64,000 nt of DNA from Carcharhinus amblyrhynchos (taxonomy: Eukaryota): positions 109,306,001 to 109,370,000 of the forward strand of contig OZ336872.1 in NCBI GenBank assembly GCA_965287045.1. The letters are read 5' to 3'. Both the position numbers and the translations under genes were made by a program. A model generated the notes under the pieces. That model did not search any database, was not told the origin of the DNA, and worked only from the letters and a program-made list of their open reading frames with translations. Shown here in pieces: positions 1 to 64,000 of this stretch; the first letter of the stretch is position 1; each line of letters opens with the position of its first letter.

Positions 1-406
1 TTGGTAAGAGACAATGGACCTCAATTTGTCTCACAAGAATTCAAAGGTTTCTTATAAGTGAATGGTTTTCAACATTCGGTTGTAATATCCTGTTACTAAC
101 GGACTAGCAGAACATTTAATCCAAACCATGAAATGAACCTTAAGAACAACCAGGAAACAGGGTTCACTGATCAAACGTCTTAACAAATTCCTACTAGTGT
201 ATAGGAGTACTTCACATTCCACGTCCAAGACCTTTTCGCATTACTAATAATGAAGAGACAATTACGATCAGCATTCAATCTGTTTAAATGTTTGAAAACT
301 AAAGAGATCTTACCATCAACAACGAGGACAAATAGAAGGCTGGGAAAGTAAAGAATAGCGATTTCCAAGGACAAGGAGCTTGGGCTAGGAATTACCCCAC
401 AGGACA

Positions 407-735
407 TAGAATCATAGAATCCCTACAGTGCAGATGGAGACCATTTGGCCCACCGAGCCTGCACCGACAACAATCCCACCAAGACCCTACTCCTATAACC
501 TCACATATTTACCCTATTAGTCCCCCTGACATTAAGGGGCAATTTAGCATGGCCAATCCACCTAACCCACAAATCTTTGGATTGTGGGAGGAAACCGGAG
601 AACCTGGAAGAAATCCACACAGACACGGGGAGAACACACAAACTCTACACAGGCAGTGACCCAAGCTGGGTATTGAACCCGGGTCCCCGACACTGTGAAG
701 CATCAGTGCTAACCATTATGCCCGTGCTGCCTCTG
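407..735 (-). mobile_element. tRNA-derived HE1/V-SINE-like SINE with CR1-type tail
   Basis: Body tgtgggaggaaaccggag..aaatccacacagacacggggaga, B-box-like gggttcaatacccag on minus, (catagaat)n tail; many similar copies in window. Confidence 0.8.
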
Positions 736-950
736 TGAAAATCCCCTAGTGGCCACACTCCAGTGTATGTTTTGGGGACATTGAGGGAGAAATTTTAGGA
801 TGACCAATGCTCCTAACCAGTACATCTTTCAGACTTGTGAGAGGAAACTGGAGCACCCTGAGAAAACCCACACTGGCTCCGCACAGACTGTGACCCAAGC
901 TGGGAATTGAAACTGGGTCCTTGGTGCTGTGAGGCAGTAATGCTAACCAC
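736..950 (-). mobile_element. Second HE1-like SINE subfamily, partial
   Basis: Same core with gtgaaaatcccctagt.gccacactcc segment shared with 27727-28010 and 47060-47332. Confidence 0.7.
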
Positions 951-1145
951 AGACAGAAGTGTGTTCCTTCCACAACCCTTGCACTGACTGGACCTGTCTC
1001 TTATACTGTCCAGACCAGCGATAATGTTATCTGCAGGAAATATGTGGACCAACTCTTGACTGGAAGAACAGATCTACCAAAATCAGAACCTGCAAAGAAT
1101 CCAGATTTAATCATACAAAGTCCTCATCTGAACTTCCTACAATCC

Positions 1146-2911
1146 TGATGTGGAGATGCCGACATTGGACTGGGATGAACACCATAAGAAGTCTCAGACC
1201 ACCAGGTTAAAGTCCAACAGGTTTATTTAGTGGTAAAAGCCACACACTTTCGGAGCGTTGTCCCTTCATCAGGTGAGTGGGAGTCCTGTTCATAAACAGG
1301 GCATATAAAGGCACAAACTCAATTTACAAAAAAATGATTGGAATGCGTGTCTTTACAGGTAATCAAGTTTTAAAAAAATGTGAGTGGAGACAGTGTTAAG
1401 CACAGGTTAAAGAGATGTGTATTGTCTCCGAACAGAAGAGTTAGTGAGAGTTTGCAAGTCCAGGCAAGTCATGGGAGTTACAAATAGTCTGACGTGAACC
1501 CAACATTTCAGTTGAGGCTGTCCTCATGTGTGCGGAACTTAGCTATCAGTCTCTGCTCAGTGACTCCGCGCTGTTGTATGTTGTGAAGGCCGTCTTGGAG
1601 AAAGCTTACCCGAAGATCAGAGGCCGAATCCCGTGACCGCTGAAGTGTTCCACAACAGGAAGAGAACATTGCTGCCTGGTGATTGTCGAGTGGTGTTCAT
1701 TCATCCGTTGTTGTAGCATCTGCATGGTCTCCCCACTGTGCCATGCTCCGGGACATCCTTGCCTGCAGCGTATCAGGTAGACAACGAGTTGCAAGAGTAT
1801 GTACCGTGTACCTGGTGGATGGTGTTCTCATGTGAGATGATGGCATCTGTGTCGATGATCCGGCATACCTTGCAGAGGTTGCTGTGGCAGGGTTGTGTGG
1901 TGTCGTGGTCACTGTTCTCCTGAAGGCTGGGTAGTTTGCTGAGGACAATAGTCTGTTTGAGGTTGGGTGGTTGTTTGAAGGCAAGAAGTGGGGGTGTGGG
2001 GAAGGCCTTGGTGAGATATTCGTCTTCATCAATGACATGTTGAAGGCTCTGGAGAAGATGTCGTAGTTTTTCTGTTCCGAGGAATTACTGGACAACGAAA
2101 GGTACTCTGTCCACTGTGTCCCATGTTTGTCTTCTGAGGAGGTTGGAGCAGTTTGTCGCTGTGGTGTGTCGGAACTGTCAATCAATGAGTCAAACACCAT
2201 ATCCTGTTCCTATGAGGGCATCTTTCAGCGTCTGGAGGTGTCTGTTGTGATCCTCCTCATCTGAGCAGATCCTATGTAAATGGAGGGCTTGTCCATAGGG
2301 GATGACATTGATGACATTTTCTTTCTTTAGACGGATAGTGAACAATCATGGAAACAACTATATGATGACATCAACAAGTTCCATCCCACCATCAGACTCA
2401 CCATGGACTACTCTCCAGGATCGATTGCATTTCAATCGGGAAACATTTCAGCAGTCACGAGCATTCAGCCTCTGATTTTTGGGTAAGCGTTTTCCAAGGC
2501 GGCCTTCATGACACACGACAATGCAGAGTCGCTGAGCAGAGACTGATAGCCAAGTTCCGCACACATGAGGATGGCCTCAACCGGGATCTTGGGTTCATGT
2601 CATACTATCTATAATCCCCACGAATTGCCTGGGCTTGCAAAATCTCACTAACTGTCCTGAATGGAGACAATACACATCTCTTTAACCTGTGCTTAACCCT
2701 CTCTTCACTCACATTGTCTGTACCTTTAAGATTTGATTACCTGTAAAGACTTGCATTCCAACCGTTATCTTGTAAATTGAGTTTGTGTCTTTATATGCCT
2801 GTTTGTGAACCCAGCTCCTCACTCACCTGTTGAAGGAGCAGCATTCTGAAAACTTGTGCTGCCAAACAAATCTGTTGGACTTCAACCTGGTGTTGTGAGA
2901 CTTCTTCCTGT
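1146..2911 (-). mobile_element. Penelope-like element (GIY-YIG and RT C-terminus) with inverted 5' segment
   Basis: Minus ORF VVYLIRCRQGCPGAWHSGETMQMLQQRMNEH (GIY-YIG); pLTR at ~1146-1600 repeated in inverted orientation at ~2440-2911; CTGATGA..GAAA hammerhead-like core in pLTR. Confidence 0.85.
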
Positions 2912-3310
2912 CTCTGTTCATATACATGCATTTCTGGTGGGGTTTTACTGGGTTACCAAAGGGTTAGGTTACCAAGGAGCTTGGGGATGTTAAAACTAAG
3001 CCAAAGTGGGATTGTGGTTGATGCAAACTCGATGGGCCAAATGGCTCTTTCTGTACTGTAGGGTTTCTATGATTTCTATGAAGAAGTGTACAGGAGACAG
3101 TGATGTTGCCAAGCAACATATATCCAGAGAGACCTATTGCTACACTGGAAGAAAGAAAAACAATGTTATTTCAGTTGTGGACACTGCAGGATGAAAACAA
3201 TGGTCTCAAACCTGGGAGTGTCAGAGAAAATGGGAGAGAATTCCAAGGGAGAGTTCTTTGAGCTTGGAAACCCACATGAGGAAAACAGAGTTTCAGTAAG
3301 ATCAGTTGGT

Positions 3311-3682
3311 TCATAAGAACATAAGAACATAAGAAATAGGAGCAGGAGTAGGCCATCTAGCCCTTCGAGCCTGCCCCGCCATTCAATAAGATCATGGCTG
3401 ATCTGTCGCTGCTCAGTTCCACATTCCCGCCCTCTCCCCATAACCCTTAATCCCCTCTCTTATCAAAAACCCATCAACCCGCTTCTTAAAAATATTTAGC
3501 GAGGCAGCCTCTACCACTTCAACGGGCAGAGAATTCCAGAGATTCACCACCCTTTGAGTGAAGAAGTTCCTCCTCAACTCCGTTCTAAACCGCCCCCCCT
3601 TTATCTTGAGGCTGTGCCCCCTAGTCCTACTGTCTTTTTTGAGCGGGAAGAGTCTCTCCACCCCTATCCTATCCATCCCATT
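3311..3682 (-). mobile_element. CR1 LINE 3' fragment (young subfamily)
   Basis: RTRGHSLKIKGGRFRTELRRNFFTQRVVNLWNSLP; (cataagaa)n tail; near-identical to 9384-10373. Confidence 0.9.
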
Positions 3683-5294
3683 GCAGTGTAACAAGTATCT
3701 GTAGAGCTGATGAGCGATGTATGGAAATTTGATTTCAGATTGTGGGCTGTCCAACTGTAGTTCACCTCCTTGTCTACATGGACTGTGTAGTACTGTGACC
3801 ATAATTGATGAGAAATCTGTAGATATCTGGGGGCATCTGTCACTTGTTTTCAGAGTGTAGGCTTATTAGCTTATATGGACTGTATACTTACCATGAATAT
3901 TAGAGGATAGATGTGTTATCTTTATGCATTTGTTTGTATCTGTAAAAAGGTATAGTTGGGGCAAAGCAATAATCTAAATTGATTAATTTACTGGTGGTTG
4001 TATCAAAACATTTTCAAGTTTTTTGCCTTGTGCAATATAATTTTGTTTCCTTGTTTAAAACCTTTATTTTGTTGTTAAACATTCATCAACAGACTCCTGT
4101 GACTCTCTTCAGTAGTTGCCCTCCATGATTCTAAGCAAAAATCTATCAAGCCAGGCTCTACCCTGGGATCTGACTAATAGTAACATCAACTGGCATCACA
4201 ACGTTATGAATAAAGGTGAAGATTGTAGTACTTTCTTTTCATTTCTTTTAATGCTGGCAATGAAATGCATTGTGCACATTCAAAAGATGGCGAACTTCCA
4301 ACTAAATCATGTGACATCAAATGAGATGTTAATCTAGCATGTGATTTGAATTTTAATTATGTCAGATTTTTATTTCATTGTGCCAAGGAAAACTAGTATA
4401 ACCTGCCTTTGACTCAAATTTTTAAAAATAAGCTTTAAACAGCTGAAAATCTTGTTATTATGGCACAGCTATTAGGGAAGTGCATTTTAGTAAAAATATT
4501 GAGAAAATGTATACTACATGTGGCAAAATATTACTATTTTAATCAATCGCTTATTTTCGTTTCAAAGCTAATCTGCAAATTTTAGTGCCTTGCTAAATAA
4601 TATGGAACTTGAAACAATTCAATTTCTCTGGGAAAAATATGGGGATTTCTGCACAAGCACATGCACATATGTTGCTTATGACTTTAAGGTAAAGTAAAGT
4701 TTATTTATTAGTCACAAGTAATGTTTACATTAACACCACAATGAAGTTACTGTGAAGTTTCCCTAGTCGCCACTCTTTGACGCCTGTTCGGGTCAATGCA
4801 AAATTTTGCAAGAAGGAGGAACTGTTGTTTCAGATACAATGCTGTAAAGGTGTGGTATCCCTCTAATCCATACCTATACATAGTGAACCAAAAGAAGAAA
4901 GTAAATGTTCCAAAATACATCAAAGAGAAAAGCTTTCAGGTATATTTGTCATGGAATAAAGGTTTATTTTTCTATCAAACTGATTAACGCAAGCATGTGC
5001 ACAAATACAAAACTAGAATGTGTAGGTATTGTGTGCTCAATCCAAATTTCAGAAAAAGGAGCTAAATCTTAACAGCAATGAAAAAGTAGCTGAAATTTTG
5101 ACGAAAAAATTATTGTGCTTAAATGACACATTGAACAGACTTAGTTTACGAAGACTCTCCAGACAAGGCATGCCTCCAAGACTGAAGGAAGAGGATTTTC
5201 ATTTTAAACTACTAGATCAACATTTTCAGGCTCAATGTAACTTCCCTGGTAGAATTTAAGGTCTGTGTAATGTGTAATGCGTAATGTTAAAAAC

Positions 5295-5830
5295 AAAGAT
5301 AAAATCAAAATACTGTGGATGCTGGAATCTCAAGCAAAAACTGAAAATGCTTGAATATCTCAGCAGTCTGACAGCATCTGTAGGGAGAGAATAGAGCCAA
5401 CATTTCAAGTCTAGATAACCCTTTGTCAGAGCTGAGAGCAAAGAGAATCAGCAGAGATTTGTACTATGAGGATGGTGGTGGGTGGAGCAGTGGAATGGGA
5501 CAAAGGGAATGTAAATGAGGTACAGAAGGCTGAGAAGGTAGCTAAAAGGTCCAGTAAGTGATCAGAATGTATGAATGGCAAAACAAAGGTGCAGATTGTT
5601 AAAGGACTGCCCGAGAATTATGGCATGCCCTGAGGAGGTCGGCGGGGTGGGGGGAGCGCGGGTAGTATTAAAGAGTGCTGGAATGGGGAAGTGGGAAAAT
5701 GGAAGTGAGAGACAAGAATGATAAAATGGATGAATGAAATGAAACAAAATAAAATAAAAGGAAATTGGGTGAAAGCAGAGGAGAGGATTTGTTAACTTAA
5801 TGTTTAGTCCAAAAGGGTGTAATATGCCCA
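5295..5830 (-). mobile_element. Penelope-like pLTR/3' remnant
   Basis: aaatactgtggatgctggaatct..ctcagcagtctgacagcatctgt..ccctttgtcagagctg, with degenerate CTGA..GAAA core on minus; end of GIY-YIG ORF (LHPFGLNIKLTN). Confidence 0.6.
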
Positions 5831-6059
5831 AAAATACCTGTTGTATATTTTAGCACCCAGTGGAGTACACTTCTCTTAAAATACAGATTTATTTTCTTTA
5901 AATCTGCTGCTGGAAGTCAGGGTCTGGCCTTTTAGTGTTTTCATCTCAAGTTCTGGTCAGGTCAGTTTTTATCTTCCACTTTGAACCTGATCAGAAAGTT
6001 GAAATTTCTGCATTCCCACATAAACTCTAAGGTTGCAGTACATCAACTTCCTATATATG

Positions 6060-6638
6060 AGTCTTGTTGAAATTGTACAAGACATTGGTAACGACATACT
6101 TAGAATACCGTGTGCAATTCTGGTCACCCGATTATAGAAAGGATATTATTAAACTAGAAAGAGTGCAGAAGAGATCTGTTAGGATGCCACCAGGACTTGA
6201 TGGATTGAGTTATAAAGAGAGGCTGAATAGACTGGGACTTTTTCTTTGGAGCGTAGAAGGCTGAGGGATGACCTTATAGAGGTCTATAAAATAACGAAGG
6301 GCATAGAGAAGGAGATAGTCAATATCTTTTCCCAGCAGAGTCTAAAACTAGAGGGCACAGGATTAAATGAGAGGGAGAGATACAATAGTGTCCAGAGGGG
6401 CAATTTTTTCACTCAGAGGGTGGTGAGTGTCTGGAACAAGCTGTCAGAGGTAGTAGTAGAGATGGATACAATTTTATCTTTTTAAAAGCATTTAGGCAGT
6501 TACATGGGTACGATGGGTATAGAGGGATATGGGCCAAATGCGGGCAATTGGGATTAGCTTAGGGGTTTAAAAGAAGGGTGGCATGGACAAGTTGGAAAAG
6601 GGCCTGTTTCCATGCTGTAAACCTCTATGACTCTATGA
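6060..6638 (+). mobile_element. CR1 LINE 3' fragment
   Basis: LKLYKTLVTTYLEYRVQFWSP..FFTQRVVSVWNKL; ctctatgactctatga tail. Confidence 0.9.
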
Positions 6639-7244
6639 GCTGGTAAAATAGGAAATAAAAATTCAAGGATTTAGGAGGGATGGGAAATTTAAAGACGTCA
6701 CATCAATAACTGTTGGGAAAAAGAGGTATGTGGTCTGTACTGGGATCTAAGGCAGCTTCCCATCTTACTTATAATGACATAAATCAGTCCTGTTGTTAAT
6801 CGCCCTTCCATGTGATGATGGTAACAGAACTAGATAATTTCAGAACAGCAGAATGTACTATCCCCTCTAGATTATTGAGAGTCGTCAGAAATCATCCTAA
6901 TCCCATCCTTGCCCATGTTAAACTAGCATTGAAATTAGAATCATGATGGTAAATACAACCAGGCCCAATCTGACGGAAACCTGAATAAAGTAGGCGGTGG
7001 GTTCCCTCCTCACAGAGACATTGGTGCGTGGAATTAAAATTTCTCAATTTTGAAGAAAGAACAATCAATATTGCCTACCACCCGATCACTGGGAATTCTC
7101 GGTCCACATGTTTAGCGCGGAAGAGATGAAAGAAAACAGACCCGAATCCCAGAGCTACTGTCTGTTAAAACCAATGTTTCCTGAACATTGTGCTGAATCT
7201 AAACGAGAGCCGCAGAACAAAACATAAAACTGGCATCGTGGAGC

Positions 7245-8440
7245 TTTCCTTTGTCCATTCAAAAGGTCCATTCTGTAGGTCCATTCAAAAGTTTGATGGC
7301 AGAAGGGAAGAAGCTGTTCTTGAGTCGGTTGGTACGTGACCTCAGACTTTTGTATCTTTTTCTTGATAGAAGTGGGAGAAAGTATGTCAAGGATTCGGGG
7401 GGTCCTTGATTATGCTGGCTGTTTTTCCAAGACAGCGGGAAGTCAATGGATGGGAGGCTGGTTTGCGTGATGGACTGGGCTACATTCACATCCATTTGTA
7501 GTTTCTTGTGGTCTTGGTCAGAGCAGGAGCCACACCAAACTGTTAAAGATCCAGAAAGGATGCTTTCTAAGGTGCATCCCTAAAAATTGATGAGTCGTAG
7601 CAGACATGCTAAATTTCCTTAGCCTCTTGAGAAAGTAAAGGCATCGATGGGCTTTTTTAACTATAGCATCAGCGCAGAGGGATTAGGACAGGTTGTTGGT
7701 GATCTGGACACCAAGAAACTTGAAGTTGTCAATCATTTCACTGTTGATTTAGACAAGGGCATGTCTTCCACTTCCTGAAGTTGATGACTATCTCCTTTGT
7801 TTCACTGGCACTGATGGAGAGATTATTGTCATCACACCATTTCACCAGATTCTCTATTTCTTTCCTGTACTCCATCTCATCCTTGTTTGAGATCCAACCC
7901 ACTGTGGTGGTGCCATCAGCAAACTTGAAAATGGAGTTAGAGTGGAATTTAGCCACACAGTCATAGGTGTATAAGGAGTATAGTAGGGGGCTAAAATCAC
8001 AGCCTTGTGGGGCACCGGTGATGAGGACAATCTTGGAGGAGGTATTGTTGCTGCCCTAACTGATTGCAGTCTGTGGGTCAGGAAGCCTAGGATGCAGTCA
8101 CAGAGGGAGGAGCCGAGTACTAGGCCATGGAGTTTGGAGATGAGTTTTGCAGGCATAATGGTGTCGAAGGCAGTCAATAGGAGCCTGACACAAGTGAGCT
8201 TGTTATCTAGGTGCTCTGGGGTTGAGTGTCGGGCCGGGGAAATGGCACCTGTGTGGATCTGTTGCAGCGATAAGCAAATGTAGTGGATCCAGGCAATCTG
8301 GGAGACTGGAGTTGATGCATACCATGACTGACATTTTGAAGCGTTTCATAATGATGGATGTCAGAGCCACCAGGCAATAGTCATTAAAGCACACTGCCTG
8401 GTTCTCCTTTGGCACAGGGATGAGGGTACAGGATGTCTCA
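7245..8440 (-). mobile_element. Rex1/Babar-type LINE RT remnant
   Basis: IPVPKENQAVCFNDYCLVALTSIIMK, AFDTIMP, FKFADGTTTVG, TNRLKNSFFPSAIKLLN motifs across frameshifted ORFs. Confidence 0.8.
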
Positions 8441-9190
8441 ACTCTGCTCCACCCCATCCAGCATTCTGTTCAGGCCTCCTTTGGAAAAACCTCAGGATAG
8501 CCTTCCTAGCAACCACTCTTGCCTGGACTTGGAGCAAGTGCTGGAGAGGCATTTAAATGATACCCCCCCCCCCAACCCCGCCCCCCCCCCCCCACCCACA
8601 CAGCCCCTCCCCCAGCATGCTTGGCTGGTACTGGGACAGATGAATTAGGGTCAGCCTCTCACAGTCGTGGTATGAAACTCGTAGTGCCTACAAATTGACA
8701 CAAAAATTCACCAATGCTACCAATAGGCTTCTCACCTCTTCTTGTGCATAATGACTTTGCCAAAAAAAAAATGAAAGTTCGATCCAAGGTTTCTGCTTAC
8801 CACACCTCCGCAGCATTCACTTCAACTTCTACTGCTTCTGTTCCTACCCCCTTATTGTCTCCGGACCCTGTTCAGGCTCCAAATTCTTGGTGCTTTATCC
8901 TGGCCTCCAATTGGCTTTCCTTAAATTCCTGGATGAGGGGCTGAATGGGCTGCTCCTGCTCTGATTTTCCTCTGTTTCTATGTAACAGGTTCTAAACGAT
9001 TGCGGACATAGGTAAAGCAAAAGATGAGGAAAGAACAAAACAAAAGGCCTTTTGTAGGGTGAGAGGCAGAAGAGATTAATTACCACAAGGGATTATGTTG
9101 CAATGGTGCAATACAGGATGTTAATAGAAAAAATAGAGAAACAAAAGATGGGCCTGGTGAAAATTCAAATGTAATAGAAGCCAATTAATT

Positions 9191-10548
9191 ATTTTTATTC
9201 ATTCATGAGACATGGGCGTCACTGGCTGTCCAGCATTTATTACCCATTCCTAATTGCCCAAAGATAGTTGAGAGTTAATTACATTGCTGTGGCTCTGGAG
9301 TCTCATTTAGGCCAGACCAGGTAAGGATGGCAGATTTCCTTCCTTAAAAGATCGTAGTGAACCAGATGGATTTTTCTAATATTAAGAACATAAGAACATA
9401 AGAAATAGGAGCAGGAGTAGGCCATCTAGCCCTTCGAGCCTGCCCCGCCATTCAATAAGATCATGGCTGATCTGTCGTGGCTCAGTTCCACTTTCCCGCC
9501 CTCTCCCCATAACCCTTAATCCCTTCTCTTATCAAAAACCCATCAACCCGCTTCTTAAAAATATTTAGCGAGGCAGCCTCCACCACTTCAACGGGCAGAG
9601 AATTCCAGAGATTCACCACCCTTTGAGTGAAGAAGTTCCTCCTCAACTCCGTTCTAAACCGCCTCCCCTTTATCTTGAGGCTGTGCCCCCTAGTCCTACT
9701 GTCTTTTTTGAGCGGGAAGAGTCTCTCTACCTCTATCCTATCCATCCCATTCATCATCTTATACGTCTCAATGAGATCTCCCCTCATTCTTCTAAACTCT
9801 AACGAGTACAAGCCTAGTTTATTCAGCCTCTCCTCATAGCTCAATCCCCTCAACTCCGGTATCAGCCTAGTAAACCTCCTCTGCACTCCCTCCAGGGCCA
9901 AAATATCCTTGCGCAGGTGCGGCGCCCAAAACTGCACACAGTACTCCAGCTGCGGCCTCACCAATGCCCTATACAGCTGCAGCAAGACCTCCCTACTTTT
10001 ATATTCAATCCCCCTCGCTATGAAGTCCAGCATCCCATTCGCCTTCCTGACCACCTGCTGCACCTGCAAGGTGGGTTTTTGCGATTCATGCACAAGGACC
10101 CCGAGGTCCCTCTGCACCGTCGCCTGCTGCAGTTTTTCGCCACGTAAGTAATAGTCCTTCCTACCATTCTTCCTACCAAAGTGGACCACCTCACACTTGC
10201 CAACATTAAATTCCATTTGCCATTTCCTGGCCCATTCGCCCAGCCTATCTAGATCCTTCTGCAGACTCTCCACACCCTCCGCACAATTTGCCGTTCCCCC
10301 AATCTTGGTGTCATCAGCAAATTTCGACACCCTGCACTCGGTTCCCTCCTCCAGATCATCTATATAAATGGTAAATATTGACAATGGTTTCGTGATGATC
10401 AGTAGATTTTTAATTCCTGATATTTTTTATTGAATTGAATTCAAATGCCACCACTTGCCATGGCAGGATTTGAATCCAGGTCCCCAGAACATTAGCTGAG
10501 TTTCTGGATTAACAGTCTAGCAATAATATCACTAGCCATCACCTCCCC
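9191..10548 (-). mobile_element. DeuSINE (SacSINE1-like) interrupted by a CR1
   Basis: Minus strand reads ccatctggttcactacgatcttttaaggaaggaaatctgccatccttacctggtctggcct..gactccagagccacagcaatgt (Deu-domain-like); ttaatt at both flanks. Confidence 0.7.
9384..10373 (-). mobile_element. 5'-truncated young CR1 LINE with uninterrupted RT C-terminal ORF
   Basis: 300-aa ORF 9482-10384 (FTIYIDDL, KFADDTK, LEYCVQFWAP); aatatt at 9378-9383 and 10374-10379 as probable TSD. Confidence 0.92.
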
Positions 10549-10631
10549 TTAATTGCATGTGAATAAAAACACTGGAGACGTACATTATCTGAATAAAGTT
10601 AATCTGGCCTGTGGGAAGAACACTGAAATTA

Positions 10632-10660
10632 TGATGTTTGCTTCCCTCTAGTGGCTCAAA
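10632..10660 (-). promoter_or_regulatory. Candidate CTCF site (duplicate copy)
   Basis: Minus strand GAGCCACTAGAGGGAAGCA resembles the CTCF core; 29 bp identical to 50377-50405. Confidence 0.45.
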
Positions 10661-12364
10661 GAATCGAATTGTTTCACTGTGATATTTGGAACTGTCTTTC
10701 AGCAAGAAGTTTTTTTAAAAGTTAGCGATACTCAGTGAGGTCAGCCAAGTGATATTTGAGGGCTTAAGCGGCACTCAGTGTTTTCAATATTTTATCAAGG
10801 AATATTTTAGTGAGATATTAAATATGATGCTTTTTATGACCACGGTAGCCCTATAATTTCTTCCATCGAAATACACATCTAGAAAATAAATACATTAAAA
10901 ATAGTGGAACTCCTTCTGTAATACTAGAATGGCTCAAGGCAACTCACTACCACCTTAAGGGCAAAGAGGGACAGACAACAAATGCTGGCTTTGCCAGCGA
11001 TGCCCACGTCCCATGAATGAAAATAAATTATAAAGCATTCAATTTGTTCTGTCTTCCACGTTCCGCTTCAGCATCCAATGTGGCCATTTTTGTTTTAGAA
11101 ACACTTTTCTATTCCCCTAATTTGTTGTTGAATAAGGAATCAATCCGGTCGCTTCTGAATAATTCACGTCAGTATTTACTGCCAGTGTGGAATACTATTG
11201 CTACAATAATCCAATCGTCAGGCACCACTACTTCTCAATTATCTGTGTAAATTTTCCAATCTCTCAATATACAAAGCTCTTTGCAATCCCAGACAGGAAG
11301 GCTATGAGTAGTTAAAAAATACTCCTGGCTTGACTCACAATCGGAAGATTTCATGTGCTCTCTATTTGTAGCAAAGCAATTATCATTGTAGTCTATACAG
11401 ACTCCAATTGCTACAAAAGGTATTTTGCTGAAATTTGCTGCATTTGGATTCACTTGGTACAATGATTTACTTCCTTACGAAACAACTTAACTGATGATGC
11501 TTTGGGGACCATCATTGTTTGAAAACGCTCAGCACCATCCTTAAACACCTAATTTAGACTTGCTATCGAATTGCTCCAGAAAATACTTCCAGCACATTAT
11601 GGCATCAGTCACCTAGAGAGACAAAGCACGACTTCTTAAAAAGGAGGATGAGAGGCCTTTACATGGAAACAAAACTTGCAACAAGCGCCAAGAAATGTCC
11701 GTGCACTAACAAGTGTCTCCATCACATTCAGTAGTGTTTCACTTCAAAATGCAAGTAATCTTTTCAAAACCTTATTTGATACTGAAAGCATGCAAATGTG
11801 ACATGTTTAGGACAATTTGGTAATTGCTGTAGCTTTACATTATAAAAACCATTGTGAAGATTGTGGTTTTTACCTTTTGCAGGTTCCTTTCATCTGGAAA
11901 ATAAATCTAGAAAAATCTACTGAAATTCCTTCACTAATTAAAGCAATTGTATCCTTGAACACAATTTAAGGCACATGCTCCTTTATAACAAACAATATTA
12001 AGCTAATTTGTCCTATAATCCCTAGTCATATCGCTCTCACTTCATGAAGATTCCAATCACATTATCTATTTGAGTTTCTTTTAGTATTACCTTATTTCAA
12101 GACAATTACCTACAGTTCCTTAATAATTGAAATTTCATGTTTATATTTTGACAAAGCGCAGAAGGAATATTTCAGCAACCTCAATCTTCAACTTTGAGTA
12201 TTGATACAAAAGAAGGTATTTTAAAATATTTCCTTGCCAAAGGAATTATATTTATTTGTTCGTGGGATGTGAGACCAGAATTTTGTTGTCCATCCTAATT
12301 GTCCTTTGAGAATGCAGTGGTGAGCCACCTTCTTGATATAGTCTATCTAATATAGGTACAGTGC

Positions 12365-13507
12365 TTATAGGATATATTTACCATAGGAGGAATGCAACAT
12401 GGGGAGGTAGTAAATTAGATTAGTCGCTGACTCAATGGAAGAAGCCAGAGAGTGGTAGTGGAGAATTGCTTCTCTGAGTGGAGGCCTGTGACGAGTGGTG
12501 TGCCACTGGGATCGGTATTGGGGCCATTGCTGTTTGTCATCTATATCAATGATCTGGATGATAATGTGGTAAATTGGATCAGCAAATTTCCTGATGGTAC
12601 AAAGATTGGAGGTGTAGCGGACAGTGAGGAAGGTTTTCAAAGCTTGCAGAGGGATTTGGACTAACTAGAAAAATGGGCTGAAAAATGGCAAATGGAATTT
12701 AACGCAGACAAGTGTGAGGTATTGTACTCTGGACAGACGAACCAAAGTAGAAATTACAGGGTAAATGGTAGGACTCTGAAGAGTGCAGTTGAACAGAGGG
12801 ATCTGAGAATACAGGTACAGAATTCCCTAAAAGTGACGTCACAGGTGGATAGGGCTGTAAATAGTGCTTTCGGTACATTGGCCTTTATAAATCGGAGCAT
12901 TGAGTATAGAAGTTGGAGTGTTATGGTGAGGTTGTATAAGGCATTGGTGAGGCCAAATTTAGAGTATTGTGTACAGTTTTGGTCACCTACTTACAGGAAG
13001 GATGTAAATAAGGTTGAAAGAATGCAGAGAAGGTTCACAAGGATGTTGCTGGGACTTGAGAAGCTGAGTTACAGACAGAGATTGAATAGTTCGGACTTTA
13101 TTCCCTGGAGCGTGGAAGAATGAGGGGAGATTTGATAGAGGTGTATAAGATTTTGATGGGTAAAGATAGAGTGAATGCAAACAGGCTTTTTCCACTGAGG
13201 CTAGGGGAGAAAAAAATCAGAGGGCATGGGTTAAGGGTGAAAGGAGAAAAGTTTAAATGGAATATTAGGGAGGGGCTTCTTCACACAGAGAGCGGGGGGA
13301 ATGTGGAATGAGCTGCTGGATAAAGTGGTAAATGCGGGGTCACTTTTAACATTTAAGAAAAACTTGGGTTCATGGATGAGAGGGGTGTGGAGGGATATGG
13401 TCCCAGCGCAGGTCAGTGGGACTAGGCAAAAAATGGTTCAGCAAGAACCAAGACAAGAAGGGCCAAAAGACCTGTTTCTGAGCTGTAATTTTCTATGGTT
13501 CTATGAC
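12365..13507 (+). mobile_element. CR1 LINE RT fragment
   Basis: VTSGVPLGSVLGPLLFVIYINDLD, LEYCVQFWSP; ttctatggttctatga tail. Confidence 0.9.
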
Positions 13508-14989
13508 AGTATGGCTTGCATTATATCATGCCACTGGATGGCCAAAGAGTTCTAGAGGTAATGGAATATTTTTTGAAGTGTTATCAATGTGGTCATTAAG
13601 GAAGTACAAGGATTATGCATAGTGTGCTGATATTTATCCCTCAATCAACATAACAGAACACAGGTTATCTGGACAATACAACATTGCTTTCTGTGTGAGT
13701 TTGATAAGTTTCTTACGATGACTACACTTCAAAATGTACTTCATCCAATGGTCATGAAAAGCACTATATACATGCAAGCCTTTCATTTCTCTTTACACAG
13801 AGTACAGGACAGCTGCATCTTCCACTTCCCTGTACATTCCCTGGTGGTGTTACTGGATGTTATTCTGAAGTGGCATAAAGTACCTCTAGAAATCCAGCAC
13901 AGAGCTATCTAAAGGTTGTATCAGTAAAAGTTACCACTGTACCTGCAACTTGTGTCAGCAGCCCTTTAATCTGAACTGGTTCAGAGCCCATTTGGAGCTC
14001 ACCTCAATCTTTGGTGAGCAACGCATGAATTCACAGATTGTTGGTGGTGGTAGAGGCAAACTCGCTGGGGTCTTTTAAAAGACTTCTGGATGAGTATATG
14101 GGATCTAATGGGATTGGGAGTTACAGATAGTTCTATGGCTTGGTGGGTATAGATGTGATCGGCGTAACTTGTGGGTCGAAGGGCCTGTTTGTGCCGTAGT
14201 GTTCTATGTTCTAAACTTCAAAACAATGTTTTTGGAAGTTGCTTTAGCTGCTTTGACTGCATGACATCAGGCTAACATCAAAGCAAGCTGTTTCAGCACA
14301 TGTAGACACCACATATACCCACACTTCTGTCCTCACACCACGCAAGTCATATAGGAAACAACAGGCGATGCGATCCATATCCAGCAAGTGGTGCAATCCT
14401 TCTGCGGTGCTGCTATATAAATTAATTTCTTGCTCATTGCCTGAAATGTCTTAGGTTTACAAACGAGCTTTTGTTTTTCATTGGAAAAAATGTAATCGTG
14501 TTTGAGTTACACTAAATGATTACCCAGCCATAAAGTTATTCGCCTATGCAAACTCATTCTTAAATGCAATTTACATCCAATGTTATTTCTTCAGTTTCAT
14601 GCTGCCCAACTTTGCTTTGAAAAATAATTTTCAATATAAATAAGAAGAGAGAATGCTGGAAAGACTCAGCAGAGAGAGAAACAGAGTTAATTTTTCAAAT
14701 TCATCAATTCTTTTACAGAACTGAAGAAAGGAGAAATGTGTTGGATTTTATACTGTATGAGATAAGTTGGAGCAAAGTAGAAGTTAGAGATAAATATCAC
14801 TCATGGTAAGTGGTTGTGATGGGAAGAATCACTTCATAGTTGTCTGTAAATTCAAGCTCTACCTCAGAGCAGTTGGCCTGCTTAACCAACAAAGTGTTGC
14901 AGTTGTTTCTGTTTATAACACAATCAATATCTCAGGCTTTACTGGCAAATCTCTTAACAAGTTACTTGCCACACTCTGATGAGTTGCAC

Positions 14990-15606
14990 ATTAAGTGGGA
15001 GCTCGGTGGGAATCGGGTACCTGGGCTGGAGGGTATTGCACGCAGCACTCCCATTCACCAAAGGTTGCACCCATTCATGGACTCTCAAGAAACCTGCCCT
15101 TTTTCTGTGGTTTGGTGGAGTCCGTGGACCATGTTAATATAGGATGTTTTAGACTGCACTTTTTAGTTTCTTAAAAAACCTTTGTTCAGTTTTGTTTGCA
15201 CTTCAGCCCCATGCCCCTGATCTAAGGGCACCCAGTGCAGAGAGGGGCGGGGAAGGAGGAACACATCCTCATGAACCCACTCCAGGGCCAGACCAAACTT
15301 ATCGTCAACAGGTCCAGGTAACGGGTGATCAAGGGGGTTGCCTGATCTGAATGTCTTTCCCCCTTTCACGGCTATATTTGTGGCTGGGTGACTCTGGGCA
15401 GAGAGCATGCAATGTCCATGGGTACCATCAAGGTCTTCTGTGCCCGTTAGGTGCCGCAGGGAATGAGGTGCATTATCAACCCTCTTAAGCATCTTTAGGT
15501 TTAATGTTTTAAGTTTGATTTGTGATTTGTTTTTGTTTCGGGCCCTTTGCCTTTGAGGGGCAGTTCTTTTTATTTTGTCCCTCAAGTTATTTAATTTAAT
15601 TTAATT
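14990..15606 (+). mobile_element. L1/Tx1-like 3' fragment
   Basis: gagagcatgcaatgtccatgggtaccatcaaggtcttctgtgcccgttaggtgccgcaggga resembles the Tx1 ORF2 C-terminus; T-rich 3'UTR and (ttaat)n end. Confidence 0.5.
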
Positions 15607-15880
15607 GTGTTGCACACAGGAGTGGAAACTAGGAGAGATTTGACAAAGATGTTTAGGGCACAAGATAAAAGGCGTATTAATGGGAATGTTCTCACACTTC
15701 TGAGACTAAGTGTGTGGCAGGTGATGGTGCCTTTTCCGCTGGCTAAAATGGTGGGATCCTGTATCAGATTCTACACTTGACACCTCATTAATTATAAGAA
15801 CAGCTGAATTTCTCATTGCATCACCTGACAGGCTCACAGCTGATTTGTCTGTCCTCTGTCAACTGTCAGATTTAAAGGTC

Positions 15881-16091
15881 ATGATGTGGGTATGCCGGCG
15901 TTGGACTGGCGTAAACACAGTAAAAAGTCTGACAACACCAGGTTTTAGTCCAACCTATTTGTTTGATAATATACTCGCAAGCTTTCGGGTTAGCCCCTTC
16001 GTCAGGTGACGAAGGGGCTAACCCGAAAGCTTGCGAGTATATTATCAAATAAATAGGTTGGACTAAAACCTGGTGTTGTCAGACTTTTTAC
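15881..16091 (-). mobile_element. Short Penelope-derived fold-back insertion (85-bp inverted arms)
   Basis: Arms 15920-16004 / 16007-16091 with one mismatch and a 2-nt loop; 13-bp TSD agatttaaaggtc (15868-15880, 16092-16104). Confidence 0.88.
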
Positions 16092-16904
16092 AGATTTAAA
16101 GGTCCCAGCACCATATTTAAACATCTGTCCATCATCACTCTCTCAAAAGATCTTCACCAGACTGTGCAGGATGTCAGCAACCCACAAGAAGAAGATGAGC
16201 AGCCTCAAGAAGTCTGTTCCCCGAATCAACCACTCTCCACCTGAACCCATCACCTGCATGGCACCCATGCCCACTTGGCCCTTTACCCATTGCATGTCGT
16301 GTCTTCATGAATCACTTTCCAGTAATTGATGTAGAATCTACTTGACCTCGCTGTTTGTAAAATTTTCAAGCAGACTTCATGAGGTCCAACTTTTCTTCCC
16401 TTGGTTTTTTTCTCTGCCTTCCTTTGTTTGTCTTTTTCATCCACCTCCTTACACTTCTGTCTACCATCATGAGCCATCGTCCTTTCCCCCCTCCCTTCCC
16501 CATCCCCTTGCACAGCCCTCCTTCCACATTGTCCCCTGATCTTCATCAGGAACAGCCAGCATTATGGCAGCCTGGCTTTGTTGCACTCATCTCAAAACCT
16601 CCTGTAAACTAAGGATTGCCTTATGCTTGAACGCTCTAGCAATCAGATTTTAGACTGATGTAGTTTCACGTTGGTGTGCTAGGAGTTTGAAAGACCTGAT
16701 GGGTCACTGGCGCGCAGTTGTTTTAATGAGCATTAAAGAGATGCAAACAAATACAAATGGCATTCACACAACAAACTAGCAGGAAGACCGACCCACTGTT
16801 AACCAGCATTTGAGAGAATTGCACAGTCATTTTATGCTGGCAGGTTTCTGACTTATTGGCTCCTGCTAGTTTCTCTGCTCCATCTGCCACCGAACCTGCT
16901 GGGG

Positions 16905-17712
16905 CGGGATGGAAGATGAGTTGCTGTCCCTCCAGTATGTATTGGCCTTCACTGGAACATTGCAGTGAGCCAAGGGCAGACATGTGGGTGTGAGAACGAA
17001 GTAGTGACTTAAAATGAGAGGTGACAGGAAGTTTGGGGCCATGTTTGCGGACTGAGTGAAGGTGCTCCACAAAGCGGTCATCTAGTCTGCATTTAGTTTT
17101 CCCATTGTAGAAGAGATTACATTGGGAGCAGTGAATACAGTAGACCAAATTGAAGGAGGTATATGTGAAATAATGTTTCGCCTGAAAGGAGTGTTTGGGA
17201 CTTTATACAGCGAGGAAGGATGAGGTGAGGTGCACCTTCTGCGATTGCAAGGGAAGGTGGCATGAGAAAGAGATAAGAAGTTGATGGTGATTAAGGAGTA
17301 GATTGGGACGTCACAGAAGAAATGGTCCCCATGGAATGCTGACAGGGAGCGTGAGGGAACAAAGTGTTTAGTGGTGGCATCATGCTGGAGTTGGCGGAAA
17401 TTGTGGAGGATGATTCTCTGACTGCAGAAACTGGTGGGTGAAAGGCGAGAACAAAAGGGATCCTATCATGGTTCTGGGAGGGAAGGGAAGGGATGAGGGC
17501 TGAGATACAGGAGATAGACTGGGTACAGCTGAGTGGCCTGTCAACCAGAGTGGGAAGGATCCCTTGATTCAGGAAAAAAGAAGACATGTCAGAAGTGCTG
17601 TGGAAGTTAGCATCACTGGAGCAGAGGTGGAGAAACTGGGAGAATGGAATGGAATCCTTACAGTAAGGGGTGGTCTGAGGGATTATAGTCAAGATAGCTG
17701 TGGGAGTCAGTT
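16905..17712 (-). mobile_element. Penelope-like element RT C-terminus and GIY-YIG remnant (pLTR piece at ~14645-14800)
   Basis: MVYCIHCSQCNLFYNGKTKCRLDDRFVEHLHSV and CKDSIPFSQFLHLCSSD. Confidence 0.8.
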
Positions 17713-18301
17713 TCTTTTACTTTGAAAATAAAGTTTGGCTTTTTAGCTCTAATGCTAAAAAAAAAATTAATTGCATCTGTTTTCATCTCATTACAATGTG
17801 TTGTTGAGCAACCGCATTTCATGCTGTTGATTCTTTTTAAGCGCCTCAATTTGAGATTATTGAGCACAAGATTTATGATGCAAAGTATTTGGATGAGATA
17901 AATGTCTCAATAAAACACCGGTCATTAATTTTTTCATTTAAATTTCTTTGGAATAAATTAACTCTTGCAGATTACTTTTAAAGTAACTTAATTGCAGAAT
18001 AGCGTTCATGGGACAATGTGTTGCTACTTACAAATAGTCATTATAGAAAATAATGAACAAATGTGGATAAATAAATATATTTATCAGTCAGTTTGTAACT
18101 TGTTGATTCGAAAGGACAATTCAGAAGCCATTCACTCTTCTGTTATAAACCTGTGTATTACAAAAATAAATTCAAATGCAATGGAGAAGCTATTTAAATA
18201 TTTTTCGATGTGGGAGAACCATTGCACAGTTTATTATATTTTCATTTCTTCTCAGTTTCAGTTTCCCTATAAGCATTGGAATAATCCTTCCCCATTCAAT
18301 T

Positions 18302-18447
18302 CAAATAATGGCTGGATGATAAACTTTGAGATTTAGAATGTTTCTTTGTGGATGGGCATTGTTCAACAAGCGGTGGTGGGTCATGATCCACGGTCTACTG
18401 ATCAGAATCTTGCGATGGAAGGTAAACGTCGTCTTTATGTTTGCCAC
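18302..18447 (-). pseudogene. COPS7B: Decayed copy of the COPS7B terminal coding exon
   Basis: Aligns to 53997-54155 (VANIK..QDSDQ*TVDHDPPPLVEQCPSTKKHSKSQSLSSSH); acceptor AG changed to AC, internal deletion/frameshift, in-frame TAG. Confidence 0.88.
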
Positions 18448-18800
18448 GTTAAAATTAAAAAGCAGCCACCCAAATTCATGGTCCAGAATTCTCCCATGCC
18501 GCTTGCCACTGGAATTTTAGTGGGCAGATTGTGGGCAATGTGAAATGCCATTGACTGTCAGGGTGGAATTTCTGGCTTTTAGACTAGTGTGCTGTAGAAT
18601 TCTACCCATGCTATTCCTTTTAGCAGAACATTGAACTATGATGAAGCAAAAAGAGGCAAAATTGACCTGATTGTCATGCATCTCAATGTCATCACGCTTT
18701 CGGGCAATATTTTGGTCGGTGGGTTGGATGCGTGCCCGCTGACAATTAAGAAGCTAATTTAAATGACTTACACACCAGCTGATCTGGATTTTACCATTTT

Positions 18801-19122
18801 TAGAATCCATAGAGTCCTGCAGTGCAGATTGAGGCCATTTGGCCTATCCAGTCTGCACTGACCACAACCCCACCCAGACCCTAACCACGTAACCCCACAT
18901 ATTTACTCTTCTACTCCCCTGATGCTAAGGGCAATTTAGCATAGCCAATCCATCTAACCTGTACATCTTTGGAGTGCGGGAGGAAACCCAAGCACCAAGA
19001 GGAAACCCACACAGACACAGGGAGGACATGCAAACTCCAGATAGACAGTGACCTGAGGCCAGAATTGAACCCAGATCCCTGGTGTTCTGAGGCAGCAATG
19101 CTAACCACTGTGCCACAGTGCC
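18801..19122 (-). mobile_element. HE1-like SINE
   Basis: Full-length match to 407-735. Confidence 0.8.
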
Positions 19123-19399
19123 ATCACCAGTTGATGTATGGGCATTATGGGCAGGCAGCCAATCCGTTTTTATCAGTTTGTCATCCTAGGGTGGGATAAA
19201 AAGAGCATGAACAAAGACAGGCTGAGATTGTGGGAGCTCTTGACACTCTTAGACTATAGTTTTATGAACATATTACCTGCTTTCTTTTGAGGTTTGTGCA
19301 TCTTGTTTGGAGTTTTCAGGACATTCAGTCTTGTAACACCTCTCTGACATTTCCAACCCTTTGGCACCCTCAGTGCACAGGTAAATCCCATTTACATCT

Positions 19400-21200
19400 C
19401 TGCAGACGTGAACTGTGTATTCAGCAGGGAGCATCTTCTCTGAGGAGGAAGACAGGAGCCAAAGAGAGAGGAGACTAGGTGGTCACAGGCATCACCTCAG
19501 AGACCAGGTGCAGGCACAGGGTGTTTGCAGGTAGCAGTGATGGCAAGGAAGATGGCCCCTCAGAAAATGGAACTGGCCAGCTGTCAGGGTGTCCAGGCAG
19601 TGATCCAACTCTCTCGACATGACAGTGTCACAGGAGGCTCCAACATTCAAGGGAAGCCAGGTGATTGGGCTGGAGGTAGCCTCCAACTGTGTGGGTGGAT
19701 ACTCAATAACTGTGGCTCTGAAGGTCACGGTATCGTTTAACTGTTAACTGGAATTTTCTACAGGTCATGTTTGTGGAGCTGTACATAAATATGTTAAACT
19801 GGTGAACAGGCATGTGAGCCCATCTAGGCATCAGAGTATGGTGACTAGGGGATTTTCACAGTAACTTCATTGCAGTGTTAATGTAAGGCTACTTGTGACA
19901 CTAATAATGACCTAAATTTATTCATCCATTTCATAAGAACATAAGAAATAGGAGCAGGAGTAGGCCATCTAGCCCTTCGAGCCTGCCCCGCCACTCAATA
20001 AGATCATGGCTGATCTGTTGTGGCTCAGTTCCACATTCCCGCCCTTTCCCCATAACCCTTAATCCCCTCACTTATCAAAAACCCATCAACCCGCTTCTTA
20101 AAAATATTTAGCGAGGCAGCCTTCACCACTTCAACGGGCAGAGAATTCCAGAGATTCACCACCCTTTGAGTGAAGAAGTTCCTCCTCAACTCCGTTCTAA
20201 ACCACCCCCCCTTTATCTTGAGGCTGTGCCCCCTAGTCCTACTGTCCTTTCTGAGTGGGAAATTTCATAGCGAGGGGGATTGAATATAAAAGTAGGGAGG
20301 CCTTGCTGCGGCTGTATAGGGCATTGGTGAGGCCGCAGCTGGAGTACTGTGTGCAGTTTTGGTCGCCGTACTTACACAAGGATATTTTGGCCTTGGAGGG
20401 AGTGCAGAGGAGGTTTACTAGGCTGATACCGGAGTTGAGGGGGTTGAGCTATGAGGAGAGGCTGAATAAACTAGGCTTGTCAGAACAGAACAAGCCAGTA
20501 GGGCTGAGTTGTCCAGAGGCGTTGTGGCTCACAGGATTCCCCTACATCCAGGGTGCTATTGATTGCATCCCTGTGGTCATCAAGACGCCAGTCGACCAGC
20601 CGGGCATCATTGTTAATAGGAAAGCGTATCACTCCGTGGACATTCAAATCATGTGCAAACACAGAACCCAGATTCTACAGGTTTGTGCGAGACACCCTCG
20701 CAGCTCTCACGATCCTACATACTGAGACACTCACGTGTAAGGTTGTTCATGGCTCCAACTCACCTCAATGAATAGTTGCTGGGTCACAAAGGATATTCCT
20801 TGAAAAGGTGGCTGATGAAGCCACTCAGGCACCTAAGGGCAGAGGACAGATACAATCACTGTCATGTCTCCACAAGGGAGGTGGTTGAAAGGACAATAGG
20901 TCTGCTAAAATACGACTGCTCCAGGGGTGCCCTGCAGTATTCGCCACAGCGAGTTTGCTTACCGTGGTTGTCTGCTATGTTCTACAATATCTTGTTCTCT
21001 CCAGAGAGGAACTGCTGGACCAAGTGGACACTAAGGCAGGTACACTCACCTCAGAGAGGAATCCAAAGAAGACTCAGATGCAAAGCCCATACAGACACGT
21101 GGCAAAAATGAGCAGCTAGAAATGAGGAACCTTCAGGGAGGCACAGACACCAGGGAGTCCTTGATTCAGGGTTCCTTCATCTGGACTGCCAAGGCTTGCC
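19400..21200 (+). mobile_element. PIF/Harbinger transposase remnant
   Basis: GFPYIQGAIDC, NRKAYHSVDIQ, HPRSSHD, LGHKGYSLKRWLMKP, STREVVERTIGLLK: HARBI1-like DDE motifs, frameshifted. Confidence 0.85.
19932..20480. mobile_element. Young CR1 insertion with 5' inversion
   Basis: 3' tail segment on minus (19932-20261) joined to an upstream RT segment on plus (20264-20480); both near-identical to 32050-33150. Confidence 0.85.
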
Positions 21201-22189
21201 TTCCATCTCAGTCCAAGGGCACTATGAGAAAACACTGCCTCAGTAATAAAGTTTGCTGCCCCAATCTTTTTTTAATCAGGATTGATGGTGCCAAAACCCC
21301 TCAAATATTCAGGACACTGAGGGATTGTGAGCAAAGTAGTCATTTATCTTTTGATATTTAAGGGAAACAAAAGAAAGTATACAATCTTAACTGATAAATA
21401 CATGTGTGATATTGATAAAAAAGCAGAAGCCACTTGTGCAAACCCTTTGCTGTGCTACTTTGCCATAAGCTTATGTTTGCGGGTGCTACATCTTGATGCT
21501 GCCCTCTTTCCCCACTTTGCTGACAGAGGTTTTAGAGGCAGGCTGCTGATTGTGGTGTCTAGTTGGCCCTGATGACCTCTATTTGGCCATTGGGGTCTGA
21601 GCAGCTTCTGCCTGAGAGGGTGCACACAGTAGCATGGCTGGGCATCTCTCAATGAGCACGGACTCTGAAGATGGCAGGATGATTGAAAGAGAGGTGGAGG
21701 AGTTGCTCTCTTTGTCCAGGGTGCCATGAGAGGAGTCAACAAAGATGATAGTTGTCTGCCAATGTGAAGTATGTTTGTACCTTGCTGTTCACCACTGATG
21801 GATGTGCACCTATCTGAGGGACTGGGTACCACATCCATCTACCACACTGGCAGTGACCTCCTCAGGTCATAGCCTCGGCTCACAGGTCTAATTGTATCCA
21901 ACAAAGATCTGAAATATTTATCATCTTTTACGAGTGACTGGTGCAAAATAGGACTTGGGGAAAACTTGCATGTGATCTATTTTTCTAATATAGCTCCTTC
22001 ATTGTAATAATATCTTCATCATATTGATTAAACTCTGTGAGCTTAATGTAGGATTCTGTCGAACAACAGTATAGTGAGGGTGTGCAGGTCTGAGTGCAAC
22101 CCCTGTCATGTTCAAGTCCCTGCTATCTTTCCCCTCTGTTGAGTTCCCCTCATTGTCGAATTGTCATCAGCCACCATCAGTGATTGAAC

Positions 22190-24100
22190 TGTTGGGTGTT
22201 AAAGATGGTGACAGCAGAGATGGTGGGTGCATTAGTTACGCTATTCCAAAATTTCCTGGATTCTGGAAAGGCATGGACTGGAAGCATGCAAATGTGCCCT
22301 TCAAGAAAGGAGAGAGGCAAAAGGTGGGAAACTTTTGACCAGTCAGCTTGGTCTCTGTGGCGGGAGAGTTGCTGGAGTCAATCGTTAAGGAGAAGGTAAC
22401 TGAGCATCTGAAAAAGCAAAGCTCAATTCACTAGTGTCAACAAAGTTTTGTGAAGGGCAAGTCTTGTTTGACAAACCTGCTGGAATTCTTTGAGGATGTA
22501 ACCAGCATGGTAGATAATGGGGATCCTGTGGGTGTGAGCTATTGGGACATCCAGAAGGCATTTGATAAGGTGCTACACAAAAGACAGATTCAGAAGGTTA
22601 GATCCCAAGAGGTTAGGGATAGAATAGTAGCTTGGATTGAGGATTGGCTGACTGATAGAAAGCAGAGGTTTGGGATAAATGGGTCCTACTTTAGTTGCCA
22701 ATCTGTAACTAGTGAGGTCCTACAGGGTTCAGTTCTCGGACTACAACTATTTACAATCTATATCAATGATCTACAAGCAGGGACAGTGTGTAGCATAGCA
22801 TAATTTGCCGATGACACCAAAATAGGTGGGAAGGCTGTGATGAGGAGATAAGAAGTTCACAAATGGATACTAACAGGCGAGGGGAATGGGGAATGGGCCA
22901 GAATCTGCAGATGGAGTTTAATGCGGATAAATCCATAGAATTCCCACAGTGCAGAAGAAGGCCATTCAGCCCGTAGAGTCTGCATCGACCACAATCCCAC
23001 GCAGGTCCTATTCCCGTAACCCCACATATTAACCCTGCTAATCCCCCTGACCCTAAGGTCAATTTAGAATGGCCAATCAACCTAACCCACACATTTTTGG
23101 ACTGTGGGAGGAAACTTGGAGGGAGCCTATGCAGACACAGAGAAAACGTGCAAACTCTACACAGACAGTGGCCCGAGGCCGGAATTGAACCCAGGTCTCT
23201 GGAGCTGTGATGCAGCAGTGGTAACTTCTGTGCCACTGTGCTGCCCCTGTGAGGTGATCCATTTTGGCTGAAAAAAAAATAGGGGAGCAAATTACTATTT
23301 AAATGGGAAACAGATTCAAAAGGCATCTATGCAGAGGCTCTGGGTGTCTTTGTGCATGAACCTTAGAAAGTGGGTATGCAGGTGCAGAATGTTATAAGAA
23401 AGGCAAATGGAATCTTGACTCTTATTGAAGAAAGTCTAGAGTATAAAAGTGAAGAGGTTATTAAAATTATATAAGGCACTGGTGAAACCACACTTGGAAT
23501 ATTGTGTTCAGTTTTGTTGCCTTCTTTGAGGAAAGATGTGGTGGAACTAGAGGTAGTTCAGAAGAGGTTCACTAGATTGATTCCAGATTTGAAGGGGCTG
23601 TCATAGGAGTGGTTGAGTAGCTTGGACTTATACACATGGAGTATAGAAGAATGATGGGGATTTGATTGAGATATATAAAATGCTCAAGGGGATTGATAAA
23701 GTAAAAGTTAACCAAATGCTCCCCCCTTCTAGAACAGCATTGGACAAGAGTTCAAAGTTGTAGAGTAAGAGGGGACAGGTTTAAGACAGCAAAAAGACAA
23801 GGCAATGACCGAAGAAGAAAATTTGAAGTTGAAGGAGCCTCAATTAATTACATATCGCCTCAGCACTTTAGAGCAGACAGAGGAGCAAGTTTACTTCTCA
23901 TAGAGGGTTGTGAAACTATGGAACTCACTACCCCAGATTGCAGTGGATGCAGAACCAATCAATGGATTCAAGAAAGAGTTAGATAAATATTTGATCAAAA
24001 GTGGGATAAAGGGCTATGGGGAAAAGGGAGGTAAGTAGAGTTAGGACGAGACGGAGATCAACCATTATCATATAGAATGGTGGAGGGCCGAATTGCCTAC
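22190..24100 (+). mobile_element. Degenerate CR1 RT, with an HE1-like SINE inserted at 22933-23247 (-)
   Basis: KGKSCLTNLLEFFEDVT, DIQKAFDKV, QGSVLGLQLFTIYINDL. Confidence 0.88.
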
Positions 24101-26442
24101 TCTCGCTTCATTAGACCAGCAAGGAAACATTTTTCCCTTCAAAAGAAAACACCCAGAAGCTTTACTCACCCGCCTTCCTTTACCAATACTCAAATAATTC
24201 TCTGAACAACCTTGAACCATATTTTCCTTTATTACTGATTCTAAAGGAGCATGTATCATCTGGAATAGTTACAGTTTTAATAGACATTTATTTTTCAGGT
24301 GCTCCTTTCCTGTTACTACAACCGGTTTCCTATTTAGTTTCTAACAATCTGCCTGAATAGGTCCTATTTTGTTACAATGGAAACACTCATGCCTCTGAAT
24401 GTTAGTTCCACCTTCCGTACCTTCCCTTCTGAGCTGAGGTGAAATTTCCTGATCATTCCCAACTGTTTTTTCTCTTCCCTAACTGTTTATTTCCTTTCTC
24501 CATCCCACCTTCTATCTTTCTCAGTTTTGAAAGGATGCTGGAAAAAAGACTTGGGTTCTTTAGATCCGTTCAGGATCATCTAGTTCTGTTGCCTGTCTGA
24601 CAGTTTTAACTTTGTGTTCCTCTTCACGAATTCTAATAACGAAAGGAAGTGAAACTTCAAATTCTTCATAAAGAATCACCTCTCTAAGGGCTTTGTATGT
24701 TCCTGCTACGACTGATGCCCATATTCAATGGTCAAAATGACTTTGCTTTACTCTCAGTGATTCGATATAGGTTTGACCAGGCTGTTTTCTTGAAATTTTG
24801 AAAGTTGCCATAGTCCCACCATAACTGCTCTTCCCACGTGCTTTCAGAAATCTACAGCTGGAGCATAGTGTCTGGCCTTATGATTACTTTTTCTAAAACT
24901 CTGGTTAGGTTAGCTTTTGCCTTTCAGTTGGAACCTAGACCAGGAAACTGAAATTCTCCATTCTCTGTGGGTTACTGCACATTCAATTGGGACTACGATG
25001 TTGTGGCCATTACGGAGACATGATTAGAACAGGGACGGGAACGGTTGTTGGCAGTTCTGGGATATAGATGTTTCATCTGGGATATAGATGCCCTGCGGCC
25101 TATGATGTCCTGGGCAAGTGTCCCCTGAAGGACTGGGACCACAAGGCCTCCAACCGGCTTTCCAGCGTCACAGATGTATGAACCGCTCTGTTCATCCCAC
25201 TGCCCTTGAGACGCATCAGGGTACAAAAAGGGAGTCAGAAGCCTTAGTCTCCCTAGCGCAAGGCCCAGCGTGGTCTGCAACCCCTCCTCCTCCCTTGGAG
25301 TGGCAGTGGGCCCATTGGTCGCTCCATGGGACACATTCTGCAGCCCCTCAGCCTTGCCCTGCTGTGAGTGGATCACAATCTCAAGAGCTGCAGCCGTACC
25401 CCGCTGTGTCTTGGCACCGTCCCAGTGGGTCCCCTGAAACCTCTCGAGGCCCTCAGCCATGGCCCTCAGAATCCCAATAAGGCTGTCAAGCGGATAGTGG
25501 GAGACAGCCATCATGGACTTGGGGGAGTGGGAGACACTCCTGAGGCAATGTGTGGGAATGCAATGGGAGGGTGGGAAGGTGGAGGGAGGGTGGTGGAGTG
25601 GGGGGAAGGTGGAGGGAGTGTGGCTCACTGTGCAATCAGGGAAGGGGGTGTGATGATCACTCTGCAATCAGGGAGAGGGGGCCACAAGAGGGAGGGTTTG
25701 TGAGGAGGCACGCTGGGGGTGGGGGTCCATGAAAGAAGGTCGAGAATGTGGGGGAAGAGTCCCAATGTCCATGGCGGGGAGGGGGGTGAGGGAGACTGTG
25801 TCTGCAGGTGTGGTGGTGGGGTGGGAGGGCGCTGCTGTTTTGCTGCTTGCACATGCACAAGTGGAGCCTCTGACCTGAGCTGCCGGCTCTCAGGCCATTT
25901 AAGCCCTACCCCTTCTCCCTACAAGCCAGAAACTGTAGGAAAGATCTTTTTCTTGCTCCAGGAGCATAAGATCACAGATTTGGACTCGCCAAAGAAATCA
26001 AAGTCTTGATAAGACAGTTCAGCTGCAGCTCCTGTTTTCACCCTCATTCTGGATTTTCCTCATGAGATTGCCCAAGATGTATCCCAGCCTTGGGAATAGC
26101 TGGAAAATTTGCATTCTGAGTTACACCTGGACACAATCTACATGCTACAGTTCAGAAATGTAACTATTTCAAAATAGTCGGAACCTGTCTCAATGTGAAT
26201 AAAACCTTTAAGTTTCCACATTGTAATCACAGTTTTAAATAATTTGAATCTGGGCAAATCCTGGATTTCTTTCCCCTGAATTGGGTATGTGGCTGGAGCT
26301 GCTGTTTCCATGTAGCAGACATCAAGAGTGAATTTCCGAAGGGATACAATCAGCGACAACAGGAGAAAGTTCCTCATGCTTGAGTTAAATTACCAGCAAA
26401 ATGAATCAAGCAAATTTGTGCAATTTTGCAGCGAATATTCAC

Positions 26443-29171
26443 TGTCGCTAGGTGTCGTAGATCAAACAGCCCAGACTGCTCGCTGATCCTTTTCATTCCA
26501 GTTTATGTCCGAAACGGCCACTGCCCGTCCTTTTTTGTTTTTCTTCTTCTTGCTAATTCGTTTCTTTTACTTCTCGCCGTCCGGGGGTTCCTAAAACTAG
26601 TCTTTGGGATTTAAAGCTGCGGGTGCATCTATTTCAGTTGAGGAAAGGTTCTGAGAAAATTCCTCTCCTAATAAATCTGCAGTATCCTGGGTGAAATGGA
26701 GTTAGACACTCAGACACATCAGAATATAAGGGAAGTAGCTCCGTGTTATTGTTCATCATTAGAAACCTGATCAACGCTTTTCCAGAAATGTACTTCATAG
26801 AATCATCGTGTAAAAGAGGCCCTTCGGCCCATTGAGTCTCGACTGACACATGAAACTCCGGAGGTCCCATCTTATCCCATTTACCTGCACCTGGCCCATT
26901 ATGAACGTTATGGCATGTCAAGTGCTCATCCAGAAACTTTTAAGGATGTGAGGCAACTTGTCTCTACCACCCTCCCAGGCTGCACATTCCAGACCATCAC
27001 CATCCTCTGGGTAAAAATGTTTTCCTCACATTCCCCCTAAACCTCTTGACCCTCACCCCTTGAGTCTATGTCCCCTCGTGACTGACCCTTCAACTAAAAG
27101 GAATAGCTGCTCTTTATCCATGCCCCTCCTAATCTCATACACCTCAATCAGGTCACCCCTCAGACATCTCTGTTCCAACGAAAACAACCCAAACCAATCA
27201 ACATTCTCTTCATAACTTAAATGTTCCATCCCAGGCAGCACCCTAGTGCAGTTTCTCTGCATCCCCTCCAGTGCAATCAAATCCTTCCTATAATGTGGTA
27301 ACCAGAACTGCACGCTATACTCTAATTGTGGCCTCAAAGATCTGTGCAACTCCAAAATGACTTTGCTGCTTTTGTAATCTATGCCTCAACTGACAAAGGG
27401 AAGTGTTCTATCAGCTTTTTTCACCATCCTACTAACCTTCCTCCTTCAAAGATCTGTGGATAAATACACCAAGGTCCCTTTGTTCCTCAGAATTCTCTAG
27501 TGTCATGCCATGCATTCAATACTTGCTTGTCAAATTACTCCTTCCAAAGAGTACCTCACAATTTTCAGGGTCAAATTCAACATACTATTTATCTGTCCAC
27601 ATGGGAGGGTATCCATCATATCCGTCTATATTTTCTTATAGGCTAAGCCACTCAGCCTCACTGTTAACCAGTCTGCCAATCCTCATGTCATCTGAATCCT
27701 ACCCCCCTCCCCCCAAACATGGTGATTTAAAGTTTATTTATTAGTGTCACAAGTCAGCCTACAATAACACTGCAACAAAATTCTGTTAAAATTCCCTAGT
27801 CGCCACACTCCGGTACCTGTTCGGGTACACTGATGGAGAATTTAACATAACAAATGCACTTGGCCAGCACTTCTTTTGGACTGTGGGAGGAAACTGGAGC
27901 ACCAGGAGAAAACCCACACAGACATGGGGAGAATGTGCACACCCCACACAGACAGACAGACAGAAGTCAGGAATCAAACCTGGCTCCCTGGTGCTGTGAG
28001 GAAGCAGTATGGCCAGGGATACAATTCATCCTTCCCCATATCAATTTGCTCAAGAGCCTTGCAATCTCTTTCCTTGAATTCCATACCTTCATCTTCATTC
28101 TCTTGGATGAAGAGGCCATGAAATATTTACCCAACACTTCACCAATGTCCTCTGACTGCACCCACAGATTGCCCCCCTTAGATCCTAATTGCTCTACTCT
28201 TTCCCCTGATTTTCCTCTTCCCATTGATATACTTTTGGAATATCTTGGGATTTTCCCCTACGTTTACCAGCCATAGCTTTTTCATATCCTCGCTTTTCTT
28301 TGCTAATTGTCTCTTTGCTGGCTACTATATCACAATCCATATGTCAATCATTGCCCTTAACTCATCAATTTTACCTGTAATACTCCTAGTGTTAAAGTAG
28401 AGGCTAGCCACCTTACCTCATATCCTTGAAACTTATACAGCTATACTCTTTCTATGATGCTCTGCCCTTATTCTGCTAATAGTCACCCTACCCCAGCTCA
28501 ATCAGGTTAAACTCCTCCCAACAGCACGAGCAAAATGTCCCGAAAGGATGTTTCAATCTGATATTTTTCAGGCCGCCTTATTTCTACCTGAGTTTGTCAT
28601 CAAATATTAAGAATGAAACGTGAGATTGTAGAGCATCAATTAAACTGAATGCACTTCATTAATCAATACACATTTCAATGTAAAGAAATCCAATTGCAGT
28701 TATAAACAGCACCTGTTTTATATGAATTCTAGCTGGATAGCTTTTTTTGGTGAATGTAACCTTTACAGTTGCATTAGCACAATGCATGCAAAGTATTAGT
28801 TTCACACATCTTTGGACACTAAGGGACAATTTAGCATGGCTAATTCACCTAACCTGCAGATCTTTATACATAGGGACGAAACTGGAGTACCTGGAGGAAA
28901 CTCCACACAGACATGGCGAGAACGTGCAAACTCCACACCATCACCCAAGGCTGAAACCGAACACAGCATGCCGGCACAGTGTGACAGCAATGCTAACCAT
29001 TGTGCCATCATACTGCCTGACAACGCTCCTCATTGCAGATTGCCCATGTCTACTGATCCCCAACAATTCACATCAACTTACTCGCTGTGAGCGAAGCAGG
29101 GGGGTTGCATCCACTCTTGTAGTCAAGAGAGCTAGGAATAGTCCAAAAAGCAAAATCCAAATAATGCTCAT
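26443..29171 (-). pseudogene. Natriuretic peptide (NPPC/CNP-like) pseudogene, copy A; exon 1 CDS 29082-29171, exon 2 26443-26686
   Basis: Exon 1 MSIIWILLFGLFLALLTTRVDATPLLRSQR|gtaagt; exon 2 cag|DTADLLGEEFSQNLSSTEIDAPAALNPKD* with stops at 26597, 26591, 26567, a frameshift, then KRTGSGRFGHKLE*KGSASSLGCLIYDT*. Confidence 0.88.
26794..28550 (-). mobile_element. Degenerate CR1 in intron 1 of NP copy A (with SINE 27727-28010)
   Basis: LRPQLEYSVQFWLPHYRKD; same position as 37473-39750, so inserted before the duplication. Confidence 0.8.
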
Positions 29172-31070
29172 ACTCGTTTGATAAAGTGGTCAATTGTACA
29201 CCTAGATACAATGAAATGAAAATTGGTTAGAGTTCTGTCTGCTGCCTCGAGAGCAAGAATTCTCTGTTGCTTTCCCGGCTGCTTTTCAATCGTTTTATAA
29301 CGTGGAATGATTTCCCAAAATATCATTTGATGATATGAATACATTCCCATTTTATTTATGTTAACACCGTCTCTGTATTTAAATGTTTGCTCTGAAGTTA
29401 AATAAATGTAAGGATGGGGAGGAGTCTGGGAGGATGGAGCTATCCAGGCTGCAACTCGGAGGCAACCTATCCTACTCCCAACCCCAATCTCCCCCACACC
29501 TCGCCCTGGCAATCTTTTGGTCCAGGATGGACCGATTCACTTTTGTGGGCATTGAGCTTGGGAAGGGCTGTCTCATTGCAGCTGCTCCATTGGAATGAGG
29601 CTAACTGGACACCAACAATTCTTCCTATGAATAATTTAACTTGTCTGGAGGCTTGGTCGGAGGTACTTAATGCAGCCCAGCCTCTGGTTGATCCGGTGAC
29701 ATTGGAAGCATTTTCCATGTTAGAAATTGCAGAAACATTCGAAAGTGAATGAGTGCGCGACTAGATTGTCAATACAGGTTCAATCCAACTTCCGCAAATT
29801 ATCGGTAGAAATGATCACGTTGGCATTGTAGCTGGGATAGTCAATCAGTTATGATAAAAGTGCATTTCGCGCAACATTGGTGCTCTTTGTAGCTCAAACC
29901 TCCACCAGCGAGTCAGTCTATTATTGACTAGTTCAGGGCTACGTTATCGGTCTTGTAACTGATTCGTCCCAGTCAGTACATGTTTCAGATGGAAGGGTTT
30001 GGCTGATAAGAAACAATGGAAACTGCAGGCTTCCAACAGGTAAAATCACTCTTTGAGAGGGAGAACTGACTGATGGCGACTTTACCTGATAATCACCACA
30101 TCTCAGGCATGGGGCAAGGTTGAGAAGCCAAGTCTTCATGAATAACCTCAGCCTATACAGGACTCGAACCCATGCTTTTAGCATCGTTCTGCATAAGGTA
30201 ACCAGTTGTCCACACAAATGAGCTGAACAATCCTTGAACGCCATAATGAAAGCTAAGAGAATTGGAGCTTTGTCTTTAATTCAGTGTTGCCACTATTTTT
30301 ACATGCAATTTGCAGCACAGAAATACCAGATGAAGCACCAGATGAACCTTCTCATAACCCTATGTGCATTAATATTTTATTTGCATCTCACTGAGATTTT
30401 ATTGGCTGCTTTTGGGCTAGATGTTGTACAAGAATGGGAAGATGGCCTATTGTACCCAATGGATTCCAGGGTTTCAAATAAAGACACTTCACTAACAGCA
30501 AAATGGCAGGCTACAGGAATTATTGGTGTCAGAGCTAGACAGAGTTGTTCATAAATTAACCAGGAAGGGGTTTCTGTTTTTGGTTGATGATAATATGTTA
30601 ATGGCAACAGATAGCTATATATTTTGAATTATTGTCTTATGTGAAGGTAAGACAATAAACAAGAAAGATTTAGAGGTCTTTTTATATTGTATACCAGAGA
30701 GTACAGACTGTTACTCTGTTTGCTTGACTGCATCAGTACAGGACATACAATAGGACATACCAGGGCAATTTTCCACATTGCCATGTAAGCGCCAATTTGG
30801 TTCCAGTGCAGCTACAACTCTTGCATCGAGCTGACAATCTGGAAAATTACCCAGATATGTTCTGTGGACACAAATTCCAGAAGTGAGGCATTAGCAATCC
30901 CTAGCAAATTTGGAGTGAATGGGAATCTGGAGGGAAATCTCTCGATTGAAGTCATATCTAACTGAGAGGAAGATGGTTGTGGTCTTTGAAGATCAATCAG
31001 CTCAGTTTCAGGATGTCACTACAGGAGTTCCTCAGGGTTATGTACTCAACCCACCTTCAACTGCTTCGTC

Positions 31071-31485
31071 ATAGAATCATAGAAACCCTACTGTGCAGAA
31101 AGAGTCCATTTGGCCCATTGAGTCTGCACTAACCACAATCTTACCCAGGCCCTAATCCATATCCCTATATATTTATTTTTGATAAGCGAGGGGATTAAGG
31201 GTTATGGGGAGAGGGCGGGAAAGTGGAACTGAGCCATGACAGGTCAGCCATGATCTTATTGAATGGCGGGGCAGGCTCAAAGGGCTAGATGGCCTACTCC
31301 TGCTCCTATTTCTTATGTTCTTATGTTCTTATATTTTCCCACTAATTCCTCTAACTGACACAGCTCAAGACACTAAGGGGCAATTTTAGTATGGCCAATC
31401 AACCTAACCCACACATCTTTGGACTGTGGGAGGAAACTGGAACACCTGGAGGAAACCCACTTAGACACGAGGAGAATGTGCAATC
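31071..31485 (-). mobile_element. HE1-like SINE carrying a short young CR1 tail (31176-31331, +) at the unit A/B junction
   Basis: SINE body flanks gataagcgaggggattaaggg..cttatgttcttatgttctt; atattt on both sides of the CR1 piece. Confidence 0.75.
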
Positions 31486-32049
31486 TCTGTGTTTGGCCTC
31501 ATGATTTTTTTAAAAACTCTGGTTAGGTCATCCTTTGCCTTCCAGTTGGAACCTAGACCCGGAAACTGAAATTTCCCATTCCCTGTGGACTATTGTACAT
31601 TCAACCTCCAAATAAGAACATAAGAAAGAAAATAAGAAAATAAATGAACTCATAGCACAGAAATTAAAAAAAATCATTAAATGTTTGGAAGAGTTGGGAT
31701 ATGTAAAAAAACTTCATGTAGCTAATTGTTGGGGAAAGGGTCCAAGTCACCTTACGGGGAACAAGTTTTACTCGATAACCTCCCAATTTTTATTTAAAGC
31801 AGGTTTTACAAGTCCGGCAAGAATCAAAAATTCAACTGGTAAATTTGAAAGATTTATTAACCATTAAAAGGTAGATGGGCAACAAGTTAGAAAAATGAAA
31901 GAACAATGATTCACTTGGCAATAAACAGCAGAAATTAACAGTAATCAACAGTATTAACAAAAAGAGAGGATTAACTTTAACAACTCAAAGCTTTCCTCAA
32001 TGTAGTTTTTAAAAGATATTCCATAGCAGTTCAAAACAGCTTCTGACCA

Positions 32050-33150
32050 TACTGGTTGTCAAATAGTAGGCAGAGATTGGGGGTCAATGGGTGCTGTTCG
32101 GATTGGCGGTTGGTGACTAGTGGAGTGCCTCAGGGGTCGGTTCTGGGGCCTCAGCTATTTACCATTTATATAGATGATCTGGAGGAGGGAACCGAGTGTA
32201 TGGTGTTGAAATTTGCTGATGACACCAAGATTGGGGGAACGGCAAATTGTGCGGAGGGTGTGGAGAGTCTGCAGAAGGATCTAGATAGGCTGGGCGAATG
32301 GGCCAGGAACTGGCAAATGGAATTTAATGTTGGCAAGTGCGAGGTGGTCCACTTTGGTAGGAATAATGGTAGGAAGGATTATTACTTATGTGGAGAAAAA
32401 CTGCAGCAGGCAATGGTGCAGAGAGACCTTGGGGTCCTTGTGCATGAGTCGCAAAAGCCCAGCTTGCAGGTGCAGCAGGTGGTCAGGAAGGCTAATGGGA
32501 TGCTGGCCTTCATAGCGAGGGGGATTGAATATAAAAGTAGGGAGGTCTTGCTGCGGCTGTATAGGGCATTGGTGAGGCCGCAGCCGGAGTACTGTGTGCA
32601 GTTTTGGGCGCCGTACTTACGCAAGGCTATTTTGGCCTTGGAGGGAGTGCAGAGGAGGTTTACTAGGCTGATGCCGGAGTTGAGGGGGTTGAGCTATGAG
32701 GAGAGGCTGAATAAACTAGGCTTGTACTCGTTAGAGTTTAGAAGAATGAGGGGAGATCTCATTGAGACGTATAAGATGACGAATGGGATGGATAGGATAG
32801 AGGTGGAGAGACTCTTCCCACTCAGAAAGGATAGTAGGACTAGGGGGCACAGCCTCAAGATAAAGTTGGGGGGGGGGACGGTTTAGAACGGAGTTGAGGA
32901 AGAACTTCTTCACTCAAAGGGTGGTGAATCTCTGGAATTCTCTGCCCGTTGAAGTGGTGGAGGCTACCTTGCTAAATATTTTTAAGACGCGGGTTGATGG
33001 GTTTTTGATAAGAGAGGGGATTAAGGGTTATGGGGAGAGGGCAGGAAAGTGGAACTGAGCCACGACAGATCAGCCATGATCTTACTGAATGGTGGGGCAG
33101 GCTCGAAGGGCCAGATGGCCTACTCCTGCTCCTATTTCTTATGTTCTTAT
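32050..33150 (+). mobile_element. Young CR1 LINE, 5'-truncated
   Basis: 276-aa RT ORF (VTSGVPQGSVLGPQLFTIYIDDL, KFADDTK); frameshift in a G run near 32870; cttatgttcttat tail. Confidence 0.92.
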
Positions 33151-33179
33151 TGTAATAAATAAGAAGACCTTTCAGACTT

Positions 33180-33530
33180 TTGTGAAATGTAATTTAACAC
33201 ATAACAGCGATTAGGACACATTTTACAAACTTCATATTTCTTTCACTTGCAGTTCACCATCTGTTCAGTTGTTACATAAATAATTTTTATAAATATCTCT
33301 TTTATAAACATATAAATATTTTAAACATAAATACATTTATGCAGAAATGAAATGATCAATTTATAGTCGTGACAATTTACAGGGGCATTAGTTCCTACAA
33401 CAATTTCCTTGGCGTGTTTCTTTCCAGACTCGTACCAGGAGTAATGGCATCATTTTCTTCTTAAACGGTATTTTTTGGGAGACGATGAGAAGCAGAAGAA
33501 ATTTCCGGAGCCCATCATCAACACGTTGTC
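33180..33530 (-). other. Probable non-coding exon 3 (AU-rich 3'UTR) of NP copy B
   Basis: Acceptor tttctattcacag| at 33531-33543; several TATTTAT motifs at ~33270-33340 on minus; matching donor gtgagt at 37136-37141. 3' end not determined. Confidence 0.6.
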
Positions 33531-33548
33531 CTGTGAATAGAAATATAG

Positions 33549-34212
33549 AGGCGATCTGATCAAATACATTCTATGTCCAGGACATTACGCACTTTTGAGT
33601 GACTGACCCCTCCCCTCTCTGATCCCTCCCAATCGCCGGCACCATCTCTTCATGATCGTCATCCCGATCCCGCACCACCTTCGTGATCACCGGCCTGATC
33701 ACACCCCCATCCCACCACCTCTGTGATCACCAGCCCGACCCTCCCACAATCGTCGGTTGATACCTCCTGAAACCACCAGCCTGCCTCCATCCCTTCTGCC
33801 AGCCCCAATGTCCCCCTTCTTCCCCCATTGATTTCTAATGCCGAGTGGGAGGAGGTTACCCCCGCCCCCCTTCCACTGACCCCTACCCCAGGTCGGATGC
33901 CAATTCCCAGGAGGTCTCACCCCTTCATGCACCACCTTCTTTGGTGGGCAGTGCTAGGATGCCCAGTGGGCAGTGCCAGGGTGCCCAGTGGGCAGTGCTA
34001 GGGTGCTGGATAAAAACATTCTGCGCTCATTAATTCAATTCAAAATTCATTTAAATATAGTTTCTATAAGCAATTTCCGGTGCAAGGCTGATCGCACCAG
34101 ATATCTGGGCTGGTAACACCGTGAAAGGTATGAACCTGATTTCTCCGCTTTTACACAATGTTACCAACTCACACCACCCATAGGTAGATGGGCAATGATA
34201 AGATTGCCCCCA
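33549..34212. mobile_element. Harbinger-type MITE with internal short tandem repeats
   Basis: Ends ggcgatct.. / ..aagattgcccc are imperfect inverted repeats; internal gtgggcagtgc repeats at 33944-34005. Confidence 0.5.
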
Positions 34213-34369
34213 TATTGTCAGTGCGGAACAGAGCAAGTGATCAACACAAACTCTGGCAGGAGTAGGCCATTTGGCCCCTCAAGTCTGCTCCGCCATTCAA
34301 TAAGAGCTTTTTGTGGACTCAGCTCTACTTACCCGCCTGCTCTCCATAACCCTTAATTCCTTTACTGTT

Positions 34370-34800
34370 CAAATGAGGCCCACACTGCCACCTGGTCCAT
34401 CGTGGAGGAGTGCATTGGGCTCCTCAAGATGTGGTTTCGGTGCCTGGATCACTCTGGTGGGGTCCTCCAGTACAGCCACCAGAAAGTGTCCCACACAGTG
34501 CTGGTCTGCTGTGTGCTCCACAACTTGGCACAGCAGCCTGGAGACTTTTTGGAGGCGGAGGAGGTGGAGGATGATCAGTCGGATGTCGCTGGGTTGGAGG
34601 TGGCCCAGGAGGATGTGGAGAAGGAGGAGGAGGGGGATGACGAGACCAGTGAGAAACCAGACGATGGAGAGCATGCAGCTGCAGCTTGGGTCTGGCATGC
34701 CAGGATGGTGAGAGAGGCCTCCGTATCGCTTCCAGGTTTGCCAACTAGGGAGCATGTATTACTACAGCTGGAAAGCAACTCTCCCCTCTACACCGATTAA
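34370..34800 (+). mobile_element. Harbinger transposase C-terminal remnant
   Basis: EECIGLLKMWFRCLDHSGGVLQYSHQKVSHTVLVCCVLHNLA followed by an acidic tail. Confidence 0.85.
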
Positions 34801-37160
34801 CCCCAGTCACTCTCCCAAGCCATGGCAACACCAGGGTTCTGGGCCTGGGGAAGGCATGTTAACAGGTTCCTGTCACAGGCAGGAGGGTGATGACAACTGA
34901 CAATGCAGCACAATGTGATGGTGCCTGGTGCAAAATGTCTGGCTCTGCAAACAAACTGGCACCTGGACCCACAACTGGGTGCAAATCATAGACCATGAGC
35001 CACCTTTGGGTGGATGGGGAGAGGGGTATCTTGCACCTGCTTGGTTTCAGGGATGCCATGGCAGCTTCAGTGACTCAATAACTGTGCATGAAACCCAGAA
35101 CTGATGATTCTGAGTGCTTTGAATGTAAGTGCGGTGATGGGTAAACAACATGCGCCTGAATTTGGGGGTTGCAGTAGTGGTGTGCCGAGGGCCCTCCCCC
35201 ACACACACAATGTTCAGAATCCCTCTGGCTTAGCTCAAGGTATGTTCATCACTGCTGGAGGATAATCAGAGACATATTAGTCACAGTTGAGGGGTGCAAT
35301 TCTTGTCGTTAACGGTGCAATAAGTCAACATGCTCACTGTTAATATGTTATAAATAAATAAACTAAACTGTTCATCCCACTGCCATTGAGATGCACCGGG
35401 GACTGGTAGTGGGGGGAATCAGAATGCACAGCGAGAGCCACAGTCCCTCGGGTGGAAGGCCCTCTAAGAATGGCCAAGCTCTGCAGCTCCTCAGCAATGC
35501 CCTGCTGTGAGTGGGCAGCCCTAACCCACTGTATCTCAGCACTGTCCCGTTGGGTTCTCTTCTTGAGGCCTGCAGAATCTTAATCAGGCTGTCAAATGCC
35601 TCAACTCAGCCAGGGCCCTCTGGAACTCCGCCATGTCCTGCTGTGACTCAGCCATCACTTGGACTCTGCCACTCATGGCATTTCTCTGTGCCAGTGACCA
35701 TGCATTGACTGCTACTGCCACCGCCTCTCCCAGGCCACTCTGCCATCCCTTTCCCTGGCTCAACGCACACCCAGGGGGAATAACATATCCCTTCTCTCCT
35801 CCATTGCAGCCAGGAGACATGGCATCTCTCCCTCTGAAAATCTGGGGGCCATTCCTCTGGCATCCATCTTCCTGCCCTGTTTGCCTGTCTGTCCATTCTA
35901 GGGGTTAATATGCAGGTCTCCCTTGTTAAGGCAGTCCAGCTGCAGACAGTTTGGGCGAGTCATGCACCCATTAGAGCACTCCATCAAGATTACACACAGT
36001 TTGCTTTGTTGTACTGAGGGGGAAGCCAAGGCAAGTCTTGCAGGTATACTGATGGGGTGAGGGGGGGGGGTGATGGGGTGAGGGGGGGTGATGGGGTGGT
36101 TGGAATGTGATGCTGTGGTTATGGGGGGGGATGTTGGCGGCAGAGAGACTGTACAAATGCGTGGGGGGAGAGGGGGAAATGGGAGACAGTCATTGTGGAC
36201 ATGGACTGCGAAGGGGGAGTTGAAGCCAGTCACTGGGGACATGAGGGGAGAGGAGATTGCGAGACAGTCATTAGGGACATGGGAGAAATGTGGGAACATT
36301 TGTCAACATGAGAATGTTATCGGCGGGGGGCGGCGGCGTGTAGTTCACAGTGCAGTCAGGCAAGGGGATGTGATGATCACTCTGCAATCACGGTGAGGGA
36401 GGCATGAGAGGCGAGGGTAGTGTGCCGGGGGCGGTCTGTAGAGAGTAGGGGTTGAGAACGTGGCGAAAGATCCCGATGTCCGTCCGGGGGAGGGGGCGAG
36501 GGAGACAGGAGGGGTGGTGGGTTGGGATGGCGCTGCTGTTTTGCTGCTTGTACATGCACAAGTGGAGCCTGAGCTGCCGGCTCTCGGGCCATTTAAGCCC
36601 CGCTCCCTTTCCCTACATGCAAGAAACTGAAGGATTTTTTCCTTGCTCCAGGAGCATAAGATCGCAAATTTGGAGTCGCCAAAGAAATAGATCCGTTGAT
36701 AAGACAGCTCACTGCAGCTCCCATTTTCACTCATTCTGGACTTAGAATTTTTTTCATGAGATTGCCCCCCCACTGTACCCCAGCCTTGGAAATAGCTGGA
36801 AAATTTGGGCTCTGAATTACGCCCGGATACAATCTACATGCTACAGTTCAGAAATTTAGCCATTTCAAAATAGTGGGGACCTGTCTCAATGCGAGTAAAA
36901 CCTTTATGTTTCCACATTGTAATCACAGTTTTAAGTAATTTGAATCTGGACAAATCCTGGATTTCTTTCCCCTGAATTGGGTGGTGTGTAGCTGGAGCTG
37001 CTGTTTCCATGCAGCAGACATCAATTGTGAATCTCTGATGGGATACAATCGGCGACAACAGGAGAAAGTTCCTCATGCTGGAGTTAAATTACCAGCAAAA
37101 TGAATCAGGCAAATTTGTACAATTTTGCAGTGAATACTCACTGTCACTGGGTGTTGTAGA

Positions 37161-37358
37161 TCAAACAGAGCCCAGATTGCTCATTGCTCCTATTTTGTCC
37201 AATTTATTTTTGAAACAGCCACTGCTCGACCTGTTCTTGTCTTTTCGGTTTTTCTTCTTCTCATGGTGGTGGTCCTTGGGATTTAAAGCTGCGGGAGCAT
37301 CTATTTCGGTTGAGGAAAGGTTCTCAGAAAACTCCTCATCTAATAAATCTGCAGTATC
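37161..37358 (-). CDS. Natriuretic-peptide-like precursor copy B, coding exon 2 (pro-region and mature peptide)
   Basis: cag|DTADLLDEEFSENLSSTEIDAPAALNPKDHHHEKKKNRKDKNRSSSGCFKNKLDKIGAMSNLGSV*; resembles CNP-22 GCFGLKLDRIGSMSGLGC; exon continues to donor after 37142. Confidence 0.85.
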   Translation of the reverse strand, partial: DTADLLDEEFSENLSSTEIDAPAALNPKDHHHEKKKNRKDKNRSSSGCFKNKLDKIGAMSNLGSV

Positions 37359-37472
37359 CTGTACAGGGAAGTGCAAATAGACACTCACAGCACATCAGAA
37401 TATAAGGAAAGTAGCTCAATGTCATTGTTTAGCATTAGAAACCTGATCAATGCTTTTCCAGAAATGTACTTC

Positions 37473-39750
37473 ATAGAATCATACAGTGTAAAAGAGGCCC
37501 TTCGGCCCATTGAGTCTCGACTGACATGTGTGAAAGACAAGACCTCCCACCTAATCTCATTTACATGCACTTGGTCCATAGCCTTGAATGTTACCATGTG
37601 CCAAGTTCTCATCCAGGTACTTTTTAAAGAATGTGAGGCAACGCGTCTCTCCCACATTCCCAGGTTATACATTCCAGACCGTCACCACCCTCTGGATAAA
37701 AAATGTTTTCCTCACATTACCTCTAAACTTCCTGTTCCTCATCTTGAACCCATATCCCTTCCTGACTGACCCTTCAGCTAAGGGGGATATCTGCTCCTTA
37801 TCCATTCTGGTCATGCTCCTCATAATCTTGTACCATCAGTCATCTTTTTTCCAATGAAAACAATCCAACCCAATCCAAACTTTCTTCATATCTTAGATGT
37901 TCCATCCCATGCAGCAGCCAGGTGAATCTCCTCTGCACCCACTCCAGTGCAATTGCATTCTTCCTGTAATGTGGCATCCAGACTACATACATTACTTCAA
38001 CTGTGGCATCACCAAAGTTCTGTCCAACTCCAATATGACTTCCCTGCTTTTGTAATCTATTCCATATGCCTTTTTCACCACCCTACTAACATACCTTTCC
38101 TCCTTCAGAGATCTATGGGCAAACACACCAAGATCCCTTTGTTCCATGAACTTTATAGCATCATGCCATTCACTGAATACTTCCTTGTCAAATTTATCCT
38201 TCAGTTGATATATCACCTCACACTTTTCAGGGTTAAATGCCATCTGCACTGATCAGTCCATGTGGGGGTTATCTTTCCCCTCCTGTCTACATCTTCTTGT
38301 AGCCCAAGATATCAGCCTCACAGTTAACCACCCAGCCAATCGTTGAGTCATCTGCAAGCTTATTGATTCTACCCCCCACATAGTCATCAATGTCATTTAT
38401 ATAAATGACAAATAGGTGACCTAACATAGATCCTTGTGGTACCCACCGGATACCTTGTATTACACGTGCATTTGCCTTCTTTGTAAGGCTCCCATGTTGG
38501 ACCTTGTCAAATGTTTTGCTGAAATCTATATTAACGACATCAACTACATTACCCTCACCTACACACCAGGTCACATCCTCATCCTCAAAGAAATTGTATC
38601 AAATTCATTAGGCATGATATTCCTCTGATGAAAGCATGCTGACTATCCCTGATCAAATCCTGCCTCTCTAACTGGAGATAGATGGCCTCCTTCACAATTT
38701 TCTCCAATGGCTTTTTGACCATTGACGTGAGATTCACTGTAGTTTCCTGGCTTATCTCTACAGCCCTTCTTAAATAGCGGAACCACACTAGCTGTTTTCA
38801 GCCCTCTTGTACCTCCCCCATAGCCAGAGAGGGATTAAAAATTTGGATTGGAGCCCACAGCAGCCAGAGACACAATTCATCCTTCTCCATATCAATTTGC
38901 TCAAAACCCTTGCAATCTCTTTCCCTGAATTCCATACTTTCATCTTCATTGTCTTGAGTGAAGAGGCTGTGAAGTATTCATTCAGTACTTTATTAATGTC
39001 CTCTGACTTCACCCACAGATTGCTGCCTTGGTTCCTAATGGGCCCTACTCTTTCCCTGGTTATCCTCTTTCTATTGATACAGTTTCAGAATATCTTGGGA
39101 TGTTCCCTGTTTTCACACACCATAGCTTTCTCATATCCCTCTTCGCTTTCCTAATTGCTTTGTTGAGCTCCAGCTTGCACTTTCAGTACTTCTCTGCTGA
39201 TTTGCTCTTCTTGTACCAAGTAAAACTTTTCCTTCTAATTGTACCCTAATATTTTCAGCCATCCTGGGGGTCTACAATAAACACCTAGCAATGTGACTGC
39301 CCTTTTATAATTCCAAAGCTCTCTCCATGAAGTTTATTCGATGCCCCCTCCAAGGCATCATCTCTCCTTACTAGAGTAATGGACTCCTTAGCTAATTATA
39401 CAATACCTCCTGCTCTTTTACTCCCTCCCCTGTCTCACCTGAAGATTCTATATCCTAGAAAGCTGAGCCGCCAATCCTGCTGCTCCCGAACCACATCTCT
39501 GTGATGGCTACTATATCAAATTCCACACGTCAATCATTCCCCTTTACTCATCAGTTTTACCTGCAATACTTCTAGCGTTAAAGAAGAGGTTATCCAGCCT
39601 TGCCTTATGCTCTTGAAACTTATGCAGCCCTCTGACTTGGAAGTTTTACTGTATGATGTTGTGCGCATATCCTGCAGTCTATGCCTCCATCTCCGCCCAA
39701 TTAGGTTAAACTCCTCCCAATAGCACTAGCAAAATATCCCATAAGGACGT
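37473..39750 (-). mobile_element. Degenerate CR1 in intron 1 of NP copy B
   Basis: VDVVNIDFSKTFDKV, PQGSMLGHLFVIYINDID, KLADDS, QMAFNPEKCEVI. Confidence 0.85.
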
Positions 39751-40361
39751 TTCAACCCAGCATTTTTCAGGCCGTCTTATTTATACCTGAGTTTGTCATC
39801 AAATATTAGGAATGAAACGTGAGATTATAGAGCATCAATTTAAGTGCATTAATCAATACATCATTTCAATATAAAGAAATCCTATAGTAGTTGCAAAATG
39901 CACCTGTTTTGTGTAAATTCCAAATGGTTTTTTTTGTAAATATAACATTTATCAGTTGCATTAGCACAATGCATGCAAATATTATTTTCACTGATATCCA
40001 GATTTTAAAGACAGCAAAACGGTATAAGTTTCTAACAATTACACGGTTACTCAGTTTAGTCAGATTATTAATATGGAGCTAGGTTAAGCTAAACTATGCA
40101 CTCATAGACTCATAGAATGCCGAAGGAGGCCATTCGGTCCACTGAGTTTGCATTGACTGACAGAGTACCTTACCCAGGCCCTCTCCCCTTGCCATGTTCC
40201 TATCATGTCTAATTCACCAAATCTGCACATCTTTACACTTGGGGAGGAAATTGGGGAGGAACGGTGAGAGAGCAGTGCGAACCACAATAATGACAATAAT
40301 GCTAAGCATTGTGCCAACATGCTGCCCATTCTACTGATCCCACCAACTCACATCAATTTAC

Positions 40362-40451
40362 TTGCTTTGAGCGAAGCAGGTAGTTTGCATCCGCCCTTGT
40401 GGTCAAGAGAGCTATGAATAGTCCAGAAAGCAAAATCCAGAAGACGCTCAT
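40362..40451 (-). CDS. Natriuretic-peptide-like precursor copy B, coding exon 1 (signal peptide)
   Basis: ggaATG..MSVFWILLSGLFIALLTTRADANYLLRSKQ|gtaaat; 90 nt, phase 0, hydrophobic core with A-D-A cleavage motif; joins exon 2 in frame to give 95 aa. Confidence 0.85.
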
Positions 40452-40572
40452 TCCTGTTTGATAAAATGGCCAAATGTGCACCTAGATACAATGAAATGAA
40501 AGTTGGTTAGAGTTCTGTCTGCTGCCTCGAGAGCAAGAGTCCTCTACTGCTTTCCCGGCTGCTTTTCAATCA

Positions 40573-40600
40573 TTTTATAACGTGGAATGACGTCAGCGGG
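40573..40600 (-). promoter_or_regulatory. TATA box and perfect CRE of NP copy B
   Basis: Minus strand cccgcTGACGTCAttccacgtTATAAAA (CRE 40588-40595, TATA 40573-40579), about 120 nt upstream of the ATG. Confidence 0.8.
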
Positions 40601-42514
40601 CGTCTGTTTTGGAACTTATTAAGCTGTAACTCAGTTGCAGCGAGAACAATGTGGAAGATCTGCACGATACAAATCTGGTTCCAAATTATTTGTTTAATAT
40701 CCGGGGATATTTGGTGCAATCTCTATTCTTTGTACAACTACCATTAAAACATTCGCGTAATTCAGTGATGGCCTTAAATACCATAGTAAGTGTATTTTAT
40801 CTTAGTTATAGGATTAATCCTTTGACGTCTATTGATGTATGTATGTAACACTTTGAACTCAGATTTACAGTTTAGATGTGAAAACACTCGGAGAGCAGAA
40901 TGGGTGCACAACTATCCGAGAAAAACGTAAATATCTGCACTTTTCACAAAATTAACAACGTACACAATCAGCAACTTAGCTGAATAGTTCATAAGTACAA
41001 ATGTATTATTCCACATTGAAATCTTCAACGAATAAAACTGGAAGCAATCCATCATATCTCGAAGATTGTCTATTTTAATAGAAGAATTCGCTTTATTCGT
41101 TAACTTCAGTAAAATCTGCAAATCTTAGCTTTTGAGAAAACAAAATTGTACAATTCTGTTTCACACCACTTTGGGAATGTGAGATATTACTGAACAAACA
41201 TGCAGATATCTTTAATACATGTTGTCAGAGATAAGCTAAAATAATGCAGCACTGCAAATCCCTGTGTCAGTTAATGCCATGCTTAGGGGGAATTAGATAT
41301 AGTGTTTGGGTCATTTCTTTGCTTCAGTTCCAACAGAACAACTATGAGAATTGGGAACTGGCATTGTAACTATATAAGAGAAGCATTAACTCACTTAATA
41401 AAGCAACAAATAATTATATGTAAATGTTCCCAAAATATCATTTGATGATATGAATGCTTCCCCGTTTTATTTGCATTAACACCGTCTCTGTATTTAAATG
41501 CCCGCTCTGAAGTTAAATGTAAGGATGGGGAGGAGTCTGGGGAAGGTGAGGATAGATATCCAGGCTGCAAACCATAGGCAACCTATTCCATCCAACACCC
41601 CCAAACTCCCCCGCACCCTCACCCTGGCAATCTTTGGACCAGGATGGACTATTTCAATTTTGTGGGTGTAGAGTTTTTGGAAGGGCTGTCTCATTGCAGT
41701 TCCCGTCGGAATGAGGCTAGCCGGACACCAACACTTCTTCAGTCTTCCTATGAATAATTTAACTTGTCTGGAGGCTTGGTCGGGGGTACCTAATGCAGCC
41801 CAGCCTCTGGTTGAACCGGTGACATTGGAAGCATTTTCCATGTTAGAAATTGCAGAAACATTTGAGAGCGAATGAATGCATGATTAGATTGTCAATACGG
41901 AATTAATCCAATTTCTGCAAACTATCGGTAAAAATGATCATGTTGACATTGTAACTGGGATAATCAGGTGTGAACAAAAACTCATTTCACACAAACATTT
42001 TACAAAATCTATTTGTACAATCTGAAAATATTTACGTAGTTTTAAATGCGCTGTGTATCGGAATCTGAACAAATGTGAATGACCTGCTCTACACGTTACA
42101 TCTTGATTTTCAATGCACTTGTAACGCTTCATCTGCATTGGATTCCTATGTTGAGAGTCGATTGTAGTCAGTGCTAAGCAATCGCAAACTTTAACATTTC
42201 TGACAGGTTTTCATTTTCACTTGATTTCATTTGTTGTCCCTCCTGCATTATTGTTGTAGTAATTGCTTTCCCCGATTTATTACCAGTGAAACACTAATCC
42301 ATTGATTGGTCAGCTCCAGGCTTGCTAGCCATCATAGCCTCCATAACAGGCAGACTTCATGCCACAAAGCTCTGTTCCCTGTTCTTCTTTCCATTCAGTG
42401 TAATTTATTCACTCTACATTGGAGATACTAGATGCAGAAGAGATATTCCACTTTGAGGAAGGTCTCCTTCCAGTCTTCAACTGCCCTCAGTCTGACCTCT
42501 GGCTCCTACTGTGC

Positions 42515-42703
42515 GAATCTTTACACCTACTTTCTTGCATCTCTGTAAAAACTCGATGTGTGTGTCAATATGCGCAACCTTCTTGGAGATCCTCTCCACT
42601 TGGATCCGGCAGTTTGCGGTGTCGATAGTAGTCATGATGACATCTATCAACACAGACATCAAGTTTTTACAGAGATGCAAGAAAGTAGGTGTAAAGGTTT
42701 GCA
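42515..42703 (-). mobile_element. Penelope-derived fold-back insertion inside an older Penelope GIY-YIG remnant
   Basis: ~58-bp inverted arms (42512-42570 / 42645-42703); TSD tcctactgtgc at 42504-42514 and 42704-42714; encodes MTTIDTANCRIQVERISKK, resembling a PLE ORF start. Confidence 0.7.
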
Positions 42704-43959
42704 TCCTACTGTGCTCCAGTGAAACGCAACATAAGGCTCAGGGAACAGCATTTCATTTTTCCATTGGGAACTGTACAGCCTTCTAAACCCAACGTTGAGG
42801 TCAATCATTTCACACCTTAATTTCGTGCCCCCCCCCCCTGCCCAATTTCTTCCCATTTGTTTGATTGAATTAGTTGGATTCACTGAGCTACGAGATGAAC
42901 TGATTTATCCAATTTTGATGGTGACTAAGCCTGAGTTGAGTCAGTTTATGGACTGGAGAGACAATCTCAGTTAAAAACCCCTGACATGGCCCTACGTTTT
43001 AATATTATTCTTACATTTTTGCCATTCACACCTCAACAGAAATACAGATAGATGAAGCTAGTTATATCCTCTCTGGCTTTGTGTTGTGAGAAGTATAGTC
43101 TGCAGTTGCCTACCGCATTTCACAGAATTTTCCTTTGCGGAAGCCTTTTACAAGTCACCTGCTGAGGATAAATATGGATTAGAAAGGCCAAACATGTCAG
43201 TTCATCCCCCAAATAGGCGTTGCATACTCTGAATGCAACATCTATTTTTTTTTAATGATTTCAGTTTAAACAATTGAACAGTTTTCGCTTCCACAACTCA
43301 GCTGTGGTATCATTCCAAACATTAATCATTGCTATATTTTCCGTGATTCGAGATAATGCAGAAGGGACATGTACTTAATTCGTAAAATGCATGACATGCG
43401 TTGCTTGATATTATCACCCCAAATGACAAAGTACCCATAGTCCTGATCAACACTATACTCACAAGAGTGATATTTTGAATTCTTTGACTTGTTAGTTGCT
43501 AAGCAAAAAGCATTATCCAATTGAATTGATATCTGTTGTAATTGTGAGTAAAAAGTCCATCAACTGACCAGAGGAGGGGCCCACAATCAGTCTGTGTGGC
43601 AGAGGGGGATAAGGGGGTTAGTAACGTTGTAAGGGAAGGGCAATATCTGTGGGGGTCAGGGGCAGGAATTATCTGGCCTGGGAGAGATGTGGTGGGGAGC
43701 AGCATTCTATCACATCATCTGTGCATGCGCAATTGGAGGCGTCAATCAGAGCTGCAGGAATTTGGGCATGTTAAGCCCCGCCCACAGGCTTGTGCAGCGT
43801 GATTCAGAATCACTAATATTTTTGCATGCAGAGCGCAAATGGGAGTGCCTCAGAACAGGTCTAAAAGCCAGAACTGAAACATTCCCAGTTTCAAGACTGC
43901 CCAGCACTTAGAATCAAAATGGTAAAATAGGGCCCATTGTGTACAGGAGCAGGATTTTC

Positions 43960-44820
43960 TGTGAGGTATATCTATGGTTAGATTTAATGGACAGCATGGA
44001 TATGACTTGTGCTACCATTCTGAGAACACAGTGGACGGGGTTGTGATATGCCCAGTAGATGTGCTCAGGTACACAGACAGGATGATTCAGGAAATAGTCT
44101 GTATTACAATGAGGGCACTGGATGAGAATCAGCCAGCCACATTAAATGTATTTGATCAAAGTTTTTCCTAGCTTGGCAGCTTTTCCCTGCTTTTATGCAC
44201 TGCCTTCTGCTGGGAATTGGGAGACAGCTAACTGGATTATGGTTCTTCTTGCCAACTAGCTGTGCTGAATAATTGCCTATGTATTTTTAATCATAAACAA
44301 GAAATATTTAACAGCATTTCCTATTGCGTAGCAGGGGTACCGACTGTTATTCTATTTGTTTGACTGCATCAGTACAGGACATACCAAGGCAATTTTCCAC
44401 ATTGCCATATAAGTGCTAATTCGGTTCCAGTACAGCTACAACTTCTGCCTCTAGCTGGCAATCTGGAAAATTACCCAGGTATGTCCTGCAGACACAAACT
44501 CCGGAGGTGAGGTAACAGTGACATCAAGGCAGTGTTTGACTGAGCATTTGACAAAGGCATCAAGGAGCCCTTGCAAAATTGGAGTGAATGAGAATCAAGG
44601 GGAAACTCTCCTTAAGTTGGAGCTGTGTTGGATGAATACCATGATGTGCACTAAACTATCAAGGTTTGTTGCAAGGGCTCTGAGGCCATTAGCTGACAGA
44701 AAATATTGGAAGGCCTCTGAATGGTACACATGGCTGACATTTTACAGTCTGCCATGGCTAAAGGGGATATTTCCTCATGAATATCTAGAGAATTGGGTGG
44801 CCATTCTCTGGGTTTCTATC
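43960..44820 (+). mobile_element. CACTA/EnSpm-like transposase fragments
   Basis: RFNGQHGYDLCYH (cf. FNGxYGCxxC) and RPLADRKYWKASEWYTWLTFYSLPWLKG (cf. WKASE..WLLFYSLP). Confidence 0.6.
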
Positions 44821-45131
44821 ATAGAATCATAGATTCCCTACAGTGCAGTAGGAGGCCATTCAGCCCATCGAACCTGCACTGACAGTAATCCCGCCCAGAC
44901 CCTATCCCTGTAATCCCAAGTATTTACCCTATTAATCTCTCTGACACTAAGGAACAATTTGTCATGGCCAATCTACCTAACCCGCACATCTTTGTACTGT
45001 GGGAGGAAACTGGAGCATCTGGAAGATACCCATGTACAAACTCCAGACAGACAGTAACCTGAGGCTAGAATTGAACCTAGGTCCCTGGTGCTGTAATGGA
45101 GCAGTGCTGACCACTTTGCCACCATGGTGCC
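44821..45131 (-). mobile_element. HE1-like SINE
   Basis: Matches 407-735. Confidence 0.8.
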
Positions 45132-46959
45132 ACTATTTGTCAAATTTCTACCCGAACGTAACCCCTGGAATCTGGGTATCATTCTCTCTCCAATGCCAAA
45201 ACATCCTTCCAAAGATGTGGCCAGAGAATTCCTCTTTGATTACTGGTTAAGGAAATCAGGTAATGAGAGGTTCTGAATGTTCTGTCTCGAAGGGAGAAGT
45301 GTTCCATTACTCCTCCAATAATAAAATACTAACAAACAATTTTAATGGAATTAGTGAACCTGTTTCTTTGAGAAATGAATTCAAAAAGTCACTTTGGAAA
45401 TTGAATCGTTATGGTGGAATTATTCTTAATTCACCTATTGAAGGGGTAGAATATTTACAAGGCAATAATTTGGCTAATGGAGTCAGTAATGTGGTGACAA
45501 TAGTATTACAGATGTTAACCAATTCCTGAAAGTTAGGGTGGTCAAAAATGAGATGCTGATTGCAGATAAGCAATCGAAAGAAAACCTGATTAATGTATGA
45601 GATCAATTTTCATGTACAAAAGAATTCATTGAAGGAAAAGGAGAATTGGTAAGAAGAATCAGTCACAGAAAGTGGAACACTTGACTGAGGACTTGAACTG
45701 GTTAACTTAATTGCAATGTTTCTGTAAGCCTACTTGTGACACTAATAAATAAATCAATGAATTAAATAATAAAGTTATAGAAGCAAATTTGATAACGGTC
45801 AACCTCAAGTTAAAACTTACTAGACTTCAAGCAGCAGATGTCTCTATGAAGCATTACAGAAAATGCCTTCAACTGGAGAAGGGATTGCTGGTAAATCAGA
45901 ATTGTTTGAATGCTGAATTAAAAATCAAATTTGGGGGGAAACCCACCCCTGATACAATGGAAAATGGAAGGTAGTGCCCTGACATGAACACTGCTTGTGA
46001 AAATTACAAAAGGATACACAAATGAAGTTAGTGTGGAATTGTTCACTACTAAATTAAATGAGTGTATTTTAAATTAAAGCAGCTCAACACCACTTACAAA
46101 AGAGACTTTGAATGGGCACTTTGTCCACTATATTAAACAATCATTTCCTCTACCTTTAGCATATCTACAAAATTCACTGCAGCAACTCACCAAGGCTTCT
46201 ACAGCACCTTCCAAACTAAGGTGCTCTGCCATTTAGGTGGACAAGAACAACTGATGCATGCAGATTACCACCTACAAGTTCCCATCCAAGCCATATTGCA
46301 TCTGACTCGGAACTATATTGGTGCTCCTTCAGTCGCTGGATCAAAATCGTGGAACACCCTGCCTGACAGTCCCTACACCACAACACTGGACTGCAGCAGT
46401 TCAAGAAGCCAACGCACCATCACCTAAGGACAGCTAGGGCTGGGCAAGAAACACTGGTTTAGCCCACAACATTGACTCCTGTGAAAGAATAAATTAAAAT
46501 TTCAAATAACTTTTGATTCCACAGAGCTTGTAAAGAAATTACAAACTTTCCTTACAGGTCAAGTTTGTTACAGATTTACCAGGGTCTAAGTTTATTGCTT
46601 AATAACTTCTTTGGCCTTGAAGACTAATCTTGCATTTGAGAGATGTCAAATTTCTCCATTACAATTGTATAGATGTTTAAAGTAAGGACTATATTTTTAC
46701 GGTTTCTGATCTTCCAGCTTAGGCCCTTAAGTACATTCTAAACTTTATTTCCCTCGCTGTAAAATAATAGTGTTTTAGAGATCCCAATTTACTTTAAGAG
46801 AATTCTTCAATACGATTGACTGCTACATGTGACTCCAGATCCACAGCGATGAGGTTGACTCTTAACTGCTCCTCAATGGCGATTAGGGATGGGCAATAAA
46901 CATTGGCCCAGCCAGCAAAACCCCAGGTCCCATGAACAAATAAAAAACAAGGGTATTTC

Positions 46960-49900
46960 ATATTTATACCAAGGCTGGGATCTGAATATCAAAGCATATT
47001 TGATACTTAGGAAGGCCAGGCAAAAAAGAACAGTAGCTGGTGGGATGGCATTGTTAGTAAGCAGTGGTTAGCACCAAGGACCCAGATTCAATTCCCGGCT
47101 TAGGTCACTTTCTGTATGGAGTTTGCACGTTCTTCCCATGTCTGCATGGGTTTCCATGGGGTGTTCCAGTTTCCTCCCACAATCCAAAAAATGTGCTGGT
47201 TAGGTGGAATGGCTATGCTAAATTCTCCGTCAGTGTACTTGAACAACGCCAGAGTGTGGCAACTAGGGGATTTCCACAGTAACTTAACTGCAGTGTTAAT
47301 GTAAGCCTACTTGTGACTAATAAATAAACTTTTATTTTAAAGGATGAAATCAGTGCAATAGTGAGAAAGGATATTGGCTTAGAAAATCCAAATATGGAAT
47401 CAGCGTGGGTAGTACTCAGCAACAAATGGAGAACAATGGTGGGAGCATGTGTGGGCCTCGAAACAGTAGTGGTAAGGTAGCAAGTGGCATTAAACAGAAA
47501 AATAGTAATGCATGCCCCAAAGGGGATACAGGAATCATTGGTGACTTCAATTTACATATAGATAGGGCAAACCAAATCATCAATAATCCTGTGGCAGATG
47601 AATTTGTTTTTTTTTTACGGCAATACATCAAGGAACCAAGGTTATCCTAGATATGGCATTGTGCAATGAGGAGGGGTTAATAATCTTGTTATTCAGGATC
47701 CTTTAGGGAAGAGTAACCATAACATGACAGAATTCTTCATGGAAAGTGAAGTAGCCCAATCCGAAACTGGAGTGCAAAATCTATGCAATGAGGAATGAAC
47801 TGGCTCAGACAAATTGGGGGACTTCATTAAAAGGCGGGTTGGCAGTGGCTACTATTTTAAAAAATGAGAGCATGTGTTGCAACAGTTGCACTTTCCTTTC
47901 AGATACAAAAAGATAATAGGATAAACAGCACAACCACAGCTAACAGGAATTAAGCATGGTATTATTATCCAAAGGGGAGTCACAGCAAGTTGCTAGAAAA
48001 AGTAGCAGGCTCAAGGACTGGGAACAGTTTAGAATTCAGCAAAGGATGACAGGAGATTAAGAGAAGAAATAAGGAACGAGAGTAAACTTTACATAAAAAT
48101 GGAATGTGAAAGCTTTTTTAAGTATGTGAAAGGAAAAAGATAATTGAAGACAAACATAGGGTCCTTATAGTTTGAAATGGAAAAATTTATAATAGAGAAT
48201 AAGAAAATGACAAGAGCAATTAAACAATGACTATCTGCCTTCACAGAAAAAAGGCAAAGAAAGACTTCCCAGAAATGCTCTGGAATGAAGTGTCTCGTGA
48301 AAAATAGGAACTGAAAGAAATGAGTATTAGTAAGAAAGTGTGGGAAATATTAATATGACTGAAAGCTTATAAATCCCAGGGCCTGATCATCCACATTCCA
48401 GGATACTAAAGGTGGTGACCATGGAAATAATGGATGCATTGATTATCATCTTCCAAAATTCTGCATATTCTCAAAACACTCCCTGCAAATTGCAGGGTGA
48501 CAAAACACACTACTTAATAAAAGAGAAAACATGGAATTACACACTGGTTAGCCTAATATCAATAGTAAGAAAAATACTAAAGTATTTTATAAAAAGAATA
48601 TAATGGGACACTTAGAAAATATCAACAGGGTTAGGTAAAATCAACATATAATTATAAAAGCGAAACTGTGTTTGACAAACCTGATTTCTCTTGATCCTAT
48701 AAACCTACTGAAGCATTTTGAGGACATAACTACATTTTGCATGGATTAAGAACTGATCGGCAGTCCAGAGCAGAGTTGGAATAGATGGGCCTTCACAGAG
48801 TGGCAGGCGGTAACTACTGAGGTTCCATAGGGATTGGTGCTGGGCCCAGCTATTCACAATGATTTGCATGAGGGAAACCAAGTTTGCTGACAACACAAAG
48901 CTAGGTGGGAATGAGAGTGGTGAGGTTTATGTAAAAAGGTTTCAAGGTGTTTTAGACAAGTTGAAGAGTGGACAAAGTCATGACAAATGCAGTACAACAG
49001 AAATAAGTGTGAAGTTATCCTCTGTTAGGAAAAGCAGAATGGCAGAGTAATATTTAAACGGTGATAGGTTGGGAAAAGGACCTGGGTGTCCATGTATAGC
49101 AGTCACTGAAAACAAGCACAGTTGCAGCAAGCAGTTAGAAAGGCAAATGCTCTGATGGCCTTCATTGAAGAGACTTGAGTACAAGAGCAAAGATGACAAC
49201 GCAGCTGTACAGAGCTTTGGTGAGACCACAACTGGAATATTCTGTGCAGTTTTGGACTCCTTATTGAAGAAATTATTTACATGCCAAACAGTGAGTGCAT
49301 TACCAGACGGATTCCTGGTCATTTCTGTACAAGGAATGATTGGGTTGAATAGGCTTACATTCGCGGGAGTTTAGAAGAATGAGAGGGGATCTCATTGAAA
49401 TATATAAAATTCTGTCAGGGCTTCAGACTGGATGTAATGATGATGTTCCCCCAGCAGGTGGGTCTCAAACAAGGAGTCAGTCTGAGGACATGGGGAAGGC
49501 CATTTAGGACTGAGATGAGGAAACATTTCTTCATTTGCTGTGAACGTATGGAATGACCTACTACAGAAGGCTATGGTGACCAAGGGCGCAATCTTACCAA
49601 AAAAAGCCAAAGTGCCGAACGAGTGTAAAAACAGGAGTGCTTCAGATCTTCATGCAAAATGATTCCCTCCAATAGGGGGAGGAAAGCTGGCTGCTCACAC
49701 TAGAGGGTGCAACGGAGCATGCACAGATCTCTCTGTACTCTGCTACAGAACAGAGATCTGTCAGTCGCACTCCCCATCCTACCTGGTTGGAAATCCAGGA
49801 CCAGTAGGATTGCAAGAGACAAGGAGCTGGGCGCAAACCCAATGTTTGGATTCTTGTGTGATCTTACTGACTCGCACCATCCACTGACTGGCAGGGCATG

Positions 49901-50135
49901 CTGGTAAGATCGCACTCCACCAGCTGCAACACCCGCCCCCCACCCCCCACCACCAAGTCTCTGAATACATTTAAGGAGGAAATGTATAAATTTTTGAATC
50001 ACTAAAAACATCAAAAGGTATGGGGAGCAAGCAGGAGTTTGGCATTAAGATTGAGGAGGATCAGCCATATTGTATTTAATGTCAAAGCAGGCTCACAGTG
50101 GCCAAATGGCTACTCCTGCTCTCATTTTCTCTCTA
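46960..50135 (+). mobile_element. Long, heavily decayed CR1 (endonuclease through RT and tail) with nested SINE (47060-47332) and MITE
   Basis: IIGDFNLHID (APE domain), IIIFQNS, NYTLVSLISIV, KFADNTKLGG, 3' tail ggctactcctgctc. Confidence 0.8.
49584..49917. mobile_element. Harbinger-type MITE
   Basis: Terminal inverted repeats gggcgcaatcttacca / tggtaagatcgcactc. Confidence 0.6.
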
Positions 50136-50376
50136 ATATGTTTGAAGTTATGGTAGACATCGGTAAAGCAGGAGGTGAGGACAGAATAAAACAGTGTTCT
50201 GTATTGGCAGAAGTGATAAATACTAATGGAACAAATAAAGAAATAAAATATAGGTCTAGAGGTTCAAATGGGAATAGAAACCAATTAATTCCATATAAAC
50301 AAACTTAAAAACACCAGAGTTATGTCTTGCATTAAATCAAATTTAATTTGGTCCACATGAAGAACACTGAAAAACC

Positions 50377-50405
50377 TGATGTTTGCTTCCCTCTAGTGGC
50401 TCAAA
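50377..50405 (-). promoter_or_regulatory. Candidate CTCF site between COPS7B and the NP genes
   Basis: GAGCCACTAGAGGGAAGCA on minus; 29 bp identical with 10632-10660. Confidence 0.5.
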
Positions 50406-53400
50406 CAATCAAGTTGTTTCATTGTGAAATTTGGAACTGTCTTTCAGCAAGAAGTTTCAAAAAAGCTAGTGATACTCAGCAGGTCAGTGTCTATGGAGGT
50501 CAGCCAGTTGATAATTTCAGTCTTAAGGTTTATTCTCAGATTTCCAGCATGTTTTACCAAAGAATATTATAGTTAGGTATTCATTATTATGCTTTTTTTG
50601 TATTGATCTTAATGGTTCAAATATCAACCTACTTCACAGCCGTCCAAATGCTATCATTTCAAATAATGAATATTTAAGAAAAGCTTGGAACTCCTTCCCT
50701 TACTGCACTGTGGGTGAATCGACATCACTAGAATTGCAGCAGATCAATAAGGCTCACTACCATCTTTTTAAGGGCAGTGAGGGACAGACAATAAATGCTG
50801 GCCTTGCCAGTGATGCCCACACCCCATGAACAAAAATAAACTATAAAGCATTCAATTTGTTCTGTCTTCCAGATTCTGCTTCAGAATCCAATCTGGCCAT
50901 TTTTGTTTAAGAAACATTTTTCTATTCCAACCCTTCATTCCTTCTACTTACTGTTAAATAAGGAATCAATCCAATCCCTTCTGAATAATTCACATCAGTA
51001 TTTACTGCCAATGTGGAATACTATTGCTACAATAATCCAATTGTCATGCACCACTACTTCTCAATTATCCTTTTAAATTTTCCAATCCCTCAATTTACAA
51101 AATTCTTTGTAATCTTGGACTGGAAGACTATAAGTAGCTAAAATACTCCTGACCTGACTCTCAATGGGAAGATTTCATGTGTTCACTACTTGCAGCCATT
51201 ATCGTTTAGTCTAGTATAGACTCCAATTGCTACAGAAGATATCAGCAGAAATTTGTTACATCATTTATTTGGATTCATTTGGTGCAATAATTTATTTCCT
51301 TTTAAAACAGCTTAACTGATGACTCTTTGGGGACCATAATTGTTTGAAAACATTGCACCACCCTTAAATACCATTAAACCTGCATAATATTGAATGGCCC
51401 AGAAAATACTTACAGCACATTATGGCATCAGTCACCCAGAGAAACAAAGCACTTTTTTTTTAAAAAAAGGGACAATGAGAAGCCTGTACATGGAAATAAA
51501 CAGACACCAAGGAGAAATGCACACATGCTAACAAAATTGTGTTCCAATCTCACACAATATTTCACTTTAAAAAGCAAGCAATTTTTTTCCACTGAGAAAT
51601 TTTCGTGAAAATATACAAATGTGACATGCTGTGCTTGACAGATATTTAGGACAAATTGGTAAATGGTATAGATTTACATTATTAAAATCATGATGCAGAT
51701 GATTGTGGTGTTTAGGATGATTTCAAAACAGCCAGTGGCTGGGATTCTCAGGTCCCAGGGCTGTGAACAGAGATTTGGCCCAGTGTCAAATTCTCTGTTC
51801 TTGCTGGCCTCGGTAGCAGGATGCGCAAGACAGGAGATTTCCAGCATACGCATGAAGGTTCATATATATTCAGTGTAGTAAGATATGAAATCTATTTTAT
51901 ATATGTTACCTCTTTTTGAAGTACAATTCACCATATTCACAACTCTTTCATCTGAGGAGGGCAAAGCAAAACCTACAGAATTTTCTTCACTCAAACAACT
52001 TGACCCTCAAACACAATTTAAGGCACATGTCCTTTATATCAGATAATTTATCATAAACATTATGCTCGTTTATCCTATAATCCCATGACATATCACACAT
52101 TTCATGACAATTCCAATCATGTTTCTTTTATTATTACCTTGTTTCCAATTACCTACAATTGCATTACCAATTTCTTGTGTTCTTTCTTGACAAAGTGCAG
52201 GAGGAATATTTCAGCAACTTCAATCTCAACCTTTGAGCATTAATGAAAGAAATTTTTAAATGTTTCCTTGCCAAAGGAATATCTATTTATTCATGGGATG
52301 TAAGCAAGACCAACATTTTGTTGCCTGTCGTTATTGTCCTTGAGGTGGTGATGAACACCATCTCAAAATTCTACAGCCCTCATGATGTAGATACAATGCT
52401 TTTATGATATATTGGCCTTAGAAAGATTGCAACAGGAAACAATGACTTGCACTTATATAGTGCCATTGGTTGTTCCCAAATAGATTCAAATACAATGACG
52501 TATTTTTGAAGTGTTAGCACTGTTGTCATGTAGGAAACGCAGGAATTATTCATGGTGTTCTGATATTCATCCCTCAAGCGTAAAACACAGATTATCTAAT
52601 CATTATCAAATGGCTTATCGTGGGAGTTGGTCAACATAAATTAGCTGCCACATATCCTACAACAACGACCACACTTGAAGTACTTCATGAGCTGTAAAGC
52701 ATTTTGAGACATCCAAGAGGTCATATGAAGCATGATATTAATGAAATTATTTTTATTTACATACTTGGGCTCCAGGATAACTGCACCTTCAGCCATCTCT
52801 TCCTGGTCTCCATGTAAAACTTGGTTTCCCTGACTTCTCCATCCCATTACCTGGTGTTACTGGAAGCTATACTGAAGTGGCATAACAACTTTAGGAAACC
52901 AATGGGCAGCCAGCATAAACTTTGGAAAAATAAAAGTTAAACAATCATCTCACCTGCAACTGGCTCGCAGCCCTTTAATTTGCGTTGATTCAGGTCCCAT
53001 CTTCTAGCTACAGCTGGTTTGACTGTGACGTCAGGATAGCATCAGAGCAAGCTGTTTCAGCATGTGTCTAACACACATGTTCTTCTTCTGCTCTCATGCC
53101 ATGCAAGTCAGTTAGGAAACAGTTGGTGATGCAATCCAGACAGTAAGTGGTGCAACCCTTCGGCAATGCTGTGTAAGAGAATCTCTAGCCCACCATCTGA
53201 AACATTTCATCAGGTTTTAAAATGAGCTTTTGCTTTTCACTGGAAAATGTAATCATGCTTTGAGTCATAACTAATATAATATCTATTCATTATGTTTTAC
53301 AATGATACAAACTTTTACTTTTAAATGCAAGTTCCAGGCAATTTTTTCAGTTTCTTGCTGACCAACTTTGCTTTGAAAAGGAATTCTCAAAATAAAGTTT

Positions 53401-53996
53401 GGCTTTGTAGCTCTAGTGCTAAAGAAACCATTAATTTCATTAAATAGTTCAGCTCTGTTTTCATCTCATTGTTGTTGAGCAACCACATTTCATGCTCAAT
53501 CTTTTTAAATGCCTCAATTTGAGATTATTCAACACAACATTTTTGATGCAAAGTATTTGAATTAATTAAATATCTCAATAAAATACTGGTCATTTGCTCT
53601 GGTTTAAGTATCCTTTGAATAAACTAACTGTAGAGATTATTTTTAAAGTAACTTCATTGCAGAGTAACTTGTGCTTCAATGTGTACACAGACTTAATCAG
53701 TCACTGTAGGGGACAGTGAACAAGTGTGAACATATGAATGCAAAAATCCTTTATGACTTCAGATGTCAGTTTGTAACTAGTACCTTTTAATAGGAAAGGA
53801 TGATTCAGTAGTCATTCAGTTTTCTATTATAAAACCTGTGTATTACAAAAACATTTTCAAATGCACAGGAAAGGCTATTTAAATTTTTTTCAATGCGTCA
53901 TTTGGGAGAACCACTGCACAGTCCATTATATTTTCATTTTTTCTTAATTTCAGTTTCCCAATATAAGCACTGGAATAATCATTCCCACACGTTCTT

Positions 53997-54155
53997 CTAA
54001 TGACGGCTCGATGATAAACTTTTAGATTTTGAAAGTTTCTTTGTAGATGGACGTTGTTCAACAAGCTGTGGAGTGTCACGGTCCATGGGATGCTGATCAG
54101 GGTCTTGTGTTGAGGTAGAAGCTGTTGCCTTCAATGTCTTCTTTATGTTCGCCAC
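53997..54155 (-). CDS. COPS7B: COP9 signalosome subunit 7b, terminal coding exon
   Basis: tttttaag|VANIKKTLKATASTSTQDPDQHPMDRDTPQLVEQRPSTKKLSKSKSLSSSRH*; SSRH C-terminus typical of COPS7B. Confidence 0.95.
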   Translation of the reverse strand: MANIKKTLKATASTSTQDPDQHPMDRDTPQLVEQRPSTKKLSKSKSLSSSRH

Positions 54156-55033
54156 CTTAAAAATAAAAGTCACAGCCATAAAAACTTATATCATTCTTTA
54201 CTGCAGAACATAGAACTACAAAGCATAGGAAAGCACTTGAGCTACTTTAGGCTTTTAAAAAAGCTAATCTGCCATCATACCACCATGAACCCAACATTAA
54301 TACTATTAAATCCAATGCGCTGCGCATTGTCAGATACACAACTTTATTTATACATGTTTATTTACTTAAACCCATCAGACCGCTATGTGCTTGCTCCATC
54401 TTTCAGCTAATGTCACGTTCAAGCCCCTGCTATCTTTCCCCTCTGTTGTTCTACAATATTCTAAGCTAAGTTTATAAAGTTTAACAGTAAAAAGACAATA
54501 AATGTTTAGGATCTTTGTTCTGCTTTTTCGTAGCTCTCATCCACAATTTTAGGGGTGGGTTTTGACTGGATAGCATCATTTTCATCCAAACTGAAGCTCA
54601 AAAGTCTGCATTTTAACCTAGCTCCAAAAGCACTTTTGGTTATTAAAAGGCAACTAAACCCTCTGGCAGCCAAGACAGCCCAACAATGCCAGGACAAGTG
54701 CAGTTGTCTATACTAGAGTACGGTTCAATTGTATATATTATCTTGGTTTAGAATACACAACCACTTTCTCTAAATAAGTCACTCAAAAAGTAGTCCTGCG
54801 AAGTTAGGAGGGATATTAAAAATGAATATTATCGGAGGTGAGCAAGCAATAGAAAACCAAATTAAATATGTAAAAAAGGAGTTTTACAGACAGCAGTTGC
54901 ACATTTGAAGATTGTCACAATTGTAACATGGCTTACAATTAAAAACAAATTCCTGTCAACAGATTAAACTACATACGTTCGATGGAAAATGCAGGATTAA
55001 TGGGTCAATAATTTTTTTAAAATCTTCACTCAC

Positions 55034-55139
55034 CTCGGTGTCTACCTGCTGCTGAGTTTTTGTGTGGCCTTCCTTGTACTGATTGACGCGGAGGACTTGT
55101 TGCTCAATTCCAAGCAAAACCGCTTGACAACAATCACAC
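55034..55139 (-). CDS. COPS7B: COP9 signalosome subunit 7b, internal exon (106 nt)
   Basis: cag|(W)[35 protein letters not shown]|gtgagt; phases consistent with neighbours. Confidence 0.95.
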
Positions 55140-56299
55140 CTGTTAAGAAACAGGACAGATTGTTAGAATATTGCCTTTTTCTATACAGCTGTCATAGACA
55201 AATGCATTTAAAAACACTTAAGATAACAAATGAATATGTTTTAATAAGTTTGCGCCAATCCTGAGTATATGGTGCAATTACAGTACTTCAGAAAAGTCAT
55301 AACTTTTATCGCAAAGGTCACACAGCCAACAAAATAACAACAATCCTTTCCAATTATTATATAGTTTGACAATTATCTGTATTACTGTCAGCTCTAAGTC
55401 TTGAACATTGCATGTCAAAAAAATTCAAAAAGAGGCAAATTTGCTTATAATTTTGTAACACCCCTGCTTTTCAGACACTGAAGATTTATTTCCAGCAGTT
55501 TCCAGTCTGCCAGATTTTGGTAAGTGTATAAAGGTTAGAACCTTTCTGTTTGCAATGTAGTGTGATTTGTGAATGATACAGATAATAAAAGTACTGAACA
55601 TGTGCTTCATGTTTTATTTTAGAAGAGTCTAGACTGAATTTTGGAAAAAAAAAATCAATACATTGTCCTCTCAGTTAACATTACTTTTCCACAATTAAAA
55701 TGTGGAGGAACTGAGCATTGCGACAGGATACATTGATATGATTTGAAAAGAGGACATAAAATAAGCTCTCCAATCGGATACATTTCATTGTGTTTATCCA
55801 AGGAGATACTTGCCATAGAGGGAGTGTATTGGAGGCTCACCAAATTAATCCCTGGGATGGCAGGGATTAATTAAATCTGTTTTATGAAGAGAGATTGAGG
55901 AGGCTGAGTACGTATTCCCTACAGCTTTGAAGAATGATGGGTGTCCTCATGATAGGATGGATGTAAAGGCCTTGACATTGGTGCAAAACACTGCAAGAGT
56001 CAAAAAATGCAAATTTTGCTGGCACGTCTTGTTTCATTCACATCCCCCCACGAGGGACGAAACAAGGTTCTCACCAAAGGAGGTTGGGAACCTCATTTCA
56101 ATGCATCACTACATTCTTAGCAGGAAGTCCTGCAGTAATGTCCCCCTTCATTGTATATTCCAGTTTACAACAGGTTTTAAAACATGCACCAAGAGTGAAT
56201 GGCACTATTCACCAGGGAATCCATGGGAAAGAGGGTGCCAGGGAGTTCTGGAGGGACCCAGACCCACCCACACACCCACCCATAGGTTGACCCAGAGTA

Positions 56300-57010
56300 G
56301 GGCATCTTTGCTGCGTTACCTACCCATCAGTAGGCAACGCAGAGTAACATCAGACTGAGATTGGTCGAGTCCCCATTCTCTGGGAAAATACTGTCTAAAA
56401 TCATTGAAAGATGAAGGTGATTTGGAGGGAGAGAAAGTAGGACCAGGCTAGCCAGGACACCAGAACAATGAGGTTTGCCCACATAGCTGGTTTCCCGCAA
56501 GTGCAGGAAGGCATTAGTTGTACGTACATGGCTACCTGTTCCCCAAGGCGTCAAGGTTTCTCCTTCATAGGAAGGGCTTCCACTCCTTGAATATGACATC
56601 ACATTCTCTATGACCATGACAAGGACATCCTGCATGTGTGCTAGGTTCCCAGGAAGCATGCGCAATAGCGACATCCTTGGCTATTCTCAGATACCCAAGG
56701 TATTCAAGGGAGCTCACTGACTAAAGGGCTGGCTCCTTGAAGACAAGGTCATGGCTGATGACAGCTATTAAGACAGCACAGAATGCAGCAGAAACCTAGT
56801 CACAATGAGGCACATGCTGCAACTCATGCTTTGGTTGAGTAGATGATCTGGTTCTGGTACCTGGACCGGTCAAGTGGAGCCCTCCAGTAAAGCCCCCAGA
56901 GGGTTTTGCACACTGTGCTGTGCCCTCCACAACTTGGCACTGCAATGGAGCAAGAAACTGGCAGACAAGCAGCTGGACAAGTGGCACATCTCCCAAGAGT
57001 GATGTAGCTC
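56300..57010 (+). mobile_element. Harbinger transposase remnant (intronic)
   Basis: Degenerate GFPQVQ, CARFPGSMR, GWLLEDKV..WLMT, CCALHNLA motifs. Confidence 0.7.
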
Positions 57011-57348
57011 AAGGATCTTCAGCCCGATGGAGGATATAAAACATCATGCCTCTCCTCCACCACATCCAGCAACCTGGTCAGTGCTCCCTCTGAGAAGTAT
57101 GAGGCAGCTTCCTGCAGCCACTGTCTTGGCTAGACTTTGAGCAAGTCCAGGGTAGGTGTTTAAATGGTGCTCTTGGAAGTGCTCAGCAGATAGCGGGGCA
57201 GGTGAATCAGAGACAGCACAGCTTTCTTTTAAAAAGTAACTAAAAATATTCCGTGAAAATGGATCAATGAGCTGGTCTTTTATTTTTTTTTTGCCCAAAA
57301 CGGTAGAAAATTCTGTCCCAGATATTTCTCCTGGCTGATGAGTGTAAA

Positions 57349-57497
57349 TGACGTGGATGTGCCGGCGTTGGACTGGGGTAAACACAGTAAAAAGTCTGAC
57401 AACACCAGGTTTTAGTCCAAGGGAAACCTCGAAAGCTTGTGCGTTTACTATCAAATAAATTGGTTGGACTAAAACCTGGTGTTGTCAGACTTTTTAC
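57349..57497 (-). mobile_element. Short Penelope-derived fold-back insertion
   Basis: ~35-bp inverted arms (gtaaaaagtctgacaacaccaggttttagtccaa); 13-bp TSD tgatgagtgtaaa (57336-57348, 57498-57510); same family as 15881-16091. Confidence 0.85.
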
Positions 57498-57837
57498 TGA
57501 TGAGTGTAAAACCAGGGGACATAATCTCAGGCTAAAGGGTAGGCCATTTAAGACTGAGATCAGAAATATTTTCACTCAGCATGGTGAATCTTTGAGCACC
57601 AACAGCCCTCTGGGATCGAGAACTTCAATCATTGAATATGTTCAAGACAGAAATCGATTTCTGGGTATTCATGACATCAAGGCATATGGGGCAGGAAAGT
57701 GGTATTAAAAGGTAGATGATCAGCCATGATCACTAGGCCCAATGGGCTGAACTGCCCACTTCTGAGCCTATGTTCTTATTTTAGGATCATAATATGCTGT
57801 GGCCAAATTTTGCTGCAATTAACTTTCATATCAGTGT

Positions 57838-59812
57838 ACAGTAAGGAGTCTCATAACACCAGGTTAAAGTCCAACAAGTTTATTTGCTAGCACAAGCTTC
57901 CAGGTCACTGCTCCTTCATCAGGTGAGTGAAGAGTTGTGTTCACAAACAGGGCGTACGTAGACACAAACTCAATTACAAGATAGTGGTTGGAATGCGAGT
58001 CTTAACAGGTCATCAAATCTTTACAGGTACAGACAATGTGAGTGGAGAGACGGTTAAGCACAGGTTTAAGAGGTGTGAACTGTCTCAAGCCAGGACAGTT
58101 AGTGAGATTTTGCAAGCCCAGGCAAGTTGTGGAGGTTGCAGATAGTGTGACATGAACCCAAGATCCCAGATTAGGCCGTCCTCGCATGCAGAACTCAGCT
58201 ATCAGATTCTGCTTGTGATTCTGCATTGTTGTGTGTCTTGAAGGCTGCCTTGGAGGACGCTTACCCGAAGATCGGAGGCTGAATACCCTCGATTGCTGAA
58301 GTGCTTTCCAACTAGAAGGGAACACTCCTGTCTGGTGATTGTCGGGCAGTGTCCACTCATCTGTCATCATAGTGTCTGCATGGTCTCACCGACGTACCAT
58401 GCCTCGGGACATCCTTTCCACAGGTTCGAACAAGACCTTGTCGCCGCACAGAACCTTCAACCGACGCTATACACTAGATACATCAATGACATTTTCTCCC
58501 TTTGGACTCATGGCGAACAATCACTGAACCAACTACATAATGACATAATCAAGTTCCATCCCACCAGACTCACCATGGAATACTCTCCAGAATCAGTCGC
58601 ATTCTTGGACACACGCATCTCCATCAGGACTGTCACCTCAGCACTTCACTGTACCGTAAGCCCACAGATAACCTCATGATGCTGCACTTCTCCAGGTTCC
58701 ACCCTAAACACGATAAAGAAGCCACCCCCTACAGACAAGCCCTCCGTATACACAAGATCTGCTCAGATAAGGAGGAATGCAACAGACACCTACAGATGCT
58801 TAAAGACATCCTCATAAGAACAGGATGTGGCGCTTGATTAGACAGTTCCAACACGCCATAGCGAGAAACTGCACCTCCTCAGAAGGCAAACATTCGTCAT
58901 CCAGTACTTTCCTGCTAAGACATCTTCTTCAGGGCCTTCAACACATCATCAATGAAGATGAACATCTCACCAAGGCCATCCCCATACCCTCATTACTTGC
59001 ATTCAAACAACCACACAACTTCAAGCAAACCAGTGCTAGCAGCAAACTACCCAGCCTTCAGAAGAACAGCAACCATGACAACACAACTTTGTCACAACAA
59101 CCTCTGCAATCTGTACCAGATCATCAACATGGATGCCATCATCTCACGTGAGAACACCATTCACCAGGTACACAATACATACTCACATGACTCGGCCCAT
59201 GTCTACCTAATACGCTGCAGGAAAAGATGTCCTGAGACTTGGTACACTAGCGAGACCATGCACATGCTACAACAATGGATGAATGGACACTGCTTGACAA
59301 TCACCAGGTAAGAGTGTTCCCTTACTGTCAGGGGACACTTCCAGCAGTTGAGGGCATTCGGCCTTCAATCTTCAGGTAAGCATTCTCCAAGGCGGCCTTC
59401 AAGACACACGACAATGCAGAATCACAAGCAGAAACTGATAGCCAAGTTTTGCACAAGAGGACTGCCTCAACCAAGATCTTAGGTTCATGTCACACTACCT
59501 GTAACCCCCATTACTTGCCTGGGTTTGCAAAATCTCTAACTGTCCTGGCTTGAGACAATTCACACCTCTTTAACCTGTGCACACTGTCTGCACCTGCAAA
59601 GACTTGATTACCTGTTAAAACCCGTATTCCAACCATTATCTTGCAACTGAGCCTGTGTCTATATGCCATGATTGTGGACATACCCCTTCACTCACCTGAT
59701 GTAGGAGTGGCACGTCGAAAGCTTATGCTGCCAAGTAAACCTGTTGAACTTCAACCTAGTGTTGAGAGACTTCTTACTGTGCCTACCCCAGTCTAATGCT
59801 AGCATCTCCACA
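57838..59812 (+). mobile_element. Penelope-like element (RT C-terminus, GIY-YIG, pLTR) with ~570-bp inverted 5' segment
   Basis: LYTRYINDIFSLWTHG, VAFLDTRISI, VYLIRCRKRCPETWYTSET; catatcagtg at both flanks (57827, 59811). Confidence 0.88.
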
Positions 59813-59957
59813 TATCAGTGCAGATGTGAAAGAAAAATCATGAATGCAGATAAGTTTTCCATAATTTCATTAAGATACATATGAGTCAGAATGTTTTTGT
59901 GATTATCCCCTAACATTTTCTGTAATAAATAATATGAACAAAGAAAATCACAATTAC

Positions 59958-60160
59958 CATTCCTGGAGAGTTTTAACAATGTTGCTGATATCTTGCTTTT
60001 GGAGATCTCTGCCAATGCAAAAGTCGACTTCAAGAAGCTGATTTCGCTGATCGAGCTTGCCTTGTATTATATCAGTATAAATTGCTTCAATAATTAAATC
60101 CTCCAACTCTCTGAGGTTTCTAATATCAAGGTCTTTCAGGAGCATGGAATATGGAATGCA
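59958..60160 (-). CDS. COPS7B: COP9 signalosome subunit 7b, internal exon (203 nt, PCI domain)
   Basis: cag|[68 protein letters not shown]|gtaatt. Confidence 0.97.
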
Positions 60161-61803
60161 CTGCCAAGTTATAAAAGAATGGTTAACAACTTCAGTACAG
60201 TGACCAAAAAAAACACTTTTGATTTATAAGATGACCAAAATCTGAAATTATATTTTTCAATACAGGACCAAATATAAATGCAATGAATTGTTGGGAAGTC
60301 ATTCATTGCTTCCAATGCAATCTTCTGAAATTGCAACTAAGATAAAAAAAACTTGGTTTCGATTTTTCATTAATATTAATTGTTACAACATATCCAGCTA
60401 ATTTAAAATAATCATAAAAAACTCAATCATACATTCACCATATCTTTACAAAGATTTGTACAAAGGTGTTATGTAAAGTAAGCACTATCAATTAAGCAAT
60501 TCTATAGAGTTTGGCAAGAAAGTTATGAACAGTAACACAAATTCTCAAATAAGTTGTTTATCTAGTAAAATCTCAACTTTAGTTGAGTTTTCCCACAATC
60601 CTTACTTAGCAATGGGACTATGGGAGCAAAAACAGCGATTGTACAATGTTGGTAGAGGTGTGAACTGCAAAAGCAGAAGTCACATGAGAAATTCAATTTA
60701 GAAGGAGAAATTAACGTGGACAAAAAAAAACAAGTTTTAGATATCAATTTAAAACTGGTCAGATTTACTTAGCATGTTAGGAATTTTTAATAAAACCCTC
60801 ATGTTAGTGCTGTACCGCACAAAGATGTTACAAAGGTTAAAATAAAATTTGTAAAAGATGTTAGCGCTGAGGGAACAGAATGCATTATAGGCAGCCAGTT
60901 TAAGAATCAAACACTCTGGGATCAAGCACAGTTTGGTTAGATGACAATACTTCAACTAAAGCACTCTCCATTTCCCAACAAATATGCTTTATTTCCAAGT
61001 TAGAAAAACAATATAGCATGACTTTTCCCCATCATCAATCCAGTGGGTTTTGAATTATATGCCAGTTGAGGGCAGTTTTGCGATGAAAGCCCATAATCTT
61101 TAGGAATTGGATTATAACTGGCCAACCCATTTCATGTTGAGACAAGACAGGAGTCAGGGAGATTTTCATCCTGTCAACTTGAGCTGTACTCAAACCCAGA
61201 TCTTGAGGAATAGGGTAGGGTACACCCCACAACATCATCTAATTCCCTGGAATATTTTTCATTTTGATAAAATGAAATAGCACATACAAACAAAAATGAG
61301 AAATAAAACATTTCAACTGTACTAGAATGAGAGACAGCGAGAAAGAAAGAGATAGAGATAGATGATACATAAAGGGGAAGACTGAATAACCTCCTAGACA
61401 GTATAAAGAGACATGTGTTTATTAAATGTTTGCTTATAAAAAGTCTGCCTCTGGCTTTAAGAAACTTCCCAGACATTTCTCAATAGGTCTAAGGTAGTCC
61501 AAGTCACCCTAATGTGATGGAACAATGATTTCAAATATTATTAGTGTTAACTTAGCTATGGATTTCCATCTAATTCATATTCACTTTTACATTGCAATAA
61601 CAGTACCAATTAGAGTATAATTGCTATCAAAGTTAAAGAAAGAAAATGTAGTACCCATGTAAACAACATATACAAGTTTGATTGTGCTCTTACAAAAATG
61701 TGCTGACTACAAAACTAAATTGAGTTAGAACACAAAGAAAAATTACTATATGGCAATGCGTCCTGGACACCTAGCATGTAGGCACAAACAAAATCTTAAG
61801 TAC

Positions 61804-61892
61804 CTTCATTCTTGCCGCCAAGCTTACTATGGTGAGATGTTTCAGCTTGTTCTTCTGAGCTAATGTTAATTCGGGTAGACTTCCCTTATTTG
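61804..61892 (-). CDS. COPS7B: COP9 signalosome subunit 7b, internal exon (89 nt); upstream exons lie right of the window
   Basis: tttag|(A)[29 protein letters not shown]|gtactt. Confidence 0.95.
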
Positions 61893-62959
61893 CTAAACAA
61901 CAGAAAATATGTAATTCTAGAAAGAACCTTTAGTTAATTAAAGCAAGAATCATACAGAGCTCAAATCTGCTAAGTGCACAACCAGCTTGCCAAAGGAAGT
62001 TATGTTTGGATCATGCTTTCTTCAATTCCCCCAAAGTCCATTTAATTTTTCAAATCAATTCAAACATAAATATTGATTTTATTTTAAAAATGGCAAGATT
62101 CTTAAAAATAGTCCATTGTCTTTATGTAACTGTCAACAGTGCATTTATTACATTTATATGCTACTATACAATGAACATAGGAAAGATAAGTGAGGAGCAT
62201 TTATGTTTAAACCACAACTTGTAGACTCAGAACATCAAGAGCTAATTAGAATTCTATTCTTGGTTCAAGCATGCTTTTAAATAAGCATGACCTGTAAGAT
62301 TTTGAAACATTTAGTTTTTGCATGAACATCAGATTTGTGTGGAAATATCAAATAAATTCTTAAGTATGAGTTAGTTAACAATGTTTTTTTTAAATCATAA
62401 CTGAAATAAACTCATTAATGAACAATATTTTTCAGTTTAAAAAGTTAAGCAGTTTAAATAAAGTATCAACATGTTAGCAATTATTCTCAATACTAGTACA
62501 GCTTGTGAAAACTGGAATCATATTCAATGTGTAATATGCTTACTGACATGAAATATCAGCTTCAGCACTGAGTGCCACTTGCATGTAGAAGATACTGATT
62601 TCAACACATTTATACACAGTATGCATTTTTACCTACAAATCAAGTCAAAAGAAAACAATTTTGTATTTAAATTTTAGAATAGCCTTATTGTTATAGTACT
62701 GAAATAAGGAGCCAAAAGATTGAGCCCATTGAGAGTGGTGATTTGTGGGCTGTGATATGATTCTTGTTCTATAAGACTCTCCTTGCCCATGGGCAACCAG
62801 AGATGGGGAATAAACGCTATACATGATACTTCTCAAAAATAAAAAGCCTACTTCAGGTAATTTCATTTTTTTTAATTAAAGAAGTTTTCAATAATTCAAA
62901 ATAAACAAGGCAAGCAGAAATGTGGGAAATGAAAGCAAAAATTTGAAATTGATTTTTTT

Positions 62960-63930
62960 TATTTGTTCATGGGATGTGGGCATTGTTACAAGGCCAGCTT
63001 TTACTGTTTACTGCTCATTGAGATTATGGTGGGGAGCCACCAGATTGAAGCATTGCAGTTTATGTTGAGTTGCTATATCCAAAGTGCTGTTGGCTTCTTT
63101 TAGGTCACATCAAATAAATAAATCAGGAGGGAGCTCCAGGAGTTTGACTCAGAAATTATTATACATTTCCAAGTCAGGATGCTGTGCAACTTTGCAGAGA
63201 ATTTGCAGGTGGTGATGCTCCCATGCACCTGCTTTCCTTGTTCTTCCAGACAGTTGAGGTGATGGTTTTGGAAGGTGCTGTCAAAGAAGCCTTGATGAGT
63301 CGCTGGTACACACCAATGTTCCCGCCAATCTCCTTTCATTGTGCACAGCCCATTTGATACACTTGGTCCCTTTAAGGTTGTCAAGCATCCACTCATCATA
63401 AAGGGGTCACTGCTTGTGTGTGACATATTTACCCCTTTGCAAAACCATGTAGTTAGAAGGTTGGTGCACACTGCATCCTTGGTGGTGGAAGAAGTGAATG
63501 GTGACAATGGTGGATAGCATGTCAATATACCAGACTGCTTTGTGCTAAATGTCAGTCATATTGTTGCACTCAGATAAGTGGAGAATTTGCCATCACATTC
63601 CTGACTTGTACCTTGTAGATAGTGGAAAGGCTTCTGGAAATCAGAAGGTGTGCAAGCCTTTGCAAAATATCCAGCCTCTGACTTGCTCTTACAACTGTGC
63701 CAGGCCCACTAAATTTTCTGGTCAGTGGTGGCTCCCTAGAGTGTTAAATATGGAGGGATGGAGGATTCAGCAAGGGTTTAGCTACAGAATGTCACGAGTG
63801 ATGGTGAGATCTCCATCAGAAATAACTCAAATGTTACTCGTTCCTTATTAGCTCAAGCTTGACCTGGTCTTGCTGTATGCAATTTGAATTACAAAGACAT
63901 GGGTTTTATGTAATGTTTCAATGATGTCCT
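62960..63930 (-). mobile_element. Old L2/CR1-clade LINE 3' remnant (intronic)
   Basis: Tail atttgttcatgggatgtgggcatt..ggccagc and body ttccaagtcaggatg..ttggaaggtgctgtcaaag shared with shorter remnants at ~12250, ~46140-46490 and ~52280. Confidence 0.55.
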
Positions 63931-64000
63931 CAGGATGTTTAAATGCTTCTTGCCCACTTAATTATGTTTGCAATATTTTGTATTTACCAGAAAGATATTC

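Follow-up and report, generated by a model that had tools for sequence, protein, structure and literature searches.

A defunct duplicate of the COPS7B 3′ end beside duplicated CNP4-type genes in the shark Carcharhinus amblyrhynchos

Introduction

Natriuretic peptide genes have multiplied locally before: according to PMC4992253, NPPA and NPPB arose from NPPC3 by tandem expansion. NPPC lies in the gene order Cops7b-Nppc-Dis3l2 in mouse (a table of PMC3420870) and human (PMC6836550), and is described in PMC6836550 and PMC2729669 as dosage-sensitive for human skeletal growth. In our protein searches, each of 12 shark species had one canonical CNP4 entry (115-117 aa, with the ring Cys as its last residue), and a profile search for a second CNP4-type paralog in another shark found none among the best 120 of 144 matches. 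One candidate, P0025, was rejected; it shows no difference from the S. torazame protein in its N-terminal part and appears to be an older, faulty model of that gene. Our literature search found no description of the shark COPS7B/CNP4 locus; comparative natriuretic-peptide work appears mostly in subscription journals.

Here, we analysed a 64,000-nt stretch of the C. amblyrhynchos assembly (the window), which holds exons of the housekeeping gene COPS7B, two natriuretic peptide genes (NP-A and NP-B) and a decayed copy of the COPS7B 3′ end, hereafter the ghost (Table 1).

Table 1. Features of the window, from left to right.
Feature	Position	Strand	Remarks
Element E, left copy (E-left)	5870..6785	+	pieces 5,870-6,060 and 6,646-6,785, LINE fragment between
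Ghost of COPS7B 3′ end	8936..22146	-	13,211 bp; seven collinear blocks (3,981 bases) and 9,230 inserted bases
Ghost block	8936-9190		source 50097-50290
Ghost block	10549-11872		source 50285-51714
Ghost block	11887-12399		source 51945-52434
Ghost block	13511-13999		source 52442-53009
Ghost block	14241-14640		source 53007-53396
Ghost block	17725-18479		source 53389-54189
Dead copy of COPS7B last coding exon	18300..18447	-	AC acceptor, 13-nt deletion, TAG in ancestral frame
Ghost block	21902-22146		source 54171-54451
Ghost of last COPS7B intron's end	21902..22146	-	226 vs shuffle maximum 202
Element E, downstream of NP-A (E-A)	24824..24988	+	
NP-A exon 2	26460..26686	-	pseudogene; stop (TAG) at codon 30, disrupted ring motif
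NP-A exon 1	29082..29171	-	open, 30 aa
Element E, downstream of NP-B (E-B)	31486..31800	+	left end against truncated SINE
NP-B exon 2	37161..37358	-	open, 65 aa
NP-B exon 1, coding part	40362..40451	-	30 aa, signal-peptide-like; GT donor
COPS7B source block (3′ flank/UTR, last exon, intron end)	50097..54451	-	4,355 bp
COPS7B last coding exon	53997..54155	-	52 aa and stop; CSN7b 214-264, E 1e-10
COPS7B penultimate exon	55034..55139	-	read from sequence; frame joins flanking exons
COPS7B internal exon	59958..60160	-	CSN7b match

Results

The copied COPS7B tail

The source gene is recognisable as COPS7B from its exons, of which 60160-59960 gives E 3e-34 with human CSN7b and 3e-25 with CSN7a, and the last matches the CSN7b C-terminus. 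Self-BLAST and local alignments showed that its last exon, together with the 3′ flank and the end of the intron (4.35 kb in all), is repeated on the same strand in the ghost, in collinear blocks whose offsets to the source fall from 41.2 to 32.3 kb and whose identity is 81.2% (3,335 ungapped columns in the five main blocks). The original prediction of a same-orientation recurrence of the COPS7B tail is thereby confirmed, and its placing of the copy "downstream" is correct in COPS7B's own minus-strand sense. Homology ends near 22,146, the right breakpoint, and the adjoining stretch scores no better than shuffles.

The ghost exon begins at 18447, is 81.9% identical to the source exon and bears out the call of a dead exon: its acceptor is changed from AG to AC, 13 nt are deleted and a TAG stands in the ancestral frame. 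That it stems from a DNA-level duplication and not from a retrocopy also holds, as the acceptor region aligns and the intron block exceeds 200 of 200 shuffles, by a narrow margin. With homology to its source, a retained intron and disabling lesions, the ghost is a duplicated (unprocessed) COPS7B pseudogene fragment; we regard it as practically certain that it is real and dead, and it presumably has no function of its own.

Another copy within the window exists for 3,489 of the 9,230 inserted bases. Of 10 scanned ORFs, three inside the ghost span match transposable element (TE) domains: one has RVT_1, short of the cut-off, and two have DDE_Tnp_4, of which one exceeds the cut-off. The span agrees with the proposed inflation to ~13 kb by TEs, and the remaining insertions are TE-like in appearance.

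NP-A and NP-B

Exon 2 of NP-B reaches 32.1 bits against Pfam ANP (cut-off 27) and groups with shark CNP4 and tetrapod NPPC, apart from the shark CNP clade of 131-139 aa, as a long branch whose exact place is unsure. A word-based protein search with this exon gave no matches; a HMMER search led to one protein and from there to the shark CNP4 set. Rfam gave 0 matches. NP-A and NP-B share with CNP4/NPPC orthologues this grouping, two exons and COPS7B as a neighbour and are copies of shark CNP4/NPPC, neither of them canonical.

The natriuretic ring, as defined in PMC9219612, has 17 residues, is closed by two cysteines and ends at the second. A search for the canonical ring motif across the window found none. 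In NP-B, a 66-nt deletion removes 22 codons of canonical shark CNP4 from exon 2 and a 2-nt insertion abolishes the second Cys, leaving a single one; ungapped contigs carry this state in all four public runs. The exon is also devoid of R-x-x-R or RSK for pro-region processing, a pattern that all 12 shark CNP4 proteins match 3-4 times apiece. The NP-A frame is closed before the ring, by the TAG in exon 2.

Near 40,580, the NP-B promoter region shows a TATA-like box and, next to it, the CRE-like motif TGACGTCA; NP-A is missing the 836 bp found upstream of the NP-B TATA box. The first exons of the two genes differ by 12 nt in non-synonymous and by 2 nt in synonymous codons. Both A-type and B-type contigs are present in all four runs, and 37 of 39 listed differences match the window's NP-A letter.

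Contigs of a third CNP4 copy

One contig each in runs X1 and X5 (two of the four public runs, among the records listed) represents a third copy, C, in which 134 letters at the joint replace 68 of NP-B; among those records, neither X7 nor X9 shows the joint. This spacing is that of 8 of the 12 shark CNP4 proteins, the remaining four having 137 and NP-A 97. At 37,163, the C contigs carry a letter absent from both A and B and compatible with a stop right after the last Cys; spacing and stop position both fit canonical CNP4. C differs from B in 55 of 458 letters, and in the 3′ UTR and intron the two are ~88% alike, too close for C to belong to the other shark CNP clade. Contig depth in X1, which is no copy number, is 5-5.9 for C and 9.3-13.4 for A and B.

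A further paralog had been foreseen and, given these contigs, a third CNP4 copy very probably exists. It would be of canonical length and lie outside the window, and because of synteny it is likely to lie to the left. Mammalian NPPC and COPS7B are probably convergent, an orientation that would favour an inverted copy.

Element E and the left part of the window

A 330-bp element, E, lies downstream of both NP-A and NP-B, and again ~2.1 kb left of the ghost tail. Its alignments score 284 (shuffle maximum 150) and 233 (shuffle maximum 118). Its second piece, as a 150-bp tile, is the top match of 1,266 windows and is reached by 0 of 40 shuffles; in one long local alignment it scores 218, below the shuffle maximum of 249. 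Order and orientation relative to the COPS7B tail are identical in both copies, with E to the left. The flanks of E are unrelated on both sides in every comparison, and the left flanks of E-left and E-A gave nothing above shuffles. The truncated SINE at the left end of E-B is likely the A/B junction.

The stretch from E-left to the ghost yielded no NP exon. Throughout 1-22,146, profile searches with both exons (1 and 2), the 3′ UTR, the intron and a pair of upstream blocks had no match, and no NP exon or upstream block was found left of the ghost on the same strand in 1-8,936; in the NP-B unit, the nearest upstream block is 5.6 kb from the COPS7B tail. For the spacer 6,785-8,936, no homologue was detected in the right-hand copy. 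The left 9 kb of the window is mostly insertions. There, tiles at 4,400-4,690 best match the NP-B promoter (41,082-41,250, same strand), with 1 of 40 shuffles reaching each tile and 3 of 40 the joined stretch; after the 24 tiles tried this is non-significant, as is the likeness of 3,840-3,989 to the COPS7B flank. Tile 3,980-4,129 (121 versus a shuffle maximum of 120, opposite strand, AT-rich) was set aside.

The window also contains further two-copy repeats of unrecognised type, e.g. 24,110-24,225 and 45,198-45,319.

Relative ages

The K2P distance is 0.219 between ghost and source (CI 0.197-0.243) and 0.169 between NP-A and NP-B (CI 0.150-0.187), in agreement with the claim that the ghost marks an older duplication; judged by these divergences, it quite probably predates the A/B duplication. 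E-left stands at 0.34-0.46 from E-A and E-B, which are 0.18 apart, and the ghost intron block (0.32) is close to the E-left divergence. The C-to-B divergence fits the age of the ghost under either duplication model.

Discussion

A local DNA-level duplication copied the COPS7B tail without promoter and upstream exons; the copy lost its acceptor, decayed and gathered insertions, and a later tandem duplication gave rise to NP-A and NP-B. The mechanism behind the ghost is ordinary. The original prediction further took the duplicated unit to be an NP gene plus the COPS7B 3′ end. The copying of the tail stands and the mechanism is in doubt: with E-left 2 kb from the ghost and no NP exon between them, an NP gene may have been absent from the ghost unit from the start or may since have been lost. 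Should E be single-copy flank, the unit lies entirely inside the window, without an NP gene; for the predicted unit to hold, E must be a dispersed repeat.

In the history that we prefer, the older unit would run from element E (~5,870) to the COPS7B intron (~22,146), wholly within the window, and would never have contained an NP gene. The ancestor of NP-A and NP-B would be a second copy of native CNP4, set into the right-hand copy with E on one side and the COPS7B tail on the other, its insertion possibly being part of the same complex template-switching event. C would be the native NPPC itself, situated more to the left, in the direction of DIS3L2, and oriented either way. Taken as a whole we hold this history tentatively, as slightly more apt to be wrong than right: the unrelated flanks of E are also expected of a dispersed repeat, other unrecognised two-copy repeats are present, the spacer has no detected counterpart, and a single tandem event accounts for the ghost, C and the A/B ancestor in fewer steps.

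That single event, a tandem duplication of an NP gene with the COPS7B tail, would make C the sister of the ghost, just left of the window on the minus strand, and E-left an unrelated repeat insertion. It needs the fewest events, is consistent with the existence of C, the similar ages of C and ghost and the unrelated E flanks, and the insertions filling the left 9 kb could have pushed the NP upstream blocks beyond the window. We nevertheless consider it rather unlikely, since E-left has the order and orientation expected for the left end of the unit, and no upstream block of NP-B turned up in 1-8,936 even though the nearest lies 5.6 kb from the tail in the NP-B unit. More doubtful still is a longer array of units, each made of E, NP gene and tail, in which a deletion took the NP gene out of the unit at 5,870-22,146 and C belongs to another unit further left in the same orientation; this would explain both E-left and the absent gene, and the promoter-like tiles at 4,400-4,690 point the same way, but those tiles are borderline and have no exon 1 beside them, and more events are needed. 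An assembly artefact, allelic haplotypes, or a third copy that is an ancient paralog (CNP1-3) or sits on another chromosome would suit the lower depth of C in X1 but are very improbable, as 19% divergence and independent insertions exclude alleles, A- and B-type contigs recur in all four runs, with the window's NP-A letter at 37 of 39 listed differences, and C is too close to B for the other shark CNP clade.

What stands out at the locus is NP-B, open yet without a ring. Osteocrin, too, is without a disulfide ring. Conceivably, NP-B is no decaying copy: a group of carcharhiniform sharks may express and retain it as a CNP4 derivative without a ring, secreted to compete for the clearance receptor NPR-C. 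It would then have converged on osteocrin with NPPC itself as the starting point, and would tune a third copy that is intact. Its frame is open, its splice sites are intact, and a TATA box and a CRE-like motif are present, all of which is compatible with this, as are the deletion and insertion being ungapped in four of four runs and its fewer derived letters (8-10 in B versus 25-27 in A, binomial p 0.002-0.017, in the 40 of 104 rows listed; conversion with C would yield the same pattern). The altered core motif, the excess of non-synonymous differences in exon 1 and a different letter in the stop codon of a B-type contig of X7 argue against such a ligand, which we consider improbable. Compared with osteocrin/musclin (PMC11291853 and PMC9219612), NP-B comes from a recent NPPC duplication and has one motif, one Cys and changes inside the motif.

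The ghost, although dead DNA, is of value as a marker of breakpoints and provides relative ages for the CNP4/NPPC expansion. Given the dosage sensitivity of NPPC, a three-copy lineage with two copies in a disabled or altered state offers a natural test of the ways in which extra dose is removed or re-used. For annotation, the NP genes beside COPS7B in this assembly should not be taken for the canonical hormone gene.

Measured against known systems, the ghost shares with unprocessed pseudogene fragments in general the intron retention, strand, locus, splice-site loss, frameshift, stop and TE insertion, and nothing in it is unusual for an ordinary segmental-duplication fragment. The NP copies have the 30-aa first exon and homologous exon 2 of shark CNP4/NPPC (e.g. 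Mustelus asterias XP_078058278.1, Scyliorhinus canicula XP_038672508.1 and Carcharodon carcharias XP_041037327.1), and adjoin COPS7B as Nppc does in mouse (PMC3420870, in the table mentioned above). In contrast to the single canonical CNP4 of the 12 shark species, there are here two non-canonical copies in the window and, very probably, a third outside. As in the NPPA/NPPB expansion, local duplication of a CNP gene gave neighbouring paralogs, but here it took place at the CNP4 locus, is lineage-restricted, carried along a fragment of a neighbouring gene and left at least one pseudogene among its products.

The COPS7B ghost and the two NP genes

Self-comparison of the window revealed two nested sets of same-strand collinear blocks, the first pairing the 3' end of COPS7B (minus strand) with its decayed second copy, the ghost, and the second pairing NP-A with NP-B, the two minus-strand natriuretic peptide genes (shark CNP4/NPPC). 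The original prediction described the ghost accurately: its seven collinear blocks derive from COPS7B, with 81.2% identity over 3,335 ungapped columns in the five main blocks. Its exon is dead, with the AG acceptor changed to AC, 13 nt deleted and the ancestral frame interrupted by TAG. The left block was confirmed by a separate check, and the intron block scores above 200 of 200 shuffles. Insertions account for 9,230 of the 13,211 bases; 3,489 of the inserted bases have another copy in the window, and three ORFs within the insertions match RVT_1 or DDE_Tnp_4. As an unprocessed pseudogene fragment, the ghost is unremarkable.

Coordinates of the duplicated blocks, element E and repeats in the window
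Feature	Position	Counterpart	Remarks
Ghost/COPS7B source	8,936-22,146	50,097-54,451	seven blocks
NP-A/NP-B	25,615-30,888	36,335-44,512	second block set
Stretch absent from NP-A	40,590-41,427	29,310	836 bp; directly upstream of NP-B TATA-like box
NP upstream block	41,427-41,966	29,312-29,843	88% identity
NP upstream block	44,293-44,512	30,655-30,888	85% identity
SINE, upstream end of both NP units	31,070-31,488	44,807-45,139	first copy ends exactly at start of E
E left of ghost	5,912-6,017		A/B-pair profile match, E 8e-10
E resumed past LINE fragment	6,646-6,785	31,661-31,800
Unrecognised two-copy repeat	24,110-24,225	45,198-45,319	opposite strands
Two adjacent tiles	4,400-4,690	41,082-41,250 (NP-B promoter)	best match, same strand; borderline vs shuffles
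Young LINE family (presumably CR1-like)	3,313-3,682; 9,378-10,426; 19,932-20,480; 31,176-31,335; 32,047-33,165		copies 93-98% alike
LINE copy with open frame	9,485-10,426		313 codons, RVT_1 match
DDE_Tnp_4 fragments (presumably Harbinger-type)	20,480-21,110 (inside ghost intron)	34,357-34,797 (downstream of NP-B)	transposase
Older retroelement family	1,146-2,911 (left of ghost)	57,348-59,813 (COPS7B intron)	nested, mutually inverted; 75-83% identity
Short high-copy repeat	36,728-36,769		NP-B 3' region; attracts many unrelated contigs in four runs

NP-B exon 2 scores above the Pfam ANP cut-off. A HMMER search of 1.84 billion representatives returned one match, a 116-aa white shark CNP, and further searches found matching CNP entries in 12 shark species, one per species. 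In a 19-row tree, the exon groups with shark CNP entries and tetrapod NPPC, amid carcharhiniform sequences and on a long branch. The mouse gene order is Cops7b-Nppc-Dis3l2 (PMC3420870), and a human deletion spans the same three genes, COPS7B, NPPC and DIS3L2 (PMC6836550).

Judged by sequence, neither NP-A nor NP-B is canonical. In NP-A, exon 1 is open and exon 2 stops at codon 30; NP-A also lacks the stretch found upstream of the NP-B TATA box, the junction being flanked by a few letters in common; that stretch contains the motif TGACGTCA, which we take to be CRE-like. Both NP-B exons are open with GT-AG sites, but 22 codons and the second Cys are missing. The two upstream blocks kept in both units show weak internal inverted symmetry and are possibly regulatory elements or old MITEs. 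The boundary near 31,488 between the SINE and E, a ~330-bp element, is likely the A/B tandem junction.

A third CNP4 copy

Contigs from four public sequencing runs were compared with 36,700-37,450 at 80% likeness, a stretch partly present in 20 of 21 listed runs. B-type contigs, with 1-7 letter differences per piece, are ungapped at the NP-B deletion and 2-nt insertion in all four runs, which rules out assembly errors as the source of these lesions. A-type contigs match the window's NP-A letter at 37 of 39 listed differences (40 rows listed of 104 in total; one, without X1 support, was excluded). A third type of contig, present in runs X1 and X5, has 134 letters where NP-B has 68 and NP-A 97; among 12 shark species, the canonical CNP4 spacing at this site is 134 in eight and 137 in the other four. 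At 37,163 these contigs differ from both A and B, with a letter that would place a stop codon immediately behind the final Cys, and in X1 this copy, C, shows 55 differences from NP-B over 458 aligned letters. A separate contig type in the 3' UTR has gaps of its own. The 134-letter spacing and the differences proper to these contigs indicate that a further CNP4 paralog very probably exists, bearing out the prediction as far as its existence goes.

At 36,875, nearly all contig depth in the four runs disagrees with the window letter, which is either a private variant or an assembly error of the window. At 37,226 the X1 B contig differs (Ser-to-Gly at NP-B exon 2 codon 45).

Order and course of the duplications

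K2P is 0.169 (0.150-0.187) for NP-A/NP-B and 0.219 (0.197-0.243) for ghost/source. The ghost duplication is likely, not certainly, the older, because the per-block ranges overlap (0.12-0.23 and 0.19-0.29, respectively). The ghost intron block, where constraint is expected in neither copy, gives 0.32.

Across 1-22,146, profiles of the A/B pair detected E left of the ghost but no NP exon, UTR, intron or upstream block; the divergence of this E copy (0.34-0.46, short alignments) fits the ghost's age. Within each NP unit, E sits on the downstream (left) side of the gene; the ghost unit has E 2.1 kb to the left of the COPS7B tail, and no gene separates the two. Should E be single-copy flank, the older unit was [E ... 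COPS7B tail], wholly within the window and without NP; the right-hand unit would then have gained an NP copy, or the left one lost it. We tentatively favour addition, perhaps of an inverted second copy: in mammals NPPC and COPS7B converge, but here NP-A and NP-B point the same way as COPS7B. If E is instead a dispersed repeat, as its unrelated flanks between copies allow, the simple tandem duplication of [NP + COPS7B tail] originally proposed stands; unlabelled dispersed repeats do occur in the window, as the two-copy repeat indicates, and we regard this history as possible yet doubtful. Deletion from the left, within a longer array whose ghost unit lost its NP gene, appears unlikely. All three histories place C left of the window. 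An artefact or a distant third copy is highly improbable.

NP-B and known natriuretic peptide systems

Over the two stretches covered by A, B and C, NP-B has 8-10 derived letters vs 25-27 in NP-A (binomial p 0.002-0.017), assuming that all rows common to A and C are among those listed. Either conversion with C or constraint on B may explain this difference. Several observations speak against a function of NP-B: its ring motif is altered, its processing sites are lost, non-synonymous differences are in excess in exon 1, and the B-type contig of a further run, X7, has a changed stop codon.

No description of a shark CNP4 locus with several copies turned up in the literature searched. Local duplication of a CNP gene is already known, NPPA and NPPB deriving from NPPC3 (PMC4992253). 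Osteocrin is a natriuretic-like peptide able to act by occupying NPR-C (PMC11291853 and PMC9219612); by analogy, NP-B could act through NPR-C occupancy, but it is not itself an osteocrin.

Follow-up and report, generated by a model that had tools for sequence, protein, structure and literature searches.

C-type natriuretic peptide (CNP) serves as the classic shark cardiac and salt-secretion hormone, and the DNA analysed here (the window: 64,000 nucleotides of contig OZ336872.1 of Carcharhinus amblyrhynchos) carries two CNP-like units, A and B, next to COPS7B, which raises the question of whether either of them still encodes a hormone. Beside the normal CNP gene, N, there are three duplicate copies; A and its twin A′ are broken, and B retains an open frame without the cysteine needed for ring closure. 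The nature of B is the main issue, and the reading preferred here, with a probability of about 0.5, is that B is a formerly functional CNP4 paralogue that is now decaying.

Organization of the Locus and the Parent Gene

Within a 264-kb assembly region, the locus comprises four copies (N, A, A′, and B) and a large inverted repeat. Gene N, an intact NPPC/CNP4 with a closed ring and without a tail, is found ~30 kb beyond the left edge of the window, in convergent orientation to COPS7B; it is the NPPC orthologue (88% to Mustelus asterias P0001 over exon 2) and is located between COPS7B and DIS3L2, the latter being found beyond N. The COPS7B-NPPC-DIS3L2 trio is also present in human, according to an excerpt of PMC6836550. 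COPS7B occupies the minus strand to the right of the duplicate units:

55034..55138, minus strand: COPS7B penultimate coding exon (Pfam PF18392, CSN7a_helixI, E 1.1e-10)
53997..54155, minus strand: last coding exon of COPS7B (52 codons and a stop), an open frame behind an AG acceptor

The Pfam scan of the last coding exon gave no match; we take its product to resemble the COPS7B C-terminus.

Units A and B lie downstream of COPS7B and co-oriented with it on the minus strand, 78-88% alike in blocks (25615-29843 versus 36335-41966), and are inverted daughters of N, with non-coding DNA ~15% diverged. Each has the 90-nt phase-0 exon (40451-40362 in B; 29171-29082 in A) that had been annotated, encoding a signal-peptide-like 30-mer and followed by a GT donor. 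In a tree of 74 columns, A and B fall within the carcharhiniform CNP4 group (support 98/95), and the precursor thus groups with natriuretic peptides. The placement beside COPS7B, the descent from a canonical NPPC further left, and the birth-and-death expansion at the CNP4/NPPC locus, all suggested beforehand, are borne out by the position of N and by a parent with three copies. The possibility that B is itself the single NPPC orthologue was ruled out, because N holds that place by sequence and by its DIS3L2 neighbourhood. Every shark that the protein search returned showed a single full-length CNP4 entry.

Copies A and A′ and the Inverted Repeat

The unit on the left retains the outline of a CNP gene in a disabled form:

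29293..29299, minus strand: copy A TATA box; CRE deleted
29082..29171, minus strand: copy A exon 1, 30 codons, intact
26443..26686, minus strand: copy A exon 2, pseudogene, with TAG at 26599-26597, ring Cys1 to Arg at 26516, and TGA at 26495

The early TAG is codon 30 of exon 2, ahead of the ring, which is itself out of frame (acceptor distance 170 nt versus 207 in N, a net −37-nt frameshift), and neither a CRE nor an exon 3 was found for this copy. The exon 2 sequences of A and A′ are identical over 246 nt, and both copies are duplicated (unprocessed) pseudogenes, with introns kept and with disabling stops and a frameshift. A second functional gene is ruled out for A by the stop, the frameshift, the change of Cys1 to Arg, and the internal TGA; of the tandem gene pair originally described, the two co-oriented direct-repeat units stand, but A is a dead pseudogene and not a gene.

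Copies A and A′ belong to the two arms of the inverted repeat, whose surroundings contain further remnants:

7275..33547, minus strand: right arm of the ~26-29-kb inverted repeat (left arm G000:C3:109276293-109305289, outside the window)
10615..18460, minus strand: decayed copy of the COPS7B last exon plus the downstream ~3.8 kb, in the repeat arm, with 17-25% substitutions
6764..7258, minus strand: homologue (90%) of the DNA that immediately follows canonical NPPC exon 3 on its 3′ side

The left arm contains A′ and the canonical exon 3, and the decayed COPS7B exon has lost its acceptor AG and is frameshifted. The arms show 262 substitutions in 24,607 aligned bases (1.06%, ~99% identical), and A was copied again later, in a repeat that also carries the present exon 3 of B; the segment at 6764..7258 is likely the original 3′ flank of B, split from it by the inserted arm. 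Such a high identity between arms would also be expected if two haplotypes had been falsely duplicated in the assembly, an explanation that touches copy number and not the nature of B, and that is improbable: the region extends over 264 kb without N gaps, two junctions are not derivable from a simple inversion pair, and the arms are distinguished by a 2.9-kb deletion and by separate LINE insertions. In addition, A-type contigs are about twice as deep as B-type contigs in two runs (3.8-4.3 versus 2.0 in X1; 14.5-20.5 versus 7.4 in X18), contig depth not being copy number, and the chosen letters of A-type contigs match A and A′ at 27 of 28 positions and N at 8 of 28. Among the contigs listed, at a threshold of 88% and with 79% of X10 read, none was A-type for X10 or X3, which does not amount to absence.

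Structure of Copy B

Copy B retains considerably more of the gene:

40623..41377, minus strand: distal promoter block, 92% identical to the canonical NPPC block; missing from copy A
40573..40595, minus strand: CRE (40595-40588) and TATA box (40579-40573), spaced as in canonical NPPC
40362..40451, minus strand: coding part of exon 1 (30 codons), with a predicted signal peptide and a phase-0 GT donor
37142..37358, minus strand: exon 2 with 65 codons, the first ring Cys at 37217-37215 and the stop codon at 37163-37161
33149..33530, minus strand: exon 3 (3′ UTR), differing from canonical exon 3 at 5 of 399 positions and lying within the young inverted repeat

The TATA box, the CRE, and the probable untranslated third exon attributed to B are thus confirmed, the exon being homologous to the canonical one. 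The total frame is 95 codons and the splice sites are intact; the exon 1 donor has lost its +5 G and retains seven of nine consensus matches, as in N, and the 30-mer has a hydrophobic core and an Ala-x-Ala end like that of N (peak 11-residue hydropathy 2.85 versus 3.12 in N). Exon 2 (37358-37142) scores 32.1 bits against the Pfam ANP model (cut-off 27) and before the ring is 66 nt shorter than in N, in frame; the stretch homologous to the RxxR furin-type site of N (Arg-Phe-Ser-Arg) has been lost, and CNP is processed by furin, as stated in a passage of PMC9219612. Read in its frame, exon 3 corresponds to the tail of Scyliorhinus model P0008, and the exon, which abuts a LINE, appears to have been recently replaced. 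By inspection, the C-terminal region of N is as basic as that of B, which bears on a higher cationic charge as a new function of B. The divergence of the proximal promoter and exon 1 from N is 7.3% in B and 6.9% in the dead A′, and the likeness of the B promoter therefore needs no selection on B; conservation of the shared proximal part as a proof of such selection was ruled out on these grounds.

Opening of the Ring

A 2-nt insertion at ~37168-37169 puts the closing cysteine of B out of frame, and the peptide ends in Gly-Ser-Val-stop. The 17-residue ring closed by two cysteines is absent in B and equally in the three bridging contigs, and B is consequently not a ring-forming natriuretic peptide. 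In X1, X10, and X18 (three of four runs, from three studies and with three organism labels), contigs run across the insertion without a gap, and the contig of the fourth run stops 9 letters beyond the site, also without a gap; an assembly error behind the missing cysteine was ruled out by these gap-free contigs from independent runs. The earlier description of B, with a natriuretic-peptide-like ring in its second exon and a short, atypical peptide of 95 residues, is accordingly upheld as to frame length but not as to the ring, which is closed in neither A nor B, the second, family-defining cysteine being absent from B.

Of 16 ring residues, B keeps 12 and A keeps 8. The ring centre of B retains Phe, Leu, Asp, Ile, and Gly, and Arg and Gly have both been changed to Lys at conserved positions. 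Among the NPR-C contacts named in an excerpt of PMC6878697 (Phe +1, Arg +7, and Met +11), Phe is kept, Arg is Lys, and Met is kept here and is Ile in runs X3 and X18.

Selection on Copy B

The evidence on selection at B is split. Within 222 nt, 13 of the 16 changes private to B are non-synonymous and 3 are synonymous; the total equals that of pseudogene A, and the changes fit neutrality (p 1.0) and reject an omega of 0.3 (p 0.011). In a neutral simulation, in which the transition and deletion shares were assumed values, the start codon, splice sites, and open frame survived together in 2.3% of cases over the whole B branch, in 12% over half, and in 32% over the last quarter. Four substitutions between runs are listed in the coding part of B, in a listing that lacks most B-type differences of X1 and X18, and each of the four is non-synonymous or a stop-loss: ring Asn4 to Thr, Met12 to Ile (two runs), Ser13 to Asn, and, in X10, stop to Arg. 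For X10, 2 of 198 exon 2 positions differ, against 13 of 350 flanking positions (one-sided p 0.049, post hoc), and a likelihood check on the cross-run data gave 0.006 for both omega 1 and omega 0.2 and 0.017 for omega 0.5, and does not separate 1 from 0.2. Between B and A, the first 28 codons of exon 2 show a pN of 0.038 versus a pS of 0.237, from small counts. Four closed-ring CNP genes are found in the genome, and B is on its face dispensable.

These data bear on the view that B, like A, was never alive and owes its open frame to luck. The neutral-like pattern across the whole branch and a promoter and exon 1 divergence equal to that of a pseudogene are in its favour, but the 2.3% whole-branch survival, the in-frame nature of the net 66-nt loss, and the low pN in the first part of exon 2 make it unlikely.

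Possible Fates of Copy B

A formerly functional paralogue in decay is the preferred reading. In this scheme, whose order is inferred, N would have undergone an inverted duplication beside the COPS7B 3′ end, probably no later than about the time when the Mustelus line split off; that daughter would have been duplicated into A and B, and A would have died. The frame of B may have been held by selection for a while, during which its pro-region would have shrunk by 22 residues with loss of the furin-type RxxR site; the 2-nt insertion would then have opened the ring prior to the split of the sampled species, with drift of B thereafter. The absent closing cysteine, the neutral-like rate, the non-synonymous and stop-loss cross-run changes, and the partly changed NPR-C contacts are in line with decay; frame survival at 2.3%, the X10 exon-to-flank comparison, the larger number of ring residues kept than in A, and the retention of the CRE, the TATA box, and the distal promoter block, unlike in A, go against it. 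If still transcribed from its intact CRE/TATA promoter, B would yield a secreted propeptide of ~73 residues, which upon cleavage at the basic site would release a one-cysteine peptide of ~22 residues. Among 24 runs, no RNA run holding B was listed, which speaks neither for nor against expression; the four runs compared were all contigs and contained no splice joint. This peptide is predicted from its sequence not to activate NPR-B; a passage of PMC10454581 states that the ring is required for GC-B activity.

A tentative alternative, less probable than decay, is that B is still a functioning gene and that its product, a secreted open-ring peptide, would bind NPR-C without activating NPR-A or NPR-B and thereby raise local CNP, in the manner of osteocrin/musclin and derived independently from CNP4. 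The carcharhiniform inverted duplicate might, with similar reserve, have become a ringless decoy that amplifies CNP4, and it would be co-expressed with CNP4 because both have the same CRE/TATA promoter. Its open frame, predicted signal peptide, promoter, and splice sites were kept while its sister A decayed, the insertion is found under several organism labels whose flanking DNA differs by up to ~3.7%, their exon 2 contigs being gap-free, X10 shows fewer changes in the exon than in the flanks, and the ring centre is retained; moreover, osteocrin binds NPR-C, and not NPR-A or NPR-B, through natriuretic-peptide-like motifs, according to an excerpt of PMC11291853. Against this stand the Arg-to-Lys and Gly-to-Lys changes, the variation at Met12, Ser13, and the stop among close relatives, the neutral-like branch rate, the lost furin-type site, and the apparent recent replacement of exon 3 beside a LINE.

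Very improbable is a third fate, in which the free cysteine of B would form a disulfide homodimer, or would pair with a cysteine of a read-through tail in the X10 lineage, giving a constrained ligand with new receptor specificity. The first cysteine is kept in all contigs listed, and the frame running into exon 3 has a Cys-Cys pair before its stop; nevertheless, the stop is lost in one of four runs as listed, the X10 exon 2 donor has a +5 change (37137), and no precedent was found.

Comparison with Known Systems

Compared with shark CNP4/NPPC (the Mustelus asterias 'C-type natriuretic peptide 2-like' P0001 and the Scyliorhinus 'CNP 4-like' P0005 and P0007), B shares the three-exon layout, the 30-codon first exon, the CRE/TATA promoter, the acidic pro-start, the basic cluster, 12 of 16 ring residues, and the COPS7B-NPPC-DIS3L2 neighbourhood, but has 95 instead of 116 residues, lacks the 22-residue RxxR stretch and the closing cysteine, and runs opposite to N; A and A′ differ in being broken. 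Teleost cnp4a and cnp4b originated by whole-genome duplication and have closed rings, unlike the shark duplication, which is local and inverted and includes pseudogenes and an open ring. They are alike in that CNP4 was duplicated and the copies diverged, the teleost pair being expressed paralogues in work cited in a section of PMC10454581.

Protein searches with B exon 2 returned 1 candidate of 35-114 aa and 31 above 114 aa, none of them scored, and only Carcharodon CNP4 from a set of 1.84 billion representatives, which shows only that no B-like protein is annotated in the sets searched. The Pfam scan of B exon 2 at E up to 1 matched only ANP and not the osteocrin/Musclin family PF11037, and a Musclin family search of the own genome gave no match, but neither did its controls, so that it carries no information. 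Osteocrin presumably lacks the ring cysteines and forms no closed ring. B differs from osteocrin/musclin in its NPPC descent, its single motif, and its one cysteine. It resembles them as a predicted secreted precursor with a natriuretic-peptide-like receptor-binding motif and no closed ring, for which competition at NPR-C would be the mechanism (PMC11291853).

Significance for the Gene Family

A vertebrate hormone gene's birth-and-death series is preserved here in full, with a parent, two dead copies, and one open-ring copy that in several species still has its frame. Should B be dead, what is gained is a well-resolved annotation of this family of shark genes, together with the caution that matching Pfam ANP here does not equal being a hormone; should B be alive, a receptor decoy can arise from a hormone gene through a 2-nt insertion.

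Organization and age of the NPPC locus

The window is C3:109306001-109370000. Searched at protein, family and DNA level, the 2.92-Gb assembly yielded four NPPC-derived loci, all on contig C3: the gene N and copy A' on the plus strand to the left of the window, and copies A and B on the minus strand within it.

Features of the locus (positions in the window unless prefixed C3)
C3:109019135, minus strand: DIS3L2 C-terminal exon
C3:109274795 (ATG), exon 2 at 109275397, plus strand: N, intact three-exon NPPC, closed 17-residue ring followed by a stop
29171-26443, minus strand: copy A, NPPC-derived
40451-33149, minus strand: copy B, NPPC-derived
55138-55034 (right side of the window), minus strand: COPS7B (PF18392, E 1e-10)
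C3:109276293-109305289 and 33547-7275, inverted to each other: repeat arms, 262 substitutions in 24,607 aligned bases (1.06%)

N, which like human NPPC is convergent with COPS7B, is situated between DIS3L2 and COPS7B, some 30 kb to the left of the window, and all eight proteins found with its exon 2 (of eight candidates) come from sharks, the closest being from Mustelus asterias (88%). Judged by these matches and by the COPS7B-NPPC-DIS3L2 neighbourhood, described also for human (PMC6836550), N is the NPPC/CNP4 orthologue and the animal is a carcharhiniform shark; the canonical gene that the initial annotation had suggested might lie further left, with the copies inverted relative to it, thus exists. 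Three other closed-ring CNP genes are present in the genome: a tandem pair 8.8 kb apart (G000:C30:18295900-18304779), which we take to be CNP3-like, and one on an unplaced contig (G000:C471:23011-23097), embedded in 32-bp satellite repeats. Neither AATAAA nor ATTAAA was found over roughly 1.8 kb from where N exon 3 starts (G000:C3:109276300-109278150) or within 1.2 kb for B exon 3 (33530-31794), and the NPPC poly(A) signal here may be non-canonical.

B and A' diverge by 15.3% across 3,035 non-coding columns, and N differs from each by about 12-20% in intron and distal blocks, which points to first duplications that were old and near each other in time. In a tree of 10 rows and 74 columns, where the place of N relative to Mustelus is without resolution, A and B are paired (82/89) within a clade holding N, Mustelus and Scyliorhinus (98/95). 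At three of the seven columns in which A and B agree against N, N equals Mustelus; of these, columns 34 and 53 retain in A and B the residue of the catshark or outgroup, and column 32 has one private to the pair, a weak hint that the daughter line may have branched off before the Mustelus line.

Copies A and A' and the inverted repeat

The tandem pair of natriuretic peptide genes proposed initially holds as two NPPC-derived units, but not as two genes, since A, with an intact exon 1, carries in exon 2 a TAG at codon 30, a frameshifting net loss of 37 nt ahead of the ring, a Cys1 to Arg change and a TGA within the ring. The CRE is deleted from its promoter and exon 3 is absent, a decayed exon 3 persisting in A'; no difference separates A from A' over 246 nt of exon 2, and both are, by their sequence, pseudogenes. 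A TTG occupies the position of N's stop TAG, directly after the closing Cys codon, in A (26468-26448) and in this genome's B (37166-37145), and A read in the ring frame runs on for five residues, so the daughters may descend from a CNP that had a short ANP/BNP-like tail; the N-like letter at 37163 of B in run X10 complicates the order of events.

The repeat arms also differ by LINE insertions not shared between them and by a deletion of 2.9 kb. In sequencing runs X1 and X18, A-type contigs are about twice as deep as the B-type one, such depth not being copy number, and 27 of 28 chosen listed differences in the A-type contigs match A and A' (8 match N), which supports the repeat as real. Exon 3 of B falls within it and differs from that of N at 5/399 bases, against 13-17% in the introns, and the homologue of N's 3' flank lies just outside the arm (7258-6764). 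A copy of N exon 3 with 26 kb may have been put into the 3' end of B, through template switching or conversion between the inverted genes.

A decayed copy of the last COPS7B exon with its downstream region (10615-18460 and the left arm) comes after A, not before, an order circularly permuted relative to COPS7B-then-B; a circular DNA intermediate or a later rearrangement could explain it. The 3' ends of young LINEs, 93-99% alike and ending in a short tandem repeat, occur at 3314-3682, 9383-10377, 19926-20480, 31176-31332 and 32053-33150, one of them adjoining B exon 3 and marking the edge of the arm. A near-perfect, MITE-like hairpin (15920-16091; 85-nt arms at 99%, 2-nt loop) is kin to elements at 57348-57501.

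Copy B has an open ring

The TATA, CRE and exon 3 previously ascribed to B are all present, the first two at the spacing of N. Its signal-peptide-like exon 1 (30 codons) and its exon 2 (65 codons), with canonical GT/AG splice sites, form a frame of 95 codons, 66 nt shorter than N ahead of the ring, in frame, with the RxxR stretch gone. B equals N at 12 of the first 16 ring positions (changes Gly3 to Lys, Arg4 to Asn, Arg8 to Lys and Gly14 to Asn), and the closest solved chain is the CNP bound in 1JDP (E 0.02). The frame first suggested to encode a short, atypical natriuretic peptide has the length and descent proposed, but a 2-nt insertion past the last Gly pushes the closing Cys out of frame, leaving a Ser-Val-stop C-terminus.

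A 281-base stretch of B exon occurs in 19 of 24 listed runs (nine studies, several organism labels). Among the four compared in detail, the insertion site is bridged with no gaps by one contig each in X1 (6 other letters, depth only 2), X10 (10) and X18 (6), and the X3 contig stops 9 letters beyond it, also without gaps; the open ring is thus real and, as dated by the X10 flanks (13/350), predates a split of about 3.7%. The Scyliorhinus torazame hypothetical protein P0008, probably a mis-modelled CNP4, reads through NPPC exon 2 and on into a frame resembling B exon 3 (33530-33390), which supports an early origin for the junction of exons 2 and 3.

Is copy B functional?

Were B expressed, its product would pass into the secretory pathway, and cleavage in its Lys/Arg cluster would release a peptide of about 22 residues with one Cys. 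Osteocrin likewise carries natriuretic peptide-like motifs and is not known to form a ring. It is described as binding the clearance receptor NPR-C through such motifs, not NPR-A or NPR-B, and as raising natriuretic peptide levels (PMC11291853, PMC9219612); by this analogy, B could be an open-ring NPR-C decoy. As the disulfide ring is reported as required for GC-B activity (PMC10454581), B would not be expected to act as a CNP agonist. The decoy model is tempered by the three NPR-C contacts listed in PMC6878697, Phe, Arg and Met, of which B has the Phe, replaces Arg by Lys and has a Met that varies among relatives.

In neutral simulations (20,000 runs per setting), the frame, the start and the splice sites all lasted in 2.3% of runs over the whole B branch, 12% over half and 32% over a quarter, the insertion dating back over at least roughly the final fifth of that branch. 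This low survival, the promoter parts retained in B and lost from A, and the few differences of X10 in exon 2 (2/198 vs 13/350 in the flanks; one-sided p 0.049, post hoc) favour a living, possibly decoy-encoding gene. However, changes private to B (3 synonymous, 13 non-synonymous; 5 and 11 in A, with equal totals) are compatible with neutrality and reject an omega of 0.3 (p 0.011), the four listed coding differences across runs change Asn4 to Thr, Met12 to Ile (two runs) or Ser13 to Asn, or remove the stop, and proximal promoter plus exon 1 are as far from N in B (7.3%) as in the dead A' (6.9%). Count and kind of the cross-run changes combined give omega 1 and 0.2 the same likelihood, 0.5 being only 2.8 times better. 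The low neutral survival and the neutral-like changes would both be best accounted for if B was once functional and later came under relaxed constraint. We thus give a probability of about one half to B being a decaying paralogue; the decoy is a tentative second reading, and death from birth, which the neutral-like changes would suit and the simulated survival would not, is improbable, as is, to a similar degree, any explanation outside these three.

Significance

In literature searches on shark CNP genes, neither a CNP4 duplication in a shark nor a ringless CNP turned up, a weak negative as much shark natriuretic peptide work is in subscription journals mostly outside the search, and protein searches with B found no annotated B-like protein; the expansion is apparently undescribed so far. 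In summary, the locus is a real local NPPC expansion in a shark, with one parent, two pseudogenes and one ringless open-frame copy common to related species. B fails the ring test that defines the family and so should not be classed among natriuretic peptides, and the decoy reading, if shown, would raise the significance of the locus.

Follow-up and report, generated by a model that had tools for sequence, protein, structure and literature searches.

A probable decaying NPPC duplicate that has lost its ring-closing cysteine in the shark Carcharhinus amblyrhynchos

We analyzed a 64,000-nucleotide stretch of Carcharhinus amblyrhynchos DNA, called the window throughout, in which one of two NPPC-type gene copies, copy B, carries a 2-nt duplication that moves its ring-closing cysteine codon out of frame. 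We conclude, with a probability of about 0.7, that B is a clade-wide, decaying NPPC duplicate lying beside an intact parent, copy D. In the history that we propose, D would have been duplicated first, and the duplicate would have split into the B and A/C lineages, drifting under relaxed selection. A duplication of CT, likely by slippage, would have cost B its ring-closing Cys in an ancestor shared by a group of related sharks; in some of these, a later point change would have made an old out-of-frame TAG the TGA seen today; and an inverted duplication would have inserted a 26-kb block in the 3′ region of B, copying exon 3 of D. Any product of B would be without the disulfide ring on which the cyclase receptor depends, and probably inert. 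Because the ring is lost in B and is required for GC-B activity (PMC10454581, in excerpt), such a product is predicted to be inactive at GC-B/NPR2; general background on the ring and on furin is given in an excerpt of PMC9219612.

Four NPPC-type copies and the structure of copy B

A DNA search of the species' own genome identified four NPPC-type copies, all of them on contig C3. Copies A and B are located inside the window on the minus strand, and copies C (~22 kb) and D (~30 kb) to the left of it on the plus strand.

G000:C3:109275397-109275657 (L010:9397-9657), plus strand: copy D, intact NPPC/CNP4 orthologue
29082..29171, minus strand: copy A, coding part of exon 1 (pseudogene)
26443..26686, minus strand: copy A, exon 2, with an in-frame TAG, a frameshift, Cys1>Arg and a TGA in the ring

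We regard D as the NPPC/CNP4 orthologue because it is intact, its nearest matches are NPPC-type and DIS3L2 lies close by, as in human. The ring of D ends in GGC TGT TAG, that is, Gly-Cys-TAG, and is nearly unchanged between D and seven named shark proteins. Its best protein match is the CNP of Mustelus asterias (88% identity), followed by other sharks and then by NPPC-type proteins of bichir, lungfish, amphibians and mammals; shark database entries for NPPC/CNP4 carry the names "CNP 2-like" or "CNP 4-like". The C-terminal exon of DIS3L2 is found at G000:C3:109.019 Mb on the minus strand, ~256 kb from D and on the opposite strand, and human NPPC sits by the 5′ end of DIS3L2 according to an excerpt of PMC3689787. 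The DIS3L2 neighborhood identifies the cluster as a whole, D being the copy nearest to that gene. Neither AATAAA nor ATTAAA occurs within ~2.3 kb past the stop of D; its poly(A) signal is non-canonical or located further away.

Copies A and C are near-identical to each other and both are broken. In both, the propeptide is interrupted by a TAG, the frame is shifted, Cys1 is replaced by Arg, a TGA lies in the ring and the proximal promoter is deleted; the CRE is also cut by a deletion. In exon 2 of A the TAG falls at codon 30, and the frameshift is seen in the 161 nt that lead up to the ring, against 198 in D. The earlier note had measured B against A as a normal copy; A being a pseudogene itself, we rejected it as the reference and took the normal ending from D. 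Three further intact, ringed CNP-type genes were observed in this genome, a tandem pair 9 kb apart (L019 and L020, G000:C30:18.296-18.305 Mb) and L022 on a small contig (G000:C471:23011-23097).

The promoter and first two exons of copy B are laid out as follows.

40623..41377, minus strand: proximal promoter, 7.4% substitutions relative to D; deleted in A and C
40573..40595, minus strand: core promoter, with a CRE-like TGACGTCA at 40595-40588 and a TATA box at 40580-40573; the same elements are present in D
40362..40451, minus strand: coding part of exon 1, 30 codons, signal-peptide-like
37142..37358, minus strand: exon 2, with propeptide, shortened basic segment and broken ring
37167..37170, minus strand: 2-nt duplication shifting the ring-closing Cys codon out of frame
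37161..37163, minus strand: TGA stop in the shifted frame; AGA in public runs X7 and X8
33531..37141, minus strand: intron 2 of 3611 nt, collinear with its counterpart in copy C

B retains a start codon, the TATA box and CRE, GT/AG pairs and dibasic sites. Its exon 2 matches the Pfam ANP family PF00212 with 32.1 bits (cut-off 27), and B is 59% identical to D over the aligned exon 2. The translation of exon 2 (37358-37142) comprises 65 residues, has a single Cys and a stretch of His, Lys and Arg, and terminates in G-S-V-stop, as the earlier note had predicted for the product; likewise, the TGA (37163-37161) does stand 19 nt ahead of the last donor, at 37141. By the rule of 50-55 nt from the last junction, nonsense-mediated decay (NMD) of B is unexpected. 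The splice sites had also been called intact, which holds for the GT/AG pairs but not for donor 1, whose GT is followed by a +5 G>A change relative to D and A; donors that lack both −1 G and +5 G are weak. Upstream of the insertion, the indels of exon 2 leave it a net 66 nt shorter and in frame, the segment measuring 132 nt in B vs 198 in D, and the His-rich stretch is best read as an eroded copy of the Asn-rich/basic processing segment of D after an in-frame deletion.

In its layout B resembles the NPPC/CNP4 genes of jawed vertebrates: it has a signal exon, a propeptide-plus-ring exon and a 3′ UTR exon, its stop lies ~20 nt from the donor, it scores above the Pfam ANP cut-off, and its parent D is near DIS3L2, where the excerpt cited above places human NPPC. 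It differs from them in its single Cys, in Lys at ring positions Gly3 and Arg8, in a propeptide 22 codons shorter and in an intron-like divergence.

The two-base insertion and the order of events at the stop

At 37164-37173 B reads aacagagccc, and at 26465 A reads aacagccc. The extra dinucleotide is contained in the AGAG at 37167-37170 and represents, on the coding strand, a duplication of CT to CTCT, so that the 2-nt insertion and the loss of the ring-closing Cys reported in the earlier note are confirmed. That note had also advised looking at other individuals. Parts of the stretch are contained in 22 public runs, 8 of which were compared with the window; none of the 22 is listed as an RNA run, which has no bearing on expression. 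In 6 of these 8, from 5 studies, a single contig spans 37167-37170 without an indel and carries the extra bases, with 2-6 other letters different: X1 and X4 (study P1), X5 (P2, contig depth 2), X6 (P3), X7 (P4) and X8 (P5). The insertion-bearing runs include four differently labelled organisms. X12 shows no indel, but its piece begins 8 letters from the site and was left out of the bridging count.

Because the contigs of six of the eight runs carry the same bases, the insertion is neither an assembly error nor a private allele. Two suggestions of the earlier note, an assembly error and a gene only just disrupted in one animal, are thereby excluded; its idea of a disrupted gene survives as the best reading, except that the loss is clade-wide and befell a duplicate that was already drifting. 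There is next to no chance that the extra bases are artefactual or private and that B encodes a normal peptide with a ring. Dinucleotide duplication is a frequent error type, the compared runs differ from the window at few letters and probably do not include the assembled animal's own reads, and a copy lacking the two bases is present in X20; however, the contigs that bridge the site would all have to be misassigned, and the X20 copy shows A-type letters at 37229, 37208, 37192 and 37183-37184.

This X20 copy (window 37124-37327) retains both Cys codons and the TAG, judging from 15 listed letters out of the 21 that differ, and has a middle part that exceeds that of B by 39 nt without loss of frame. 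It resembles an A-type gene that has stayed unbroken in a more distantly related organism; its ring core is strongly changed, and it may be a divergent CNP paralogue that is still alive in a more distant shark. The ratio of A-type to B-type contig depth, which is not a copy number, was ~2:1 or more in X1, X4, X5 and X6, ~1:1 in X7 and ~0.3:1 in X8.

Particularly informative for the order of events are X7 and X8, in which the insertion is present and 37163 A>T makes the TGA an AGA, that is, the ancestral TAG read out of frame. Since these runs carry the insertion yet read AGA, the frameshift preceded the stop. X1 and X4 keep the TGA, all their other letters being accounted for; X5 and X6 keep it as well, judging by the tally of changes, where both A>T places fall in the A-type contig. 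As X7 and X8 read AGA, the tidy one-Cys end is not a conserved product, and their spliced frame would extend by 54 residues if exon 3 there resembles that of the window. The TAG>TTG change is common to B, A and C and may reflect either mutations that arose in parallel or a conversion tract no longer than ~12 nt. A tailed, ANP/BNP-like ancestor of A and B was considered and rejected, as the TAG of D is still present in X7, X8 and X20.

The late stop could also have been favored only for removing a harmful hydrophobic tail, B being transcribed and translated and its one-Cys peptide, monomer or dimer, tolerated without selection. Promoter elements and GT/AG pairs are present, the stop is close enough to the last junction for NMD not to be expected by the 50-55 nt rule, and the AGA state would add the 54 residues under the proviso just given. 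Nevertheless, we consider this quite improbable: A has the same TAG>TTG change though nothing is trimmed there, so a mutable site or a short conversion suffices, the first donor is weakened, and the original distal 3′ end now lies 26 kb away.

Ring changes, selection on copy B and a possible ring-less product

A 17-residue ring was present in 118 of 120 fetched proteins, with both Cys in 118/118. B does not encode such a two-Cys ring, its second ring Cys codon being out of frame, and differs at positions 3, 8 and 17, all invariant in the 118 rings. Gly3>Lys and Arg8>Lys are each found in 0/118, and the residue of B at position 4 occurs in none of them either. Phe2, Lys5, Leu6, Asp7, Ile9 and Gly10 are retained; the invariant core Phe2-Gly3 and Asp7-Arg8-Ile9 is broken at Gly3 and Arg8.

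Between B and D, dN/dS is 0.89 over 78 alignable codons (9 synonymous and 27 non-synonymous differences, unpolarised) and 1.7 in the ring block. Divergence in exon 2 (53/348, 14-17%) equals that in the introns (85/610, 13-15%; p = 0.63). Exon 1 of B differs from that of D at 22/303 sites (7.3%) and exon 1 of the dead copy C at 20/288 (6.9%; p = 1.0), and the promoter of B lies at 7.4%; about half the intron divergence is what we infer for one constrained plus one free lineage. The conserved promoter of B was therefore rejected as a sign of life, its divergence from D being equal to that of dead C's exon 1.

Among B orthologues, the listed changes in exon 2 comprise 6 missense, 1 silent and one stop/sense change and a 9-nt in-frame deletion (X4), a count that leaves out 4 letters of X5, 4 of X6 and 1 of X12; X8 also has a change at donor +5. 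The probability of at least 6 missense changes in 7 is 0.58 at a dN/dS of 1 and 0.035 at 0.2, and the listed changes fit the former better. In a neutral simulation, 1.9-3.9 disabling hits were expected on the B branch, and one is seen, at the last codon; the probability of none upstream of the insertion was 0.02-0.15. Since the simulation makes the open upstream frame improbable, B was probably translated or kept in frame for part of its history.

In weighing decay, we counted in its favor the intact D, the changed invariant ring residues, the dN/dS value, the equality of exon 2 with the introns and of exon 1 with that of dead C, the mostly missense changes among orthologues, the variable C-terminus among relatives and the agreement of exon 3 with the arms of the inverted duplication in divergence. 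Counted against it were the open upstream frame, the in-frame indels, the surviving TATA box, CRE, start and GT-AG pairs, and the later TGA at the codon following the shift, just where selection against a long tail would place it. The case is weakened by the few, unpolarised synonymous differences behind the dN/dS and by the incomplete orthologue tally. Duplicated (unprocessed) pseudogenes of birth-and-death clusters are like B in keeping introns and promoter, in having an intact parent nearby, and in their dead sister copies (here A and C); near-neutral change agrees with the dN/dS and the intron-like divergence of B, less well with its open upstream frame. B differs in its single disabling hit, at the last codon. 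A disabling change in an essential feature, the lost Cys, and an intact paralogue, D, are both present.

It is unlikely, in our judgment, that B is a living gene whose ring-less product would bind the clearance receptor NPR3 like osteocrin and so spare CNP from clearance. Osteocrin is a ring-less NPR3 binder, as described in excerpts of 10.1101/697094 and PMC11291853, and offers a precedent. Besides the six ring residues named above, B keeps an exon 1 that resembles a signal peptide, together with dibasic sites and an open reading frame; the later stop shortens the read-through tail, and the insertion persists across the 5 studies. However, osteocrin uses two motifs resembling the ring interior (PMC11291853, in excerpt), B has a single one, and Gly3>Lys and Arg8>Lys fall in the very part of the ring that these motifs mimic; Arg14 of ANP, at the same position as ring Arg8, contacts NPR-A according to an excerpt of PMC5471452. 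Moreover, two organisms (X7 and X8) are without a stop at that place, and exon 2 shows no sign of purifying selection. Ring residues Gly3 and Arg8 presumably matter for NPR3 as well. The NPR3-selective or dimer peptide put forward in the earlier note finds no positive support in the sequence.

We give the same low likelihood, as one joint judgment, to the idea that a group of sharks would have turned a spare CNP4 gene into a ring-less one-Cys peptide in two steps, a frameshift and a new stop, so that a ligand of NPR3 like osteocrin would have arisen independently and recently, its intermediate stage still being found in living relatives. Were B alive, a cyclic hormone would have become a linear clearance-receptor ligand, with ringed, frameshifted and re-stopped states at hand in related species; such a route has reportedly been proposed for osteocrin. 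Osteocrin/musclin (OSTN) is like B in having an NP-like sequence without the cysteine ring, and B differs in its derivation from NPPC by local duplication, its single degenerate motif, its one remaining Cys and a C-terminal end not conserved between relatives. The Musclin family gave no match in exon 2 of B at E up to 10, only PF00212 being matched, and none in a search of the species' own genome run without a positive control. No B- or A-type protein was present among the best 120 of 241 matches, exon 2 of B as a single query found no protein, and a literature search, whose scope left most subscription journals outside, found no paper on shark NPPC duplicates.

If B is dead, as we favor, the cluster is an ordinary birth-and-death cluster, of modest use in documenting a lineage-specific expansion of NPPC in sharks.

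Exon 3 and the inverted duplication

The 3′ part of B borders on a large rearrangement.

33149..33530, minus strand: exon 3 (3′ UTR) of B, 5 mismatches in 399 relative to D; likely copied from D
7275..33150, minus strand: right arm of an inverted duplication, ~26 kb, carrying copy A and set into the 3′ region of B
6764..7258, minus strand: displaced distal 3′ sequence of B, where D homology picks up again 8 nt past the end of exon 3

Exon 3 of B shares 98.7% identity with its counterpart in the true hormone gene, so that annotation or primers may pick up B. Its mismatches relative to D (1.3%) compare with 15/199 in dead C (p = 0.0001), which could be taken to mean that B persists for its RNA, with a strongly constrained 3′ UTR and a coding part free to change. 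We find this very improbable in view of where exon 3 lies. The inverted duplication joins window 7275-33150 with its mirror block next to D, G000:C3:109277334-109305289, in arms of ~26-28 kb around a spacer of ~8 kb. The arms are 1.06% apart over 24,607 sites, A and C are mirror copies, and ~2.9 kb holding exon 3 of C is absent from the arm of A. The 26-kb block starts at the end of the exon 3 homology, and homology to D resumes at 7258, 8 nt further, at 7.7%. The 1.3% can thus be read as the age of the inverted duplication whose edge exon 3 touches, and the far side of the block is still homologous at the greater distance. The divergence of exon 3 is indistinguishable from that of the arms (p = 0.62), and there is no need to assume constraint on the UTR. 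The simplest reading is one repair event, in which a break in the 3′ region of B would have copied exon 3 of D together with the C-bearing block, creating A and pushing the distal 3′ end of B itself away.

A catshark gene model, P0010, spans this UTR and is yet clearly diverged from that of B, which likewise speaks against an RNA role. P0010 and a second public shark gene model, P0033, have no ring and depart from the usual frame within exon 2, with P0010 continuing through the 3′ UTR exon; both look like prediction artefacts over gaps rather than ring-less peptides. Finally, the only open frames of at least 200 aa in the window are 9482-10426, 32047-32886 and 24993-25667, the first two of which lie within a repeat, presumably LINE-like, that has many nearby copies at 92-97%.
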